In this document: positions 1 through 64,000 of the stretch, one piece after another | How the letters are laid out: each line of letters begins with the position of its first letter | Position numbering within the stretch: the first letter of the stretch is position 1 | Source: Thecamonas trahens ATCC 50062 | Lineage: Eukaryota; Protista; Apusomonadida | Length of the DNA stretch: 64,000 bases | Reading direction: 5' to 3' | Assembly: GCF_000142905.1 (NCBI RefSeq) | Contig: NW_013657655.1 | Span: 372,001-436,000 of the forward strand | Made by a program: the position numbers and the translations under genes | The notes under the pieces: model-generated | Told to the model about the DNA's origin: nothing | The model's database searches: none | Seen by the model: only the letters and a program-made list of their open reading frames with translations

Positions 1-1653
1 TTCAGCTCCTTGCGCTGCTTGCCGGAGAGATGCGGCTGGAGGACCTCGTCGATGGAGCGGCGCTGGCCGTCGAGGGTGACGGCCTGCGGAACAGCGTCGA
101 GCAGGCGGAGCTCGCCAAACAGCTGGACGAGCTTGGGCGACGCCGAAAACTTCTTGGCCTGCATCAGCGAGGCAATAAGGCCGATGGCGGCGAGTGTGAT
201 CTCCTTCTCGCCGTCGACGTCAAAGACCTCGACCATGGCGTCGTAGCACTGGCTCGAGATGCGCTCGTTCTTCGAGTTGACGCCGCGGAGGATCCACTTG
301 ATGAGGTCGGTGGAAAAGTTAAAGTGCGGCTTGTGGATGACCAGGGTGCAGACCGAGGTGACGTAGAGCTTTGCATCGACGCGGGCGGCGGGGGAGATGG
401 CAGCCTCGTCAGCGTAGTTGACGGCACGGAACACGTCGTCCATCCGCTTGTCGAGGAGCTGCACAAAGGCCTGGTACGAGTGGACGAGGCCCTGCTCCGA
501 AGCGCGCTGTGCGGAGACAGCCTTGGACACCTTGACCGACGTCTCATGGTCCGTCAGCGTCCGAATACGATAGCCCGGCAGGATGTCCTTGTACACGGTG
601 GTGAGGCCGGCAACGGCATACCGCTGGACAACCGGATCACGGTCGCTCTGCGCGAGCTGCAGCATCTCGTCAAGTCCGTGAATGTGGCTCTCTGGCGCCT
701 CGAGCAGAAGCTGCACGCCCTCGGCAATGTCGCGCTTGCGCTTGGCAAGAAGCCGGTTGCGCTTGTGGCGAGCGGCAGCCTCCGAGAGAACCTTGGTCTT
801 CTCGCCGGCCTGGTCGTCGTTGTCGCCTTGGAGCGAGCCATCACCGCTCTCGCTCTCGGACGCCTCCTCCATGGCCTCGGGCTCCAGCGCGTACATCGAC
901 GGCTGGGCCTCGACGTCAACCAGCTTCCCTGATCGGGTCACGGTCGGCAGTTTGCCCTTCTCGGACGGCTGGGCCCACGAGGTGGCGCGGCGGATGCCGA
1001 TGTCGCCAAGATCGTCGTCGTCGGCGGTGGCGGCTGTGCCCACAGCGGCAGCATGATTCGACACAGCATCGGCCGAGTCCGACTCGGACTCGCCGTCATC
1101 AAACACCTCGCCGGTGGCGCGGAGGAGCGAGCGCATGGCGCTGACGTTGACGTCGGTGAGCATGTCGTCGTCGCTCGAGTCGTCGTCGCTCTGTGCGCCT
1201 GTAGCTCCACGTTCGAAATCGGTGTCGTCCAGCACCATCATCTTGTTCTTCTTACGCTTCTTGAGCTTGAGATCCATCTTCCGAGCTTGCTTCTCCTTGC
1301 GCTTCTTCTGCGCTGCCGTCATGTCTTTGCGCACCATTCTCCGGATCTTCATGCTCGGCTTGGCTCCACCGAGCGAGCGGAGGAGCGGATGCTGATCGGG
1401 AGCAAGCTCCTTGTTCCGAATCATCCTCTGCTTCTTTTCCTGCTGCACCTTTCGTGCCGGACGAGGCAGAGCATGCGTTCTTGCCGCCTTGGTCGCCTTC
1501 TTATTCCTCACCTTGAGCGAGGCCTGCCGCTTCTTGGCCGCCACACGACCCTTGGAGCCGCCCTGTGTGGAACGTTGGAGGTGAGTGTGAACATGGCAGG
1601 GGAAACGGGATAAGGAGGGGAGGGGAGGGGGGAGCGAGGAGGAGGCGTACCAT
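1..1653 (-). CDS. NOC3: Nucleolar complex protein 3 (NOC3/NOC3L); 3' part runs off the window
   Basis: Not in the ORF track. Manual translation: ATG (1653-1651), intron 1650-1563 (GTACGC...CACAG), then MGGSKGRVAAKKRQ... open to base 1. Contains NOC3-type VYKDILPGYRIRTLTDHETSVKVSK and KPHFNFSTD. Confidence 0.85.
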
Positions 1654-2984
1654 GTGATCAGTGGATGGGTGGAAGAGAGTGGGGTGGAGGTGGAGGAGGC
1701 CGGCAGGGGGGAGGGAGTGGGAGCGAGGATGAGGGAGGATGAGTGGATGGATGGGTGGGAGTTTCAGGGGAGGGGGGGGGGGGGGGGTTGATGGTGGGGA
1801 TGAAGGCATGCGATAAAAGCGTGCGATGGGCGCGGGATGGGGATGGGTTTGGCGTTGGTGAGGAGAAGGAGGGGGAAAGAGTGGGGGGAGGAGGAGGGGA
1901 GGGGGAGGGGGGGGGAGGGGAACTTCGATCATCGTCTACATGGATGGGGGGAGGGAGGTAGGAGAGGGAGATCGGATCGGGAGATCACGACAAGATGGTC
2001 TAGATTAAGTGAGTGGTAATCATTGTTTCACTCCCACTGTATTACGAGGGTGGGGGTGGGAAGGAGATATACCGGCTTGGAGATGGCAAGACATGAGCAT
2101 GGTGTGGGAGGGCTGGCCGGTAAAGATATCCCGCAAAGAAAAAATGAGCCCGTAGCCCGAATCTCTCCTGCCACGCTCATGCCCTCGGTCTTTGCAGCCA
2201 CGTCGCAGACACACAACCAAGTGGCCGTGTGCTATGCATGGGCACCATTGCATGCCGGTGTAAGCGGGGTGCCGACATGGTGGTGGCACTCGGGCTGGCG
2301 GGGGTGCCTGTGTTTGTGGCGACGATGGCTGGTACTGCTGTTTTTTCGGGCGGATCGACACAGCAGATGGGGGGGTGGGAGCATAGACTCCTCCGAAAGG
2401 AAGCCTGATCATGCGGTACAGCAACTACTCGATTTCGACGAGCACGATGACTGCGGCTGGTGTGGTGGTGGTAGCGAGTGAGAGAAACACGTCGCTGGTG
2501 TTGCTCCTCCTGTGTATTGGATCTGCGCGGCTGAGGAGATGGCGATGCTTCCTATTTGTCTTGTCGGCCACGTTCTCAGCCTGGGACGGGTTCAACCTCA
2601 CGCCGCGGATCGTCGCCTCGGCTCTCGGCTCGGACCACAAGCTGCTGGTTGTCGGGCCGAGTGCGGGCAGCGATACAGCGGCACAAAGTGGGTGTCAAAG
2701 CGGATGACGAGAGGATGGAATGATCGGTTCAGTTTGGGCCGCTATGATAATGGTTGCTTCGGTCGATCGCCACACTAAGGCAGCCGGTGGCACTCGCCTC
2801 CCTCCGCCGCCAGGACGGCTCCCCAGGTCAACCGTGGCTCGGCAGCCGGCAGCCATCCATCCATCCAAGGCGAGTAGCCAGCGAGGAGGGAGGAGGGCGG
2901 GTGACAGGGCACCACTCGACGCCAGCGATTGCAAGCGGCAACGAGCAGAGGTAGTTGAGGCAGAGTACCTCAGAAGACGGACGT

Positions 2985-5900
2985 ATGGCAGGCGGCAAGA
3001 AGGGTGGCAAGCGGAATAAGGGCGGAAGACGGCGAAGCCATACTTGAGCCACAGCCAACACAACCAACACAAACGCCCAGAGGAGGAGGAGGAGGAGAAG
3101 GAGGAGTTTGAGGCGGCGGCGGCGGCGGTGGACGATAGCTCGCGGGTCGAGGTTCCTGAGTCGTATGAGTTCCAGCTGGCAGAGGACTTTGAGGATGAGG
3201 ACATCTCGTCCGATGGCGCTTTTGACTCGGATGACTTTGAAAAGTTCGGAGACCTCGGCGTGCCGGCCGCACGCAAGTCGGCCACGGGCCGCCGCCGCAG
3301 GCTCCGGGCCAACGACATCCGTGACGATGACTTTGATGAGAGCGAGCGCCACATGCTGATGGATCTTTCCGATATGTTTGGTCCGCAGGAGCCGGCTGCC
3401 GCGCCGGCAAAGTCCTCGCGCAAGGCTCGGCGTGAGGCCTCGGCCTCAGCCTCAGCCTCGGGCTCGGGCTCGGAGTCGGCATCGAGCTCAGGCTCGGCAG
3501 ACATGCTCTCGGTCGCGTCGGACGACGATGAGTCCGGCTCAGACTCGGGCTCGGGCGGGCTGGCGGCGCGGATCGCGACTCTGGGCAAGCGCGAGGCGCG
3601 CAAGACGCGGCACGCCAAGGTTCTTGTCGACGTGGCCGAGGCATCCGAGTACGGGCTGGGTAATGCCGAGGGAGTGACGCTGGAAGACCTGACGGCGCCG
3701 CTCTCCGGGACCAAGACACTCAACCGGCAGCTCCATGCGCTGCAGTCCGAGAAGGACAAGGTGGCGGCGCCGCTCGACGAGCGTGTGGTGGACAAGATCG
3801 AGCGGAGCGTGAGCTACAAGGAAACGGCTGCGCGAGTCTCGCGGTGGCAGCCGGTCGTCCGGCGCAACCGGCGGGCCGAGACGCTGGACCTCACGCAGGA
3901 GCTGGCGCAGTTCAAGTCGCGGACGGCCGAGTCGCTCGTCGAGCCGAACAAGGGCGCGTCAAAGAACGCGCTCGAGGCGGAGATCAACAAGCTGCTCAAG
4001 GCCAACGACGTGCGGACGGAGGACGGCGTGCTCCGTGGCGAGGAGCTTGAGCTCCGCAAGGTCAGCAAGGAGGCCGAGGAGCAGCAGCACGCTATCCTCG
4101 CCAAGATGCGCTCCCTGATGTTCTTCCAGGAGGCCAAGAACAAGCGGGTGAAGAAGATCAAGTCAAAGGCGTACCGGAAGATCCTCAAGAAGCGGCGCGA
4201 GAAGGAAAAGGCGGCGCTTCTGGAGGAGCTGATGAAGCTCGATCCGGAGCTTGCGCAGCAGGAGCAGCTCAAGCTGGAGCGCAAGCGGGCGCTCGAACGC
4301 ATGTCGCTGCGCAACAAGAACAAGTCTGCGTGGGTCAAGCGCCAGCTGAAGAACACCGCTGGTGTCCGCGAGGCCGCCACCCGCCAGGCTGTCCGCGACC
4401 AGCTCACCATGGGCGCCGAGCTGAGCAAGCGGATGGCCGGCCTCGGCTCGGGCTCGGACTCGGACTCGGACGCGCCTCGCATGAAGCTCGGAGGCGATGA
4501 GTCGGGCTCAGAGTCTGAGGTTGCCGTCGGCGAGCTGGGACGATCGCAGACGCGCGAGGAAGTGCTCGAGTCGGCCGTGGGCAAGCTGCGGACGCTTGGT
4601 TCGGTCAACGCCGGCGACGCGCTCGCCGAGCTCGAGGCCGAGGCCGAGTCTGGCGGCAAGAAGGGGCTGTTCCAGATGAAGTTCATGAAGAAGGCCTTCA
4701 TCCGCAAGCACCAGGAGACCGAGGCCGCGGCCAAGGAGGTGCTCGCAGAGCTGGAAGCCCAGCTGGAGAACAATGACGACGACTCTGACGACGAGGTGCT
4801 CGGCGGACGCGGTCAGCTCGCCGGTGCGGTCCGCAAGAACAAGGTCCGCTTTGCCGGGCGGTCCGCCCAGCTCGCCGAGGTGGCGACGGCGAGCGGCGCG
4901 TCTAAGAGCCAGACAGCTGGCGACGTGGCTGTCGACCTTGACGGCGTCGGCGGCAAGCCGATGCAACTTGCCATGGCGCAGTCGGGCGCCACCAAGAGTG
5001 CCAAGGACGGCTCGCTCAACAAGCGCGACGCCGCGGCCGAGGCCCGCGCCAAGCTCGAGGCTGATCTCGCAGCCGAGCGCGCCTTTGACCGCGCCGTGGC
5101 ACAGCAGGAGGCCGCGGCAGAGGCCGCCGGCGCAGGCTCTGGATCCGGCGACAACGCCGGCGGTGCCAACCCGTGGCTTGTGGCAAGCTCGGACATGAAG
5201 CGGGCGCAGCGGAAGAAGCGCACGATGGACAAGGTTGGCAAGCAGCTGGCGGCGGCGCGCGAGGCTGGTGGTGGCGGAAGCCGCACTCAGTCGGTCCTCG
5301 ACGCCGAGGGCGCCGGCGACGAGCCGGTTCTCGCGGCCGCGGCCGCGGCAGCTGCCGCCGCCGAGGGCTCGGACGATGAAGCCGGCGGTGCGGCCGGAGG
5401 CCAGTTCCGGCTCACGACCGGCAAGGGCGGTAAGGGCGGCGAGCGGCAGGCGGCGCTTGTGGCCGAGGCCTTTGCCGACGACGATGTGATGGACGAGTTC
5501 CGTGCCGAGAAGGAGTCGCTCGTCGACGAGCAGACCGGCATGACCAAGTACGCTGGCCTCGCTGACGCGCTCGGCCTTGCCGAGAACAAGCCCGGATGGG
5601 GCGGCTGGGTCGGCAAGAACATGAAGCCGATGGAGGCAAAGGCCGACAAGAAGAAGCGGAAGAAGCGCAAGGGCAAGGCACCGCCCAAGTCGCGAGCCAA
5701 GCGCAAGCGCGATGCGCAGCTCGACGCGCTCAAGGCCGCCCACGAGGCCGAGCGCAAGGCCAAGCGGGCCAAGCGGCGCGATACCGGGCTCGACAACGTG
5801 TTTATTTCGGAGAAGAAGGACAAGAAGGTCCTGGCGTACCAGGCCGCGCTCCTCCCGCACGCCTTTGAGTCCAAGCTTGTGTACGACGCTGCGCTGCGGA

Positions 5901-6079
5901 TGCCGCTCGGCAAGGACTGGAACTCGACGTCGGGCCACAAGATGCTCACCAAGCCGGAGCTCATCACCAAGATGGGTGTCATGATCAAGCCCATGACCAT
6001 GACCAAGTCGATGAAACAGCAGCGCAAGCGTCGCGGTCTGTATGCGCCCAAGAACCGCGGCGGAAAAGACAACGAGTAA
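2985..6079 (+). CDS. UTP14: U3 snoRNA-associated protein 14 (SSU processome)
   Basis: ORF 3044..6079 has WQPVVRRNRRAE, KRVKKIKSKAYRKILKK, NPW, PGWGGW and RMPLGKDWN. Start uncertain: ATG 2985 joins in frame only via a putative intron 3004-3080 with a weak GTGGCA donor. Confidence 0.9.
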
Positions 6080-6294
6080 AGCCGTCTACACTCCCCATGC
6101 CTTCGCCGATCGCCAAGCATGTGCCGACTGCCGACCTGCGACAAGACGGTCAGCCGCCCGCGGCCTCTTGTCCGCCGCCAGCCGCCCGGGGACCGTGGCA
6201 CTCGACGTGGTCTGGCGTGTGCGTAGGTAGCCCCTACCTCCCCTCACCACCTTCCCTTCCTTCCCCCTCCAACCACCACCACCACCCCGCCGCC

Positions 6295-9200
6295 ATGGCC
6301 ATGGCCCCGTCCTCGACCCGTCCTTCGGACTGGTCAGTCGACCAGGTGTGCGCATGGCTGGCAACAAAGGGTTACGGCTCGCTGCAGGTACGGACAAGCC
6401 CCCCCCCCCACCGCACACACACACCCACACACACACCCACATACACACATACATACATACATACACTATGTGTATCTCTCCCCATCCCCTCCCCCCCCCC
6501 CCCTGTCCCCCCCTCCCCCTCCCCCCTCCCCCCCTCCCTCCCTCCTCCCTTCAATCCTTGCCATGATAGTGGATATTGGTCTGGCTGGGTCACCTCCTGG
6601 GTCACCTCCCCCCCGCTCGCCCTCCGCCTCTCCCCCGTCCCCCTCTCCCCNNNNNNNNNNNNNNNNNNNNNNNNNNNNNNNNNNNNNNNNNNNNNNNNNN
6701 NNNNNNNNNNNNNNNNNNNNNNNNNNNNNNNNNNNNNNNNNNNNNNNNNNNNNNNNNNNNNNNNNNNNNNNNNNNNNNNNNNNNNNNNNNNNNNNNNNNN
6801 NNNNNNNNNNNNNNNNNNNNNNNNNNNNNNNNNNNNNNNNNNNNNNNNNNNNNNNNNNNNNNNNNNNNNNNNNNNNNNNNNNNNNNNNNNNNNNNNNNNN
6901 NNNNNNNNNNNNNNNNNNNNNNNNNNNNNNNNNNNNNNNNNNNNNNNNNNNNNNNNNNNNNNNNNNNNNNNNNNNNNNNNNNNNNNNNNNNNNNNNNNNN
7001 NNNNNNNNNNNNNNNNNNNNNNNNNNNNNNNNNNNNNNNNNNNNNNNNNNNNNNNNNNNNNNNNNNNNNNNNNCCCCCCCCCCCCCCCTCCCTGATCATC
7101 ATCGGTGGTGGAAGGAATCGGTGGGTGGTGGAAGGGAAATGGAGGGGCCTGGCCCCAAGAGCGAGGTCGGGACGCCCCTGTCTGCTCCTTGACAGGTACA
7201 GTGGCGATGGCGCTGCGGCTGGCGGCTGGCGGCTACGCACCAGAGCTGATGGTGCATGTTGCTATTGTCACTCACCAGTCCGGGCCGCAGAGAGTCTTCA
7301 TCATCCACAACATCGCAGGAACAGAACTGGCTACGCTCGACTCGCCCAATCTGCTCGTACTCGGCGTGTCGTCCGCTGCGACACGCAAGGCGCTCCTGGC
7401 CGATATTGCCGTCCTTTTCCGCCTCGATGAGGCTGACCGCAGCAGAGCGTCAATGGTTGCAGTGGCTAGCGATGGCGGAAGCTCCGGTGGTGGCAGCGGG
7501 AGCGGCATGGCACGAGCGTCGTCGTCCGAGGCGATTTCGGAGGCCGACGGCGCCGGTGACGAGCTTGTCTCGGCGCCGGGCCTCTCGTCCAACGTCCGCC
7601 GGCGGCTGATTGGCCGCCGCGACTCCTCGCCGCCAGTGATGGGTGCTGGCGGCGACGCGCCGCTGCTGCACGAGATCGACTTTCAGTCGGACATCGACGT
7701 TGTCCGCTCGGGCTGGCTGGCCAAGAAGAAGAGCTCCGGTGGCATGCTGCGCAACTGGGACAAGCGGTTCTTTCTCCTCAAGTCAGGAGTCCTCTACTAC
7801 GCCAAGTCGGACAAGGCCCGGGTGCCTGTCGGCTCGATTCAGCTCGACGGGCGGGTGGTGGTTCGCGGCAAAGGCAAGTCGCGCGACATTGTGCTGACGC
7901 ACGCGCAGAAGCGGACGTACATCCTGCGCGCTGACTCGGTTGCCGAGGCCATCCAGTGGATCAACGACATCCACGCCCACTCGGCGGCGCAAAGCAAGGG
8001 CGAGTCGCTGCTCAACTCGAGCTCGCCGAACCTCACACGCCGCGTAGACTCGGAAGGCTCAGTCGGCCAGGGTCTCTCGCACTCGTCGTCAACTCCGACG
8101 CTCGCCGAGCTCGCCATGCCGCCGTCGGTTGTCCGCATGATCTCGCAGGGCAAGCTGCCTGAGGACATCGGCGTCTACATCCGCGACGGGTCAGTCAAGA
8201 TTGCCGAGGGCCGCTCCGGGGGCTCCGGTAAGAGCCGCCACATGTTCCTCTTCTCCAACGCCCTCGTCTACGCCTCGCCGACCGGCAAGAAAGACTACAA
8301 GGTCCGCGGCATGCTCGACCTCTCGGGCGTCTCGGTCTGTGACATCCCGGCCGTCGAGACCCACACCTTTCACTTTTGCATCATCTGCGACAAGGGCCGC
8401 TTCATTGTCGAAACCGAGACGCTCGACGCCAAGATCGAGTGGATGACCGACATCTTTGAGGCCTCGGAGATCCTCAACAACGGCTTCCTCGCCCTCGACG
8501 ATGAGGCCGGGCCCGTCAACGTTCTCAACGCTTCGCTCTCGCCGGCTGTTGCCGTTCCACGCCCGTCGCTGCCGTCACCGTTGCCGTCGCGCCCGTCACC
8601 GCTCGCCCGCCAGGCCACCGGTGGCTCGTCGTCGCAGCCGTCGTCGCCGGCGTCTGCATCGCCGCCGCCGCGCAAGGCACAGCCAGACTCGACGCCGACA
8701 TCGTCGCCGACCCCGTCGCCCAAGTCATCGAAAAAGGCCGAGCGCGAGCTGCGCAAGGAGCGAATGATGTCGATGCGATCCATGGTCTGTCTCGACAAGT
8801 CGTTTCCCAAGCCGCCGATGCCCAACTGCGTCCGCCTCGGAACGTACAACGTCCAGCCGGACCCGACGGCCAAGTCGTCTCTCGCCTCCAAGTGGTCCGA
8901 GCGCCGCGCGCTCTTTGCCACCTCGGTCCGATTCCACTCGCCCGACGTCCTCGCCATGCAGAACATCTCGCTCGCCAAGGCCTCGGAGCTCCTCGGCAAA
9001 ATGTCCGACTACGCCATGATGGACGGGGCGTCGGAGCACTTTGAGGCCGAAGGCGTCGACCGTGCCGCAGTCCCGGGCTCAAACACGCGCCCGTTCCTGC
9101 CCATCTTCTACTTTCGCTGGCGGCTGCAGCTCGCCGACTCGGGCAACTACTTCCTCTCACCCAAGCCGTCCGCAAAGCTCGATGCCGACCTGCCCATCGA

Positions 9201-9768
9201 CCAGGACGTGCTTCTCCTCCGCAACGCGGCGATAGCAAGCGAAAACCTCCCCTCGCGCTCGCCAACCGCACCCTACGTTTGGGTCACGTGGGGCCTCTTC
9301 CAGGACGTCTTTACCGAGGCTGCCTTTTACGTCTTCACATGCGACCTCACGCCCGCGTGCGAGACGCCCGAATCGCGCGCCGCGCACGTCGCCGCCCTCC
9401 ATCGCACCATCGGCGCCCGTGTCGGGAACACGCCGTTTGTCCTCGCCCTTTCGGGCTTCCTCACGCCGCCGCCGGCCGAGCCGCTCCTCGACGGTATGCT
9501 TGCGCCGTTTGGCGACGGCGGCTCCATCGCCCTGCACTCGATGGCCGAGCTCGACGTGCCGCCGAGCCACGAGCACGTCGGTGCCGAGGCCACCTTTACT
9601 GCGCCCACCGGCGAGACCATGGTCCTCGATCACATCCTCTACCGTTCTGGTGCCGTCGAGGTGCTCTTGTCGGGCGTGACCGAGGACGTGTTCATCTCTG
9701 GTGCGCGCCCGGCGCTGCACTCGCTCGTCCTCGCCGATCTCATCATCGACATGAGCGGAGCCGAGTAA
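6295..9768 (+). CDS. SAM + two PH domains + C-terminal degenerate EEP (endonuclease/exonuclease/phosphatase) domain
   Basis: Exon 6295-6387 (WSVDQVCAWL, start of SAM), intron 6388-7290 (GTACGG...GCAG, spans a gap), then RVFIIHNIAGTEL...LGV (rest of SAM). PH1 is RSGWLAKK...NWDKRFFLL...WINDI; PH2 is RHMFLFSN...KIEWMTDI; EEP is RLGTYNV...PDVLAMQ...LDHILY. Confidence 0.8.
6651..7073. other. Assembly gap (N run)
   Basis: Run of N flanked by poly-C. Confidence 1.
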
Positions 9769-9786
9769 ACGCGAGCCGCTGCCGCG

Positions 9787-12700
9787 TCACCCGTTCACCC
9801 GAAAGGCAACGCGGACTTTCTCGGCCATTGGTCGCCGGTTAAGCGTCATCCGCCACTCGGCGCGGTCCTTGGGTGAGTCGTGGATGTCCTTGGACTCGAG
9901 GAGGATGCCGCGGGTGGGGATGGTGCGGAGAAAGGCGCCCACCAGGAGCGTGCCAGCGCCGAGAACAAGGCATGATGCCCATTGCAGCGGGCCAAGCGGC
10001 TCAGTCTTGGTCCACGACCCGCCGATGGTCACAATGGCGCCCTGCACAGCGCCGGAAAAGAGAAGAACGGCCCAAAAGTAGTAGTTCCGGCCGAGGCCCG
10101 AGACCACGTTCTGCTGCTGGAAGACCGAGCGGACGTTGAAGAAGTTGAACAAGGTCATCATGACATGGGCGTTGAAGACGAGGGTAAAGTGCTTGCGGCG
10201 GTAGCGCTCGACGGTGAAGAAGGCCGGCCCGATAAAGAGGACGAGGAGGAGCATGAGCAGCTGGTACGCGGCCTGGCCAAAAATGTGCATCATCATGACC
10301 CGGGTGACAACGTTCTCTGACGAAGAGACCGGCTTGGTCTTGCGCAACAGGTCCGGCGACGGCGAGTCCGAGGCGAGAGCAATGGCTGCAAAGGTGTCCA
10401 TGATGAGATTGACCCAGAGGAGGCCGACGGGGGAGATCGGTGGCTCGCCGCGCGAGTTGGTCACAGAGCCGATGATGGTGATGAGGACGGTAACGACGTT
10501 GCAGGTAAACTGGAACTGAAGGAACTTGCGGATGGAGGAGAAGACGTTGCGGCCCCAGCGGATGGTGTTGACGATAGACCCAAAGTCGTCCGAGAGTAGC
10601 ACAATGTCGGCGGCCTCGCGGGCAACGCCCGAGCCGGAGACGCCCATGGCAAAGCCCACATCGGCGGCGATGAGCGAGCGCCGGTCGGCGAGGTCGCCGC
10701 CTGTGACGGCGACGACAGCACCAAAGTCTGACTGCAGCTGCGAGATGATGCGGAGCTTGTCGTCGGGCGTGGCCCTGGCGAGGATGGTGAGCGTCGGTAC
10801 CATGCTTTTGAGCTCATCATTGGTCATCTTGTTGTACTCGAACGAGTCCATGGCGAGGTGGTACTCGGGGTTGTAAATGCTGATTTTGCGGGCAAGCGTG
10901 ATGGCGCGTGGAAGCGACTCACCGGTGACAAGCCGGACCATGACGCCGGCCTGCTGGGCAGCGCGGATCTCGCCGCGAACTGAAGGCAAGAGCGAGTCGG
11001 AAATGCCGACAATGCCGAGGCAGACCATCTCGGTGACGTCGGCGTCGGCGACGTCGGGCGGCGGGCGAAACCCGATGTCCTTGTACGCGAGTGTGAGGAC
11101 TCGCCGCCCTGCGTGGGTCCACGCCTTGATCATCTTGCGGAGCTTGTGCTGGAACGGCACAATGTTGACGACCTCGCCGTTCTCGTCGACGATGCGTGTG
11201 CAAAATCCAAGCAGGAGCTCGGCCGCGCCCTTAACGTACAGCCGGTACCGCTCGTCGCCGCGGAGCGACGCGTGGCCGTAGGAATCGGACGAGCGCGAGT
11301 CCGAGAACAGGCTCGGCCTCCCGGTCCGAAAAGCTGACGAGAGCGGAGCGTCGAGGCGGAGGAGAACGGCGGACCACTTGGCGACCGGGTCAAAGGGAAA
11401 AGTGGCGACAGTATGCCCATGGTAAGCGTGGCGCAACTCCTCATACGTGCCAAACTTGGACGAGAGCGCGGTGCCAAACTTGAGCAGCGAGATCTCGGTC
11501 TCGTTACCGTAGTACTTGCGCGTCACGCCATCGGCGCCGACAATCAGGTCGTCGTCGTCTTCGGCGAGAATGTCAATGTCGGGCGCGATGATGGCGGCGC
11601 GCGAGTTGAGAAAGAGCGAGTGCTGGAGGAGGCCGAGGACCGAGTCTGCCATGGCGTCCTCGTCGGGCTCCAGCGAGAGCTGGCCCCAGGGGCGAGCGAG
11701 CGAGGAAAAGTCATAGTCTTGATAGTCGGCAATGGCAAACTGCTTGCCGGCGATGTAGCCTTGGTCTAGGATCATGTGGTTGACGGTGACGGCACCCGTG
11801 AGGTCGATGACCACCTCTGAGCACCGGCCCATGGTCTCGACTGACGATAGGTTGCGTACCATGTTGTGCTCGCCGACCATGCGGATGATGGAAAAGGCGA
11901 TGGCGAGAGTGACCGAGAATGGCAGGCCTTCCGGGACCGATACAACGGTGAGCGTAAGGCCGGTGAGGATGTACTCGGTCATGCGCTCAATGGCCTCGTT
12001 GTCGATCGAGTCACCCTTGACCACGCGAGTAATGAGATACTTGGCCGAGAGAACCGAGACGAGAACAACCGCGATGGCGAGGCCAAGCTTACCGACCTGC
12101 TTGCCAAGGTTGGCGAGCTTGTTCTGGAGCGAGGTGTGCTCGTCGACGGAGCGGCGGGCGTCGCGGGCGCGCTTGCGAGCGAGGTACGTGCTGTCGCCGA
12201 CAGCGACGACAACCATGACGACTCTACCCTCCGCCACGTGCGAGCCGCGCATGATGAACGGATCGTGGCTGTACGACTTGCGGACGTCGTCGGCCTCGCC
12301 GGTCACCTCGAGCTCGTTCATCTTGCAAGGATCGCCGAGGAGGAGGCCATCGGCAGGGACGACGGCGCCGCGAAAGACGTGAACAATGTCGCCGACAACC
12401 AGGTCATTGGCTGGGACCTGCTGGATGTCCAGCGACGAGGCACGAAGAACGGTGACTTCCTCGTTCTGGAGAGCGGCAGCGAGCTCGGCAAACTGGTGAT
12501 CCTTATAGTTCTCGTTGATGGCGGTGAAGATGATGATGATGGTGACGGCAATGAGAATAGAGGTGCCCTCTACATAGCCGGCGCCTCCGGTGTCAGCAGC
12601 AAACTCGGAGATGGAGACGCCGAGCGAGAGCGAGAGGAAGGCGGTGATGATGAGCATGATGAGGGTAAAGTCGTTGGCGGCCGAGAGCATGAAATGGACA

Positions 12701-12969
12701 AACGATCGCTTGGCGATGTGAGTCGCGTTGAAGCCCCAGCGAAGGCCGCGTGCTTCCAACTCTGCCTCATCGATGCCTTGTGCGGCGTCGACATCAAGCT
12801 CTTCCAACACGCCCTCCTGTCCGCCGAGGACCGAGAGTAGCTGGAGCCGGTTGGGGAAGAGCTTGCTGAGGCCGTCTCTCTCGTAGCTCTGCTCATTGAC
12901 CTCGTACTTGACCTTGTCTTCTCCACGCAGCGCCTCAGCCTCGAGCGCCCCCGCGTCAACTCCAGCCAT
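9787..12969 (-). CDS. P2B (PMCA-type) Ca2+ ATPase homolog with degenerate catalytic motifs
   Basis: VPEGLP, RKFLQFQFTCNV, LLWVNLIMDT and DVGFAMG identify the family. The phosphorylation loop reads IDLTGAVT instead of SDKTGTLT. Confidence 0.9.
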   Translation of the reverse strand: MAGVDAGALEAEALRGEDKVKYEVNEQSYERDGLSKLFPNRLQLLSVLGGQEGVLEELDVDAAQGIDEAELEARGLRWGFNATHIAKRSFVHFMLSAANDFTLIMLIITAFLSLSLGVSISEFAADTGGAGYVEGTSILIAVTIIIIFTAINENYKDHQFAELAAALQNEEVTVLRASSLDIQQVPANDLVVGDIVHVFRGAVVPADGLLLGDPCKMNELEVTGEADDVRKSYSHDPFIMRGSHVAEGRVVMVVVAVGDSTYLARKRARDARRSVDEHTSLQNKLANLGKQVGKLGLAIAVVLVSVLSAKYLITRVVKGDSIDNEAIERMTEYILTGLTLTVVSVPEGLPFSVTLAIAFSIIRMVGEHNMVRNLSSVETMGRCSEVVIDLTGAVTVNHMILDQGYIAGKQFAIADYQDYDFSSLARPWGQLSLEPDEDAMADSVLGLLQHSLFLNSRAAIIAPDIDILAEDDDDLIVGADGVTRKYYGNETEISLLKFGTALSSKFGTYEELRHAYHGHTVATFPFDPVAKWSAVLLRLDAPLSSAFRTGRPSLFSDSRSSDSYGHASLRGDERYRLYVKGAAELLLGFCTRIVDENGEVVNIVPFQHKLRKMIKAWTHAGRRVLTLAYKDIGFRPPPDVADADVTEMVCLGIVGISDSLLPSVRGEIRAAQQAGVMVRLVTGESLPRAITLARKISIYNPEYHLAMDSFEYNKMTNDELKSMVPTLTILARATPDDKLRIISQLQSDFGAVVAVTGGDLADRRSLIAADVGFAMGVSGSGVAREAADIVLLSDDFGSIVNTIRWGRNVFSSIRKFLQFQFTCNVVTVLITIIGSVTNSRGEPPISPVGLLWVNLIMDTFAAIALASDSPSPDLLRKTKPVSSSENVVTRVMMMHIFGQAAYQLLMLLLVLFIGPAFFTVERYRRKHFTLVFNAHVMMTLFNFFNVRSVFQQQNVVSGLGRNYYFWAVLLFSGAVQGAIVTIGGSWTKTEPLGPLQWASCLVLGAGTLLVGAFLRTIPTRGILLESKDIHDSPKDRAEWRMTLNRRPMAEKVRVAFRVNG

Positions 12970-13157
12970 GACTCTTGTCCTTCTGGCCCGCCTGCAGAGG
13001 GGCTTTAGTTAGGTAGCCGGCGTCCGCGTTGGCGCCGTAGCCCGAGGGGAAGGCGGCCGAGTGCCGAGTGGCGATCGTGATCAGGAGCGTGATCATGATC
13101 GCCAGGCACTTGGCTCCTGGCTCTTGGGCGGGCTTGGGTGAGGAGGTGCTGGTGGGC

Positions 13158-13802
13158 ATGGCAGAGGCACAAGAGTTAGCACGGCAGACGCGGGTGCTTG
13201 CGCAGGTACGAGGGCGGGTGGCTGGGGCGCAGCAGGCGGCGGTGGGGGCGCAGGCTGAGGCAGCGCGGGACGAGGCGGCGCGGCTGAGGGCTGAGGCCGA
13301 CAACGCGCGGGCGCGGGCGGCGCGAGCCGAGGAGGCGCAGCGGGCGGCCGAGAGCGCGCTCAAAGCGGCGCAAGAAGAGCTGCGGCGCGCAAATGAGGCT
13401 GCGGCGAACAAGGTGGAGGGCATCCCGCTGGTGGTGCATCTGCAGGCGGTGGAGGCGGCCAAGGGCGCGCAGGCGGCGGCCGGCGAGCTCGAGCGCCGTC
13501 TGGCCGCGGCGACGGCGCGAGCCGAGGCAGCCGAGGCGGCGGCGGAGCAGGCGCGGACAGATCGTGCGGCGGCGCGAGAGGAGATCGCCAGCGCGGCAGG
13601 TGGGCTGGAGAAGCGTCTGGCGGAGATGCAGGTGGCGCACCGGCAGGCGCTGTATGTGGCCGAGCGCGAGAACACCGAGCTGCGACGCGAGAACGAGGCG
13701 CTGCGCAAGGCGGCGGCGGTGGTGGGCAGGCGCAAGCGGGCAGGATCAGGAGCAGGCGCAGGCGCAGGCGCAGGGGGAGGAGGAGGACGGAGCCGCGGAT
13801 GA
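13158..13802 (+). CDS. Ala/Glu/Arg-rich coiled-coil hypothetical protein
   Basis: Part of ORF 13068..13802 with heptad-like composition; ATG at 13095 or 13158. Confidence 0.55.
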   Translation: MAEAQELARQTRVLAQVRGRVAGAQQAAVGAQAEAARDEAARLRAEADNARARAARAEEAQRAAESALKAAQEELRRANEAAANKVEGIPLVVHLQAVEAAKGAQAAAGELERRLAAATARAEAAEAAAEQARTDRAAAREEIASAAGGLEKRLAEMQVAHRQALYVAERENTELRRENEALRKAAAVVGRRKRAGSGAGAGAGAGGGGGRSRG

Positions 13803-13861
13803 AACGGTTTACTGGATGCATCAGCGAGTGGGAAAAGACCGTAGCATGCAAGGCAATACGA

Positions 13862-14021
13862 TTAAAGGTTGGCGAACATGTGCGGGGCGGTGGCGCCGTT
13901 GGCGTCGGCAGCGAGCTCGCCCGAGACGCAGGTCCACTCGGCGTAGCCGCCGTTGGTGACCGGGGTGCAGGTGTCAGTGCGGATCGAGGCCGAGCGGGCC
14001 GAGCCAGAGCAGGTCGAATCG
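13862..14021 (-). CDS. Possible 3' end of a small Cys-containing protein; 5' part lost in the gap
   Basis: DSTCSGSARSASIRTDTCTPVTNGGYAEWTCVSGEL...* reads out of the gap with host-like codons. Confidence 0.3.
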
Positions 14022-14121
14022 NNNNNNNNNNNNNNNNNNNNNNNNNNNNNNNNNNNNNNNNNNNNNNNNNNNNNNNNNNNNNNNNNNNNNNNNNNNNNNN
14101 NNNNNNNNNNNNNNNNNNNNN
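14022..14121. other. Assembly gap (100 N)
   Basis: Run of N. Confidence 1.
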
Positions 14122-14327
14122 GGGGGGGGGTGGGAAGGCGGGCAAGTGGCGCTGTTCGTTTGGTGGAGGTGGTAGGAGAAGGACTGATGGTGGAGAGGGC
14201 GGACGGGCAAATGGGGATCGGAATGGGACATGGTGGTGATGATTGGGACGATTGGACTCCTGGTCTCTTGGTTGGCTGATGGCTGGCTGGCGATATCGCG
14301 GGGGCCGGGGGGGGGGGGGGAGGACAG

Positions 14328-14634
14328 CGCACAAAAGTCGAAGATTGCCCGCGAGCGCAACGCGGCGCGCAAGGCGGCGGCAGGCAAGGGCTCGCAGCTG
14401 AAGGCGATCAAGAAGGCGCAGAGCATTCAGTGCAAGGTCTGCTTCCAAACGTTTATGTGCACCTCGTCGCAGGCCTCGCTGCAGGCCCACATCGATGCCA
14501 AGCACTCGAAGCTCAACAAGACGTTTGCCGGGTGCTTCCCCGACTACGAGGCTGCCGCCGCCAGCTCGACCGCCTCCAAGAAGGCATCGAAGAACAAGGC
14601 CAAGGGTAACGCCAAGGGCGGCAAGAAGCGCTGA
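14328..14634 (+). CDS. ZNF706/At2g23090-like small C2H2 zinc-finger protein (4F5-type N-terminus); last exon
   Basis: AQKSKIARERN...GKGSQLKA...IQCKVCFQTFMCT...HIDAKHSK...CFP. Acceptor CAG at 14325-14327; first exon probably in or near the gap. Confidence 0.85.
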
Positions 14635-14712
14635 GCGCAGACCAGGTTGGATGTTGGTTCTCTCATAACACGATGGCGTTCGCCAGCTGGAGCAGAGAGG
14701 TACAGTAGCTGT

Positions 14713-15435
14713 TCAATACGGGGCATAGTACGAGGAGCGGCGGCGGCGGCGACGCCGACGACGACGGCGGCGGCGGCCTCGGCCGGTCTGCTTGGGCACA
14801 ACCTTGATGAGCCGGCCCTTGAGCAGCGACTCGTTGAGGAGGATGGCGTTGTACACATTGTCCTTGTCGTCAAACTGGACGTAGGCAAAGCCGCGCGGGC
14901 GACCAGTGAACTTGTCCTTGGCGATGGTGATGCGGCGGATGGCGCCGCACGAGCTAAAGTGCTCGGTCAGATCGTCGTCCGTGGCCGAGAAGTCGACGTT
15001 GGTCACCAGCACTGTCCGCGCGTTCATCTCCTCGTAGTCGACCTCATCGTCGACACCACCGCGTCCAAGCCCGCCCTTCTCCTCGCCACCAGTCGTGCTG
15101 GCAGCCTCTCCGCTCGCCGCAGCACCGCTCCCGACCTCCTCGGCCGCCTGCAGCTTGGCCATCATCGCCGCCTCCTCATCCAGCTTCTGCACCGATGCCA
15201 GCATAGCCTCCAGCTCCGCTGCGGCATCATCCACCGGTGCCGCCGCACTCTCGCTCGTCGGCTTGCTCGCCTCAGCCTCCACACCTTCATCGGCAGCGGT
15301 AGATGCGCTAGCCGCGGGCTCGGGCGAGGTGGCAGCAGCGGTGGTGGCAGTGGTGGTGGCGGCAGGGGTTGGGGACTGTGTCTCGGGCGCAGGTGCAGGC
15401 GGGGTGGCCGTAGCCTCTTCTGCTCCTGTGGACAT
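14713..15435 (-). CDS. PABPN1: Nuclear poly(A)-binding protein
   Basis: Acidic coiled-coil N-terminus, single RRM (VTNVDF...HFSSCGAIRRITIAKDKFTGRPRGFAYVQF), Arg-rich tail ending YAPY. Confidence 0.9.
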   Translation of the reverse strand: MSTGAEEATATPPAPAPETQSPTPAATTTATTAAATSPEPAASASTAADEGVEAEASKPTSESAAAPVDDAAAELEAMLASVQKLDEEAAMMAKLQAAEEVGSGAAASGEAASTTGGEEKGGLGRGGVDDEVDYEEMNARTVLVTNVDFSATDDDLTEHFSSCGAIRRITIAKDKFTGRPRGFAYVQFDDKDNVYNAILLNESLLKGRLIKVVPKQTGRGRRRRRRRRRRRRRSSYYAPY

Positions 15436-16021
15436 GGTAATGTCTCGAGTTGGGTGGAAGAGAGGTGATGCGGGGGTGGGGTGGGGTGGGGCGGGGGGGG
15501 GGAGGGGTTGGCCGAGGCCGAGGTGGTGGGATGTGGGGGAGGGGGAGGGGGTGGGGGATGGGGATGGGGATGGGGATGGGAAGGATCGGGGAAGAATGGG
15601 GTGAGTGAGAGAGAGGTTGTGGGTTGTGATGGGTGGGGTGGATGGGGGGGAGGATGTTATCGATGTGTGGAGATGCGCAGAGGGGAGGGGGGCGTAGACG
15701 AGAGGGGGGAGGGGGGGGGGGCGATCGGAGGCGATCGGGGGTGATGGTGGGTATGAGAGTGGGCGTAAGGTAGTGGCGTTTACGATGCTGTGGTAGTCAT
15801 AGCGGGATAAGGTCGGACTGCTGCCTCTCCCGCCCTTCCCCTCCCTACCGATACCGCCACTTGCCCTCCCCCCCCCCGGTGCCCTGGCTCGCTAACCGGC
15901 GAAACGACAGACAGCTCAACGCCGGTGGCGGAGGGGGGGGGGGGGGAGGGAAGGCACACCGCACTCGAGCGGCAAGGGGGAAGGAGAAAGAGAGACAGAG
16001 GGGAAAGGGTGGCGTGCAAAG

Positions 16022-18611
16022 ATGCCGTTGGTGTGCAGTGGGTGTGGCGAGGAGCTGGTTGGCGTGCCGAGAAGGGTCGACGGAGCAGGTCCCTTTCACA
16101 GAGACTGCCTCCGCTGTGCCGTCTGTCAGGAATGGCTCCGGGACAGTCGTATCAAGGTCGCTGATGGCCAGCTCTACTGCCGCAAGCACCTCCCGCCCGC
16201 TTCGCCGACGGATGATACTGGCCAAGACGAGCCAGCGGCCGGCGTCGAGGACAGCAATGATGCGGTCGGGGTCGACAACGGGGAGCTAGAGGCTGAAGAT
16301 GATGCCCAACATGACGATGACGACGACCAGAGAGGTGACGCTTGGTTTAATGATCGGTCGAGGAAAATCACCATCAAGATTCATGCCTCTCAGGTGCTAG
16401 AGCGCGAGAATGCGCGTTGGGCGGCCGAGGACGAGTTTGCGTCGGTCAAGGAGGGCCTCATGGTCCGGCAGCGGAAGCGCGCCGGCTCGCTCGGCGACAA
16501 GGACGCACTGATGCGTCTGCGCCGTAGACTGCGGTTCAAGCTCGACGATGGTGAGGTTGTTCCAGTTGTTCCGGTTCTGGAGCAAGCCATCAAGTCGCCG
16601 CAGATGGCGCCCGCGCTAGACGAGCTCGCGCCGCTGGTCAACGAGGCCGGCCTGGAGGATGTCGACGACACGCTCGACGCCGACATCGCCGCCAGCGACG
16701 CCGGTGCCACAATCAGCCGGGTTAAGTTTGAGCGGTTGCTCCGCGAGCGCGACTCGCTGCAGCAGCGGCTGTCGGACGCGCTTGTCGAGCGCGAGGTCGC
16801 CTGGCGCCATGTCGACGAGCATGAGGCCAGCTTCGAGGATGCTGTGGCCCAGGTCCGGCGTGAGTTTGAAGCCGAGCTTCGCGCAGCACGGAGCCAAGCT
16901 GCAATGTTCGAAGCCGACGCCAAGCTCGGCAATCTGGCGGCCGCAGAGTCTCAGCGCGACGCCGCGCTTGCCGAGCGCGACGCCGCACGCGACGCAGAAG
17001 CTGCCGCGCTTGCCGAGCGCGACGCCGCACGCGCAGAGGCTTCCGCAGAGGCTGCCCGCGCCGCCTCGCTTCAGATTGACCTCGACTCGGCCCGAAGCTC
17101 TGCCGACGAGCTGGCGCGGCATCTTGATGCCGCCCGCACCGCCGCCGAGGCCGCTGCGGCGAGCGACAGCGCGGCTGAGCTGCATGATGCGGTTGCGGCG
17201 TTGAGAGACGAGCGTGACGTTGCGCTGGCGGCTGCGGCCCGGCTAGAGGCGCGGCTTGAGGCTGCGCTGGCTGCCCGAGACTCGGCTGCGGCTGCTCATG
17301 ATGCTGCGAATGCGGCACGGGACGAGGCTTTAGCGGAGCTGGGTGTGGTGGCGGCCAAGCGTGACGAGGCTTTGGCGGAGCTTGGGGTGGTGGCGGCCAA
17401 GCGTGACGAGGCTTTGGCGGAGCTTGGGGTGGTGGCGGCCAAGCGTGACGAGGCTTTGGCGGAGCTGGGGGGGTGCGGCCAAGCGTGACGAGGCTTTGGC
17501 AGAGTTGGAGGTGTTGGTGGCTGAGCGTGATGAGGCCGTGGCTAAGCTGGACTCAGTAACGGCAGAGCGCGATCAGGCCGTGGCTAAGCTGGACTCAGTA
17601 ACGGCAGAGCGCGAGCAGGCTTTCGCCGACAAAGACGCAACAGTAGCAAAGTTCAACAAGTGCAAGACTGAGCTTGTCGCTGCACGCGCAGACCAGGAGA
17701 CCGCCCGAGATGCATGCGCACAGCTCGAGACCGTCTCAGATGCGCTCAACCACACTCACACCGAACTCGAGGCTGCCCGCGAAGAGTTGGCCCGCTTGGC
17801 AGCCGTAGAAGCTCAGCTGGCTCAGGCTCAGGCGGCAGCAGTGGCAGCAGCCGATGAGCTAGCCGGCGTCAAGGCCAAACGCGATGCGCTTGCCGCCGAA
17901 GTCAACGCCGCCCGTGGCAACGTCGCCGGCATGGCTGCGCTCAAGGATGAGCTCGCTACCGCGACAGCCGAGCGCAACGCCCTTGTTGCTGCCGTCGCCG
18001 AGTACGAATCCGCGCTTGCCGAACTCCGCGACGACCGCGACAACCTTGAGTCCACGCTAGATGCGGTCGAGGAGCGGATGTGCAGCGAAGCCAGCGACGC
18101 CCGCGCCGGCGCCGCCCAAGTCAACGACGTCACCGCCGTTCTGCGCCAGGCCTCGGCTCAGGTCGCCACCGCCGCCGAGCTCAACGACACCATCGCCTGG
18201 ATGCAGGACACGCTCGAGGAGCTGATGGAAACCAACTCCCGTCTCAGCCGTGACAAGGATGGCGTCTACGACGACAACGCCGTCCTCGCCCGCGAGAACG
18301 CCACCCTCCGCGATCTCATGGCCTCGGTCATGGACACACTCCTCGCCGTCGCAGCTCGCCGCAACAAGGACAAGAAGCGTGCCGCCCGCACCGCGCATCG
18401 CCTCGCCGCAGAGCGCGACGACGCCATCATCGTCGCCAAACGCCACGCCGCCACCGTTCTCACCGAGCGTCGTCGCGCTGCCGACACCGCCGCAGATCTC
18501 GCCCTTGTCCAGGCAAAGCTCGACAACGCCAACAAGGCCCTCACTGCAAAGGCCGATGAAGCTAGAAAGCTCGCGCTTGCCCTTGCCCGTCTCTGCGCCT
18601 CGCCCGAATGA
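16022..18611 (+). CDS. N-terminal LIM domain + long coiled-coil protein; frameshift near 17470
   Basis: LIM pattern CSGC...FHRDCLRCAVC...LYCRKH. ORFs 16022..17488 and 17343..18611 join across a repeat copy that is 2 nt short. Confidence 0.75.
17321..17615 (+). repeat. Coding 42-bp tandem repeat (14-aa coiled-coil unit)
   Basis: GACGAGGCTTTGGCGGAGCTTGGGGTGGTGGCGGCCAAGCGT x~4, then a diverged 42-bp unit encoding AVAKLDSVTAER x2. Confidence 0.9.
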
Positions 18612-19420
18612 ATGAACCACAATGCTTCGTCCCAATCCGAGTCTGATATTTGTCCCGCCCAGCATGTCGGGTAATGTTTACTATATCACCGCAATTACAT
18701 CGCCAGCTCACCAAAGTGGTTCGCTGATCAAGCGCACGGACACACTCGACCACGCTCACTACCCCCGATTGAACAGCATACGAGAGCAATGAAGAAAGTA
18801 ATACCAGCAGCACATGCTCACACATATGATAAACTCAGCCACTGATGAGTAGTATTTGGAAAGACGTACTTGTCGAGATCTACCTCCGAAACCGCCCTCT
18901 CCCTCCACCCTGTGATTGTGATCTCGCCCCGGATCCCTCTTCCCCTCCAACCGCCGACCTCTTCAGACCCTCTCCACCCTCCATCTCGTCATCCCACTCC
19001 CCTACCATCACTCCCTCCCCATCTCTCAGCACCTCTCTCTCTCTGCCACCATCAATCTCCCCCCGTCCCATCGCAGCCTCTCATCGCTCAAGATCGTTCC
19101 CCCCAACCCCTGTCTGCTTTGTCACTCTCCGCCAAGTCGCGCTCCCGTCGGCTCGCCACGACAGACGACCTCCCAACACCACACACCTTTGGGCAAGGTA
19201 CGGAGAGAGAGCGAGAGAGAGCGAGAGCCACTCAACGCAATCCAAGTCTCCCTCCGCATGGCCCGACGCAAAAGCAGTACGCCTCAATGCGCATGCCCTT
19301 ACCGTCCCCCCCCCCCCCCTCTCCCTTCCCTCTCACTCTCACACATACTCTCTCTCGGCGCTAGGCGGACGTGGACGTCGTGGTGGTGGCGGGCGCGGGC
19401 GCGGAGGAGGTGGTGCGTCT

Positions 19421-21244
19421 ATGGAAGTCGAAGGTGGAGGGCGTAATGGTGGTGGTGGTGGTGGTGGTGGTGGGCGAAGGGGCTCGCAATCTTCTTCTTC
19501 TTCTTCTCGAGGTGGCCGTGGCCGCGGCCGTGGTCGTGGTGGTGGCGGTCGTGGTGGCGGGGGCGGCGGAGAGTGGAAGGCTTCCATCTTTGGCTTGCCT
19601 GGTTGCTCTGTCTCGGAACTGCTCAAGTTTCTGCGGTCAAAGATTGGGGCGCTGTCGGCCCAGGTGGATATGAAGGGCAACAAGGCCTTTCTCACCATCG
19701 CCTCGTCGAAGCAGGCTAATGCGCTGAAGCGGGTTGATGGAATGTCGTTCAAGCGCTCCAAGCTGTCGGTGCGCGTGACTGGCCCATCGGGCGGCGGCAA
19801 CTCGAGCATGGAGATGGAAGGCTCGTCGAGCCGAGTTGGCAAGGGCTCAAAGTCCAAGATGCCGTTCAAGAAGAGCTACAACGCCAACGAGATCTCTGCG
19901 CTGGAGAGCGCGCTTGCGGCGCGGTACGATGCGGGCAGCCAGTGCCTGCAGCTTGACGCGCTGCATCAGGTTGGCAACGCGCGGACCTTTGCGCCGCACT
20001 TTGGCAACAAGGTCTTTGTCGACCTCCTCCTCGACTGCCTCCGGCGCAATGTGCCGGATCTGGCGATGCTCTCGCTCCAGCACAACTACATCAAGGACCT
20101 GCGCCTGTTTGCAGGGCTTGGCAAGGCTGTTCCGGGGCTCAAGGCGCTCTCACTGGCGTCCAACGCCGTGTCGTCGTTCAAGGACCTGGACGCGCTCGCG
20201 CTGCCGGGCCTCTGCATCTTTGAGCTCGGAGACAATCCGGTGACCCGCAACATCGATCCAGTCGAGTACCAGTGGCAAGTTCTCCGCCGCTTTCCGGACG
20301 TTGTCACCCTCGACGGCGCGCCAACCGAGGCCACTGTCCGCTTCCCGCTCCCCGACGACGTGCTGGCGTCGGTCCAGGCCTCGCCGGGCCTCCCTGCCAC
20401 TGGCTCGTACGCCGAGGATGGCGGCCCGGGCGAGCTTGTCCAGGCCTTCCTCTCCAAGTTTCTGGCCGTCTACGACTCGCCGGACCGGACTGGCCTTCTT
20501 GACGCATACCATCCGACCGAGTCATACTTTTCACTCACCGCTGAGGGCGACATCGACGACGTCACCACCGATGCCTTTGCCAAGAAGAAGGATCGCCGTC
20601 CGCGACGCGGGCGCAAGAAGGGCAAGGACGACGTGGCGGACCCAAGCCTCGTCGACTACTACCCGCTCTCGCGTAACTTGCTTGCTGTCACCACCGTGAC
20701 TGAGCGCATGAAGCGAGTCGCATGCGGCAACATTGACGTCATCAACGCCATCACCCACCTCCGCGCCACCGCTCACGACACCTCGTCGGCCGTGGCCGAC
20801 CAGGTCGTCGCCTACGCCGGCTCGGTCCCGGTCATCATTGTCTCGCTCCATGGCGTCGTATGCGAGACCGCAGACGGCATCGTCCGCCCCTTTGACCGCA
20901 TCCTTACCCTCACCCAAGCCGAGCCCGAATCGCTCGCCGCCGCCGCAGGCTGGCCGCTCTACGTCATCAACGACATGCTCCGCGTCCGCAAGGCCATCAC
21001 CAACGACCGCCAGGCCGACACCGTCCTCCGCGCCCTCTCGCCCGGACCTTCTGGCCCCAGCGACGCGCCGAGCCTTAACCCCGACCAGATGTCGCTCGTC
21101 CGCGAGCTCTCCCTCCAGTTCAACTTCAACTTTGAGTTTGCCTCGGCCGTCCTCGATGCCAACGGTTGGATGCCCGACGCCACCCTCGCTGCCCTTCAGG
21201 AAATGGACGCCCGTGGTGCCATCCCAGCCAATGCCTACAACTAG
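19421..21244 (+). CDS. NXF1: Nuclear RNA export factor NXF1/TAP/Mex67
   Basis: RG-rich N-terminus, RRM-like region, LRR (LSLQHNYI...LSLASN...LGDNPV), NTF2-like domain (FLSKFLAVYDS...YFSL...SRNL) and TAP-C UBA (LDANGW...GAIPANAY). Possible upstream intron 19198-19364, so the true start may be earlier. Confidence 0.88.
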   Translation: MEVEGGGRNGGGGGGGGGRRGSQSSSSSSRGGRGRGRGRGGGGRGGGGGGEWKASIFGLPGCSVSELLKFLRSKIGALSAQVDMKGNKAFLTIASSKQANALKRVDGMSFKRSKLSVRVTGPSGGGNSSMEMEGSSSRVGKGSKSKMPFKKSYNANEISALESALAARYDAGSQCLQLDALHQVGNARTFAPHFGNKVFVDLLLDCLRRNVPDLAMLSLQHNYIKDLRLFAGLGKAVPGLKALSLASNAVSSFKDLDALALPGLCIFELGDNPVTRNIDPVEYQWQVLRRFPDVVTLDGAPTEATVRFPLPDDVLASVQASPGLPATGSYAEDGGPGELVQAFLSKFLAVYDSPDRTGLLDAYHPTESYFSLTAEGDIDDVTTDAFAKKKDRRPRRGRKKGKDDVADPSLVDYYPLSRNLLAVTTVTERMKRVACGNIDVINAITHLRATAHDTSSAVADQVVAYAGSVPVIIVSLHGVVCETADGIVRPFDRILTLTQAEPESLAAAAGWPLYVINDMLRVRKAITNDRQADTVLRALSPGPSGPSDAPSLNPDQMSLVRELSLQFNFNFEFASAVLDANGWMPDATLAALQEMDARGAIPANAYN

Positions 21245-21820
21245 CGCAGTCGGTTGTAAAAAGACGCGAAAGTGCCGATCCGCAAGCTTGTGCAAGTCTC
21301 CTCCGCCACTACCAATCCCAGCCAGCCGATGTGTCAGCTGTGACCCGCTGCCGTTTGCCCATGCAACCCCCGCGCAGCGCGATCAGATCGCACTCTTCAC
21401 ACACTCAACTCCAACTTGTCCCAACAACCCCCAACCCCAAACTGTATGCCTCATCCCCATCCCCGCTGTCATCTTTGCCATACCTGTCCTGCCTTGCCCA
21501 TACCAGCCGCGCGCGTTCCGCCTGGACCGGAGACCCTGCACACAAAATTTCAACTTTTTCAGCCGTTGTTCCCCCATTGGCGCCCACCTGCTCTCCGCCC
21601 TCTGTACCGCTACCAGAGGCAATACGCCCCCCCACCAACCCCACCAACCCCATATGGCTTGTGTGGCATGTAGCAAGAAGTACACACCTCGAGTGTGTGT
21701 AAAGGGCGTACTAGAGACGACAACATGTGACTCACCCAGTCCCCCCCTGCTGCTGCTGCTGCCACTGTCGCCATCATTCTGATCTGCATTCAATCATGGT
21801 CGCCTCTCTGCAGGACGAAG

Positions 21821-24094
21821 ATGTCCAAGTCTGCTCGTCGCCAGGACCAGATGGGCATGCTGATGCAGCACGCCGGAAGCCAGGACTCGCCGGCTGGAAA
21901 GTCGTTCAAGAAGTCGGCGACGGTGTCGTCGCCGGTGCGGCGGACGGCCCGTCGTCGGTCGACCATGCGGTCGATTCTGGGCGGCGGCGCGTCGCCACTG
22001 CCTGTGGTTGCGCCCGAGTCGGTGCTCGATTCGAACGAGAACGACGAGAATGTGCTCTCGCTCAAGATGGAGGACCTGACAGTGAGCGAGAACGAGACGG
22101 CGCCGGCGAGCAAGCCGTTTGACGGCGCCACGTCGCTCTTCCTCGACAGCGACTCGTCGCGGGTGCTCTCGTCGTCGCTGCAGAACTCGTCGATCCAGAG
22201 CCTGATGGGCGAGCTCAACTCGGAGAAGGTGTTGCTCGGCAAGACCCAGGCCAAGCTCGAGGTGGTGGAGGAGTCGTACGCCGCGCTTCGCACTGACCAC
22301 ATTGAGCTGCAGGCCAAGTTCCGTGAGCTCGACCTCAAGTATGAGGGCGCCAAGACCGAGGCTGCCGAGGCGAGCAAGGCCGCCGCCCGCGAGAGCACCA
22401 AGCGCCGCAAGCTCGCCGACAAGTACCGTGAGCTCGAGGCCGAGACCAAGTCGATGGCGGAGCAGACCTCGTCGCGCATCGCGTTTGTTGAGGCCGAGCT
22501 TGCGCGTGAGCACAAGCTTCGCATCAAGATGGAGATGCAGCTCGACTCCGAGTCGCGCGCGCTGAGCTCATCCAAGATGGCGCTGTCTGAGGCCCAGGCC
22601 GAGTCAGCTGCGGCGGTCTCAACTACCCGTGCTGCCGAGGCCGAAGGCGCCGGCGCCAAGGCTGCGGTTGCCAAGGCCTCGTCGGCCATCGAGGCGATCA
22701 GCGCTCAGCTGGCGGCCGAGCAGTCGGCCAAGGCTAAGCTCGCAGCCGAGCTCGCCGAGGTCAAGGCCGAGCTGCGGGCGTCGATCGACTCGCGCGACGC
22801 AACTATCGCCGACCTTGAGGCACAGCTTGTGGCGGCCACCAAGTCGTCACTCTCGGCGTCGGTGGCGGCAGAGACCGCGTCCAAGGGCCTCGCATCGTCG
22901 ATGACCGCCTCGGCCGCGCTGGTCCAGGAGAGCGCAGCAACTGCTGAGCGTGCCAATCGCGAGGCTACCAATGCAGCGACGCTACAGGCCATGCTTGAGG
23001 AGGCACTTGAGACGCTCGAGTCGACCCAGATCGCGCTCGAGGAGACTGCGGCTGACAAAGCTGATGTTGCCGCCAAGCTCGCCGAGACGCAGACCTCGCG
23101 GTACGAGGCGGTCAAAGCTGCCGAGGCTGCCACGACGCACGCCGAGGCGCTTGCCATGCAGGTCGGCCGTCTCGAGACTGCCAACACTGCGCTCGAGAGC
23201 CAGCTGAGTGAGGCACAAGCGTCGCTGCAGGCTGCTGCGGCGGCCGGCTTTACCCAGGCCACCGAGGCCGTCGAGGCGCAGGCGGCGTCCAACGCAACGC
23301 TGACTGCACTCGAGGACAAGGTCAAGATGCTGAGCCAGGCCAACGAGGACCTGCAGCTGAGCAACGACCATGCTCGCCGCGAAATTGAGATGCTCTCTGC
23401 GGCCAAGGCCGAGGTCCAGGCTGCGCTCACCGAGGCCATCGCGGCCTGCGACGCTGCCACCGCCGCCGGCGCCAAGGCTGCCGAGGAGGCCGAGGTCCGC
23501 CGTGGTGCCGAGGCACGCGCCGAGGCCCTCCTGGAGCAGATGAGCAAGACGCTCGAGGCGACCAAGGCGAAGGCCGCCGAGGCCGCGGCCAGTGCTGCTG
23601 CGGCGACCGCCAAGGTTGTCTCGCTTGAGGCCGATCTCGCAGCGTCCGAGGCCGCCCGGGCCAAGCTTGCCGAGAAGGGCGAGCAGGAGGTCGATCTCGC
23701 GAACAAGGCTGCGGCGCGTGCTGTCGACTCGGTCCGTGATGTTGAGGCCTCGCTCAAGGCGACGTCGACCAAGCTGGTGTGCGAGATCGAGGCAGCCAAG
23801 GCTGTCGAGATCGATGCCAAGGTCACCGCCCAGGAGGCCGAGCGCCTCGAGCACGATCGCGCCGTTGAGGCCAAGCGCGCCGCAGCGGCCAAGGCCGAGC
23901 TTGAGGCCCGCATGGCCGAATGGCAGGCAACGTCTGCGCTTCTCGACTCGGCGACCAAGGACGCCGAGGCCCGCGCCGAGCACGAGCGCAAGGCCCGTCT
24001 CGCTGCCGAGGGCCAGCTCGATCGCCTCGAGAAGGAGATCGTGGCCTCGCCGTCGGCCCGCCCCCGCCGCTCCTCGCGCCTCCGCCGCAACTAA
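21821..24094 (+). CDS. Long coiled-coil protein, unknown family
   Basis: 757-aa ORF with host codon bias and A/E/K-rich heptads. Confidence 0.75.
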   Translation: MSKSARRQDQMGMLMQHAGSQDSPAGKSFKKSATVSSPVRRTARRRSTMRSILGGGASPLPVVAPESVLDSNENDENVLSLKMEDLTVSENETAPASKPFDGATSLFLDSDSSRVLSSSLQNSSIQSLMGELNSEKVLLGKTQAKLEVVEESYAALRTDHIELQAKFRELDLKYEGAKTEAAEASKAAARESTKRRKLADKYRELEAETKSMAEQTSSRIAFVEAELAREHKLRIKMEMQLDSESRALSSSKMALSEAQAESAAAVSTTRAAEAEGAGAKAAVAKASSAIEAISAQLAAEQSAKAKLAAELAEVKAELRASIDSRDATIADLEAQLVAATKSSLSASVAAETASKGLASSMTASAALVQESAATAERANREATNAATLQAMLEEALETLESTQIALEETAADKADVAAKLAETQTSRYEAVKAAEAATTHAEALAMQVGRLETANTALESQLSEAQASLQAAAAAGFTQATEAVEAQAASNATLTALEDKVKMLSQANEDLQLSNDHARREIEMLSAAKAEVQAALTEAIAACDAATAAGAKAAEEAEVRRGAEARAEALLEQMSKTLEATKAKAAEAAASAAAATAKVVSLEADLAASEAARAKLAEKGEQEVDLANKAAARAVDSVRDVEASLKATSTKLVCEIEAAKAVEIDAKVTAQEAERLEHDRAVEAKRAAAAKAELEARMAEWQATSALLDSATKDAEARAEHERKARLAAEGQLDRLEKEIVASPSARPRRSSRLRRN

Positions 24095-24253
24095 CTGGAC
24101 TGGCTTTCCGTTCTTCCCGTGTACAATGAATAATCCGAACACAGCAGGGTGCATGCAGCTGGGTTGGCGTCTAGCGGCCACTTGACGCACACCGTGCTCC
24201 GGCTGGTTGGGAGGGAGCAGCCAGGCGGGAGCGGAGCGAAAGGGCGCGGCGGC

Positions 24254-27114
24254 ATGTGGGACGAGCGGTTTGAGAGTGGCGAAGTGCTTGGTATTGGCTT
24301 TGTGTGGGTGTGTCTGGTGGTGCCCACGGTGGCTGTTCTCTATCTCCTCGGCTGGCTCCTCTCGACGGCGGGCGGACTGCTGGCAACGCGACTCGGCGCC
24401 ACGGCATGCGTCGGTCTCGGCACGCTTGGTCTGTGGATATCATGGCGACGGGCAGCTGCACGGGACACACATGTGTCGTCATCAATGGTAATGGTGAGTT
24501 TGGCGGCACACGGCTCGCTCTCGGCCACGAACTCGCGGCTGGTTGCTCCAGTCGATGTGCTCCGTCCGGGCGAGCCAACAGCGATCGTCGTCAAACTTGC
24601 CACTGCTGACGGGGCGGGGGTGGTTGCGAAGGATGTTGGCGGCTTGGGCGCAGGAGCCAACGGTGCGGCAGCTGGGCGCGGCCCGTATGCCACCGCTGAA
24701 GAGGGTGCCGGCGGCGATGGCGAGGGTGAGGCCGGAATCGAGGGCGTTGTCCCTCGGCATGTGGCTGCGCTTGGGCTTGGCATCGCGGTCCAGCGCGCGG
24801 CGAGCGCGGTTGAAAGCGGCGGGCCGCATGTCGGGGGCAAGGGCGGCGGAGTGCTCGAGTCGGTGGCGCTGCGTGAGGACGGGGCGGTCGCCGTTGTCCT
24901 CTCGCCACGAGTGGCGGGCATGTACCGGCTGGTAGCCACGCTGCACGGGGTGCCTGTCACCGGCTCACCGCTGGAGCTGGAGGTGGCACCGGGCACGATC
25001 GACGTGCGCGGGTGTGTGGTTGGCGGCGATGGCCTTGGCCCTGCGCCGCTGGTGGTCTTCCGCGAGGCTCGAGTGACGATCGAAGCACGCGATGGGTACC
25101 ACAACCGGATCTTTGCGGCGGCGCGTCGGAGGCCATGTCGTTCAACCTTGATGGTTGTGAAGCGTACGAGGCCCGGCTCGATGACTACCACAACGGGCTC
25201 TATGCCCTTGTCTTTACGGTCCACGCCGAAGGCGTCTTTACCGGCCGGCTCCTGCTCGACGGCGAGAGTCTGGCGACGTGGAACGTGGTGGTGCTGAGTG
25301 TGACGCAGGCTGCGGCACTGCGGGAGGCCCTGACGCCCCCGCTCACCGCTCGGTCGGCGATTTCTGCGCTCTCGGCATCGCTCAAGCACGGACTCACCAT
25401 GTCCGAGCCTGCGACGCCGTCCGAGGCCTCGGTCGGCAAGGTCGGCGGAAGCAGCTTTGACTCTGGCGAGAGCGGCATGGTCGGGCGAACGCTCTCGGCA
25501 ACATCGCTGGTTGGGCTGGAGGCCGAAGCGAGCAGCGGTGGCAGCGGCGGCGTGGTCTCCAAGGTTGCGTTCAAGGTTGTGCTGCACTCTGCGTCGCTGA
25601 CGACGATGGTGGTGGACGAGCGGCTGGCGGTCATGGGGAGCTCGGGCGATGAGGTGGTTGTGGAGGAAAGCGAGGTGTTGAAGCTAGTCATCACGCCGCG
25701 ACGACTGCTACTCAAGCGGTATGTGCTGCTTGGCCTTGTGCCGCAGCGTGTGGCTAAGATGCGGCTCGGGCGCGGGGCGAGGCTTGTGCTTGACCCCGGG
25801 TCGCAGACCGAGTTCACGATCTCCAACTCGCGTGAGTCGCTGCGGATGGCGGTTGTGAGGCACGAGGAGCGCGAGGTGCTATACGGCGCGTTTGTGGCGC
25901 TGCAGGCGGCAGCGGAGGAACGCGGCGGACGTGAGCACGCAGCGGCGGCACTCGAGGCCAAAACCGCGGCGTTGTACGCCGAGTTGCAGGCACAGCACGC
26001 GCGGGCGGCGCGCGAGTCGGGTGTCGTCAAGTGGGTCAATCTCAGCCTGCAGGTTGAGGGCGATGCCAGCGAGTCACTGCCTGAGACGCTGGCGGGACTC
26101 TGGCCGGCGGCGGTGCGTGAGCTCGGTGGCCTGCGCAGCTCCAAGTGGCGCAAGCGTTTCCGTCTTCGTGGCGCAAGCTCGTTTGTAGGCTGGGCAGCAG
26201 CGCTTGCGTCGCACGCTTTGGGCAGCGGCGCGCTGGGCCTCTTTGAGCGGACGGGACGAACAGCGCATCCGCAAGCGGGGCGGACAAGCGGGAGCAAGAG
26301 CGGGCTCGCGGCGCTGCGGCTGTGCGGGCGGCTGGCAGCCAAGATTGTGTACGACGGAGCGGTTCACGGAGCGAGCGAGGTCGGGCGGCGCGAGCTGGGC
26401 GTCCCGCTCTCGCTCTCACTGCGGCGGCTTGTGGTCGGGCTCCCGGTGACGGCCGAGTGCCTTGCGGTCGACGCGCCGATGGTGTACGCCGAGCAAGTCC
26501 TCCCGCTGGCGTTCAACGATGCGTCGGCAAGCTCTGCGATGGCGTTTACCATCCGCGACGGCGAGACGGAGGTCGAGCTTGTCCCTGATGGGGCGAGCCA
26601 CGCGGTGACCGAGCGCAACAAGGAGTGGTATCTTGCGCTGCTGGCGCACTACTGGGCCGTGACGCGTGTGGAGAAGCAGGTGATGGCGTTTCTAGAAGGC
26701 TTCTACGAGCTTGTGCCGGCCGAGCTGGTCATCGGCATCGACGAGTGCGAGCTCGAGGTTCTCCTGCACGGTCTCCCGCGGGTGGAAGTGCGCCGGTTGC
26801 AGAGTGCGGCAGTGTATGCAGCGCCGGAGCGACTGAGCAGTGGGAGTGAGGTGGCGGCCTGGGTTTGGGACGCTGTTGACGCCTTTGCGCCGCTCGACCA
26901 GGCCCGGTTCCTCCACTTTGTCCTCGGGACCTGCGTCATCGACGACTCTGCCGATCCTGGCAGCGTAGCCGTTGTTCTCGCACCTGCAGATGGCTCGGTA
27001 TTTGCCGCTCGCCGAGTTGTTCGCACCCTTGACGTCCCGGTCGACATGCTCTCCTCCTACCACGATGTGTACGATGCGCTCCTGGCAGCCATCTACGACG
27101 ACCGAGACAGTTGA
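24254..27114 (+). CDS. AREL1/KIAA0317-like protein (TM segments, filamin repeats, HECT); HECT lacks the catalytic Cys; frameshift near 25110-25130
   Basis: Filamin PRVAGMYRLVATLHGVPVTGSP. AREL1-like LVITPRRLLLKRYVLLGLVPQR. HECT EVELVPDGASHAVTERNKEWY, FLEGFYELVP, ELEVLLHG, RFLHFVLG. ORFs 24149..25297 and 25012..27114 overlap in different frames. Confidence 0.8.
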
Positions 27115-27492
27115 TGGGAGAGAGGCTTTATGCGTGTGTGCGTATGTGTGTGTGTGTGTGGGGGGCTGTTGGGGGGTGCAGGACATAAAATTGTACAACC
27201 TCGATCCGTTGGCCCCGGCGCACCGTGGCCGCCTCGGCGCCCATCCAGCCAGTGCGGCGAGTAGAGCGCGCGCGAGGCAAAGGGCGAGGTCGAGACAAAG
27301 GCAAAAGACCACACTTGTCGACCGACAAGAGGCGAGCGAGCAAGCAGCGCGTGCGCAAGAGTGGGCAGAGAGAGACGTTCCTGGCACTGTCTGTGTCGTG
27401 GGCTTTGATTGAGCTGTGGCTTGCTGTCGCTTGTTGTGGCAGCTGAGTGAGCGGTGAGCTCTGTGTGTGTGTGTTTGTGTGTGTGTGTGATC

Positions 27493-28278
27493 ATGCTGAG
27501 GCTCGGACGACGGGCGCTGGTGGCGTACAATGCTGCGCTGGCGGCGCATCCGTTCAAGACAAATCTGGCTACGGCTGGAGTGGCTACCTTTCTGGGCGAT
27601 GTGCTGGCGCAGCATGTGGAGCACTTTCGGGGCGTGAAGAGAAAGAGCCACGGGAACGGCGATGGCGGCGATGGCAGCTGCAACGACGCGATGGGCGCGA
27701 CCGGTGCGACGTGCGCGACGGGTGTGGAGGCCAAGCTCGCTGGGATGCAGGTTGTGGAGGCTGTGGAGGCCGTGAACGGCGGAATGGGCGGGGCAGGCGG
27801 TGGGCGGTGGGCGATGGTTGCGGACAAGATGGCGACGATGGAGCTGGATTGGACGCGGACGGCGGTGATGACATCGTGGGGCGCGACGCTGTACGCTGGC
27901 ATTTGGCTGCCGTGGTACAAGATCATGGACAAGACGGTGACGTTTACGCGGCCGGTTGTTGCTGCGGCGGCGCTCAAGTCTGGACTGACCGCGCTGATTG
28001 CGGCGCCAGTGGCAAACACGGTCTTTTTCAGCTATGTCACAACAGTCGAGTACATGCTGGAAAGCGAGGAGGAGCGTGCCGGCAAGGCTGCGCTCAGCGA
28101 TCGAGTGGTGGCCAAGCTTGATGCCGAGCTGCTGAACACTTGGGCGTCGTCGGCTAAGCTCTGGGGACCGGTCATGACGCTCAACTGGTGGATTGTGCCG
28201 ATGCAATACCGGTTCATTGTCTCTGTCTTTGTCTCTGTGGGGTGGAACACGTTCCTCTCGTTGGTCCAGCATCGTTGA
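27493..28278 (+). CDS. Mpv17/PMP22 family membrane protein
   Basis: YNAALAAHPFKTN...GDVLAQ, DWTRT, LWGPVMTLNWWIVPMQYR...VSVGWNTFLS. Confidence 0.9.
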   Translation: MLRLGRRALVAYNAALAAHPFKTNLATAGVATFLGDVLAQHVEHFRGVKRKSHGNGDGGDGSCNDAMGATGATCATGVEAKLAGMQVVEAVEAVNGGMGGAGGGRWAMVADKMATMELDWTRTAVMTSWGATLYAGIWLPWYKIMDKTVTFTRPVVAAAALKSGLTALIAAPVANTVFFSYVTTVEYMLESEEERAGKAALSDRVVAKLDAELLNTWASSAKLWGPVMTLNWWIVPMQYRFIVSVFVSVGWNTFLSLVQHR

Positions 28279-28309
28279 GGATGTAAAGCAATAAAGAGGT
28301 GGACAGGCA

Positions 28310-30601
28310 CTATGCGCGCGGGAGCTTGCCTTGGGCGCGGAGCAGCTTCTCCCGGGCGGCCTGGTAGCGCAGGATCTCATCATCGGCCTCCTTGTTGCCG
28401 GTGAGCGGGAGCGGCGAGGTGGGCGGGGGAGTGGGCGAGGCCCGCGAGGCTTGCGACGGCGAGGCGGGATGCGAGGCGGCCTGGGCGCGGGTGGCGAGGG
28501 TAAGGTAGTAGACTTCAAAGTCCTGCGACATCTTGACGCGGTTCTTCTCCATCAGCAGCTGAAGGTGCTCGATCTCGCGGCGGAGATCCTTGAGCTTGTA
28601 GAACGCGCGCTTGTACTTTGCCTTTTCCTTCTCGACGGCGACCTTGAGGCGAGCCTCCTCCGAGTCGGGCGCCGAAGTGTTGGGCGCGTCGGGGTGGACG
28701 TCGTCGTCGAGGATGCCCTGCATAGCGCGCTCGACTCGGAGCTGCTCGATCATGGCCTTCACACCGTTGATGGACTGGCGCGAGGCGTTAACCTCTTCGC
28801 CGAGCGCCTTGGCCTCGGCGTACTTGTCCTTGAGCAGCTCTTGGTTGGAGGCGAGCCACTCGGTGTTAGCATACGAGGCCTTAAACGCCTCAAAGGCCTC
28901 GTCGCGTGAGGGCAGGGCCGGCTCGGAGCTTGGCTCAGGCTCAGGCTCGCTGGAAGGGAGGTCGACGCGCACGGCTTGCACCGGGGCGGAATTTTCGGCG
29001 TCGGCCTTGGTGGTGGCGGGGTGGGCGGCGGCGGACGGCGGCGAAGGACCCGAGGTGACGGCAGAGCGCGAGTTGTAGTACCCGAGAGCCGGGGTCTGGG
29101 TGGTGGCCTCTGCCGAAGATCGGGCGGCCGAGGCGAGGACAGGCTCTGCTTTGGCCTTTTCGACCATGCCCATAAGGATCTCGATCTCGGCGTCACGCTG
29201 CTTGAGCACGCCCTTGAGTTTGCGGTACTTGGCGGCGAGGTGGGCGTCGTGCGGGGCGCTGCTCGGCGCAGGGCTTGCCGATGGAAGAGCACCCGCGCCG
29301 GGCTGGAGGGCCAGCGACTTGAAGACGGCGTAGGCTTCGCGGATGAGGATCATTTCGACAAAGGGAAGGGCGGCGTCAGGCGAGGTGTCTGCAATGTAGG
29401 CGCGGACAGCAGCGGCGACGCGGGCACGCTCCGAGTCTGTGATGGGCCCGCGGTCGGCATCACGGCCTGTGGCGAGAGCAAGCTCCTCCTTGAGGTGGCG
29501 GACCTCGGCCTTGAGGCGCTTGATGATGACGTCTGGGTTGAGCTCCTCGTTGATGCGGACGGTGTTTGTGATTTGCGCGACGCGCGAGGCGAAGCGGCAG
29601 GTGGAGATTGACTCGAGGAGGCACGGCTCGTCAAAGTTGAGGGTGGCAATCATGACAGTCATGCAGTTGCCGCCAAGCGAGTCGCGGAGAACGGTGGTCA
29701 TCATCGAGTTGCGATAGGGGATGTGGTTGCGGCCCTTTGTAGCGCGCTCGCGGAGGGCCATGATAACGAGCTCGAGGTGATGGAGCGAGACGTTGATGTA
29801 CTTGGCCTCGGTGAGGAGCTGGCCCTGGACGCCGGTGCGGCCGACGCGCTCGGAACCGGCAAGATCAACCAGGTGGAGCTTTGAGGCGCGGACGGTGTCC
29901 TCGCCGTCTTTGGAGGCGGTGACGGCGACGGTGAAGATACAGTGCGAGCGTGACGAGGCGTCATTGAGCGGGGTTTCTGCGATCATGCGGGTGGTGTCGC
30001 CGAGAAATAGCAGGTTGAGCGCCTCCTCCTCTGAGTTGGCCTGATGAGCCGAGAGGTTGCGGAGGAGAATGGCGCCGTTCTCGGCCTCTTGGACCACGAC
30101 CTGCGGCAGATCCTCCAGCGAGGTCGACTCGCGGGTGGGATTGAGCAGATCGTACCCGGTGTTGTTGTAGATCTCCAAGTACGAGATGTGGGCCGAGTAG
30201 TGTGTGGTAGGATCGTCGGCAAACGAGTCAAAGAGGAGCGAGAGGGCGCGCGGAATGATGCCACGGGCAGCGTACGACTCTGGCCCTCCGGTCATGGTGT
30301 AGGTCTTGCCCGAGCCAGTCTGACCGTAGGCAAACAAGGTAGCGTTGTAGCCCTCGAGCACATGCTTGACAGACTTGGCCGCCACCTTTTCAAACACTTC
30401 ATCTTGCTTGGTATCTGCGTCCAGGATGTCGGTAAAGCCAAACTCGTACGTCTCTCGGAGGTTCTGTGGCGCAGAAGGGTCAGCCACCCGCGGGACGGCG
30501 ACACGGAGGCGCTTGTCGAGGGCGTCGACAGAGTAGAGACTGCTGGCTCGCCCGGGTGATGGCCGGATGCGGCAGTAGGTGCGGATGGCAGAGTGGGCCA
30601 T
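28310..30601 (-). CDS. KIF6: Kinesin-9 family motor (KIF6-like)
   Basis: Likely start MAHSAIRTYCRIRP (ATG 30601). Motifs FAYGQTGSGKT, SSRSH, LVDLAGSE, HIPYRNSMMT, ESISTCRFA, and C-terminal TGNKEADDEI. Confidence 0.88.
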   Translation of the reverse strand: MAHSAIRTYCRIRPSPGRASSLYSVDALDKRLRVAVPRVADPSAPQNLRETYEFGFTDILDADTKQDEVFEKVAAKSVKHVLEGYNATLFAYGQTGSGKTYTMTGGPESYAARGIIPRALSLLFDSFADDPTTHYSAHISYLEIYNNTGYDLLNPTRESTSLEDLPQVVVQEAENGAILLRNLSAHQANSEEEALNLLFLGDTTRMIAETPLNDASSRSHCIFTVAVTASKDGEDTVRASKLHLVDLAGSERVGRTGVQGQLLTEAKYINVSLHHLELVIMALRERATKGRNHIPYRNSMMTTVLRDSLGGNCMTVMIATLNFDEPCLLESISTCRFASRVAQITNTVRINEELNPDVIIKRLKAEVRHLKEELALATGRDADRGPITDSERARVAAAVRAYIADTSPDAALPFVEMILIREAYAVFKSLALQPGAGALPSASPAPSSAPHDAHLAAKYRKLKGVLKQRDAEIEILMGMVEKAKAEPVLASAARSSAEATTQTPALGYYNSRSAVTSGPSPPSAAAHPATTKADAENSAPVQAVRVDLPSSEPEPEPSSEPALPSRDEAFEAFKASYANTEWLASNQELLKDKYAEAKALGEEVNASRQSINGVKAMIEQLRVERAMQGILDDDVHPDAPNTSAPDSEEARLKVAVEKEKAKYKRAFYKLKDLRREIEHLQLLMEKNRVKMSQDFEVYYLTLATRAQAASHPASPSQASRASPTPPPTSPLPLTGNKEADDEILRYQAAREKLLRAQGKLPRA

Positions 30602-30812
30602 GGACCTGTGCGTGTGGTGGTCGTGGTGTGTGTGGTGGTGGTGTGTGTGGTGGTGGTGGTGGGTGTCGTGGGTGGGGTGGGGGGGGGGGCAGGTGGCGCC
30701 AAGTTGAGTGTGTGTGGCGCGCGCCAGATTGGGCCGGCTGCTCGGCGGAGATGGGCGCCTACAATTCAATCGGGGGGGGGGGGGGGGAAGGAGATGATAG
30801 CGGAGGGCCGGA

Positions 30813-32162
30813 TCATGTGCGGAACCTCTGGCGGACGACGTGCTCGACAAGATAGGCGCCGTTGTGGGAGTCGGCAGCGGTAAGGGTGGCGTGGGAAGCG
30901 TCGATAGAGGCGTATGGCGAACAGTGGGCGGAGCAGGTGTAGACGACAATGTTGGCAAAGTCGATAAAGCCGTCTCCGGCCTCAAGGTCTGGGTGGAGGA
31001 GGTAGAAGAGAAGTTGTGGGAGGATCTGGAACTCAAAGACACGCGGAGCGCCGCAGGCGCCGCATGGCGGGACGTCCTCGGGAACGGGCAGCGGATCGTC
31101 GCCAGAGACGGGCAGCGGCTCGCGGTCGGCGGCGAGGGCCGGCGAGGGCTCGTCGGCGTCGTCGACAAAGTAGCGGAGGACCTGGTCGGGGGCGATAGAG
31201 GTGCGGTCCTTGAAGGCGTTGTAGACAAAGTCCTGGTGGCCCACAAGGTCTGCGATGGCAGCCTCGACCGAGTTGGGCGCCGGCTCAGCGCCGTCGTCGC
31301 CAGCATCATTGTCGAGCGGAGCTGGCTCGCCACGCTTGCGGGCCCGGGCCTCTTCCTTTTCATACTCGGCGATGAGGCGCTCGAGGTGTTGGCGCTTCTC
31401 GACATCGCGCGGACGAATGGCCGACGTGGTAGCCGCAACCAGATCGTCCGACGGCTCGTCGACGGCGGCGTCGGCGGCGACGTCCTCTTCGGCCTCCATG
31501 ACAAGCTCGTGTTCGGGAAAGACAAACGGCGAGACACCTGAGCGCTCGGCGACGACAATGTGGCCACCATCTGCGGCGGATGAGCTTGCGCCGGCCAGCG
31601 TACCGCACTCGGCGGCGTGGCCGCGGGCCCAGTCGTCGGCTTGGTGATGGCGGCCGCAGTAGGCGACGGCGGAGCACTTGCCGCAGCGCTTGGCCGGGAC
31701 AGCGCGGCAGATGAGACAGACTTTGCCCTCGAGCTCGTCAGGCGTCAGCACAGCAGCGTTCAACTCGCCCTCGGGCCCATCGCGGGCATCAGCCATGTCC
31801 GCCACGTAGTACGGGTTGGCCAGTGGGAGCTGGCTCCGGACCACAGCCTGGGCGCCGGGCGCATCGTTGCATCCTCCGGCCTTGCAGGCAAAGACATACA
31901 GGGCGCGATGAAAGGCGGCGGCAACGTTGCGGCGAGGGGCATAGATCTGCAGCATGAACGCCATCTTCTTCCCGCAGTTGCCGCAGCAGAGCGCATCGGC
32001 AGCAGGCGTGGCGGCCGGGTCGAGCCACGCCGGAGCGCCGCCGACCTTATGGGGAAAGAACCCACGGGTGACGAGATCAGGGTGAGCCAGTGGCTCACAG
32101 AAAGCGAGTTGGATATGTGCTGAGCTCTCCACCTCCACTACGTCGGCTGACGTGGCGCTCAT
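30813..32162 (-). CDS. PDCD2: Programmed cell death protein 2 (MYND finger + PDCD2_C)
   Basis: KVGGAPAWL, C..C...MAFMLQIYAP, FHRALYVF, MYND finger, PDQVLRY, RVFEFQILPQLL, VVYTC. Confidence 0.92.
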   Translation of the reverse strand: MSATSADVVEVESSAHIQLAFCEPLAHPDLVTRGFFPHKVGGAPAWLDPAATPAADALCCGNCGKKMAFMLQIYAPRRNVAAAFHRALYVFACKAGGCNDAPGAQAVVRSQLPLANPYYVADMADARDGPEGELNAAVLTPDELEGKVCLICRAVPAKRCGKCSAVAYCGRHHQADDWARGHAAECGTLAGASSSAADGGHIVVAERSGVSPFVFPEHELVMEAEEDVAADAAVDEPSDDLVAATTSAIRPRDVEKRQHLERLIAEYEKEEARARKRGEPAPLDNDAGDDGAEPAPNSVEAAIADLVGHQDFVYNAFKDRTSIAPDQVLRYFVDDADEPSPALAADREPLPVSGDDPLPVPEDVPPCGACGAPRVFEFQILPQLLFYLLHPDLEAGDGFIDFANIVVYTCSAHCSPYASIDASHATLTAADSHNGAYLVEHVVRQRFRT

Positions 32163-32580
32163 GGTCGGCAGGAGGTGGTGCTACGACGAGTGTGTGATGG
32201 ATGGGAGGATGTTGCCGAATGGAGTTCATTTGCGCCAAACAACCGCGCGTTGCGGGGTCCGTGCTCTTGCAGCGAAGCGGCGATCGGAACTCGGCTGGTA
32301 GCCGGCGGGGCAGCCGGGCAGTAGTACAGGGAGGTAGCTGGAGTCGCGGCTGGAGGAGTGCGTGATGAAGAGAGGTATTGCCGGGGCGCAGTGTTGCGAT
32401 CTGTAGAGCGATACTAGCTCACGCGCATCGAGTAGTGAGCGCAAACCGTCAGCGACGCACCCGCGCGGCTGACCAATCCCCTCACATCGTCCCTATCTTT
32501 CACCCTAAGCCTGATTCCGCGACCGCACCTCGACCGCTGTACCTCCTCCACCTTTACCCCTCTTCCCTCCCATCGCCGCC

Positions 32581-32760
32581 CCGGAACCAAGCCCGCCGGA
32601 ACCAAGCCCGCCGGAACCAAGCCCGCCGGAACCTCGCCAGCCAACAACCGTCGGTGCTCGTGATGGAAAGCAAGTGAAAAAAAGTGGCGAAAACTGGGTC
32701 GGCTGGTCGGCTGGTCGGCTGATCGGCTGGTCGGCTGGTCGGCTGGTCGGCTGGTCGGCC
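32581..32760. repeat. Two minisatellites in the divergent PDCD2/BRPF-like intergenic region
   Basis: CCGGAACCAAGCCCG x3.5 (32581-32633); GGTCGGCT x~8 (32697-32760). Confidence 0.9.
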
Positions 32761-33104
32761 GGCGGTAGCGGTAGCAGCGAGGGAGCCAACCGCTCCTCCT
32801 GCACTGGCTGGGGAAAGAGAATTCCTTCCCATGCGGACGACGCGGCGTTTGTCGGTGCAAACATTTCCAACTGCGCCGACCAATGCTGACATACCGAACA
32901 TCTACCCCATTGAGCCTCCGTTCTCCATGGAGGTCGAGGAGCTGATGTGCGTGACGTCTTTGCCGCTGGCTCCGGCTCCAGCTGCCGGTGGCGGTGCAAG
33001 TTCGGCGACAGCATCCACGGCTAGCGGACAGAGTGGCAGTGCCGGGCCGGTAGGGAGCGGAGCCGGCAGCTCGAGCAGCGGGACAGGAGGAGGAGGAGGA
33101 GGGG

Positions 33105-36100
33105 GTGGCGGTGGTGGTGGGCATGGCGAGGCGGGGGAGGAGCCGCGGTCCCGGTTCCGCCGCAGCCGTCGTTCCGGAAGCTGACGACGGGCGAGGGGTG
33201 AACCCGCCGGCGGCGACGGCGTCGACGGCGCACATTTCAAAGACTGAGCTCGATCCGTCGCCGTTTGATGCACCGTATGTGCACTACGTCTCGCCGCGGC
33301 CGGCAGATTTGGATCTCAAGGTCGAGTATGATCTCGATGGGAGCGACATGGCGTTTGTCGAGGCGCTCAATGCGTTGCGGACGGCGTCTGGGCTCCCGCC
33401 GGTCTCGCCCGACACTGTCGAGGCTGCCATGGACAAGCTGGAGAAGGAGGCGTTTTACACGCTTGAGTCGGTTACGGCGGCGTCGCTCGGCACCGACGAT
33501 GCCGACGAGGAGGCCGGCGGCGTGTGCGATGTGTGCATGGACGGCGAGTGCGAGGATACCAACGAGATTGTGTTTTGCGACGGGTGCAACACGCCGGTCC
33601 ATCAGGCCTGCTACGGCATTCTCAACATTCCTGAAGGCAAGTATCTCTGCGCCACCTGCTCCGAGGGCGCGCCGCTCGACTCGGTCCCGTGCGTCCTCTG
33701 CCCCAACACCGGCGGGGCGTACAAGCCGACAGCACAGGGCGAGTGGGCACATGTGGCATGCGCCATGTGGATTCCCGAGACCTCGTTTGCGGACACGCTC
33801 GCCATGGAGCCGATTGTCGGCCTCGACGACGTGCCCGAGGCGCGGTACAAGCTGCGGTGCTACCTGTGCAAGACCCGTCGCGCCGGGGCGTGCATCCAGT
33901 GCCGCACACCGTCGTGCGCCATCGCCTTTCACGTCACCTGTGCCCAGAAGCACGGCCTGTTCATGCGGGTCCAGGAAGACCGCTGGCACCGTATTGTGTA
34001 TGCGGTATACTGCGAGAAGCACACGCCGTCGGACGCGACGGTGAACAAGTACCGCCTCGCGGCGTCGCGCAAGCCGACCAAGCTCAAGGTGGCCAAGAGC
34101 TTCAAGGAGACGCTGGAGGCGTCGATCACACTACCGCGGGCGGCGGCGCGGCTGCCCAACCTGCCGGCTGGCCTTGTCCGCGACGTGCTCGGCCACTGGA
34201 AGGCCAAGCGCGCCGACCGCACGCTCCCGTTCATCCGCCGGTTCCAAAGCACCATGTGGAAGCCGCACCCGATTGTCGCCGAGCACGTCGACTCGCTTCT
34301 GTATCTGCGGCACGATCTCGAGCGGGCCCGGCTGCTCGCGCACCTGGTATCGAAGCGGGAAAAGGTGAAGCGCAACCTCGTGCGGACGCTGCGGACCATG
34401 GTCCGCGTCTCGCACGTCCCCACAGCCATTATCCAGGAGCGGCTGGTGAGCCGGCTGCGGGCGCTCGACCCGGACGGGTTTTTTGAGGCGAGCCCGGGCA
34501 TCGAGCTTGCCGCCGCCGCGCCGTCGGCACTCGTTGTCCAGCCAATGACCTGGGGCCTGCTCTCGGAGAAAGTGGAGGCGCTGGCGTACCCGACGTTGCA
34601 GGCCTTTGTCAACGACGTCACGCTTGTGACCTCGGCGGCAGTGTCGTACTGGCCGGCAGACTCGCGGCAGGCAGTGCGCGCTGTGGCGATCCGCGGCGTG
34701 CTCTCTGACCTCGTCGCCGAAGAGGTCACGCTCTATCGCGAGGAGATTGCTGCGGACCTCACAGTCCGTGAGTCGGTTGTTCGCCCGCGGCATCCGATCC
34801 AGGCCGCGGCTCTGGTGGCACCACCGAGCGAGGCCCGCAACACCAATCTCGAGGCGACCACCAACGCCCGCGGCGCTGGCTCGGACGACGGCGGCGACTC
34901 GTACACGTACACGTACTCGGGCTCGGGGGTGAGCCTAGATGAGATCTCGGCGACGAGCTCGGCAGGCTCGGACGGGTACTCGTCGTACCTCGCGGGCCTG
35001 GCGTCGACTGACGGCGACGGTGGCGCGAGCGACGAGGCCGACCCGCTGGTGGTCCGCATCGGAGTGCGCGGGCGCGGGCCGTCAGAGGCAGTGCTCAAGG
35101 ACGCGTCGACCGTCAAGCCGGCCATGCCCCTCGCCCGGGTCCCGGAGCATCCGGTTGCCATGGCCCGCGACGACTTGCGCCGCGAGATGGAGCGCATCCA
35201 GTCGCGCCGAGCCGGCATGGATGCCGCCGAGAAGAAGCGACGCGCCGAGCGTCGTGCCAAGCGCGAGGCAGTCGAAGCGCGGCGGGCGGCCAAGGTTACG
35301 GTGCGGGCCAAGCGTGGGCCACCGCCCAAGCCTGGCGGCTCGCGGACTCGGGTCCGTGTCCGTCGCCGCAACCGAGCGCAGCGGCGGAAGGATCGCGCCC
35401 GTGCGGCGAGACGGGCGGCAACGGTAGGAGCCGCTGAACAAGCTGTCGCCAGCGGCGTGGTCAAGGCTGAGACTGCGAGCGGGTCCGTGTCCGCGAGCGG
35501 CGGCAGCGGCGGCAGCGGCGCGAGTGGTGGCGCGGGAGCGACGACGGCGCGGTCTGGCCGTGCGGCGCGGCGCAAGACCGGGACAGCGACGTTGTCTCCG
35601 GACCGGCGGCGGAGCCGGTCCAAGGCGATGCCGCGGTACGCGTCGGCGACGCCGTCGACGCCGCCGGGCGCTAAGCTGGTGCCCGAGACCGGCCCGGGAA
35701 TGGTGGAGGAGTTTGAAGAGAGCGGTGAGGTGCCGACGTCGTCGGGCCGGTCGATGAAGCGAGTCCGGCGGCGTGAGCGAGTGACCACCCGCGAAATGGT
35801 GCCTGAGGTGCCGGTGCCGCGCAAGCGTGGGCGGCCGCGCAAGTACCGGCAGGTCAAGCGGGTGGTCAAGCGCGAGCGGTACGTGGCGCGGCGGCGGTCT
35901 GACAAGGTCCGTGTCCGGCGAGAGGTCGACGAGGATGCGGCTGGCGTGAGGAAGGCGGTGTCAGCGACGGCACCACCGCCTGCGCCTGCGCCCACACCTG
36001 CGCCTGCGCCGATGCGGTACGTGGCGGTGACCAAGAGCCTCGTTCTCCGCTCGCTGCCCGAAGCGCTCATTTTTGATGCCGATGGCTCGCTGCTGGCAGG

Positions 36101-37850
36101 CAAGCCTCTCGGGCACGGCACCATTGTGCGCGGGGTGATGGGAAAGCTCCGTCGCGAGCGGCGGAAACGGTTCAAAGCGCCGGCGCGGCTGGCGCGTCGC
36201 AAGCCGCGAGCGCTTGGTGGCGCGTCGCTCCCGCTTGGGGTGGTGAAGGCCGGCAAGGCCGAGGCGTCGCCGCGGGCGCGGACCCGCAAGCCGCGGGTCC
36301 GCAAGTCGGCCTCGCTCATGCACCGAGCGTTCGCTGCGCGCGAGGAGAGCTACACGTCGGCGCCGCCCAAGAGCCTTGCGGCCGGGCGGTACCACACGTC
36401 GGCAGCGGTGCGGATCACGTCGTACCTGCCGCCCAAGCTGGTCCGCGCCCGCGGTGACGGGAGCCCGGCGAGGCGGCTGCGGGCCCGCGGGCACACGTTT
36501 GGCAAGACTGCAGTGGGCAAGACACTACGGTCGGAGCGGATGCTGGCGACGCGGCACTCTGAGCGGCACATTGCGTCGCGGCGGCGTGTGTCGCGGGCGA
36601 TGCAGCGCGAGCGGGTGCGTGCTCGCGCAGCGCGAATGGCGCGGACCCGGCCGGTGTCCGCGGCCGAGGCAGCTGCGGCGTCGGCTGTGGTGGATGACGA
36701 GTCGGGCTCGGGCTCGGGCGTCGCGCCGATGACTGTGGCAGACGAGACGGCTGGGCGCGGCGGAGCCGACGTTGAGGTTGTGGCATCGGCGTCTTGCCAG
36801 CCGCCCGAGACAGTGGTCGTCAAGCGCGGCGACAAGTACTTTGTGCGAACAGCGGCGGCGACCGGGGCCGGCAGCGACGACGACGATGGCTACGTGTACT
36901 CGGAGGAGGAAGACGACGACGATGCCGGTAGTGGGGCGAGGTTTGGCCTTCCTGGACACGGCGATGGCGACGGGTACTCGTACGCATCGTCGTCGTCGGG
37001 CCTGCTCTCGGGCTCGATCACCACCCTGTACTCGCAGTACGATACGGTGACGTCTGTTGGCTCGTCAGACGTGATGGTGGCGTCGGACGGCGAGGCGAGC
37101 GGGGCGGCCAGCGGTGATGGTGGCGGCGGTGGCGACGACGATGATGACGACGATGACGGCGGCGAGGTCGAGTACGACTCGTTCTACTCGTATTACACCT
37201 CGGTCTTTGACGAGTTTTGCTCGTACTCGGACCGGTACTCGTACGAGCTAGCTGACCTGCTTCAGCAGGCACGCGACGAGAACGCGGCCAAGGGCCTGGT
37301 CTCGTCGCCGACGGTGCGGCCGCAGTCGCATGCCGAGAGGAAGAGTGAGATCGAGAGCAAGAGCAGGCGCAGGAGCAAGACGAGTTCTTCCGCCAAGACC
37401 AGTGCCAGCGCTGCGGCCAAGAGCACGTGCAAGGCCAAGATGATCAAGCAGGTGGATGACGAGGCAGTCCAGCCTGAGGCGGCTGCTCCTACGAGCAAGA
37501 AGACGCCGGCCAAGGAGCTGTTCCCGATCGAGTTTGGAGTGGCGGCTGCTGCCGGCGGAGAGAGCGGCAGCGGTGGGAACGAAGGCTCAGCGGAGAGCAA
37601 GGCCCGCGGCAAGAAGCGGAAGAAGGGCCGGCGGCGCAAAAAGGTGAAGGGCCCAGACCCCAACACACCGACCAAGCCGATCACGGCGTACTTTTCGCGA
37701 GCATCGCCTCGTCGGTCGCCGCGCGGTAACGTCGGCGGCTCGGGCTCGGGCCTCTCCGCGTCTGGTGGCAGCAGTGGTGAGTCCGAGTATGAGGCCGCGA
37801 GCGAATCGTCGGACGAGAGGCCGAAGAAGCGGCGGTCTGCGCGCAAGTGA
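33105..37850 (+). CDS. BRPF/JADE-like chromatin scaffold (EPL1, PHD-Zn knuckle-PHD, divergent bromodomain, AT-hook, low-complexity tail)
   Basis: VEYDLDGSD, CDVCMDGECEDTNEIVFCDGCNTPVHQACYG, WAHVACAMWIPE, GACIQC...FHVTCA, LRHDLERARLL, RKRGRPRK. N-terminus uncertain (may start at 32831). Confidence 0.88.
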   Translation: MAVVVGMARRGRSRGPGSAAAVVPEADDGRGVNPPAATASTAHISKTELDPSPFDAPYVHYVSPRPADLDLKVEYDLDGSDMAFVEALNALRTASGLPPVSPDTVEAAMDKLEKEAFYTLESVTAASLGTDDADEEAGGVCDVCMDGECEDTNEIVFCDGCNTPVHQACYGILNIPEGKYLCATCSEGAPLDSVPCVLCPNTGGAYKPTAQGEWAHVACAMWIPETSFADTLAMEPIVGLDDVPEARYKLRCYLCKTRRAGACIQCRTPSCAIAFHVTCAQKHGLFMRVQEDRWHRIVYAVYCEKHTPSDATVNKYRLAASRKPTKLKVAKSFKETLEASITLPRAAARLPNLPAGLVRDVLGHWKAKRADRTLPFIRRFQSTMWKPHPIVAEHVDSLLYLRHDLERARLLAHLVSKREKVKRNLVRTLRTMVRVSHVPTAIIQERLVSRLRALDPDGFFEASPGIELAAAAPSALVVQPMTWGLLSEKVEALAYPTLQAFVNDVTLVTSAAVSYWPADSRQAVRAVAIRGVLSDLVAEEVTLYREEIAADLTVRESVVRPRHPIQAAALVAPPSEARNTNLEATTNARGAGSDDGGDSYTYTYSGSGVSLDEISATSSAGSDGYSSYLAGLASTDGDGGASDEADPLVVRIGVRGRGPSEAVLKDASTVKPAMPLARVPEHPVAMARDDLRREMERIQSRRAGMDAAEKKRRAERRAKREAVEARRAAKVTVRAKRGPPPKPGGSRTRVRVRRRNRAQRRKDRARAARRAATVGAAEQAVASGVVKAETASGSVSASGGSGGSGASGGAGATTARSGRAARRKTGTATLSPDRRRSRSKAMPRYASATPSTPPGAKLVPETGPGMVEEFEESGEVPTSSGRSMKRVRRRERVTTREMVPEVPVPRKRGRPRKYRQVKRVVKRERYVARRRSDKVRVRREVDEDAAGVRKAVSATAPPPAPAPTPAPAPMRYVAVTKSLVLRSLPEALIFDADGSLLAGKPLGHGTIVRGVMGKLRRERRKRFKAPARLARRKPRALGGASLPLGVVKAGKAEASPRARTRKPRVRKSASLMHRAFAAREESYTSAPPKSLAAGRYHTSAAVRITSYLPPKLVRARGDGSPARRLRARGHTFGKTAVGKTLRSERMLATRHSERHIASRRRVSRAMQRERVRARAARMARTRPVSAAEAAAASAVVDDESGSGSGVAPMTVADETAGRGGADVEVVASASCQPPETVVVKRGDKYFVRTAAATGAGSDDDDGYVYSEEEDDDDAGSGARFGLPGHGDGDGYSYASSSSGLLSGSITTLYSQYDTVTSVGSSDVMVASDGEASGAASGDGGGGGDDDDDDDDGGEVEYDSFYSYYTSVFDEFCSYSDRYSYELADLLQQARDENAAKGLVSSPTVRPQSHAERKSEIESKSRRRSKTSSSAKTSASAAAKSTCKAKMIKQVDDEAVQPEAAAPTSKKTPAKELFPIEFGVAAAAGGESGSGGNEGSAESKARGKKRKKGRRRKKVKGPDPNTPTKPITAYFSRASPRRSPRGNVGGSGSGLSASGGSSGESEYEAASESSDERPKKRRSARK

Positions 37851-37936
37851 AAGCACTGGGGCCGGCCGAGGTGAGAAGAGGGGGAAAGACATAGAGGAAG
37901 AGAGAGAGAGTGTGTGTGTGTCACGTGGAGAGTGGT

Positions 37937-38748
37937 TTACGAGCGCGGCTTCTCCTTGATCTCGCGGAAGAGGGCGTACAGGCCGACGTTCGAGACCTTG
38001 ACGACCTTGAAGCGGACACCGGGGATATCACCGACTGCGTGGCCATGGCGACCCTGACCGGCAACAAGAACCTCGTCGTTCTCGTCGATGTAGCCGAGGC
38101 AACCATCACGCGGCACAAAGGCGGAGATACGCTTGGCGTTCTTGACGAGCTGGACACGGACGCACTTGCGAATGGCCGAGTTCGGCTGCTTGGACTCAAT
38201 GCCCATCTTCTCGATGACAATGCCCTTGGCGTGCGACGCACCACCGAGCGGGTTGGCCTTGCGGGCCGTGCCAAAGTGCTTCTTCTTGTACTCCTTGTCG
38301 TTCCACTTCTGCTCACGACGACGGGTGCGCAGCGCGCGTGCCGTGTTGATTCCACGAGGCTTGCTGTTGTCGTCGTCGGTTGGATGTCGGCGGAGGGGGG
38401 GGGGGGTGAGTCCAGAGTCGGGGCATGGGGACGTTCTACGCACAGCGGACAAGTGCTGTAGAGAGTGCACATTCTCGGCATGTCGCTAGGGCAGTGGCTT
38501 GCGTGGGTGTGTCCCGTGGCGAGCGGCAGCGGTGGCCATGCTGGGCCCAGGGCGAGTCATACAAATTCTGCCAAAAATACGGCATCGGCCGAGGGTACTG
38601 GCGGGAGGCACTTCAGCTGGTGCAGCATAGGGGAGGAGGTGATGGGGGGAAGGGGGGGAGGATGGAAAGGAGATGCACAGGATAGTGTCTGGCTACGAGT
38701 CCCTGTGGTGAGCCTTCTGGCTGTGGTGTCTACGTACCCCTTGCCCAT
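37937..38748 (-). CDS. RPS23: 40S ribosomal protein S23 (uS12), two exons
   Basis: Exon 1 38748-38738 (ATG GGC AAG GG), intron 38737-38364 (GTACGT...AACAG), exon 2 38363-37937. Gives MGKGKPRG...[15 protein letters not shown]...[13 protein letters not shown]. Confidence 0.97.
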
Positions 38749-39198
38749 GTTGAGAGTTCGAGTAAAGTGTGTGTGACTGATGGACGGCTGGCCACCATTC
38801 GACCATTCGTCACTTTGTTGTATTGATCCTGTCCTCAATTCCCACTATGCCTTCGAATCGAATCCATTGCACACAGTGCCAATGAACCGAATCCCATTAT
38901 CAATAGCCAACGATTGTTGTTGTTGTTGTTGGGGAGGGGGGGAGAGGGGATTAATCGTTCGCCAACGATTATCTCTCGGGTGCCTTGCTTTCGTTCCCCC
39001 CCCCCCCCCCGCCCCTCCCCCCCCCGCTCCTCCTCCTTTTCCTTCCTCAACCTTTGCTGTTCCTGCCGCCGGCCGCCGCTCGACTCACGCCGCCAGCGCC
39101 TGCAAGGGAAGGGCGCGTGCGACAGAGTGTGGGAGGGGGAGAAGGCACACCTCACCCTCCCTCCCCCCCCCCCTCCCCCTCCCATATCTACCTCTGGC

Positions 39199-40797
39199 AT
39201 GCACATCCGCCTCGTGGTTGTGCTGGCTGTCGCCGTGGCGGCGGCGGTGGTCTTCCTCGGCGGCGAACCCGTGGCGGCGACGGCAGGCGCGCGGGTGAGC
39301 TCCGGCCTGGCGATATGGATCCCATTCTCGGAAACACCCGCAGCGAGTGCAGCCGACGTGGCGCCGGTAGGTGGCAAGCCGTCTGCGGTGGACGTGGCAC
39401 TGGAGCTAAAGCACGTGACATGGCTCTCGTCGCTGGCACCGGCGGGCGGGTACGAGCCGGCGGGCGTGGCCATCGCGCCTGGGTGCGGGACGTGTGGCGC
39501 GCCCGGAGTGAGCGACAAGCTCGCCATCAGCTCGCTGGCGGATGCGAGCTTTGCCTCACAGCGCGGGTTTTCCATCGATCTCTGGTTCCGCGTCCATAAC
39601 ACGTCGCTACACGCGCCGCTGCTCGACGTGGCGCTTGCAGCCGGCGACCTCGAGCCCGGGTGCTCGTCGGGTGCGACGACGCTGCGGTCGTTTGCGGTGG
39701 CCCAGCGCGGCGATGTGCTCGAGTGGTCACTGTCGGACAAGATCAGCTCGGTAGACACGTGTCGGACGTGCGCGTCGGCAGCCGGCACTCTTGTGGCCGG
39801 CGAGCTGTACCACGCCGTCGCCGTGGTCTCTGACGGCACCTCCCCGTCGGTTATGGACCTGTACATCAACGGGGTGTCGGTTGCGTGCGGTGCGTCGGTG
39901 AGCGGCGCGGCGACCACCATTTCGGCGTCATGGGTGACTGGGCCCAACTCGCGCTGGCTGGCGCTTGGAGGCCGGGTCTCTTCCTCGGACTACGACCTGT
40001 GGACCGGCAAGCTTTACTCGGTCGCGCTGTATGCGGCGCCGCTGACGCCCAGCGAGGTGCAGACCAACTACCGCGCCGGCGAGTACAACCATGTTCCGGT
40101 GGCGCTGGCGCACACGGTGGCCACGCTCGAGGATACGGCGGTCTTGGTCCAGCTCAACGCTTCGGATCCGTACGACTCGGTCTTCACCGCGCGGATCACT
40201 ACGCTGCCACTCTCGGGCGCGCTGTACCAGTCGAGCGAGGCCGGCGGGCCAGCGGTGGCGGGAGCAATCACGACCGTCCCTACGGTGGTCACCTCGGCGT
40301 ACAACCGGGTGTGGTACGTGCCGGCGGCCAACGCGTCTGGCGTGGGCCTCGCCTCGTTCGCGTACACCATGGACGATTCGGAAGCTGTGTCGGCACCGGC
40401 GACGGTGACGGTCGACGTGAGCGCGGTCGACGATCCGCCGGCGGTGCTGGCGTCTGTGGCGGCGGTGGCAGCCGGCGGCGGGGCGACGGCCATTCCGGGC
40501 CTCTCTGTGGCCGAGCCCGACGGCGAGACGCTGAGCCTCGTCCTGCAGGCCGACTCGGGCCTGCTCACTCTCGGCTCGCTGACCGGGCTCATTTGCCGGG
40601 TTGGCTCGTGCGCCGGAGACACTGCGCTGATGGTGGAGGGCTCCGCGACGGCGCTCAATGCCGCGCTCGGCTCGCTCTCGTACTCGACGCTCCTGCTCGC
40701 CTCGGGCTCGGACACCGTGGTGGCGCGGGTTAACGACGCGTCTGGCGGGCCGTGGGCCGAGGCTTCTGTCGCCGTCACCGTCACTACGTCGTGCTGA
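39199..40797 (+). CDS. Secreted protein: LamG/ConA-like domain + cadherin-like/bacterial Ig repeats
   Basis: Signal peptide MHIRLVVVLAVAV. LamG FSIDLWFR...YHAVAV...LYING...LYSVALYAAPLT. Ig-like NHVPVA...TLEDT...SFAYTMDD...VTVDVSAVDDPP. Confidence 0.75.
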   Translation: MHIRLVVVLAVAVAAAVVFLGGEPVAATAGARVSSGLAIWIPFSETPAASAADVAPVGGKPSAVDVALELKHVTWLSSLAPAGGYEPAGVAIAPGCGTCGAPGVSDKLAISSLADASFASQRGFSIDLWFRVHNTSLHAPLLDVALAAGDLEPGCSSGATTLRSFAVAQRGDVLEWSLSDKISSVDTCRTCASAAGTLVAGELYHAVAVVSDGTSPSVMDLYINGVSVACGASVSGAATTISASWVTGPNSRWLALGGRVSSSDYDLWTGKLYSVALYAAPLTPSEVQTNYRAGEYNHVPVALAHTVATLEDTAVLVQLNASDPYDSVFTARITTLPLSGALYQSSEAGGPAVAGAITTVPTVVTSAYNRVWYVPAANASGVGLASFAYTMDDSEAVSAPATVTVDVSAVDDPPAVLASVAAVAAGGGATAIPGLSVAEPDGETLSLVLQADSGLLTLGSLTGLICRVGSCAGDTALMVEGSATALNAALGSLSYSTLLLASGSDTVVARVNDASGGPWAEASVAVTVTTSC

Positions 40798-40846
40798 GGC
40801 AAAGTCGCTTGGCTACAGTAAACGCCACGTGTGCATGCATGTGCTT

Positions 40847-42553
40847 TTACGGCGACGGGATCGAGTCGTAGCCGCCGCGGCCGCGGCCGTCGGCAGCGGC
40901 CAGCGACGGGCGGGTGCCCGAGAGCGTGGGCGTCTCGACGCCCTGGTACCGGACCGAGGCGTAGTCACCGGATCGGACCTTGCGCAGCATGTACGCGTCC
41001 GAGTGGTAGTAGCGACGAAGACCAAAGCCGACGCAGGCGCCGAGCACAACGATGATTCCCACGCCGAGGCCAACCAGCCACAGCGCTGGCGGAGTCCGGT
41101 GGCGGGTGATGGGCGCAATCGGGATGGCCGGAGCAGGCGGCGGCGGCGCCGGCGCGTGCTGGTCGACATCAATCTGGACAGCAAAGGGCGCGGTTCCGCC
41201 GCGCGGCGCTGGCGCTGTCACATTGCTCGTCGGCCCGGCGACGGTGAGCGGGCCGTGTGCATAGCTGCCGGCAACGAGCACGCCCTGCGCGCCAGCGTGT
41301 GACTTGGGGAGGCCGACCAGGTCAGCGCGGGAGCCGACAAGCGTGCCATCGAGCACGGCGTGGCGGAGAACGTCGCCCGACGCGGATGAGAGCTCGAGTA
41401 TGACGGCTGGCGCGTAGAGCGCCTCGGCTTCGTTCTCGCCGGCGAGGCCGGTGAGGACAAGGAGCGACCAGGTGTTGAGTGGTGCGAAGAGTGCGGCTAC
41501 GCCCTGGGCCTCTGCTCGCGGGTAGACGCTTGACCACAGCGGCGTCGAGCCGAGCGACGGTGGGTACATGAGAACCGAGGCGCCAACACCGTCGCCGTCG
41601 TCAAGGATGGCCGAGCCGACGGCGACGTTGCCGGACTCGGGCTCAACAGCCAGCGCCACATGTGGCAGCGAGGGCGTCCGCAGCAGCGAGTACGGCGCAA
41701 GCGCGTGGCTGATCCACGCGCCGGTCTCGGCAGAGAGCTCGGCGACCACAACGACCGAGGCTGTTGCCGGGTTCGAGCAGACCAGAGGCCCGGCACTGGG
41801 CCCACCGGCCACAACCCAGCGCCCGCAGCCGGAAAGCAATCCGGCAACGTAGACAGTCACGCCGCCGGGCGCCGCGACAATGCTCTCGACAACCAGGCGG
41901 GCGTCGCCGGCGTTGTCGGCGACGAGGCCAGCCTGCCACAGCTCCGAGCCGTCGACCGACGAGAGGCCGACGACTCCAGACGAGCCATTGTACGGTGAGT
42001 GAGCCACGGTAGCAGCAACCACCAGCACATCAACGCCGTTCACAAACTGGCTCGCCACACGGCCGACCACTCGCGGCGAGACCGGCGCACCGGGGGCCTG
42101 CGAGCGGCCGATCTCGGTCGTCCACGCCACCGATCCGTTTGTGGTGTGGAGAGCAAGCGACCAGGAGAGCGAAGAGGGAGCCCATGAGAGCCGAGCAACA
42201 GTAGCCGGAGCAAGGCATGTCACATCGATGATGTCCAGCCCGACAGGAAGAACGCGAGACCAGAACGGCGTCAGCTCTCCGTTTGCCACAATGACAGCGG
42301 CCAGAAAGGCATGAACCGAGCCAGCAGGAGCAGTGACGACCACATCCTGCGCCAGAGCCAGCGATCCGTTGAAGCGACCGGCCATGGCCACCACATCACC
42401 CGGCAAGCCTCCATTGCTACAGCCTCCACTCGCCGTCAGCCAAGCCGGAGACTCGGAGACACCGCCGAAGACAGACGTGGGCGTGAGCCCGAAGCACGCC
42501 GATGCGCACACCGCCAGAAGAACCAGCAGACATACCCCGTGACGCCAATGCAT
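40847..42553 (-). CDS. Type I membrane protein with beta-rich, possibly propeller, ectodomain
   Basis: Signal peptide MHWRHGVCLLVLLAVCASACFG (ATG 42553), single TM LWLVGLGVGIIVVLGACVGFGL, short Tyr-containing tail. Confidence 0.7.
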   Translation of the reverse strand: MHWRHGVCLLVLLAVCASACFGLTPTSVFGGVSESPAWLTASGGCSNGGLPGDVVAMAGRFNGSLALAQDVVVTAPAGSVHAFLAAVIVANGELTPFWSRVLPVGLDIIDVTCLAPATVARLSWAPSSLSWSLALHTTNGSVAWTTEIGRSQAPGAPVSPRVVGRVASQFVNGVDVLVVAATVAHSPYNGSSGVVGLSSVDGSELWQAGLVADNAGDARLVVESIVAAPGGVTVYVAGLLSGCGRWVVAGGPSAGPLVCSNPATASVVVVAELSAETGAWISHALAPYSLLRTPSLPHVALAVEPESGNVAVGSAILDDGDGVGASVLMYPPSLGSTPLWSSVYPRAEAQGVAALFAPLNTWSLLVLTGLAGENEAEALYAPAVILELSSASGDVLRHAVLDGTLVGSRADLVGLPKSHAGAQGVLVAGSYAHGPLTVAGPTSNVTAPAPRGGTAPFAVQIDVDQHAPAPPPPAPAIPIAPITRHRTPPALWLVGLGVGIIVVLGACVGFGLRRYYHSDAYMLRKVRSGDYASVRYQGVETPTLSGTRPSLAAADGRGRGGYDSIPSP

Positions 42554-42802
42554 GCGTGTATGTATGTGCGTGGGGTATGTGTACGTGTGGTGTGTGTGTG
42601 TGTGTACGTGTGTGAGTGTGAGTGTGAGTGAGTGTGTGTGTGTGCCTTTGCGTGGGGGGGTGGCGAGCGGTGGTCGTGCGGTCACGGGGTCTGTGGCAGG
42701 TGGTCGGTCGATGGGTGGTGGCCGGTGGTGGGCGGTGGTTGGTCGGTCGGCCTGGGAAGTCGGGTCAGGGTCAGGGGACATCCGACTCGACTTGGCGCCA
42801 AC

Positions 42803-43340
42803 ATGTCCGAGCCCGAGTACGAGGCAACGCTCGAGAAGGAGCTTGGCGTAGGTCAATCCCTTCCCCCCTCCCCTCCCCCTCCCCTCCCCTCCCCTCTTCC
42901 CCCTCCCTTGTCCCTTATTCTCCACCTTCACTGCTCCTTGCTCCCGCTCACCCTTCTCCATCCCCATCTCCATCCCCCGTCCCATGCAGCGTCTGGAAGA
43001 GGACTACGAGGCGCAGGTGGAGTCCGGCGGTACGGTCTCGCTCGGAGTAGCCACCAACTTTGCCCATAGGCTCATTGCCTCTACCTGTGCAGAGGATCTG
43101 GAACGGGGTGTCGACATTCTCCAGGGTACGGAAGAATCATGGTGCTGCTGCGGGTTGCTGCCTTCTTTTCTGCCCGCCCGGCTTGCTTGGTCTTGCTGCT
43201 GCGTTGACGCGTTGCTGCCGCACGCCCTGATGGCCGCAGGCGAAGTGGGGCTGGGGGTGGGGGGCTATGTGACGAGAGGTGTTATGGAGGGGCTGTGTGT
43301 GTGCGCATGTGCGTGGGGCTGTGCGTGTGTGTGCGCGCGC

Positions 43341-43374
<34 letters not shown>

Positions 43375-43709
43375 TGTGCGCGTGCGTGTGCGTGTGCGCG
43401 GAGAGAGAGACAAGACTCATGGTGGGAGGAGCAGGCATGGAGGACGCGATGGGCATGGAGAGCATGGACTCGGAGTCCTTGCTGCGGCTTGCCAGAGGGC
43501 TGTTCCGACTGCAGCGGCACTCGAGCGCGCGCAAGTATGTGGACGAGGTTCTGATGCGCGAGCCCAACTACACTGATGCCATTATTCTCAAGCGCATGAT
43601 CGATGACTCTGTCCGGCGTGAGGGCCTCAACGGCGTTGTACTTCTTGGCTCATGGGCGCTCTTCCTGGTGGCAGCAGGCATCACGTTTACACGGTGGAAC
43701 AAGCGCTGA
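42803..43709 (+). CDS. FIS1: Mitochondrial fission protein Fis1, three exons
   Basis: Exons 42803-42847, 42990-43125 and 43435-43709 with GT-AG introns. NFAHRLI...DLERGVDIL, ARKYVDEVLMREPN, RREGLNG and a C-terminal tail anchor. Confidence 0.85.
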
Positions 43710-43771
43710 GCAATGGCGAGTAAAGGCCGCACTCCTCGGCGTCGTCGTATCGTGACCACACACGGATGTCT

Positions 43772-46700
43772 TCACAAGCTGCCGAGCTGGCCAGCGTTGA
43801 CCAGGTCAAGGAGCTCGGCGATGGTAGGGCGGAGGGCCGGATCAGTGTCCCAGCAGCGGGCCACAGTCTCGCGCACGCCGTTGGGCAGCAGGTCGACAGC
43901 TGGCCGCCAGCCGGAGAGCAGCCGGTAGCCGACCTCGAGCGCGTTTTCGCCGCGGAAGGCGGCCTGGCCAGTGGAGAGCTCGTAGAGGAGCGAGCCAAAG
44001 ATAAAGACGTCGGTCTCCGGGCGGGAAGCTTCGCCGCGCAGCGTTTCAGGTGCGGTGTACGCTGCCGAGGGAATGGCGGTCATCGTTCCGAGGTGCATGC
44101 GAAGGATGTCCATGCCAAAGTCGGTGAGCGCCACGGCGGCGACTCGCGGCCGGGTTAGTGCCGGTTCCGTGCGGAGCTTGACAAAGACGTTGTTTGGCGA
44201 GAGTGCACCGTGGCCGGCGCCGGTGGCGGCGTGCAGCGCCGCGAGCGCTACAAGCAGGCATTTGACCAGGCACAGTCTGTCTAACGACGACATTGAGCCC
44301 GCGGCCTCAGTCATGGACGGATGGTTGAGCTGTGCAAAGACGACAGCGATGTACGGGCTCTCGACGCAAAGCCCGACCGGCCCGGCGAGCGCCGAGTGTG
44401 CTCCTCCCGCGCGCGAGGCCTTGGCTGTGCTGGCAGCAACACTGATGAGCTGCGCAGGCTCGAACCGCTGCTTCAGCAGAACCTTGACGGCAACAGGGCC
44501 AAGCGGTGTTGTTGCCGAGTAAACGGTGGCGTACGAGCCGAGCTCCCGCTTCCCGCCCTGGCCAATCAGCGCCGCGATGTCCCGGGCTGAGTACAGCGTC
44601 ATGAGGCCTGCTGGCTGCGAGCGGCGCATTGACATGGAGTGCGTCAGCGAGGCGGAGAAAGACGTGTCGTGTGGGAGGCCGATGATTGCATCGACTTCAG
44701 CGAACGACTGGCCCACGTCAGGGTGTGAGCTCATGTCATCAGCGAGGACAGTTCCGAGGTTGTCGTCGATGGACGCAAGAGCGGTCTCGTCGTCCGACAC
44801 AAGCGCCTCGTCGGCGTCGTTGCTTGACTCAGTCAGTGCGCTCGGGCCGGCGACATCACCGTTGGTCCGCGTATCTACGCGCGGCTTGGGCTTTTGCTTA
44901 ATGCGGAAGAGGAGGGCCGCATCGGCGGCCACAGGCTCGACAAGCAGCTGGTCATGCCCGGGCATGGCCATGTCGTCAAAGAGCGACGGCCCAATGTAGA
45001 CGCCCGGTTCGAGGCTGGTTAGGCCGCCGGGACTGGTCGACTCGCAACGTGAAAGCGACGACACCGAGTCTGTGTCGGTCGGCTCGAGCCGGAGGAGCGA
45101 CGGCGGGAGCGAGCCGCCAAATGCGGCCTGCCATACGTCCTTCAGCTCGTCCATGACCGCGCCGTGGAAGACGAGCTCGTCGGCAGTCGACGGCGCCGCA
45201 CCCTGAGCCGTCGAGGTGAAGACCTGCAGCGCCGAGGTCGAGGTGATACTACCATGCGCAGCGACGGCAAGCAGCGGGCCAACACGCTTACAAATGGAGA
45301 GTATGCCTTGTATGACGTTGCCGAGCTGGCGCGGATCCTGCAGCGAGATAGTGACCGATTCAAGGGTCCACGAGAGGATGGCGCCGTGGGCCTGGGTCGC
45401 CACCACGCGCGTCCTAGCGTGGAATCGACGCAGAGCCTGGGCGGTGGCGTCCGGGGCCAGAATGAGACGCGAGCCGAGTTTGGCGACGACGACGTGGACG
45501 AGGACAACCGAGCCCGACGGAGCGGCCGGTGACGACGGCGGAATGACGTTAGTTGGGTCATAGAGCGAGGCGAGGCGCGAAACAATCTGGGCCGGCAGTG
45601 GCCGCGCCACCGGGTCGTGATGCCAGAGCGCCTGAATGAGCGAGCGAAGCTGGCTGAGCTGCGGCGGAACGGCGCGGATGTCTGGCCGGCGGCCGTGGAT
45701 GACGTCGAGGGCAAGCGCCAGCGGGTTGACTTGCGGGTAGAGCTCTGCGCGGGATGCCAGCTCCCATAGTGTGATGCCGAGCGCGTACATGTCGGACGCG
45801 GTGGTGAGCGCGGTGCTGCCGCCGATAAGCACCTCAGGCGCGGCCCAGAAAATGGAGCCGACATTGGGTCCGGTGCCTGCGGCCGACGTCTCTGTGGTCA
45901 TTGGCGACTGAGGCGGCGTGAGCCGTGGCGTGGTCGAGTGCTCTGGGACCGGGCCGACCTTGTTCCTACGGCGGGTGCGGGTCGCTGATGCGCGGCTGTC
46001 GTGTGCGCCGCCCGATTCAAAGAGCGAGATCGACATACCGGTTGTGACCAACTCCTGAGCGCCGTCCGAGGCGTCGATATTGACTGGGCGCCCGGCGGGT
46101 GTGGCAGGCGCAGAAGAGTTGGCGGCGTTCATGCAGAGCGCGGGCAAGGGCTGACCGGTTGGCGCCTTGATTGAGGCGAGGCCAAAGTCGGCAATCTTGG
46201 GTACCCAGTTTCCGTCAAAGAGCACGTTGAGCGACTTGAAATCGCCGTGGACGACGCCGGCGTGTGCCAGATACTGCAGGCCAAGGGCAATGTGGTGGGC
46301 CCAGCGGAGGACAATAGACGAGTCGAGGAAGAATGCGTCTGAGGCGAGGACGTCGGCGAGATTCCCGCGCGACATAAACTCGGTCACAATCGCCGGCGGA
46401 TCGAGGTGGATGCCCATGAAGAGCACAATGTTGGGGTGACGGAGGCGGAGGAGCATGCTCGCCTCGTCGACAAACTCACGCATCTGCCGGCCCTGCAGCG
46501 GGCCTGCACGGGTTCTCTTGACAGCCACCTGGGTCCCGCGCCACATGCCGCGGTAGACGACGCCATATGAGCCGGTACCCACCACCGGCCCGAGGCTCAC
46601 GTCCTCGGCTGGGATGACCAGCTCGGCGTCCGACTGGAGGCGGAAGGTGGTGACCGACCGGTGGCGGAGAACGATGATGGCGACGACAGCAACAACGGCG

Positions 46701-48367
46701 GAGCAGACGCACGCGGCCGCGAGCGCGATGGCGACAACAGCCGCAGTTGAGAGCGCACCCGCCGACATGCTCACAGACCGAGAAGGTGGCGAGAGCTTAA
46801 GGGTGTACCCGAGGCGAAGTTCAGACGAGACCTGTAGACCAGGAGCGTGCGCGATGGCGCGGATCTCGTGGGCACCGTCAGTGGAGAGCGAGATATGCTG
46901 GGCAAAAACGAGGGCGTCGGTAGTCGGCTTGGTCCCATCAAGAGTGTAGTAGAGAGTGGCGCCGCGGGTGAGGCTCGAGAGGACAACCGCAAGCTCGTCG
47001 GTGTATGTGCCAGACGGATGCGAGGCTGTCGGTGCGACGGTAAGCGAGAGGATTGACGCGAGGCGGACGGCCTCCAGGCTCGGAAGCTCGGCGTCAAAGT
47101 GGGCGGCCAGAGCGGTGGCGGATCGATTGGCCATGGCGTCAAGGCCAAAGGAGAAGGCGCTGTACTCGAGGACGAGATCAATGACGCCAAAGCCAGCAAG
47201 CGAGCGCTCAAAGATGTCCGAGGCAGCCGCGAGCTTGGCCTTGGCCACTTCCGAGCGCGGGTGTGTGACGAGCGAAAAGAGTGAGGGTCGCAGCGGCAAG
47301 CCCGACATGACGCTTGCGGCGGTGAAGGCAGCGGCATAGTGGGTCGTGTTCCCGGCGTGGGCAACAAATGCCATGGCCTCATCTGGGTGAAGGGCGGTGC
47401 GCGGGACAGCAAGAGTGACGAGCGTCATTAGAACGCCCGGGATCGAGTTTGGCGGCGCCGAGCCACGAGCGCCATCGTAGGCCGGAAAGACAAAGGCACC
47501 GATGTCAGCGGAGGGCATGCCCGCGAGGATGGGAAACATGGTAAAGGCTTCAAAGCCGCAGAACATGGCAACGTGGCCATGGGCCATGTCCTGAGGCAAA
47601 TACGGGGCCGTGCCGTTGACGTGTGGGTTGGGCACCCCAAGATAGCCGGCGGTCATCAGATCGGCGAGCTCGTCAAAGGTGGCACGGACTCGCGGATCGG
47701 TGAATGCGATGCGGCCGTTGAAGAACTTTTTGTAGAAAGCGTTGCCATGCATCCGCAGCGCAAGCTCGTCAAAGTACGCAGTGTTGGGAAAGAGCGGCGT
47801 GTCAGCGGCGAGACAGCCGATACCGGCGGCGGTCACGGCGGCGCACACAGCCTTGAGCTCCGAGAGGGTGCGCGGCGGCGAGAGGCCAAGCGCGTCAAAG
47901 ATTGGCACCGAGTACATGCACATGTTAGGCTCGGCCGAGATAGGGACAGCGTACATGGCGCCGTCTGCGCCGCGCGAGCGGGCGATGGCAGCAGGCACAA
48001 CGTCGTCCCACACGCCAAGCGCATCCCACACGTGGTCGAGAGGATAGTAGTTGTCGCCAGTCAGCAGATTGAGGCCACCACCACCAAGGTATGATGGTAC
48101 AACGTCTGCACCACGCGAGGCTTGTAGCCATGGGGTGTACTTTGAGGCATCGGGTGAGAAGGCGACGTAGATGAGGTCTGCTTGGGCACCTTCTGGGCGG
48201 CTGTTGTACTCGTTGACGAGAGCGGCGAACGCGGGCGAGGTACCAATGCGAGGATCAATGGAGGTGTATACCCGTAGCCTCGGACGTAGCCCGTGGACAC
48301 CGTTCATCCACACCAGCAACCACACCAGCAACCACACAAGCACCAGCCCGCTCCTCGATGCGTTCAT
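43772..48367 (-). CDS. Receptor-type TKL kinase: signal peptide, ABC-type solute-binding ectodomain, Fn3-associated/CHB_HEX_C domain, TM, kinase, degenerate cyclase-like domain, pseudokinase
   Basis: ATG 48367. DGAMYAVP, GLSPPRTLSEL (SBP family 1). PSGTY...LYYTLDGTKPT. Kinase 1 GTGSYG/VAVK/HGDFKSLN/DFG/APE. Kinase 2 HGALSPNN/DFG/APE. Confidence 0.85.
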   Translation of the reverse strand: MNASRSGLVLVWLLVWLLVWMNGVHGLRPRLRVYTSIDPRIGTSPAFAALVNEYNSRPEGAQADLIYVAFSPDASKYTPWLQASRGADVVPSYLGGGGLNLLTGDNYYPLDHVWDALGVWDDVVPAAIARSRGADGAMYAVPISAEPNMCMYSVPIFDALGLSPPRTLSELKAVCAAVTAAGIGCLAADTPLFPNTAYFDELALRMHGNAFYKKFFNGRIAFTDPRVRATFDELADLMTAGYLGVPNPHVNGTAPYLPQDMAHGHVAMFCGFEAFTMFPILAGMPSADIGAFVFPAYDGARGSAPPNSIPGVLMTLVTLAVPRTALHPDEAMAFVAHAGNTTHYAAAFTAASVMSGLPLRPSLFSLVTHPRSEVAKAKLAAASDIFERSLAGFGVIDLVLEYSAFSFGLDAMANRSATALAAHFDAELPSLEAVRLASILSLTVAPTASHPSGTYTDELAVVLSSLTRGATLYYTLDGTKPTTDALVFAQHISLSTDGAHEIRAIAHAPGLQVSSELRLGYTLKLSPPSRSVSMSAGALSTAAVVAIALAAACVCSAVVAVVAIIVLRHRSVTTFRLQSDAELVIPAEDVSLGPVVGTGSYGVVYRGMWRGTQVAVKRTRAGPLQGRQMREFVDEASMLLRLRHPNIVLFMGIHLDPPAIVTEFMSRGNLADVLASDAFFLDSSIVLRWAHHIALGLQYLAHAGVVHGDFKSLNVLFDGNWVPKIADFGLASIKAPTGQPLPALCMNAANSSAPATPAGRPVNIDASDGAQELVTTGMSISLFESGGAHDSRASATRTRRRNKVGPVPEHSTTPRLTPPQSPMTTETSAAGTGPNVGSIFWAAPEVLIGGSTALTTASDMYALGITLWELASRAELYPQVNPLALALDVIHGRRPDIRAVPPQLSQLRSLIQALWHHDPVARPLPAQIVSRLASLYDPTNVIPPSSPAAPSGSVVLVHVVVAKLGSRLILAPDATAQALRRFHARTRVVATQAHGAILSWTLESVTISLQDPRQLGNVIQGILSICKRVGPLLAVAAHGSITSTSALQVFTSTAQGAAPSTADELVFHGAVMDELKDVWQAAFGGSLPPSLLRLEPTDTDSVSSLSRCESTSPGGLTSLEPGVYIGPSLFDDMAMPGHDQLLVEPVAADAALLFRIKQKPKPRVDTRTNGDVAGPSALTESSNDADEALVSDDETALASIDDNLGTVLADDMSSHPDVGQSFAEVDAIIGLPHDTSFSASLTHSMSMRRSQPAGLMTLYSARDIAALIGQGGKRELGSYATVYSATTPLGPVAVKVLLKQRFEPAQLISVAASTAKASRAGGAHSALAGPVGLCVESPYIAVVFAQLNHPSMTEAAGSMSSLDRLCLVKCLLVALAALHAATGAGHGALSPNNVFVKLRTEPALTRPRVAAVALTDFGMDILRMHLGTMTAIPSAAYTAPETLRGEASRPETDVFIFGSLLYELSTGQAAFRGENALEVGYRLLSGWRPAVDLLPNGVRETVARCWDTDPALRPTIAELLDLVNAGQLGSL

Positions 48368-48886
48368 ACTGTGGTGGTGGAGGCGACAGCCGAGTTTTTC
48401 TCCCCCAGCACGTGGAAGAGGAACGGAACGGAGGTATGCACGTATGTGCCTGTGTGCAAGGAGTGGTATGGGGTGGGTGGGGGGGGGTGGGGTGGAGGGG
48501 GCAGGGTGGGGGGTGGGGGTGTGGGGGTGTGGAGTGGGGAGGGTACGGTTGAGGAGTGTGGGGTGTGGGGGGGGCGAGGGCTGTAATGGTGGTATGATGG
48601 TGCCGACTTTGGTTGGAGTGAAGAGCGAGTTTGTCTGGTTGGGTCTGGGGATGAGGTTACCGGGATTGGGAGCCAGGATGAAGGCGAAGGGGAAGAAGAG
48701 TGGGGGTAGGGGGGGGGTAGGGATTGGAGGGTGTGTGTGGTGGTGGTGGTGATGGGTGCGGGTGTGTCTGGGGTTAGTGTAGGTTGCAAACGTGTGGCAG
48801 GTAGTGTGATGAGGTTGGTCAATCAAGGACGTGTGCACACTAATTGGCAGAGCATGTGAAAAGGGCGTGGGCGTGACGGAGCGGTG

Positions 48887-49882
48887 CTACCAGTCAGCGC
48901 GCGGACCAAAGACGCCATTTGTCATCTTGGTATCACGGGGGATGACGGCGCCAGAGATCCACTGCGTAGCGACAAAGTCCTTGTGGCGGGCGGCGTATTC
49001 GGGGTTCATCTTGCCACGCTGGTTGACTTCAGGCGCATGCGGACGTTCAGCAAACTTGAGCCAACAGTCGCCCTTGGTGTGTGTGTGTGCGTCGGGCTCG
49101 AAGCACTCGTCGTCAGGGCAGTAGACCCAGAGGTTGCAGGGGAACTGATTGGCTTTGAGGTCGGGCTCAAAGTTGTAGCAGTCGAGAGCGCACTCGTAAG
49201 GTGAGTCCTTCTTGTTGTGTGGGCCCCACTTGACACCGATGCCGTCGTATGAGGCGCCGCGCTCCATCCAGACGGCGTAACCGTCGTTCGACTCGCCGCG
49301 GGCGATCCAGTCGGCCATGGTCGACGACTCGCCAAGGCAAGTCAGATTGACATGCTTGTAGCCATCGATGGCCGGCGATCCGCAATCGAGCGGCTCCAGG
49401 CTATCGCCGTCGTCGATCTTAGTTCCGTGGACGTTGACATCAAAGATGCGGATGCCGCGGTAGTCGACGACGCCGGCATCGTCCTCCGCCGCAGCATGCT
49501 CGACGTCTGTGACCGGAAGCACGTCGCGATGTGACTCTGCAGCGTGGATGCGCGCCGACTCGCCGTGGGCATCGTCCTGGGCCGTCTCGTCGCCAGCGTC
49601 GTCGCCTGCTGAGCCAAGCGCGTCCACGGCGGTGGCTTCGGCCAGGGAAGGCTCCTTTTGCGACGGATGACGCGTGTGCGGGCGTGAGTCTGAGCGTGTG
49701 TGCGAGTCCGAGTGCGGGTGCATGCGATCGGCGTCAGGCGAGTTTGGGAGATGGAGCTTGTGGGTGAAGAGCACGGTCCGCATGCGAGCTTCTGCCGAGT
49801 CCTTGTTCTTGGAGCTGAGCAGCAGGGCTGTGGCTGCGGTGAGGAGGACTGCTGCGAGGACCACATATCCACCCTTGCGCAT
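48887..49882 (-). CDS. Signal-anchored protein with C-terminal PAN/Apple-like domain
   Basis: N-terminal hydrophobic segment; VKWG...ECALDC...CNLWVYC...C...GDCWLK...WISG cysteine pattern. Confidence 0.65.
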   Translation of the reverse strand: MRKGGYVVLAAVLLTAATALLLSSKNKDSAEARMRTVLFTHKLHLPNSPDADRMHPHSDSHTRSDSRPHTRHPSQKEPSLAEATAVDALGSAGDDAGDETAQDDAHGESARIHAAESHRDVLPVTDVEHAAAEDDAGVVDYRGIRIFDVNVHGTKIDDGDSLEPLDCGSPAIDGYKHVNLTCLGESSTMADWIARGESNDGYAVWMERGASYDGIGVKWGPHNKKDSPYECALDCYNFEPDLKANQFPCNLWVYCPDDECFEPDAHTHTKGDCWLKFAERPHAPEVNQRGKMNPEYAARHKDFVATQWISGAVIPRDTKMTNGVFGPRADW

Positions 49883-49883
49883 G

Positions 49884-49938
49884 GTATGTATGTATGTATG
49901 TATGTATGTATGTATGTATGTATGTATGTATGTATGTA

Positions 49939-50002
<64 letters not shown>
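49884..50002. repeat. Compound microsatellite (TATG)n(TG)n
   Basis: Directly visible, immediately upstream of ATG 49882. Confidence 0.95.
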
Positions 50003-50003
<1 letters not shown>

Positions 50004-50106
50004 TGGTGGTGGGTGGGTCGGTAGGTGGCGGTGGCGGTGGCGGAGTGAGTGACACCTCACGCAGACACCGAGCGGGCGCGAGGGCGGACGGCGACAAGTC
50101 GAACAG

Positions 50107-50952
50107 ATGTTCCGATGGGCGTTCCGAGTGGTGGGGACGGGGGCGGCGGCAGCAGGGCTTGCCGTCTACTACACCTCGGATGTGCAAAGCATTCCCATAC
50201 CGTCGTCGTCGCTGTTGGCAAAGGACGGGTCCGGGAGCCGTGACGCGTACGAGGTGGTGTTGAGAACGCAGAGCGAGAGGCGCCAAGCCGCGTCGGGCGG
50301 GAGTGTGGGCGGCGGGGGAGCACGAGGCCACACGCTACTGGCTGCAGCGTCGCCGGAGAGCCTCGCGCCAGCAGATTTGGTGCGGATCTGGCTGTCGTCG
50401 GCGGCGATGCTACCGGAGCGTGTGCTGCTGGATCCGCTGTTGCCACACGCGCCGCGTCCGCCGATGCCGACAGCGCCGCGGGCACCGGCGCTCCCGCGAT
50501 GGAGCGAGCTCGACTCGATGGCCGGCATCAAGGCCGCCGGAGGCGCGCTGGGCGTCGAGGCGGCGCGGTGGGTGTGCTGGCTCGGCAGGCTCGGCCTGTG
50601 GATCCTCCCTCGACCGGCCGAGGCTAACACACGGCGGCATCTGGAGGGCTTGCGCGGGCGGACCGGCGAAGTCGCGTTTGGCTTCCGCATTGTCGCCGTT
50701 GCCCCGCACCAGGTGCTTCTCACACCGGCGGCCGCCTCGTGGGGCCCGCTCGAGTGGCCGGCCGGTATGCGGACGTGGATCGCGGTCGAGGGCGACCGGG
50801 TCCGCTTCGGCTCGTCGTCGGGCGGGCTTGCTGACGACGGCTCGTTCCTCGCAACCGTCGCCTTTGCCTTTCATGACCTCTACTCGCGTGTCATTGTCAA
50901 GTCGCTGGCAAGTGCCATCGATAGCCATTTGCGGAACGCGGTGGACCTTTGA
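50107..50952 (+). CDS. Hypothetical protein, possibly mitochondrial and DUF2867-like
   Basis: 281-aa ORF with an N-terminal targeting-like segment, DAYEVVL, FRIVAVAPHQVLL and AFHDLYSRVIV. Family call tentative. Confidence 0.55.
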   Translation: MFRWAFRVVGTGAAAAGLAVYYTSDVQSIPIPSSSLLAKDGSGSRDAYEVVLRTQSERRQAASGGSVGGGGARGHTLLAAASPESLAPADLVRIWLSSAAMLPERVLLDPLLPHAPRPPMPTAPRAPALPRWSELDSMAGIKAAGGALGVEAARWVCWLGRLGLWILPRPAEANTRRHLEGLRGRTGEVAFGFRIVAVAPHQVLLTPAAASWGPLEWPAGMRTWIAVEGDRVRFGSSSGGLADDGSFLATVAFAFHDLYSRVIVKSLASAIDSHLRNAVDL

Positions 50953-50969
50953 CATGGGGGGGTGGCGCT

Positions 50970-52745
50970 CTATCCACGTGGGTGGGTACCAGACGGGGCC
51001 TGGAGCGAAAATCGCGGCAGGAGCGAGTCGCTAGGCGATGGCGGTCGGCGTGGCAGTCGGCGGCGTACAAGGGTAAACGGCATGGCGCGGATGGCCGAAA
51101 ATACGTTGTCGACGTCGGCCGAGGCGTGTGCGAGGAGCGTGTGGAGGTCTGCGGCCGAGGCGTGGAGGGTGGCCAGCGGGCGCTCACCAACGCCAGCCGC
51201 CATGATGGGGACGTCGGCGACGCGGTAGGCGGCGACGATGCGCTCGAGAAGGCGGATTCCCGATGCGTCGAGCGATGGCATGGCGGCAAGATCCAGGATG
51301 ACCGCGACTGGCGGGAGCGGATCGGTAAGGAGGCCCATGGCGGCAGCCTCTAGCCGCGGAACGGCGGGGAAGAGGAGCGGGCCGGCGAGGTGCAGAACAG
51401 TTGCATCCTCGACAAATGAGACCTCGATCCGCGGGTGGGAGTTGAGGTAGAGCAGGGCAACGATAGAGGCGCCAAGGCCAATGGCGATGCCGTAGGCAAT
51501 GCCGAGACCAAGGCAGGCAACAAAGGTGCAGCCGGCAACAGCAGTCTCAGCCGGCGACGTCCGCCAGAGAAAGACCCAGTGCGAGGCCTCGAACATCGGC
51601 ACAACGGCGGTGATGATGATGGCGGCGAGCGAGACCTTAGGAACAAAGCAAAAGAGCGTCGTGAGCAGGTTGATGGCGAGGAGGACAATGACAGACGACA
51701 TGATGCCGGCAAGCGGCGAGCGGGCGCCCGACCGCGATTGCACGGCCGAGCGCGAGAATGAGCCTGTGACCACAAAGGCCGAGGCAAACGAACCGAGCAC
51801 ATTGGCCATGCCCAGCGCAAAGAGCTCTTGCGAAGGCCCAACGTTGTAACCACGCGAGGCGCCGAATGCCTTGGCAATGGATATCGACTCAAGGAAGCCG
51901 ACGGCGGCTGCCAGCGGGACGTACGGGCCGATTGCGGCGCCGATGCGCGGGAGCGAGCCAAGCGAAGGGACGGTAAACGAGGAGGCAAAGACAGACGGCA
52001 CGTGGCCAGTGAGCGCAAATGGCGAGGAGGCACACGATGCACGGCAGTCAAGCGAGTGGCCGCAGGCGGCCTGATAGCCGACCACAAAGGCGGTACTGCC
52101 GAGGACGGCGATGGCGTTGCGAGCGGTGCCGAGGGCGCGGCAGAGCCGCGACGACGAGCCCCATGCGTCGCGAGCAGCCTTGAGAGCAACCACAACCGCG
52201 ACTCCTCCCATGCCCAAAAGCAGATCTGGCCAGTGGTCGCGGACATTGATGCCCCAGTGCTCAAAGGTGCGGACGACGTCGTCGTAGAACGAGACCGACG
52301 AGCCCGAGGAGCCAAAGAAGTGATGAAGCTGGCCAAAGCCGATGGTGACGGCAGCTGACGAGACAAAGCCATCGATGACGGGCGCAGAGAGGAACGAGAC
52401 CAAGCCGCCGGCGCGCACAAGGCTCGCCAGGATTTGGGTAGCGCCGGCCAAGAACGAGAGCACAGCCGCGGCAGCGACCTTGTCAGCGGGAGCCTCCATC
52501 GAGGCCACAGCATGTGCTACCATGAGCGACATGATGGCGGTTGGCCCGACAGCGATGTCGCGCGAAGTGCCGAGAACAGCATACACAAGGGGAGCAACCC
52601 ATGCCGAGAGCAGGCCGTACTCGACAGGAAGGGTGGCGATCGATGCGTAGGCGAGCGCTTGCGGGACGACCATGAGCCCGACAGTGACCCCAGCCTCAGC
52701 GTCGGCCAGCAGCCACGAGAAGGGGTAGGTACGGAGCCAGGTCAC
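50970..52745 (-). CDS. SLC26/SulP anion transporter with STAS domain
   Basis: AGVTVGLMVVPQALAYA, GTSRDIAVGPTA, SQELFALG, TGSFSRSA, STAS ILDLAAMPSLDASG. An in-frame stop just upstream means the true 5' exon is unresolved. Confidence 0.92.
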   Translation of the reverse strand: MTWLRTYPFSWLLADAEAGVTVGLMVVPQALAYASIATLPVEYGLLSAWVAPLVYAVLGTSRDIAVGPTAIMSLMVAHAVASMEAPADKVAAAAVLSFLAGATQILASLVRAGGLVSFLSAPVIDGFVSSAAVTIGFGQLHHFFGSSGSSVSFYDDVVRTFEHWGINVRDHWPDLLLGMGGVAVVVALKAARDAWGSSSRLCRALGTARNAIAVLGSTAFVVGYQAACGHSLDCRASCASSPFALTGHVPSVFASSFTVPSLGSLPRIGAAIGPYVPLAAAVGFLESISIAKAFGASRGYNVGPSQELFALGMANVLGSFASAFVVTGSFSRSAVQSRSGARSPLAGIMSSVIVLLAINLLTTLFCFVPKVSLAAIIITAVVPMFEASHWVFLWRTSPAETAVAGCTFVACLGLGIAYGIAIGLGASIVALLYLNSHPRIEVSFVEDATVLHLAGPLLFPAVPRLEAAAMGLLTDPLPPVAVILDLAAMPSLDASGIRLLERIVAAYRVADVPIMAAGVGERPLATLHASAADLHTLLAHASADVDNVFSAIRAMPFTLVRRRLPRRPPSPSDSLLPRFSLQAPSGTHPRG

Positions 52746-53143
52746 GATAGGGAGGTGCGGTAGTGGAAGCCTTGGGGGCGGTAGCGCATGCCCGGATCAT
52801 GGCCCATGTAGAGTTGGCACAAGAGCAAGTGCAGCTAGAGGTGTGGTTGGTGGCCGAGGTGCATGTCACGCGGACGGGGAGGGCGCCGGCGTGGGCCAGA
52901 ACCACTCGACGCGCGACAGTCAGCCGATTGTCTGCGTCTCTCCAATGCGTGCTGAATGATAGTTCTGTATCGGTGAAGGTTGCTAGGCGCAATTGATTGA
53001 TTGCGGGTGGTAGTGGTGACGTGGCACGTGGCGAGACGCAGTGCTGGCCAAAGTCGGCTGCGGCGATCGGCCAGGGCAAGTTGTGTGATGGAAAGGGCAT
53101 GACTCTGCGTTGTGTTTGCATTTTAGTCTGTGTAAGCTGTTAG

Positions 53144-56100
53144 TTAGAGCAGGCCGTGGCGCATCTTAGCCGGCGGCTGGCTCGAGTCGGTGTTGCTGGC
53201 GTCGAGGCTGCGGTGATCGCCGCGACGACGCTTGCGCGACAGCGGCGGCGACGTCCCCCGCGACGGCGACGTCTCCGACGGCGACGGCTCCGAGAAGTTG
53301 CTTGCCTGGCGCATCCGGGCGAGTTGATGCGGAGTGCTGGAAAAGGCGGTGTCGTTTGAGGTGGCGGACCGCGGGTTGAGCGTGGTAGCCCGGACCTGCC
53401 AGCAGTCGATGATGACGGCGCCGCGGCCGGCAGCAGCTGCCTGGCGCCACAGCCGGCGGCTCGTGATGACGTCGCGCGCGGGCAGGTTGGCGGGATCCAG
53501 GGCCGGCAGGGCCAAGATGGCGGGAAGGGTAGTGGTGGAGATGAAGACCAGGCCTGCGTTGGGCTTGCAGTTTGTCTTGATGCAGCGGACGATCTTGGTG
53601 CCCGATCGCACACCTTGCGGCACGTCGCCGGTGGCGCCAAGGCCGACGATGCCCGGCGAGGGACGATGGATGGCGTTGTAGAAGCCGCTGACGACGTTCG
53701 AGTCGGGGTTTTTGGATCGAGCCACCAGTGCGAGCTGAGCCAGCTCGTCGTAGGAGATTGTACGGTTGGCCATCTCGATGTAGCAGCGCGGATGGACGGT
53801 GCTGGCGTCGAGGATGCCGGGACGGACGTAACGGATGTTTTTGGCATCGGGTAGAAGAGTGGCAGCATCGAGAGCGTTAAGGCGGCGGTTCTCGACATCC
53901 ATAGCGACACACTTGTTGATTGTGGCGTTGATCCGGCCGATGGAAGCGGTGGTGTTGGTTTGTGTGACGCGGGTAAACTCGAGGATGCGGTCGTAGGTGA
54001 TGTCGACGACAATGCCAAAGGCATGCGCGCCGGCATGGGCCGAGATCGGCCCCTCAGTGGAGAATCGGGCAAGAGCCAGGCTGGCGGCGAGAGCCTCGGC
54101 GATGAGTGGAGTTGTGGAGGTGGAGACGACGGCGAAGTACGACGACTCGCCGATCGCGTGCTTGTTAGTGGCAGCGAGGAAGTGCATGAACGCCTCAATC
54201 AAGATGGGCTCCTGTGCCACAAACACGATGCGACTGGCGTCACAAGGGACGCGAATCAGATGGTTGCCAAGCCACGGGATACCAGAGAGGGTGTTGTGGT
54301 AGCATGCGACCGCATCTTCGAGGGAGGACGGAGCGGTGTGGGCGATGGAGACATCGACGACAGCGAGCGGGCCGTTGGCATCGCTGTTGGCGGTGATGAA
54401 ATCGTTGTACTCGCACTTGTTGGTGTCTGAGATTGCAGCAGCAAGCGTGACGTCCGAGCGGTCGTTGGCGATGTCGAGCATGAGGACGGCGGGCGGGTCA
54501 GCTCCAGGTGCTGGAGGGAACAAGTTGGCGCGGCAGCTTGAGAGACGGTTGATGGTGGTGTAGTCGTGGGGGGTCGCAGAGGCGTCGGTGAGGGAGAACG
54601 AGATGGTTGTGGCGACGGGATCGAGATCTCCGCGGAGGTTGTTTGCTACGGCGGCCACGATGCTGGGATCGTCGTTTTCCGCGGTGAGGATAGCACGCAG
54701 GTTGCTGGCGGTGTTGTAGCGGGCGTTCTTGATGGCGATGACGACTGCGCTCGAGTCGGCTCTGAGCTTCTCAACGGCCAACTTGAACTCGTTAAAGCGG
54801 AGGTTGGGCGTCGTTGGCGGCTTGATGGCAAAGGTCGCGGCGAGGTAGCACTTCTGAATGGCCTTGTTGAACGCCTTGACGACCCAAGAACGGATGGCAA
54901 TGAGGAGTGCGGCGACAGCGGCAGTGACGGCATCGCGGTCGGCTGCTGTGATAGCGGCGTGGAGCTCGTGAAGGAACCGCTTCTCAGCAGAACGAGAGAT
55001 GGTGGTAATGCTGGCGGTGTCGGGGACCATCAAGAGAGACAGAGCGTCCTTGTCGCGGTTGCGGATGTTGATCTCCAGGCTGTGCCTGATGCTGTCGGAG
55101 ACAGTGCGAGCTGCGTCGTCGATCATGTTGCATGTGGTCGAGAGGAGAGCAGCGCCAACTTCGTCCGTGTTCTGGACGAGCGTGTTGGAGTCAGTTGCGT
55201 GGTCAGGGAATCGAAGAGGCTCATTGAGGCTTTCCACAATGAGCTCTGCGAGGATGTTGACATCATACGAACCGGTAAGGTAGTCGATGGTGGGGCCCAA
55301 GTCCTGGTCGTAACAAGCCTTGGTGTTCCGGATGGTGTCGACAGAGGTGTTGATGATGTCGGTGACGTCGGCGTTGACTGGAGCGAGATCGTTGACTTCC
55401 AGGGTACGGACGCGGCGAACGATGCGGGAGGCAGCGTTGGCGACGGTGCTGCCGGCAGCTGCACAAGCCCACTCGACCATATCCGCAAGCCAGGCGTGAG
55501 CACGAGTAGAAAAATCGAGGAGGCACGAGGCGGCAACACTAAGCAACTTGAGGTTGGTGATGTCGAGGAAGAGGTGCGGGGACGATGCGGCGCGGGCGGT
55601 GCGGGCGATCTGGCGAAGAAAAGGCCACGGATTGGTGTTGACAGGCACGGAAGCCGGGTCAATGGCCAAGAGGCAGGTCATGATAGCATCCGTTAGTTTG
55701 GCGTTGTCGTCGTCACCAAGGCTAGAGGCGTCGACGTTGCAGAGGTTGACAACAAACGGAACGCGAGCGTCGTCGATGGGGCGGGAGGCGATGGCCTGCA
55801 TGAGGTGTTGCAGGTTGTTGGCGATGGCGACACGGCGGGTGATGACGCAGATGATGTCGATAGCGGCGATGGCGGCGGCGATGTCGTCGGGCGAGGCCTT
55901 GGGGCCGAGGCCGGGGACGTCGACCGGCTCGAGGTAGGGGCCGGTCTTCCAGGGGCCAACAGCCTCGATGACGGCGCCAGGAGGGGCAGAGGCGGAGGCG
56001 GAGGCAATGACGGCGGGCATGGTACGCCACTCGACAGGCGAGATGCTTACAGGATCTGAGCAGGGCGTACGCGTCTCGCGGTCGACGATGCGGACGATGA

Positions 56101-56674
56101 GCTGCTCGCGGTTGTAGACGAGGTGGACCGGAACGGTGGTGACCGAGTTGGCGCCCGCCGAAGACGGCAGTGGCCACTGCCCAAAGAAGTCTATGAGATC
56201 AGTGATGGGCAGATCTGGCTCTTGCTTGACAGCAATGGTAGCAAGAGTCTGCATATCGGCCACGAGCTGATTGAGGCGACAGGACTTACCGCAGCCCATG
56301 GGAGCAAAAATGGCCACAGTGACACGCCGGTGAAGAAAATTGTGAGTTACAGTACGGAACTCTGAGACCTTGGCGATATAGTTGCAGTCAGTGGGGGTCG
56401 CGAGCTCTGTCGCAATCTGGAGCTGGCTTAGGCGTTGGATGCTATCGAAGGACCGGACGGGGATAAGGCCGGTGGAAGGGTAGGTGGCAAGAAAATCCGA
56501 TGTGGTTTGAACACGGCAGGCAGTGGAAGCGGTGGAAGAACAGTTGTTGGCCTTGCGGCGCTTGGCCTTGGCCTTGCGGCGCTTGGCCTTGGCCTTGCGG
56601 CGCTTGGCCTTGGTCTTGCGGCGCTTGTGGGAGGACTCGCGGCTTGAGCGAGATGGGTTGCTTGACTTCTCCAT
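53144..56674 (-). CDS. 1176-aa dynamin-like (Dynamin_N-type) GTPase with basic N-terminal repeat and divergent C-terminal domain (possibly GREB1/TAGT glycosyltransferase-like)
   Basis: Intronless ORF. G1 APMGCGKS (~56282-56305), PLPS...VTTVPVHL (G2), VDVPGLG (G3), NLCNVD (G4-like), followed by a helical region. Confidence 0.7.
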   Translation of the reverse strand: MEKSSNPSRSSRESSHKRRKTKAKRRKAKAKRRKAKAKRRKANNCSSTASTACRVQTTSDFLATYPSTGLIPVRSFDSIQRLSQLQIATELATPTDCNYIAKVSEFRTVTHNFLHRRVTVAIFAPMGCGKSCRLNQLVADMQTLATIAVKQEPDLPITDLIDFFGQWPLPSSAGANSVTTVPVHLVYNREQLIVRIVDRETRTPCSDPVSISPVEWRTMPAVIASASASAPPGAVIEAVGPWKTGPYLEPVDVPGLGPKASPDDIAAAIAAIDIICVITRRVAIANNLQHLMQAIASRPIDDARVPFVVNLCNVDASSLGDDDNAKLTDAIMTCLLAIDPASVPVNTNPWPFLRQIARTARAASSPHLFLDITNLKLLSVAASCLLDFSTRAHAWLADMVEWACAAAGSTVANAASRIVRRVRTLEVNDLAPVNADVTDIINTSVDTIRNTKACYDQDLGPTIDYLTGSYDVNILAELIVESLNEPLRFPDHATDSNTLVQNTDEVGAALLSTTCNMIDDAARTVSDSIRHSLEINIRNRDKDALSLLMVPDTASITTISRSAEKRFLHELHAAITAADRDAVTAAVAALLIAIRSWVVKAFNKAIQKCYLAATFAIKPPTTPNLRFNEFKLAVEKLRADSSAVVIAIKNARYNTASNLRAILTAENDDPSIVAAVANNLRGDLDPVATTISFSLTDASATPHDYTTINRLSSCRANLFPPAPGADPPAVLMLDIANDRSDVTLAAAISDTNKCEYNDFITANSDANGPLAVVDVSIAHTAPSSLEDAVACYHNTLSGIPWLGNHLIRVPCDASRIVFVAQEPILIEAFMHFLAATNKHAIGESSYFAVVSTSTTPLIAEALAASLALARFSTEGPISAHAGAHAFGIVVDITYDRILEFTRVTQTNTTASIGRINATINKCVAMDVENRRLNALDAATLLPDAKNIRYVRPGILDASTVHPRCYIEMANRTISYDELAQLALVARSKNPDSNVVSGFYNAIHRPSPGIVGLGATGDVPQGVRSGTKIVRCIKTNCKPNAGLVFISTTTLPAILALPALDPANLPARDVITSRRLWRQAAAAGRGAVIIDCWQVRATTLNPRSATSNDTAFSSTPHQLARMRQASNFSEPSPSETSPSRGTSPPLSRKRRRGDHRSLDASNTDSSQPPAKMRHGLL
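56547..56626 (-). repeat. Coding 21-bp tandem repeat (KAKRRKA)x~4
   Basis: TTGGCCTTGCGGCGCTTGGCC units on the + strand. Confidence 0.9.
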
Positions 56675-56762
56675 GGGTAAAGTCGAGTGGATGCCGGTGA
56701 GGAGTTGGCATATGTGTGGAAAAAGCGCAGGGTTTTGTTAAGGAAGTGGGACCAGAAACTGC

Positions 56763-56811
56763 AAAGTGCAAAATGCATCGGCTGGCAGGCTGATTTGCAT
56801 TTTTGCACTTT
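56763..56811. promoter_or_regulatory. Inverted repeat/hairpin upstream of the GTPase gene
   Basis: AAAGTGCAAAATGCA (56763-56777) pairs with TGCATTTTTGCACTTT (56796-56811). A third TTTTGCACTTT copy lies at 56957-56967. Function is inferred. Confidence 0.45.
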
Positions 56812-57172
56812 TACTCTGCAGGGAATGTTGGGCCATGAGAGGTAGCGAAGGTGTGTACAAGGGTATGGTAGCATGTGTAGAAGCACTTGGATGGATATCT
56901 GTGTGGATGTGGATGTGCGTGTTGTCGATGAGGATGGGGGGGCTGAAGGTGAGCGATTTTGCACTTTTTGCCCTGGGCAGCGCCGGTGGCCATTGTTCCG
57001 CGGCGTAAAAGGGAGAGAGGGAGAAAGATAGGGGAGCTTGACATGCCGTACAAGCAAGACAGTGGGGAGAAGATAGTGTAGCGAGTGAATGGGGGAGGGA
57101 GTCTCTTTGTTGTGGTGTTGACGGCGCCGGTGGTGGTGGCAGGGAGGGGGGGTCCAGAGGCACCGGGCCGTG

Positions 57173-57212
57173 GCTACTTTCGATTGCGACATGCTACTTT
57201 CGATTGCGACAT
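57173..57212. repeat. Perfect 20-bp tandem duplication
   Basis: GCTACTTTCGATTGCGACAT x2. Confidence 0.95.
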
Positions 57213-60200
57213 TACCGACTCTAGGCCGGCTAATGTAGTTGCTTGAGCTACTTTAGGCCTGCCAAATACATGATGACATCAATGCTGGCAAATGGACCCA
57301 GTGCGTGCAGGACTGCATCGTAGGTGTCGCAGTGATCAAGAAGGAGGGCCAACACGACGGCGTCGTTGATGTCGGCGGTGGGCGGTGGGGCGCCCGGGAC
57401 GGCCTGGGTGGCAGGGTTGGGCTCAGAGGCGTTGGCGTGGTCTGTAGAATCCATCACTGCTGGATAGGTACGAAAGGTGTGGTAGCGAGACAGGTGGGGA
57501 ATAAAGTTGGCCGGGTTGTACGGCAATCCGAATGTAAAACAGCGAGTGCGCGAGGCGGAAATGGGTGAGGAACGGCAGGGATTGAGGCATGCATGGGTAG
57601 GGCGGCGTGGGAAAAGTCAAGCAGGCAGCAAACAAGAGTCTTGGCGGGGGAGGAGGGGAAAGCCATGGTCAAAGTCACGTTAAGCGTGCCGCGGATCATG
57701 TTGGTTATGGTAGAGCTGATGTTGCTTCTCTTGTCACTCTTGCTGAGACAATTGCTGTCGTCGTGATGCACGTCGTCGTCCAACTCGTCCCACGCCGTTG
57801 TCGTCAGGGTTGAGGCATGGGTAAGGCGATGGGAGTGGGTGCAGGCAGAGTAAGTAGCAGCAACAAAGGAGCAGAGGGAAGGCGGGGGTGGGGATGTGTT
57901 TCGGAGGAGAGTGAGAGTGGGAGTGCCCTATCCTCGGCCAGCCAGCCGTCGGATTGGGTCATGATCGGCGGCGCAGTAGGCGGGAAGGAGGCGAGGCAAG
58001 ACAGAGCAGGCAAGGTGGGGTTGATGAGACGGAAGCAGGCAGTTGTGAGCTGCGAGGCAGAGTAGAAGAGAGTGAGGTGGAGGGAGAGCAGAATCAAAGT
58101 CAGGCCGATGATCATGGGTGCGTCATCGTGAGTCGGTGTCGGCTGGCAGCTGAGTCGGCCGGGGTGTTGGTGACGACGATGGTGACAACGGTAACGACTC
58201 GCACCAGGTCAACTGGCTCTGGGCCCATCACACTCGCACTCCTGAACCCGTTCGCCGTTCTGAAGTTCCGATCTCAGGCCCTCACCCTCGACCTCGGCCT
58301 GACTGCTCGCCTGTGTCGGGTGTCGTTCACTTGACTGCCCGGCAGCGATGCAGCGCCGATGGTCATCCACAGCAGCTACCTCGCTCGCAACGTGTGGTTC
58401 ATGCCTATTCTCTTCCTTCTCTCTCCGCAGAAGCCACAGCCTCGGCCTCAGCCACCGCCACCGCTTTGGCTCGTCGTCCGCCGCCTCAACCATCACACCC
58501 ATCGCCAGCCATCGCCATCCCCCATCCCCATCACTATCCTCATCAGCATCAGCAATATCACCAACTTGGTCATCGCCGCCTTGGGCCTGGACTTTCTCTT
58601 CTCCCGCCTCAGCAGCAGCACGGCGTCCATGCCGGCGACGAGCGGCTGGCCGTCACTCGACCACTCGCTGCTCGCCTCGGCCTCGGCCACAGCAGCAGCG
58701 CTAGCAGCAGCCGTAGCCACCACACTCGTCCCACTCCATCCATCTACACCCCCTCACCTCCTTTCCCTGTGACCACACCAGCCACTCCCCCCTGTATAGC
58801 CAGATGCAGGTCGTGCTGAGCTTGATCGGGCTTGATTTGGCTTGGCTGCGGATAGTTGAGCGGGCGGGCGAGCGAGCGGGGAGTTGCTGGCCAGCGAGCA
58901 GTCGACAGGAGACGACGACACGGGCATCAGGACACAAGATCGGGCGGCAGACCAGTGTAGTCTTATCTACCACCTCAACCCCTAATCCTTCTCCTTCGCC
59001 CTCCTTCCCTCTCCTTCGCCCTGACCAGCCCACTGGCCTCGTGTGACCCGTCGGTCCTCTCACCACCAGCTGTGTTGGTTGACAGGTGGGCTGGGGCAGG
59101 ATGGGCAAAGCGGGGAGAAGGAGGGGAGGAGGAGGTGGGGCAAGGGACTGATAGCCACTGCCACTTGTCTCACTACCCACAAGTAGATCATGCTATACTC
59201 GTGCTCTGCCTAGCCTGATCGGGGTTGTGCCGGCGGTGGACGGGTCGGCTTGGGCGGCGATCGGTGGTGAGCAGCAGGCGGTCGGCAGTGATGCTGATGA
59301 CGGGATTGTGTCGGCTGATGTTAGTATCGAGGCAAGGGGATTGGGTGGGTGAGATTGTGGGGATAGTGGATAAGTGTGGTGTGGGTAGGGTGGTTGTGGG
59401 TTGGGATGGTGGGGAGTGGGGGTCGGAGATGGGACTGGGTCGGGGGGCTGAGCACCTTCGAAGGGACACCGGGCCAACAGCTTGGGCCTGAGCCGGCGGA
59501 ACTCGGATTCTGGAATACTGCAGCTGTGGAGTGGAGACTGAGCAAGGTGGTAGTGTGTGTATGTATTAGGGTAAGAGTGTAATCAGATTGGCCATATCTT
59601 GCAATGAGTGTGATGGGGGTTGTGTGCGGGGTCGGGCGGTCGAGGGCGTGCTCAACCGCCTAGGGAAAACAAGTCGACGCGCAAGTGAGCCGAGGAAGAT
59701 GAGTGTCGATGACAGCGATATTGATACTGGTGATAGTGTGGGGTGTGTGATGACATTGGGTGAGGTTGTGGGTAGCGTAGCTGGTAGTAGGAAGGAGCTA
59801 GGTGGTGATGAAGATGGGCCTGATCGGGCGAGCGGGCGCCGGCTGGCGGCTGGTGGTCGGCGAGGCGGAGCAGTTGAGGGAGCTGGGTCGGGGCTGGATG
59901 GCTTGGAAATGCTTTTGGTTGGTGAATAGGCAGTCTGCCATGGGATGGTTAAGGGATGACGGTGTCGGAGTCGGGGAAGAGGATGGGGGTGAGCTGGAGC
60001 GGGGAGAGGAGGAGGATGAGGAGGAAGAGGAAGCCGAGTGCGCGATGGGATGATGGTGGGCTTGGCCATGGCATGGGGGTGGGAGTTGTGGCTGGGATGG
60101 AAGTGATGGTGGTGGAGTAGGGGGTGGGGTGGTCGTTTGTGGTGACGGGTGGTAATGAGTATGGTAGGGGGGATGAGGGGGGTCGTGATGTGGGAGGCGG

Positions 60201-61285
60201 GACGGGCGAAGCGGTGATGGATATGGCAATTGGGCTTGAGCATTGATGACGATGGGAATGATACGGCTGATGGGTGTGTGTGGGGTGTGGTTGATGAGGG
60301 TGGCGGGTACTTGGCCGGCAGAGGGAAGGCGGCGGACGTTAATTGAGTTGAACGTTGAATTAATTGAAGAAAAGCCGGAACCAGCGTCAAACGAGGCAAT
60401 GACGACCACAACAACAACCAAAGATCATACATGGCTTGCACAGCACACGTATGAGTAAGCCAACAGGGACTGAACAAAGCTAGCAGGCAATGGGATGAAC
60501 TCGGGTGACGTTCAGGTCGATGAGGCAGACCGCGGATGATCGATCAGATCTCCAGATCAACCATGATCACGACACAACAGGGTGAACACAAAATACATTG
60601 CATGCACAACTATTGACCATGGCCAACGACAACAAAGTTGAGAATCGATGGTGTAGTGAGCAACGGTCGATCAAGGATGTGGAAGTCAAGGTTGATGAAA
60701 ACAGGAGAGTCAAGAACAAATAAAGCATGACAAATAATGATAAAAAGCAACAACAAGAACGAAAGGAATGATCAATGGGGATGCATGTCGATTGTAGTCA
60801 ACCATCACAGGCAAAAGCAACCAAAGCAGAACATGAAGGCCGACAATAGCAACAACAAAGCATGTGGAAACATGAACGGCAACAAACAAAGAACAAGGTA
60901 AGCCACCAACAAGAGAGCAGAAAGAATCGAATGATCAATTAACAATGATCAATGACAATCAATTGAATGTCAAACAATCAAACGAGTGACGAGTGGCGAA
61001 TCATGGAAATATTGAATGACGTTCATGTCACCCACCAACCCGCACATGCCACTCGGCCGAACAAGTGACACGGGCAAGTGTCAATGGAGGGATGGGGAAA
61101 TTGAATCAGCATCAAAGACTCAATTCAGGCCCGTGCACAGCCATGTGCATGGTGGCGTCGAGGATGAGTATGGTGAAGTGGGTGGGAATGTGGATGTGGG
61201 TCATGGGTGGGATGGGTAGGGGTGGCAAGGGGGCAGTGAGTGGCAAGTGGAGTGAATGGTGGTCGGTGGGGAGAAATGGAGTGGG

Positions 61286-61351
61286 GCTAGGGTTGATGAG
61301 GCATCAGCTAGGGTTGACGAGGCATCAGCTAGGGTTAGGGTTAGGGTTAGG
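61286..61351 (+). repeat. 21-bp tandem repeat merging into interstitial telomeric (TTAGGG)n
   Basis: GCTAGGGTTGAYGAGGCATCA x2, then TAGGGTTAGGGTTAGGGTTAGG (61330-61351). Confidence 0.85.
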
Positions 61352-61418
61352 TGCAGCTTGGGGTCGGTGCCGGGGGTGAGGCTTTAGGGGGGGTGGGGTC
61401 CGTGGTCTGGCGGAGGGT

Positions 61419-61616
61419 GAGGCTTCAGGCTTCAGAGAGCTAATGCCTGAGTTCCCGAGGCTTCAGGCATTATGCCTGGCTGAGGCCTCAAGGCCTGACC
61501 CGGCAGAGCTAATGCCTCAAATGAGCCAATTAGTTCTCCCATGGGAGCTAAAGCCTCGAAGAGCGGCATTAGCTCCGAGGTCTGGGAGGCATAGGGTTAA
61601 TGCCGGGCTTAATGTC
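61419..61616. repeat. Cluster of short direct and inverted repeats and palindromes
   Basis: AGAGCTAATGCCT at 61436 and 61505; inverted GGCATTAGCTC at 61565; GAGGCTTCAGGC at 61419 and 61457; palindrome CTCCCATGGGAG at 61536-61547. Confidence 0.8.
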
Positions 61617-62224
61617 NNNNNNNNNNNNNNNNNNNNNNNNNNNNNNNNNNNNNNNNNNNNNNNNNNNNNNNNNNNNNNNNNNNNNNNNNNNNNNNNNNNN
61701 NNNNNNNNNNNNNNNNNNNNNNNNNNNNNNNNNNNNNNNNNNNNNNNNNNNNNNNNNNNNNNNNNNNNNNNNNNNNNNNNNNNNNNNNNNNNNNNNNNNN
61801 NNNNNNNNNNNNNNNNNNNNNNNNNNNNNNNNNNNNNNNNNNNNNNNNNNNNNNNNNNNNNNNNNNNNNNNNNNNNNNNNNNNNNNNNNNNNNNNNNNNN
61901 NNNNNNNNNNNNNNNNNNNNNNNNNNNNNNNNNNNNNNNNNNNNNNNNNNNNNNNNNNNNNNNNNNNNNNNNNNNNNNNNNNNNNNNNNNNNNNNNNNNN
62001 NNNNNNNNNNNNNNNNNNNNNNNNNNNNNNNNNNNNNNNNNNNNNNNNNNNNNNNNNNNNNNNNNNNNNNNNNNNNNNNNNNNNNNNNNNNNNNNNNNNN
62101 NNNNNNNNNNNNNNNNNNNNNNNNNNNNNNNNNNNNNNNNNNNNNNNNNNNNNNNNNNNNNNNNNNNNNNNNNNNNNNNNNNNNNNNNNNNNNNNNNNNN
62201 NNNNNNNNNNNNNNNNNNNNNNNN
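61617..62224. other. Assembly gap (N run)
   Basis: Run of N; hides the recombinase stop codon. Confidence 1.
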
Positions 62225-64000
62225 CCCTTCTCGTGGAGGCCAACGATGAGCTGCAGGATCGAATTGTGATCAAGGAAATTGCGCACGGCGTGCTGCGATG
62301 GCGGCACGTTCTGCTCGGCCATGTAGGCAAACAGATCGGCGAGCGTCTCCTTGTCCTCTCGGTTCCAGTCCGCACGGGCGACCGAGCCAGGAGTGTCGGG
62401 CTGGCGGCGGCCTCGCGTTGAGCGCGACGAGGTTAACGGGGTTGACGGTGTGGCGACGGCGTCAAAGTTGAGACCCACCGAGGCGTCCGCGTCCGAGTCG
62501 GCAGTCGGGCGAGCCACCGACGAAAGCAGGCGGAAGAAGACACCGTCGCGGGAAGCCAGCACCGTCTCGCGGACATGCTGGTAGACGGCAAGCCGGGCAG
62601 TGGTGAGACCGCGAAGCTCCCGGGAGTAGAAGACCTCCGAGGTCTCGCGGGAGTGACCCATGCCAAGGTTGAGGATGGCATCAAGGGCAGTGTCGCACGG
62701 CGAGTCGACAAGAACTTGATCAATGTGCTTGCGGATGAAACGAGAGGTGGCAAGCGCTGCAAAGTCCTCAACGACATCAGGGTAAGCATCGAGAGAGCCA
62801 TCGTAGGCGATGACAGCGGCCTCCAGCGCGTTGTGGACAAGTCCAGCAGCTCGTGCAGCGCGGTCAATGTCGCCCGAGAGGCGCTGCGAGGGGTTGCGCC
62901 AGTGCGGCAGTGCCAGCGGTGAGTCGAGAATGCCATCAATGTTGAGCTGGCGGACTCGGGCGTTCATGCGCAGAAGCATCTCGACCACGAGACGCGACAG
63001 CGGCAGCGGCTCGGTGACGATGTTCTCGTTCCGCTTGTTCTTGGTCGCCACGTTGATGTAGACAATATCATTGAGGGCGGCGACAATGCGGTCCTGACCA
63101 TCAAATGCAGCAAGCGCAGCGCTCGGGTAAGCCGGCTTGGGCGAGGCGTCCAAGGTGGTGTCGTCACGTGGGGTGAGCGGGGCACGGAGAGCCTCGGCGG
63201 TCATGGAGGTGATGGACGAGAGACGCGGCGGACGGCCGCAGACCAGCATGTTGAAGCGGGCGACGAGAACAAGCAGCGGACCGTACTCCTTGTAGGTCTC
63301 GATGGTGAAGTCGAAGGATGAGTGCAAGACACCCGAGTGGATGAAGGCGATGAGCAACTTGGCGCCGATGAAAGCGTACATGCGCGGCGTGAACTTGGCG
63401 TGCTGGACACGACGGGCGTGGTCAATGAGGTACGACTCGGCGCGGAGGGCCTTGAACTTCTGGAAGGTGGCCATGAGCGCCGAGAGAGCGTCCCAGATTG
63501 ACTTCCGGGTCGCCACAACCATGGTGACACGCTGATCAAACGTCGGGGTAAGGACCGAGTTCGCCACGTAGCCAAGCGAGGTGTCGATGAGATCACGGAG
63601 CGCAATGGCAGCATCGTACATGGTCGAGGCAGAAGGCAACGAGTCTTTGTCGGCCATGAGCAGGTAGTTGAAGAACAGATGGAAGCGGCCGGAGTTGTTC
63701 AACGCCCACGACGAGACTCTCCGGGCAAGCTCGTCGCCCGAGAGTGGCTTGACCGGCTGGTGCGGATAGAACCCGACGACCAGCCGCGGAATCCAGTTGA
63801 GGCGAGTGGAGACGCCGTGGTTGGGGCGGTGAGGGCGATGACCTCGTTCCACGAGTCAATAACAGCAACGCTGTAGACCTTGTACTGTGCATTGGACAGC
63901 GTAAGTCGAGCAGGGTACGACCACTGGGTGCCAGCAGGAACAGCAACCGAGGCGCGAAGTGCATCAACAAAGTCGTCCTCGTAGAGCGGAACGACGGGCA
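62225..64000 (-). CDS. Tyrosine recombinase/integrase (eukaryotic YR-element type); both ends outside readable sequence
   Basis: Catalytic residues in canonical order: GRPPRLSSITSM (R), ATKNK (K), SRFIRK (R), MGHS (H), EVFY (Y). C-terminal small helical domain DWNREDKETLADLF...PPSQHAV. A second open frame continues from ~63825 to the window end. Confidence 0.75.

Follow-up and report, generated by a model that had tools for sequence, protein, structure and literature searches.

What occupies the end of the window, as we call the whole stretch of 64,000 nucleotides of DNA analyzed here from Thecamonas trahens, an apusomonad and marine protist, and do its two long open reading frames (ORFs) belong together? 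A sequence-only reading had proposed that they lie in one arm of a large element with a Starship-like lifestyle, mobilized by a tyrosine recombinase (YR) and carrying a dynamin-like GTPase as cargo. Our survey of 53.1–64 kb bore out the presence of two, and only two, long coding-like frames, both on the minus strand: a GTPase-like one (53147–56737, 1197 aa) and a recombinase-like one (62226–63855 as assembled, 543 aa). The remaining frames of at least 250 aa are shadow frames, low-complexity (59569–60543) or N-spanning, apart from one of 274 aa at 56431–57252, the sole frame in the region that has no explanation. Of the DNA between the two long frames, described earlier as gene-poor, the part from 59.2 to 61.35 kb is a very high-copy repeat. 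Both ORFs are real, yet they are not parts of one element.

The complete unit to which the recombinase-like gene belongs is revealed by L001, a metagenome contig with a near-identical copy of this gene. The unit is 3314 bp long (L001 83–3396) and contains a single ORF of 772 aa between motif-rich ends; the contig is arranged as (CCCTAA)13-element-(CCCTAA)14-element-(CCCTAA)13, and each unit has a single long coding ORF. As the two units are identical except for one N, the assembler may have produced the second by looping; a circle, a tandem array, and an assembly loop are not distinguishable from L001. By alignment to this contig, the window contains the right 2.65 kb of the YR-like element (61352–64000, minus strand), with 97.7% identity to L001 748–2524 and 99.7% to L001 3132–3418, and, judging by the L001 copy, the remaining ~665 bp and a second telomeric tract would fall past 64000. 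The left junction is known from a single contig, L001, and the right one from L001 and the window, which match there base for base; the true element end thus lies at 61352, within the repeats at 61.3–61.6 kb that the sequence-only reading had itself named, as a caveat, as a possible end. Gene models of the element protein are found on three T. trahens contigs (357, 436, and 571 kb), intact 772-aa versions on metagenome contigs of 3.5–6.9 kb, and the read depth over the element ORF was 6.0, 7.0, 5.1, and 2.8 times the single-copy level in four runs (X1, X2, X6, and X8, respectively), in agreement with the earlier view that the YR-like gene resides in a multi-copy element (depth ~3–7x). The reverse transcriptase (RT)/RNase H, capsid, and polB genes that the sequence-only reading had proposed looking for beyond 64000 are absent from the complete L001 unit, which contains no other viral core gene, cargo or second gene either, and RT family profiles gave no match to the element protein. 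What had been taken for an arm of a large cargo-carrying element is, in fact, part of a unit that measures 3314 bp when complete, carries one ORF, and is enclosed by telomeric tracts.

In the window, an assembly gap of 608 N (61617–62224) corresponds to 607 bp of L001 in which the ORF ends and the 3′ non-coding end begins; one X8 contig spans both sides of the gap, and the NCBI model of the gene (P0006) skips it by splicing. The YR-like ORF, 772 aa when intact, is assembled over 62225–64000 on the minus strand, where the loss of one nucleotide from a homopolymer, at 63822, splits it. The missing base is present at full depth in the X2, X6, and X8 contigs, X1 having no cover there, and from the alignment to L001 a 1-nt deletion was preferred over an intron at this position. 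The gap, the frameshift, and the high-copy nature of 59.2–61.35 kb had gone unmentioned in the sequence-only reading.

The TTAGGG patch noticed previously exists but is short, a 23-nt telomere-like tract (CTAGGG-TTAGGG-TTAGGG-TTAGG; 61329–61351, plus strand) with its G-rich strand towards the right. It includes a TTAGG/CCTAA direct repeat of 5 bp (61347–61351, plus strand) that, by comparison with L001, is common to both element ends and is a candidate crossover core, although this repeat fits the model without being diagnostic, because a 6-bp periodic target always permits some repeat of 0–5 bp. The right non-coding end (61352–61616, minus strand) is dense in AGGCWTHA, with nine motifs in both orientations. 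The window contains 15 copies against 5.4 ± 2.5 expected, a number that 0 of 100 shuffles reached, and 11 of them fall in 61299–61556, so that the repeat cluster reported at 61.3–61.6 kb is real. In L001, nine copies are found in the left end (283 nt), 15 in the right end (712 nt), and none in the ORF, the shuffle means being 0.06, 0.18, and 0.17; we infer that these motifs are candidate recombinase binding sites. Just outside the element there are two 21-nt repeats (61287–61334, plus strand), formed by a degenerate CTAGGG unit joined to AGGCATCA, a motif also carried by the element ends. Regarding terminal inverted repeats, only subterminal inverted matches were present among the 25 longest of the 187 listed. 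The adjoining DNA (59214–61349) is a G-rich non-coding repeat of very high copy, likely subtelomeric, whose summed contig depth was 48, 101, 112, and 77 times the single-copy level (X1, X2, X6, and X8), the depth climbing from ~58150 on, ahead of the repeat itself. Rfam gave nothing inside it at E ≤ 0.1, and the one Rfam match obtained was dismissed as chance. As the repeat reaches 48–112 times the single-copy level and the element ORF 2.8–7.0 times, most repeat copies are probably not followed by the element.

The order of its conserved residues suggests that the element protein is likely a YR. The candidate catalytic residues are R387, K448, R548-x-x-R551, H577, and Y586 (P0003 numbering), which are invariant across three divergent proteins; P0010 (41% identity) and P0011 (31%) retain R..TKN..SRF[IV]RKH..MGHS..FY, and the His position of the H-x-x-R motif of YRs would be Arg in this protein. 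Among 5000 column shuffles, 28 fit a loose YR-order pattern; a stricter one, chosen post hoc, was fit by none of 5000. Furthermore, window and L001 differ by 29 synonymous and 9 non-synonymous changes over 593 codons, an excess of silent changes. Homologs are scarce, with three true matches among 1.84 billion representatives; no relatives were found in IMG/VR, prokaryote genomes or phages, and an alignment-based word search, insensitive as it also missed P0010 and P0011, gave no new ones. P0012 was dropped as a repetitive chance match. Profile and fold tests for a YR are below significance throughout. Pfam, NCBIfam, and PHROGs scans gave no match, and none of the profile comparisons against eight phage integrases and seven Cre-like proteins was significant (hhalign probability 0.2–0.6%; scores at least as high came from 4 of 60, 9 of 50, and 6 of 50 shuffled controls), hhalign aligning TK and GH..Y with K235, H333, and Y342 of lambda Int, which we take to be catalytic residues. 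A five-row fold (mean pLDDT 43.6) was used as the Foldseek query, the single-sequence fold being unusable (pLDDT 33), and the rows for lambda Int, Cre, and nudivirus VLF-1 all had E ≥ 0.05 and stood amid unrelated rows; the VIA structure lists, dominated by a helical bundle at 190–324 and barely probing the catalytic part, held no YR among the 50 matches listed. In the five-row model, K448 falls at a beta-hairpin and both RxxR and Y586 at helices, and the ESM Atlas neighbors were 23 unnamed clusters (the three displayed being eukaryotic, 0.93), Phage_integrase (0.89, 29% of members), and NDC10_II (0.88). The protein ends in a conserved helical domain (pLDDT 74–86 in most blocks), perhaps Myb-like, and PDB sequence searches that included it were blank or gave chance matches.

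The other long ORF, AMSG_06097 (53144–56737, minus strand), for which the NCBI model has an extra first exon with its start at 57454, encodes an orphan, putatively dynamin-like P-loop GTPase as judged by its motifs: a G1-like APMGCGKS at 145 that carries A in place of G, a G2-like PSS..TTVP at 191, a G3-like DVPG at 273, and an atypical G4 at 331, the G1/G2/G3/G4 labels being our assumption. Its top ten ESM Atlas families were of Dynamin_N type (0.86–0.87), which is a lead only, and Pfam, NCBIfam, and PDB sequence searches with it were blank. The family labels proposed for the two proteins are thus founded on motifs and weak look-alikes and lack statistical backing, neither protein having a Pfam, NCBIfam or PHROGs match. 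The GTPase gene lies outside the element, ~4.6 kb beyond its right end, with the ~50–110-fold repeat between. It is bridged in two of the four runs (X1 record 5, 52486–56606; X2 record 10, 52548–53184) to a sulfate transporter gene (SulP/STAS; 50970–52796, minus strand; PF00916, E 1.4e-83), a host gene that serves as a synteny anchor. Moreover, the GTPase contigs are at host-gene depth in X2, X6, and X8 and do not share the depth of the element. The bin-mean depth over the GTPase was 1.5–2.9 times that of the host genes at 48.5–52.8 kb in all four runs, and one X1 contig departs from the ORF at 54075 in a loose end; these two observations make a second GTPase copy possible. AMSG_06097 has only one contig within its 90% cluster, and the homolog search for it covered shorter proteins only. 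The proposed linkage to the YR as cargo was thus not sustained, and this is likely an ordinary host gene.

The window ends in a copy of a multi-copy single-gene element of 3314 bp bounded by TTAGGG-type repeats, and we think it somewhat probable that this is a Crypton-like DNA transposon with a circular intermediate and telomeric repeats as its specific integration site. The element would be excised as a circle by its own recombinase, with R387/K448/R551/H577 and the nucleophile Y586 providing the chemistry, and the circle would then be reinserted into telomeric repeats, where a crossover within the 5-bp CCTAA repeat would leave the telomere tract in perfect register. The conserved C-terminal domain could bind the AGGCWTHA motifs or telomeric DNA, and the window copy is likely terminal, at the base of a chromosome end. 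The predicted circle junction had no match in IMG/VR, a collection not expected to hold such junctions. There is perhaps an even chance that these elements represent an undescribed lineage of minimal RT-less YR transposons that recombine at the TTAGGG telomere repeat itself, a lineage of which marine metagenomes contain at least three divergent families.

Alternatively, this could be a subtelomeric unit comparable to yeast Y′, one that spreads passively through homologous recombination, break-induced copying or telomere circles regardless of its protein. The long telomeric tracts on both flanks and the tandem or looped layout in L001, a neighboring repeat itself common to many loci, and a direct repeat that is not diagnostic would all fit this explanation, but we find it rather unlikely because the depth falls sharply from 344–735 to 5–35 at the 61350 bin border, the oriented motif packs the ends and is absent from the ORF, and the YR-like residues are invariant at 31–41% identity. 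The silent changes, the telomeric position, and the well-modeled C-terminal domain would also suit a host-serving enzyme of the YR family embedded in telomeres, which would act on fused telomeres or telomere circles much as a resolvase or protelomerase does, and whose copies would be gene duplicates; this is improbable in view of a depth ratio that varies by run, a discrete unit with motif-rich ends, and the rarity of homologs.

We also give little credence to the ORF not being a YR and the telomere-associated element being moved by another chemistry: every profile and fold test is sub-threshold, but the way the invariant residues are ordered and spaced, the hhalign pairing with lambda Int, and the ESM Atlas neighbors argue for a YR. 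As for a Starship-like arm with the GTPase as cargo, it could appeal to two orphan ORFs on the same strand, the raised bin depth over the GTPase, and the X1 loose end; it is largely refuted and very improbable, given a full YR unit without cargo, the bridge to the sulfate transporter, the host-gene depth in three runs, the single contig in the AMSG_06097 cluster, and the absence of DUF3435 (PF11917), which was unmatched in five of five family members at E ≤ 5.

Regarding the Crypton-like transposon that we favor, Cryptons (CryptonS/F) resemble the element in that they span a few kb, lack RT and terminal inverted repeats, and have a single ORF, of YR type (likely so in the element), whose product has an extra domain at its C terminus; a direct repeat of 4–6 bp (Kojima and Jurka 2011, PMC3212892) and a proposed circle are further parallels, and the active CryptonF-1_cRei has a 5-bp target (PMC9977147). 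The 3314-bp unit is a DNA element with a likely YR-type protein and no RT, and it has no terminal inverted or long direct repeats and a terminal direct repeat within 4–6 bp, which is weak evidence in a periodic target. It differs from Cryptons in its telomeric hexamer target, its apusomonad host, and the lack of Pfam matches to GCR1_C, DUF3504, and NDC10_II. CryptonV, as summarized in PMC8869645 (from Kapitonov and Jurka 2012, Repbase Reports), is comparable by description as a YR DNA transposon specific to simple repeats, but it is microsatellite-specific and comes from cnidarians. TATE elements of Leishmania and other kinetoplastids form tandem clusters at a fixed position of the telomeric hexamer, GGG^TTA (PMC6681497, PMC6390901), and an edge of our 5-bp repeat falls at that very position; they are YR elements, but they are retrotransposons with RT, whereas the complete unit has one ORF and no RT/RNase H. 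Endogenous nimaviruses of ~280–580 kb have telomere-associated YRs (Kawato et al. 2023, PMC10871703), majaniviral ones typically with C2H2 and SAM-like domains (PMC10871703), and show YR-linked insertion in telomere repeats, as proposed for the element. Their reads can pass from one end to the other through a telomere tract, from concatemers or episomes, a layout that L001 resembles; in contrast, the element has 3.3 kb and no viral genes. Starships share only YR-type mobilization with the element, which lacks DUF3435 and cargo and is more than 20-fold smaller than the 77–195 kb given in the account of PMC9156397.

Among eukaryotes, DNA transposons with a specific target are rare, as summarized in PMC8869645. 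In the literature searched, telomere-targeting YRs were found only in the TATE retrotransposon and giant endogenous viruses, and a DNA counterpart with a single gene did not turn up. The element could show what telomere-targeting YR modules look like alone. YRs normally require inverted-repeat sites, and a one-gene element would be the simplest system for asking how a YR recombines with a directional hexamer array. The apusomonad telomere repeat was termed unknown in 2013 (PMC3622300), and the context of the element is indirect evidence for TTAGGG as this repeat. If such a lineage exists, a single enzyme of 772 aa would insert DNA at specific sites of telomeric arrays, and it could reshape apusomonad chromosome ends.

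Two long ORFs on the minus strand lie near the end of the window, one GTPase-like (53147-56737) and one recombinase-like (62226-63855), together with a 23-nt TTAGGG patch (61329-61351) and a gap of 608 N (61617-62224) across which P0006, the NCBI model of the recombinase-like gene, is spliced. The sequence-only reading had pointed out these ORFs and the patch, and both are present; the family labels that it gave to the two proteins, tyrosine recombinase (YR) and dynamin-like GTPase, found no match for either in Pfam, NCBIfam or PHROGs. Elsewhere in the window there are further N gaps at 6651-7073 (423 bases) and 14022-14121 (100 bases), a 1704-aa ORF (43775-48886) combining bacterial-type solute-binding, chitobiase/Fn3 and protein kinase domains in a receptor-kinase-like fusion, and an ORF with Laminin_G_3 and bacterial Ig/cadherin-like domains (38827-40794).

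The recombinase-like gene belongs to a unit that is complete in L001, a 6884-bp metagenome contig that encodes the intact 772-aa protein twice and holds both of the confirmed pattern matches (2 out of 245). Its layout is (CCCTAA)13 - 3314 bp - (CCCTAA)14 - 3314 bp - (CCCTAA)13. Both units, the first at 83-3396, contain a single long coding ORF and nothing else, and one N is their only difference. Window positions 62225-64000 match this unit with 97.7% identity and positions 61330-61616 with 99.7%, the latter stretch taking in the right junction with the telomeric tract. Between the two stretches, 607 bp of L001 correspond to the N gap. According to this match the element ends at 61352, in agreement with the earlier suggestion that the repeats at 61.3-61.6 kb could be its true end, and it would extend ∼665 bp past the window. 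The idea of a Starship-like element carrying the GTPase as cargo was not supported, as the GTPase lies outside this one-ORF unit, which is not a Starship. Of 593 codons compared between the window copy and the L001 copy, 29 differ synonymously and 9 non-synonymously, none of them catalytic. In the window copy a homopolymer at 63822 is one nucleotide short. The extra base is present there at full depth in contigs of the sequencing runs X2, X6 and X8 (X1 has no cover), and its absence results either from an assembly error or from damage confined to the window copy. L001 itself may represent a tandem array, a circle that includes a tract or an assembler loop, and the data do not choose among these.

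Judged by its motifs and anatomy rather than by a significant match, the encoded protein is very probably a YR. A full HMMER search of 1.84 billion proteins found four, namely a Thecamonas trahens copy, the divergent homologs P0010 (45% over the matched stretch) and P0011 (35%), and one repetitive protein that we dropped as a chance match; P0010, P0011 and their cluster mates are on contigs of 2.8-9.7 kb. R387, T-K448-N, S-R548-F-[IV]-R551-K-H, G-H577-S and F-Y586 are kept in the three families. Of 5000 column shuffles, 28 matched a loose pattern in YR order and none matched a stricter one that was defined post hoc. In the ESM Atlas the protein was placed with unnamed eukaryotic clusters (0.93), Phage_integrase (0.89) and NDC10_II (0.88); Cbf2/Ndc10 derives from CryptonF according to PMC3212892. 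With a mean pLDDT of 43.6 the AlphaFold model is weak; it places a beta-hairpin at K448 and, at the C-terminus, shows a compact helical domain. Foldseek returned lambda Int, several Cre entries and nudivirus VLF-1 at E 0.05-1.2 only, and the VIA structure search was swamped by a helical bundle. Profile-profile comparisons with phage integrases and Cre relatives stayed within the shuffled range (4/60, 9/50 and 6/50 shuffles).

The GTPase-like ORF is outside the YR unit in any case. Its gene model in the homolog search is AMSG_06097, on a 436,284-bp contig of T. trahens ATCC 50062, with N-terminal motifs mapping to window 57454, 57289 and 56641; the ORF carries G1-, G2- and G3-like motifs plus an atypical G4. 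Dynamin_N clusters ranked first in the ESM Atlas at 0.87, under the 0.9 lead threshold. In the GTPase-like protein the N-terminus carries a basic KAKAKRR run, encoded by a 21-nt tandem repeat (56547-56630), and RKRRR forms another basic patch near the C-terminus; these are possible nuclear or nucleolar signals, which would be unusual for a dynamin-like protein. One 4123-nt contig of X1, a 2025 estuary metagenome, extends from within the sulfate-transporter ORF across the GTPase ORF, with 33 differences, and this boundary is also bridged in X2, possibly the sample from which the window itself comes (among 31 pieces listed, with 2886 more unlisted). GTPase contigs are at host-gene depth in X2, X6 and X8. 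A second copy is possible, as bin-mean depth over the GTPase is, in each of the four runs, 1.5-2.9 times that of the host genes, which are richer in GC, and a contig of X1 departs from the ORF at 54075.

Three contigs of T. trahens, 357, 436 and 571 kb long, carry gene models of the recombinase-like protein; most of the aligned blocks share 94-99% identity, with a single block each at 89% and 75%. AMSG_03158 was a second T. trahens copy in the homolog search, and intact versions are found on metagenome contigs of 3.5-6.9 kb. We compared depth over window 48-64 kb in four of the 24 listed runs, using 21 of 30 bins (spikes at 48000 and 56544, mixed or transition bins and gap bins were excluded) and, for X1, the GTPase contig itself as single-copy baseline. 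In X1, X2, X6 and X8, respectively, the recombinase-like ORF reached 6.0, 7.0, 5.1 and 2.8 times single-copy contig depth and 59.2-61.35 kb reached 48, 101, 112 and 77 times, ratios that are rough because depth summed over contigs does not measure copy number. The region 58150-61350 is a G-rich non-coding repeat, at 50-110-fold depth and with many variant sites in the four runs, and is likely T. trahens subtelomeric sequence. In X1 the repeat is 8 times as abundant as the element and in the other three runs ∼14 to 28 times, so that most repeat copies must be without the element; this argues indirectly for empty sites.

Both element ends have CCTAA in common, and removing the element with one CCTAA copy perfectly restores the telomere register; as a 6-bp periodic target always yields some such repeat, this is compatible with Crypton-type ends and no proof of them. 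The motif AGGCWTHA occurs 9 and 15 times in the non-coding ends of the L001 unit and never in its ORF (means below 0.2 in dinucleotide-block shuffles), and a separate control gave 15 matches in the window against 5.4 expected. Directly outside the element, inside the high-copy repeat, two 21-nt repeats (61287-61334) share the AGGCATCA motif with the element ends and adjoin degenerate CTAGGG units. One possibility is that the recombinase is attracted to the border between subtelomere and telomere, another that the repeat is what remains of a related element. Following the analogy of the Crypton model (PMC3212892) and of the clean excisions observed for CryptonF-1_cRei (PMC9977147), the predicted YR would most likely bind the motif-rich ends, the unit would be excised as a circle through the 5-bp repeat, and the circle would recombine into (TTAGGG)n, sparing genes. 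The main rival explanation is that the unit spreads passively by telomere recombination.

The element has a Crypton architecture and would work as Cryptons do. It would share its target preference with TATE, which forms tandem clusters at GGG^TTA and carries an RT, unlike the element (PMC6681497 and PMC6390901), and with nimaviral telomere YRs (PMC10871703), and belongs neither to TATE nor to a virus; CryptonV is microsatellite-specific (PMC8869645). In full-text searches, a scope that leaves Repbase Reports aside, we found no single-gene telomere-targeting YR DNA transposon, in Thecamonas or otherwise. Unique genes give way to a repeat of rising copy number and then to TTAGGG that points outward, the order that would be expected at the base of a chromosome end. 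The perfect (CCCTAA)13-14 tracts of L001 (1-82, 3397-3485 and 6800-6884) adjoin DNA 98-99.7% identical to T. trahens, which is indirect evidence suggesting a TTAGGG telomere in apusomonads.

What the first reader, a model, noticed from the sequence alone, without database searches (positions are those of the whole stretch)
53144..56674. Dynamin-like GTPase possibly fused to a GREB1/TAGT-type glycosyltransferase fold, with nuclear-localisation-like repeats
Seen: G1-G3 motifs of a dynamin-like GTPase, a (KAKRRKA)n N-terminus and a basic C-terminal RKRRR. The last ~400 aa show ordered segments RIVFVAQE / YFAVVS / AFGIVVDI / GIVGLG / GLVFIS / RDVITSRRL...AGRG. By eye this order resembles the GREB1 C-terminal (TET/JBP-associated, GT-A) domain, but the acidic DD motif is reduced to one Asp. 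Inference: a nuclear GTPase with a divergent or inactive glycosyltransferase-like domain, plausibly a conflict or DNA-modification-related cargo gene. The GT assignment is weak.
Basis: inference. Interest (0 to 1): 0.7.

Follow-up and report, generated by a model that had tools for sequence, protein, structure and literature searches.

The report
Dynamin-like GTPase with probable dead glycosyltransferase
A real, intact orphan gene of the marine flagellate Thecamonas trahens joins a dynamin-like GTPase-type domain to a second domain, shared with one distant paralogue, that is possibly a catalytically dead relative of the enzymes that put sugars on DNA bases; that relationship could not be shown with the tools here.

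Summary
The 1176-codon ORF at 53144-56674 (-) and every quoted motif are there. It is T. trahens AMSG_06097. An estuary contig covers it without gaps, and natural variants lean synonymous (pN/pS about 0.4).

The N-terminal domain is dynamin-like: Atlas score 0.93 to Dynamin_N clusters, G1 and G3 present, no canonical G4.

The only other relative among 1.84 billion representatives is a paralogue, AMSG_12143. It shares the GTPase and the C-terminal domain (z 4.5-4.9).

The TAGT/GREB1 call is unproven. Pfam, hhalign, threading and block-order tests gave no signal, and both AlphaFold models failed (pLDDT 32, 35). The predicted strand/helix order fits the N-half of GT-A. Earlier unchecked notes report GTPase-TAGT fusions in other protists. 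The DDD and ED catalytic motifs are absent at the expected places in both paralogues, so a classical active enzyme is unlikely.

No TET/JBP or integrase hit among 22 ORFs scanned; a by-eye YR-like ORF lies 5.5 kb away.

Best reading: a likely nuclear large GTPase with a pseudo-glycosyltransferase binding module. TAGT ancestry about 0.55-0.6.

The parts
53144..56674 (-). ORF, 1176 aa (P0001); main exon of T. trahens AMSG_06097 (annotated 1227 aa)
57270..57454 (-). Annotated 5' exon of AMSG_06097, joined by a predicted GT..AG intron 57269-56643; start site not verified by RNA
56549..56611 (-). (KAKRRKA)x3, res 22-42; 21-nt tandem repeat; NLS-like (inference)
   Evidence: (D16)
55685..56365 (-). 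Dynamin-like P-loop GTPase domain, approx. res 104-330
56282..56305 (-). G1/Walker A, APMGCGKS (res 124-131)
55910..55921 (-). G3 DVPG (res 252-255)
55730..55747 (-). Degenerate G4 region NLCNVD (res 310-315); no [NT]KxD; aligns to NYFD in the paralogue
54605..55684 (-). Ala/Leu/Ile-rich middle region, approx. res 331-690; stalk-like helical bundle by inference; not significantly similar to the paralogue (z 1.4-1.5); no hydrophobic window above 1.9 (KD, 19 aa)
53390..54367 (-). C-terminal alpha/beta domain, approx. res 770-1095, shared with AMSG_12143; candidate degenerate GT-A/TAGT fold (unproven)
53999..54022 (-). AFGIVVDI (res 885-892): position that would correspond to the TAGT DDD strand; one Asp, also one Asp in the paralogue
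53450..53476 (-). RDVITSRRL (res 1067-1075): helix that would correspond to the TAGT ED helix; no ED(Y/F)
53222..53236 (-). RKRRR (res 1147-1151) in a Ser/Pro-rich tail; NLS-like (inference)

Best explanation
The gene encodes a dynamin-like P-loop protein, likely nuclear and likely oligomerising through a helical stalk, whose C-terminal domain is probably a catalytically dead descendant of the TAGT/GREB1-type GT-A glycosyltransferases that would now act as a binding module rather than a sugar transferase. Shown: intact ORF, purifying-leaning variation, dynamin-like G domain with G1/G3, a second domain conserved in a 25%-identical paralogue, and no DDD/ED motifs at the expected places. Inferred: the GT-A ancestry (about 0.55-0.6), nucleotide-driven self-assembly as in Mx/GBP/bacterial dynamin-like proteins, nuclear import, and a role in which the dead GT domain recognises a modified nucleic acid, nucleotide-sugar or glycosylated target and recruits the GTPase, plausibly in cell-autonomous defence.
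For: Atlas features of res 95-420: top score 0.93, best ten hits share the family or clan of Dynamin_N/MMR_HSR1. Paralogue P0004 E 2.4e-7 with weak MMR_HSR1 (E 0.0014) and Dynamin_N (E 0.036) hits. C-terminal domains align in the same core register with or without the N-terminal anchor, z 4.5-4.9, 0 of 500 shuffles. The partly confident first 80 residues of the paralogue-domain model (pLDDT 50-68) read strand-strand-helix-strand-helix, then a low-confidence strand at the GALID segment, the same order as the TAGT N-half. C-terminal domain variants: 8 synonymous, 5 non-synonymous. Shin 2021 (PMC7968844, passages) reports GREB1-like proteins in many protist lineages.
Confidence: 0.45

Rival explanations
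1. Dynamin-like GTPase with an unrelated, lineage-specific alpha/beta C-terminal domain (for example an RsfS/nucleotidyltransferase-like or novel fold); the GT resemblance is generic strand-helix alternation.
Confidence: 0.35
2. The C-terminal domain is an active, DxD-independent glycosyltransferase that modifies DNA or protein under GTPase control.
For: One Asp is kept at the end of the candidate DDD strand in both paralogues, and an SRR motif is conserved in the last helix; basic residues can replace the metal in some GT-A enzymes (own knowledge).
Against: All 85 of 85 TAGT rows have DD[DN] (the set was chosen by a TAGT profile). The R...DDD...EDY/F motif (10.1101/2023.12.21.572611) is missing. 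No Tet_JBP hit among 22 ORFs scanned.
Confidence: 0.07
3. The gene is cargo of a tyrosine-recombinase mobile element whose recombinase lies at 62227-63855.
For: Same-strand ORF with by-eye YR-like motifs 5.5 kb away. The stretch between is repeat-rich and high-depth, with TTAGGG repeats at about 61321-61360.
Against: The YR call has no support in Pfam, NCBIfam, PHROGs, PDB or plasmids. GC3 0.77 and CpG o/e 1.19 are host-like. An independent estuary contig joins the gene to the sulfate-permease gene (52486-56606). No terminal repeats were seen among the repeats listed.
Confidence: 0.13

Closest known systems
Dynamin-superfamily large GTPases (Pfam Dynamin_N PF00350; bacterial dynamin-like proteins, mitofusin/Fzo, Mx, and the nuclear GTPase SLIP-GC/NUGGC, the last from recall)
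   Same: N-terminal P-loop domain with G1, a candidate G2 Thr and DxxG G3, an insert between G2 and G3, and a long, likely helical region after it; Atlas 0.93 to Dynamin_N clusters.
   Different: No Pfam/NCBIfam hit for P0001 itself, no [NT]KxD G4, no transmembrane or PH-like tip detected, an extra 320-aa alpha/beta domain, and basic termini.
TAGT family of GT-A glycosyltransferases (Pfam PF20691: T6 beta-glucosyl-HMC-alpha-glucosyltransferase, Nonlabens phage P12024L gp27, kinetoplastid JGT, GREB1 C-terminal domain)
   Same: Similar domain size, and the same predicted order of strands and helices in the N-half, with an Asp-ending hydrophobic strand at the fourth position.
   Different: No detectable sequence or profile similarity; R...DDD...ED(Y/F) and the GG motif absent; about 70 extra residues after the Asp strand; fused to a GTPase rather than to an inactive SF2 helicase (GREB1) or standing beside TET/JBP (phages).
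T. trahens AMSG_12143 (P0004, XP_013755628.1)
   Same: Basic N-terminus, GTPase domain (26% identity, BLASTP E 1e-17 pairwise) and the same C-terminal domain (25%) in the same order.
   Different: Canonical GxxxxGKT; the annotated model runs on into vault repeats and a macro domain, which may be a merged gene model.

Membership tests
Dynamin-superfamily GTPase | G1 Walker A [GA]x4GK[ST] | tested here: met
   res 124-131; paralogue res 116-123
Dynamin-superfamily GTPase | G3 DxxG after a hydrophobic strand | tested here: met
   DVPG 252; paralogue DIPG 266, aligned
Dynamin-superfamily GTPase | G2 threonine | tested here: inconclusive
   SVT (res 177-179) aligns with SVS in the paralogue; no structure to confirm
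Dynamin-superfamily GTPase | G4 [NT]KxD | tested here: not met
   no match in the first 420 residues of either paralogue
Dynamin-superfamily GTPase | Family-level similarity to Dynamin_N | tested here: inconclusive
   Atlas 0.93, 167 shared features; Pfam below cut-off (paralogue E 0.036; none for P0001)
Dynamin-superfamily GTPase | Helical stalk, oligomerisation and assembly-stimulated hydrolysis | not tested
   both folding jobs went to the C-terminal domain; needs biochemistry
TAGT/GREB1 GT-A (PF20691) | Profile match to PF20691 or a TAGT alignment | tested here: not met
   sensitivity is low with a two-sequence query and phage-only templates
TAGT/GREB1 GT-A (PF20691) | Catalytic R...DDD...ED(Y/F) motifs | tested here: not met
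   no DD, DxD or ED[YF] in P0001 765-1100; the paralogue's one DD and one DxD are not at the aligned site and not conserved
TAGT/GREB1 GT-A (PF20691) | GT-A fold | tested here: inconclusive
TAGT/GREB1 GT-A (PF20691) | Association with TET/JBP or a thymidylate-synthase-like hydroxymethylase | tested here: inconclusive
   0 of 22 window ORFs scanned hit such a family; the whole genome is not held
Cargo of a YR element (Crypton/Starship-like) | Recognisable tyrosine recombinase and element ends | tested here: inconclusive
   by-eye motifs only; no library hit; assembly gap 61617-62224 and window end hide the context

The most novel reading that the evidence does not exclude
AMSG_06097 and AMSG_12143 are fast-evolving, catalytically dead members of an undescribed eukaryote-wide family of nuclear dynamin-like GTPase-TAGT fusions. 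The former DNA-base glycosyltransferase has become a reader of hypermodified (hydroxymethylated or glycosylated) viral DNA that triggers an Mx/GBP-like GTPase polymer, that is, an innate sensor for modified viral genomes in a sister lineage of animals and fungi.
Probability: 0.12. Interest if true: 0.8.

Novelty: new variant of a known kind. Interest (0 to 1): 0.4.

Why it matters
If the GT-A ancestry holds, the gene extends a GTPase-TAGT architecture, which I did not find in print, to apusomonads. It would also show that the architecture can lose transferase catalysis in both paralogues yet stay under selection. That points to a binding role for the fold and gives a handle on what GREB1-like proteins do outside animals. 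If it does not hold, this is an orphan large GTPase with an unassigned domain, of modest interest.

Tried and rejected
Homologue searches: word-index searches with P0001 (646-2058 aa) and P0004 (under 1177 aa) found nothing. A TAGT profile against longer proteins gave 1 hit among 7989 scored, a phage-like fusion without GTPase; this is weak evidence of absence. Locus scans of viral, metagenome and prokaryote genome collections with the protein or the two-paralogue alignment found no relative. tblastn of the C-terminal domain against phages found nothing at E 10. Atlas gave no usable hit for res 730-1110. PDB sequence searches were empty apart from basic-patch noise.

Folding: single-sequence and two-sequence AlphaFold models failed. 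GT-A was not among the 50 VIA rows listed, which excludes nothing. I planned a fold guided by TAGT rows and dropped it because the register changed with alignment settings.

Expression: no RNA holder listed. Runs X11 and X12 (kind unknown) hold pieces at depth about 2; no conclusion drawn. Depth differences between the gene and its neighbours in X1 were not read as copy number.

Nigel gp1, fetched as a possible TAGT, is ParB-like and was left out. L035 was dropped from the profile as mis-trimmed. A complex prediction was not run. Iyer et al. 2013 (NAR), the paper that defined TAGT, is not held and is known to me only from recall; it and the image alignment in Shin 2021 Fig. S3A may already mention this architecture.

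Full report
1. Observation. A 174-aa environmental fragment 98% identical to it (P0003) clusters with a named record, Thecamonas trahens AMSG_06097, 1227 aa. That model equals our ORF from residue 12 on, with a predicted 5' exon at 57454-57270 and a GT..AG intron. Which start is used is unverified. The neighbours are ordinary host genes (sulfate permease, SBP-kinase, PHD/bromo protein, kinesin, P-type ATPase). The gene's GC3 (0.77) and CpG o/e (1.19) lie within the host range.

2. The gene is real. One estuary contig covers 53147-56540 in one piece with 30 differences and no gaps and runs on into the sulfate-permease gene. Of 37 variant sites listed from four runs, 18 are synonymous and 19 non-synonymous. 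Two of the latter share codon 142 and together give Trp, not a stop. pN/pS is 0.37 (binomial p 0.0025); X1 alone gives 0.53 (p 0.065); the C-terminal domain gives 8 versus 5 (0.22, p 0.008). Transition bias was not modelled and some contigs are under depth 5, so this is moderate evidence of purifying selection.

3. N-terminal domain. Pfam, NCBIfam and PHROGs give no real hit for P0001. The ESM Atlas feature search of residues 95-420 returns Dynamin_N/MMR_HSR1 clusters at 0.91-0.93, with the ten best family-bearing hits sharing a family or clan; shuffled proteins reach 0.9 in 4-10% of cases by the tool's own note. phmmer over 1.84 billion representatives found 2 proteins at E 0.001: the fragment above and AMSG_12143 (P0004, E 2.4e-7). 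The paralogue has a canonical GxxxxGKT and weak Pfam hits to MMR_HSR1 (E 0.0014) and Dynamin_N (E 0.036). G1 and G3 are aligned in both; neither has [NT]KxD. It works like a dynamin-superfamily G domain; strict membership is incomplete because G4 is not met.

4. C-terminal domain. Residues 800-1095 align globally with paralogue 785-1080 at z 4.5-4.9 (0 of 500 shuffles, three scoring schemes). A local alignment gave only z 2.8 (7 of 300), and the middle region is not significant. The core register is the same with or without the N-terminal anchor. So the two-domain architecture is older than the split of the paralogues. Conserved between them are hydrophobic strands, AEALAA, FG...D, S.DEL, GL, N.G and SRR.

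6. Catalysis. The family motif is R...DDD...EDY/F, and 85 of 85 collected TAGT rows have DD[DN]. P0001 765-1100 has no DD, DxD or ED[YF]. The paralogue's single DD and single DxD are elsewhere and not conserved. If the domain is GT-A it is very likely a pseudoenzyme, in both paralogues.

7. Context. 0 of 22 distinct ORFs scanned (of 164 stop-to-stop frames of 150 aa or more, most of them shadow frames) hit Tet_JBP or an integrase family. Upstream, 58400-61600 attracts many diverged, high-depth contigs and holds TTAGGG repeats. After an assembly gap, ORF 62227-63855 has YR-like motifs by eye (recalled pattern) but no library support. The cargo idea is therefore not supported, and not excluded.

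8. Mechanism. Most likely: basic patches take the protein to the nucleus (inferred; the paralogue also has a basic N-terminus). The G domain and helical middle assemble in a nucleotide-dependent way as in Mx/GBP/bacterial dynamin-like proteins (inferred from family knowledge). The dead GT-like domain supplies target binding (inferred). A defence role fits the orphan status and the divergence of the paralogues but is untested. Confidence 0.45. Rivals: unrelated domain 0.35, mobile cargo 0.13, active atypical GT 0.07.

9. Literature. Seen as passages: PMC7968844 (GREB1 architecture and protist distribution; supplement legend only, the alignment figure is an image), PMC6163654, PMC13390438, 10.1101/2023.12.21.572611 (supplements not seen). 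Seen as listing or abstract start only: PMC11789081, PMC10280142. Not held: Iyer 2013 (recalled). Searches showed no paper describing a GTPase-TAGT fusion or this gene; most subscription papers are not covered.

10. Verdict. Real gene, dynamin-like GTPase well supported, GT-A assignment plausible but not demonstrated, catalytic motifs absent. New variant of a known kind; interest 0.4.

Noticed in passing
window 62227-63855 (-): ORF running into the assembly gap, with tyrosine-recombinase-like motifs by eye (RxxRK...GHS...FY order, recalled pattern); no hit in Pfam, NCBIfam, PHROGs, PDB or plasmids.
   Followed up: partly
window 58400-61600: Repeat-rich, CpG-depleted (o/e 0.64-0.70) stretch that attracts many diverged high-depth contigs in wild samples, with interstitial TTAGGG repeats at about 61321-61360; 61361-61600 lies on deeper contigs than the flanks. 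Looks like a subtelomeric repeat or element end.
   Followed up: partly
P0004 (AMSG_12143) res 1100-1960: The paralogue's annotated model continues into major-vault-protein repeats and a macro (ADP-ribose) domain; either a merged gene model or a GTPase-X-vault-macro fusion of conflict type.
   Followed up: no
window 43772-48367 (-): Receptor-like protein joining a bacterial-type solute-binding domain, an Fn3-associated domain, a likely membrane helix and protein kinase domains.
   Followed up: no
window 38827-40797 (+): Laminin-G-like domain with bacterial Ig/cadherin-like repeats, a bacterial-type adhesin architecture in a eukaryote.
   Followed up: no
P0007: 804-aa protein with an N-terminal TAGT domain joined to a phage-portal-looking remainder with a Zn finger (look only; Pfam names TAGT alone above cut-off); single contig, possibly a read-through artefact.
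   Followed up: no
window 56250-56251: Two adjacent variants in codon 142 shared by three wild runs; one alone would give a stop, together they give Trp.
   Followed up: yes
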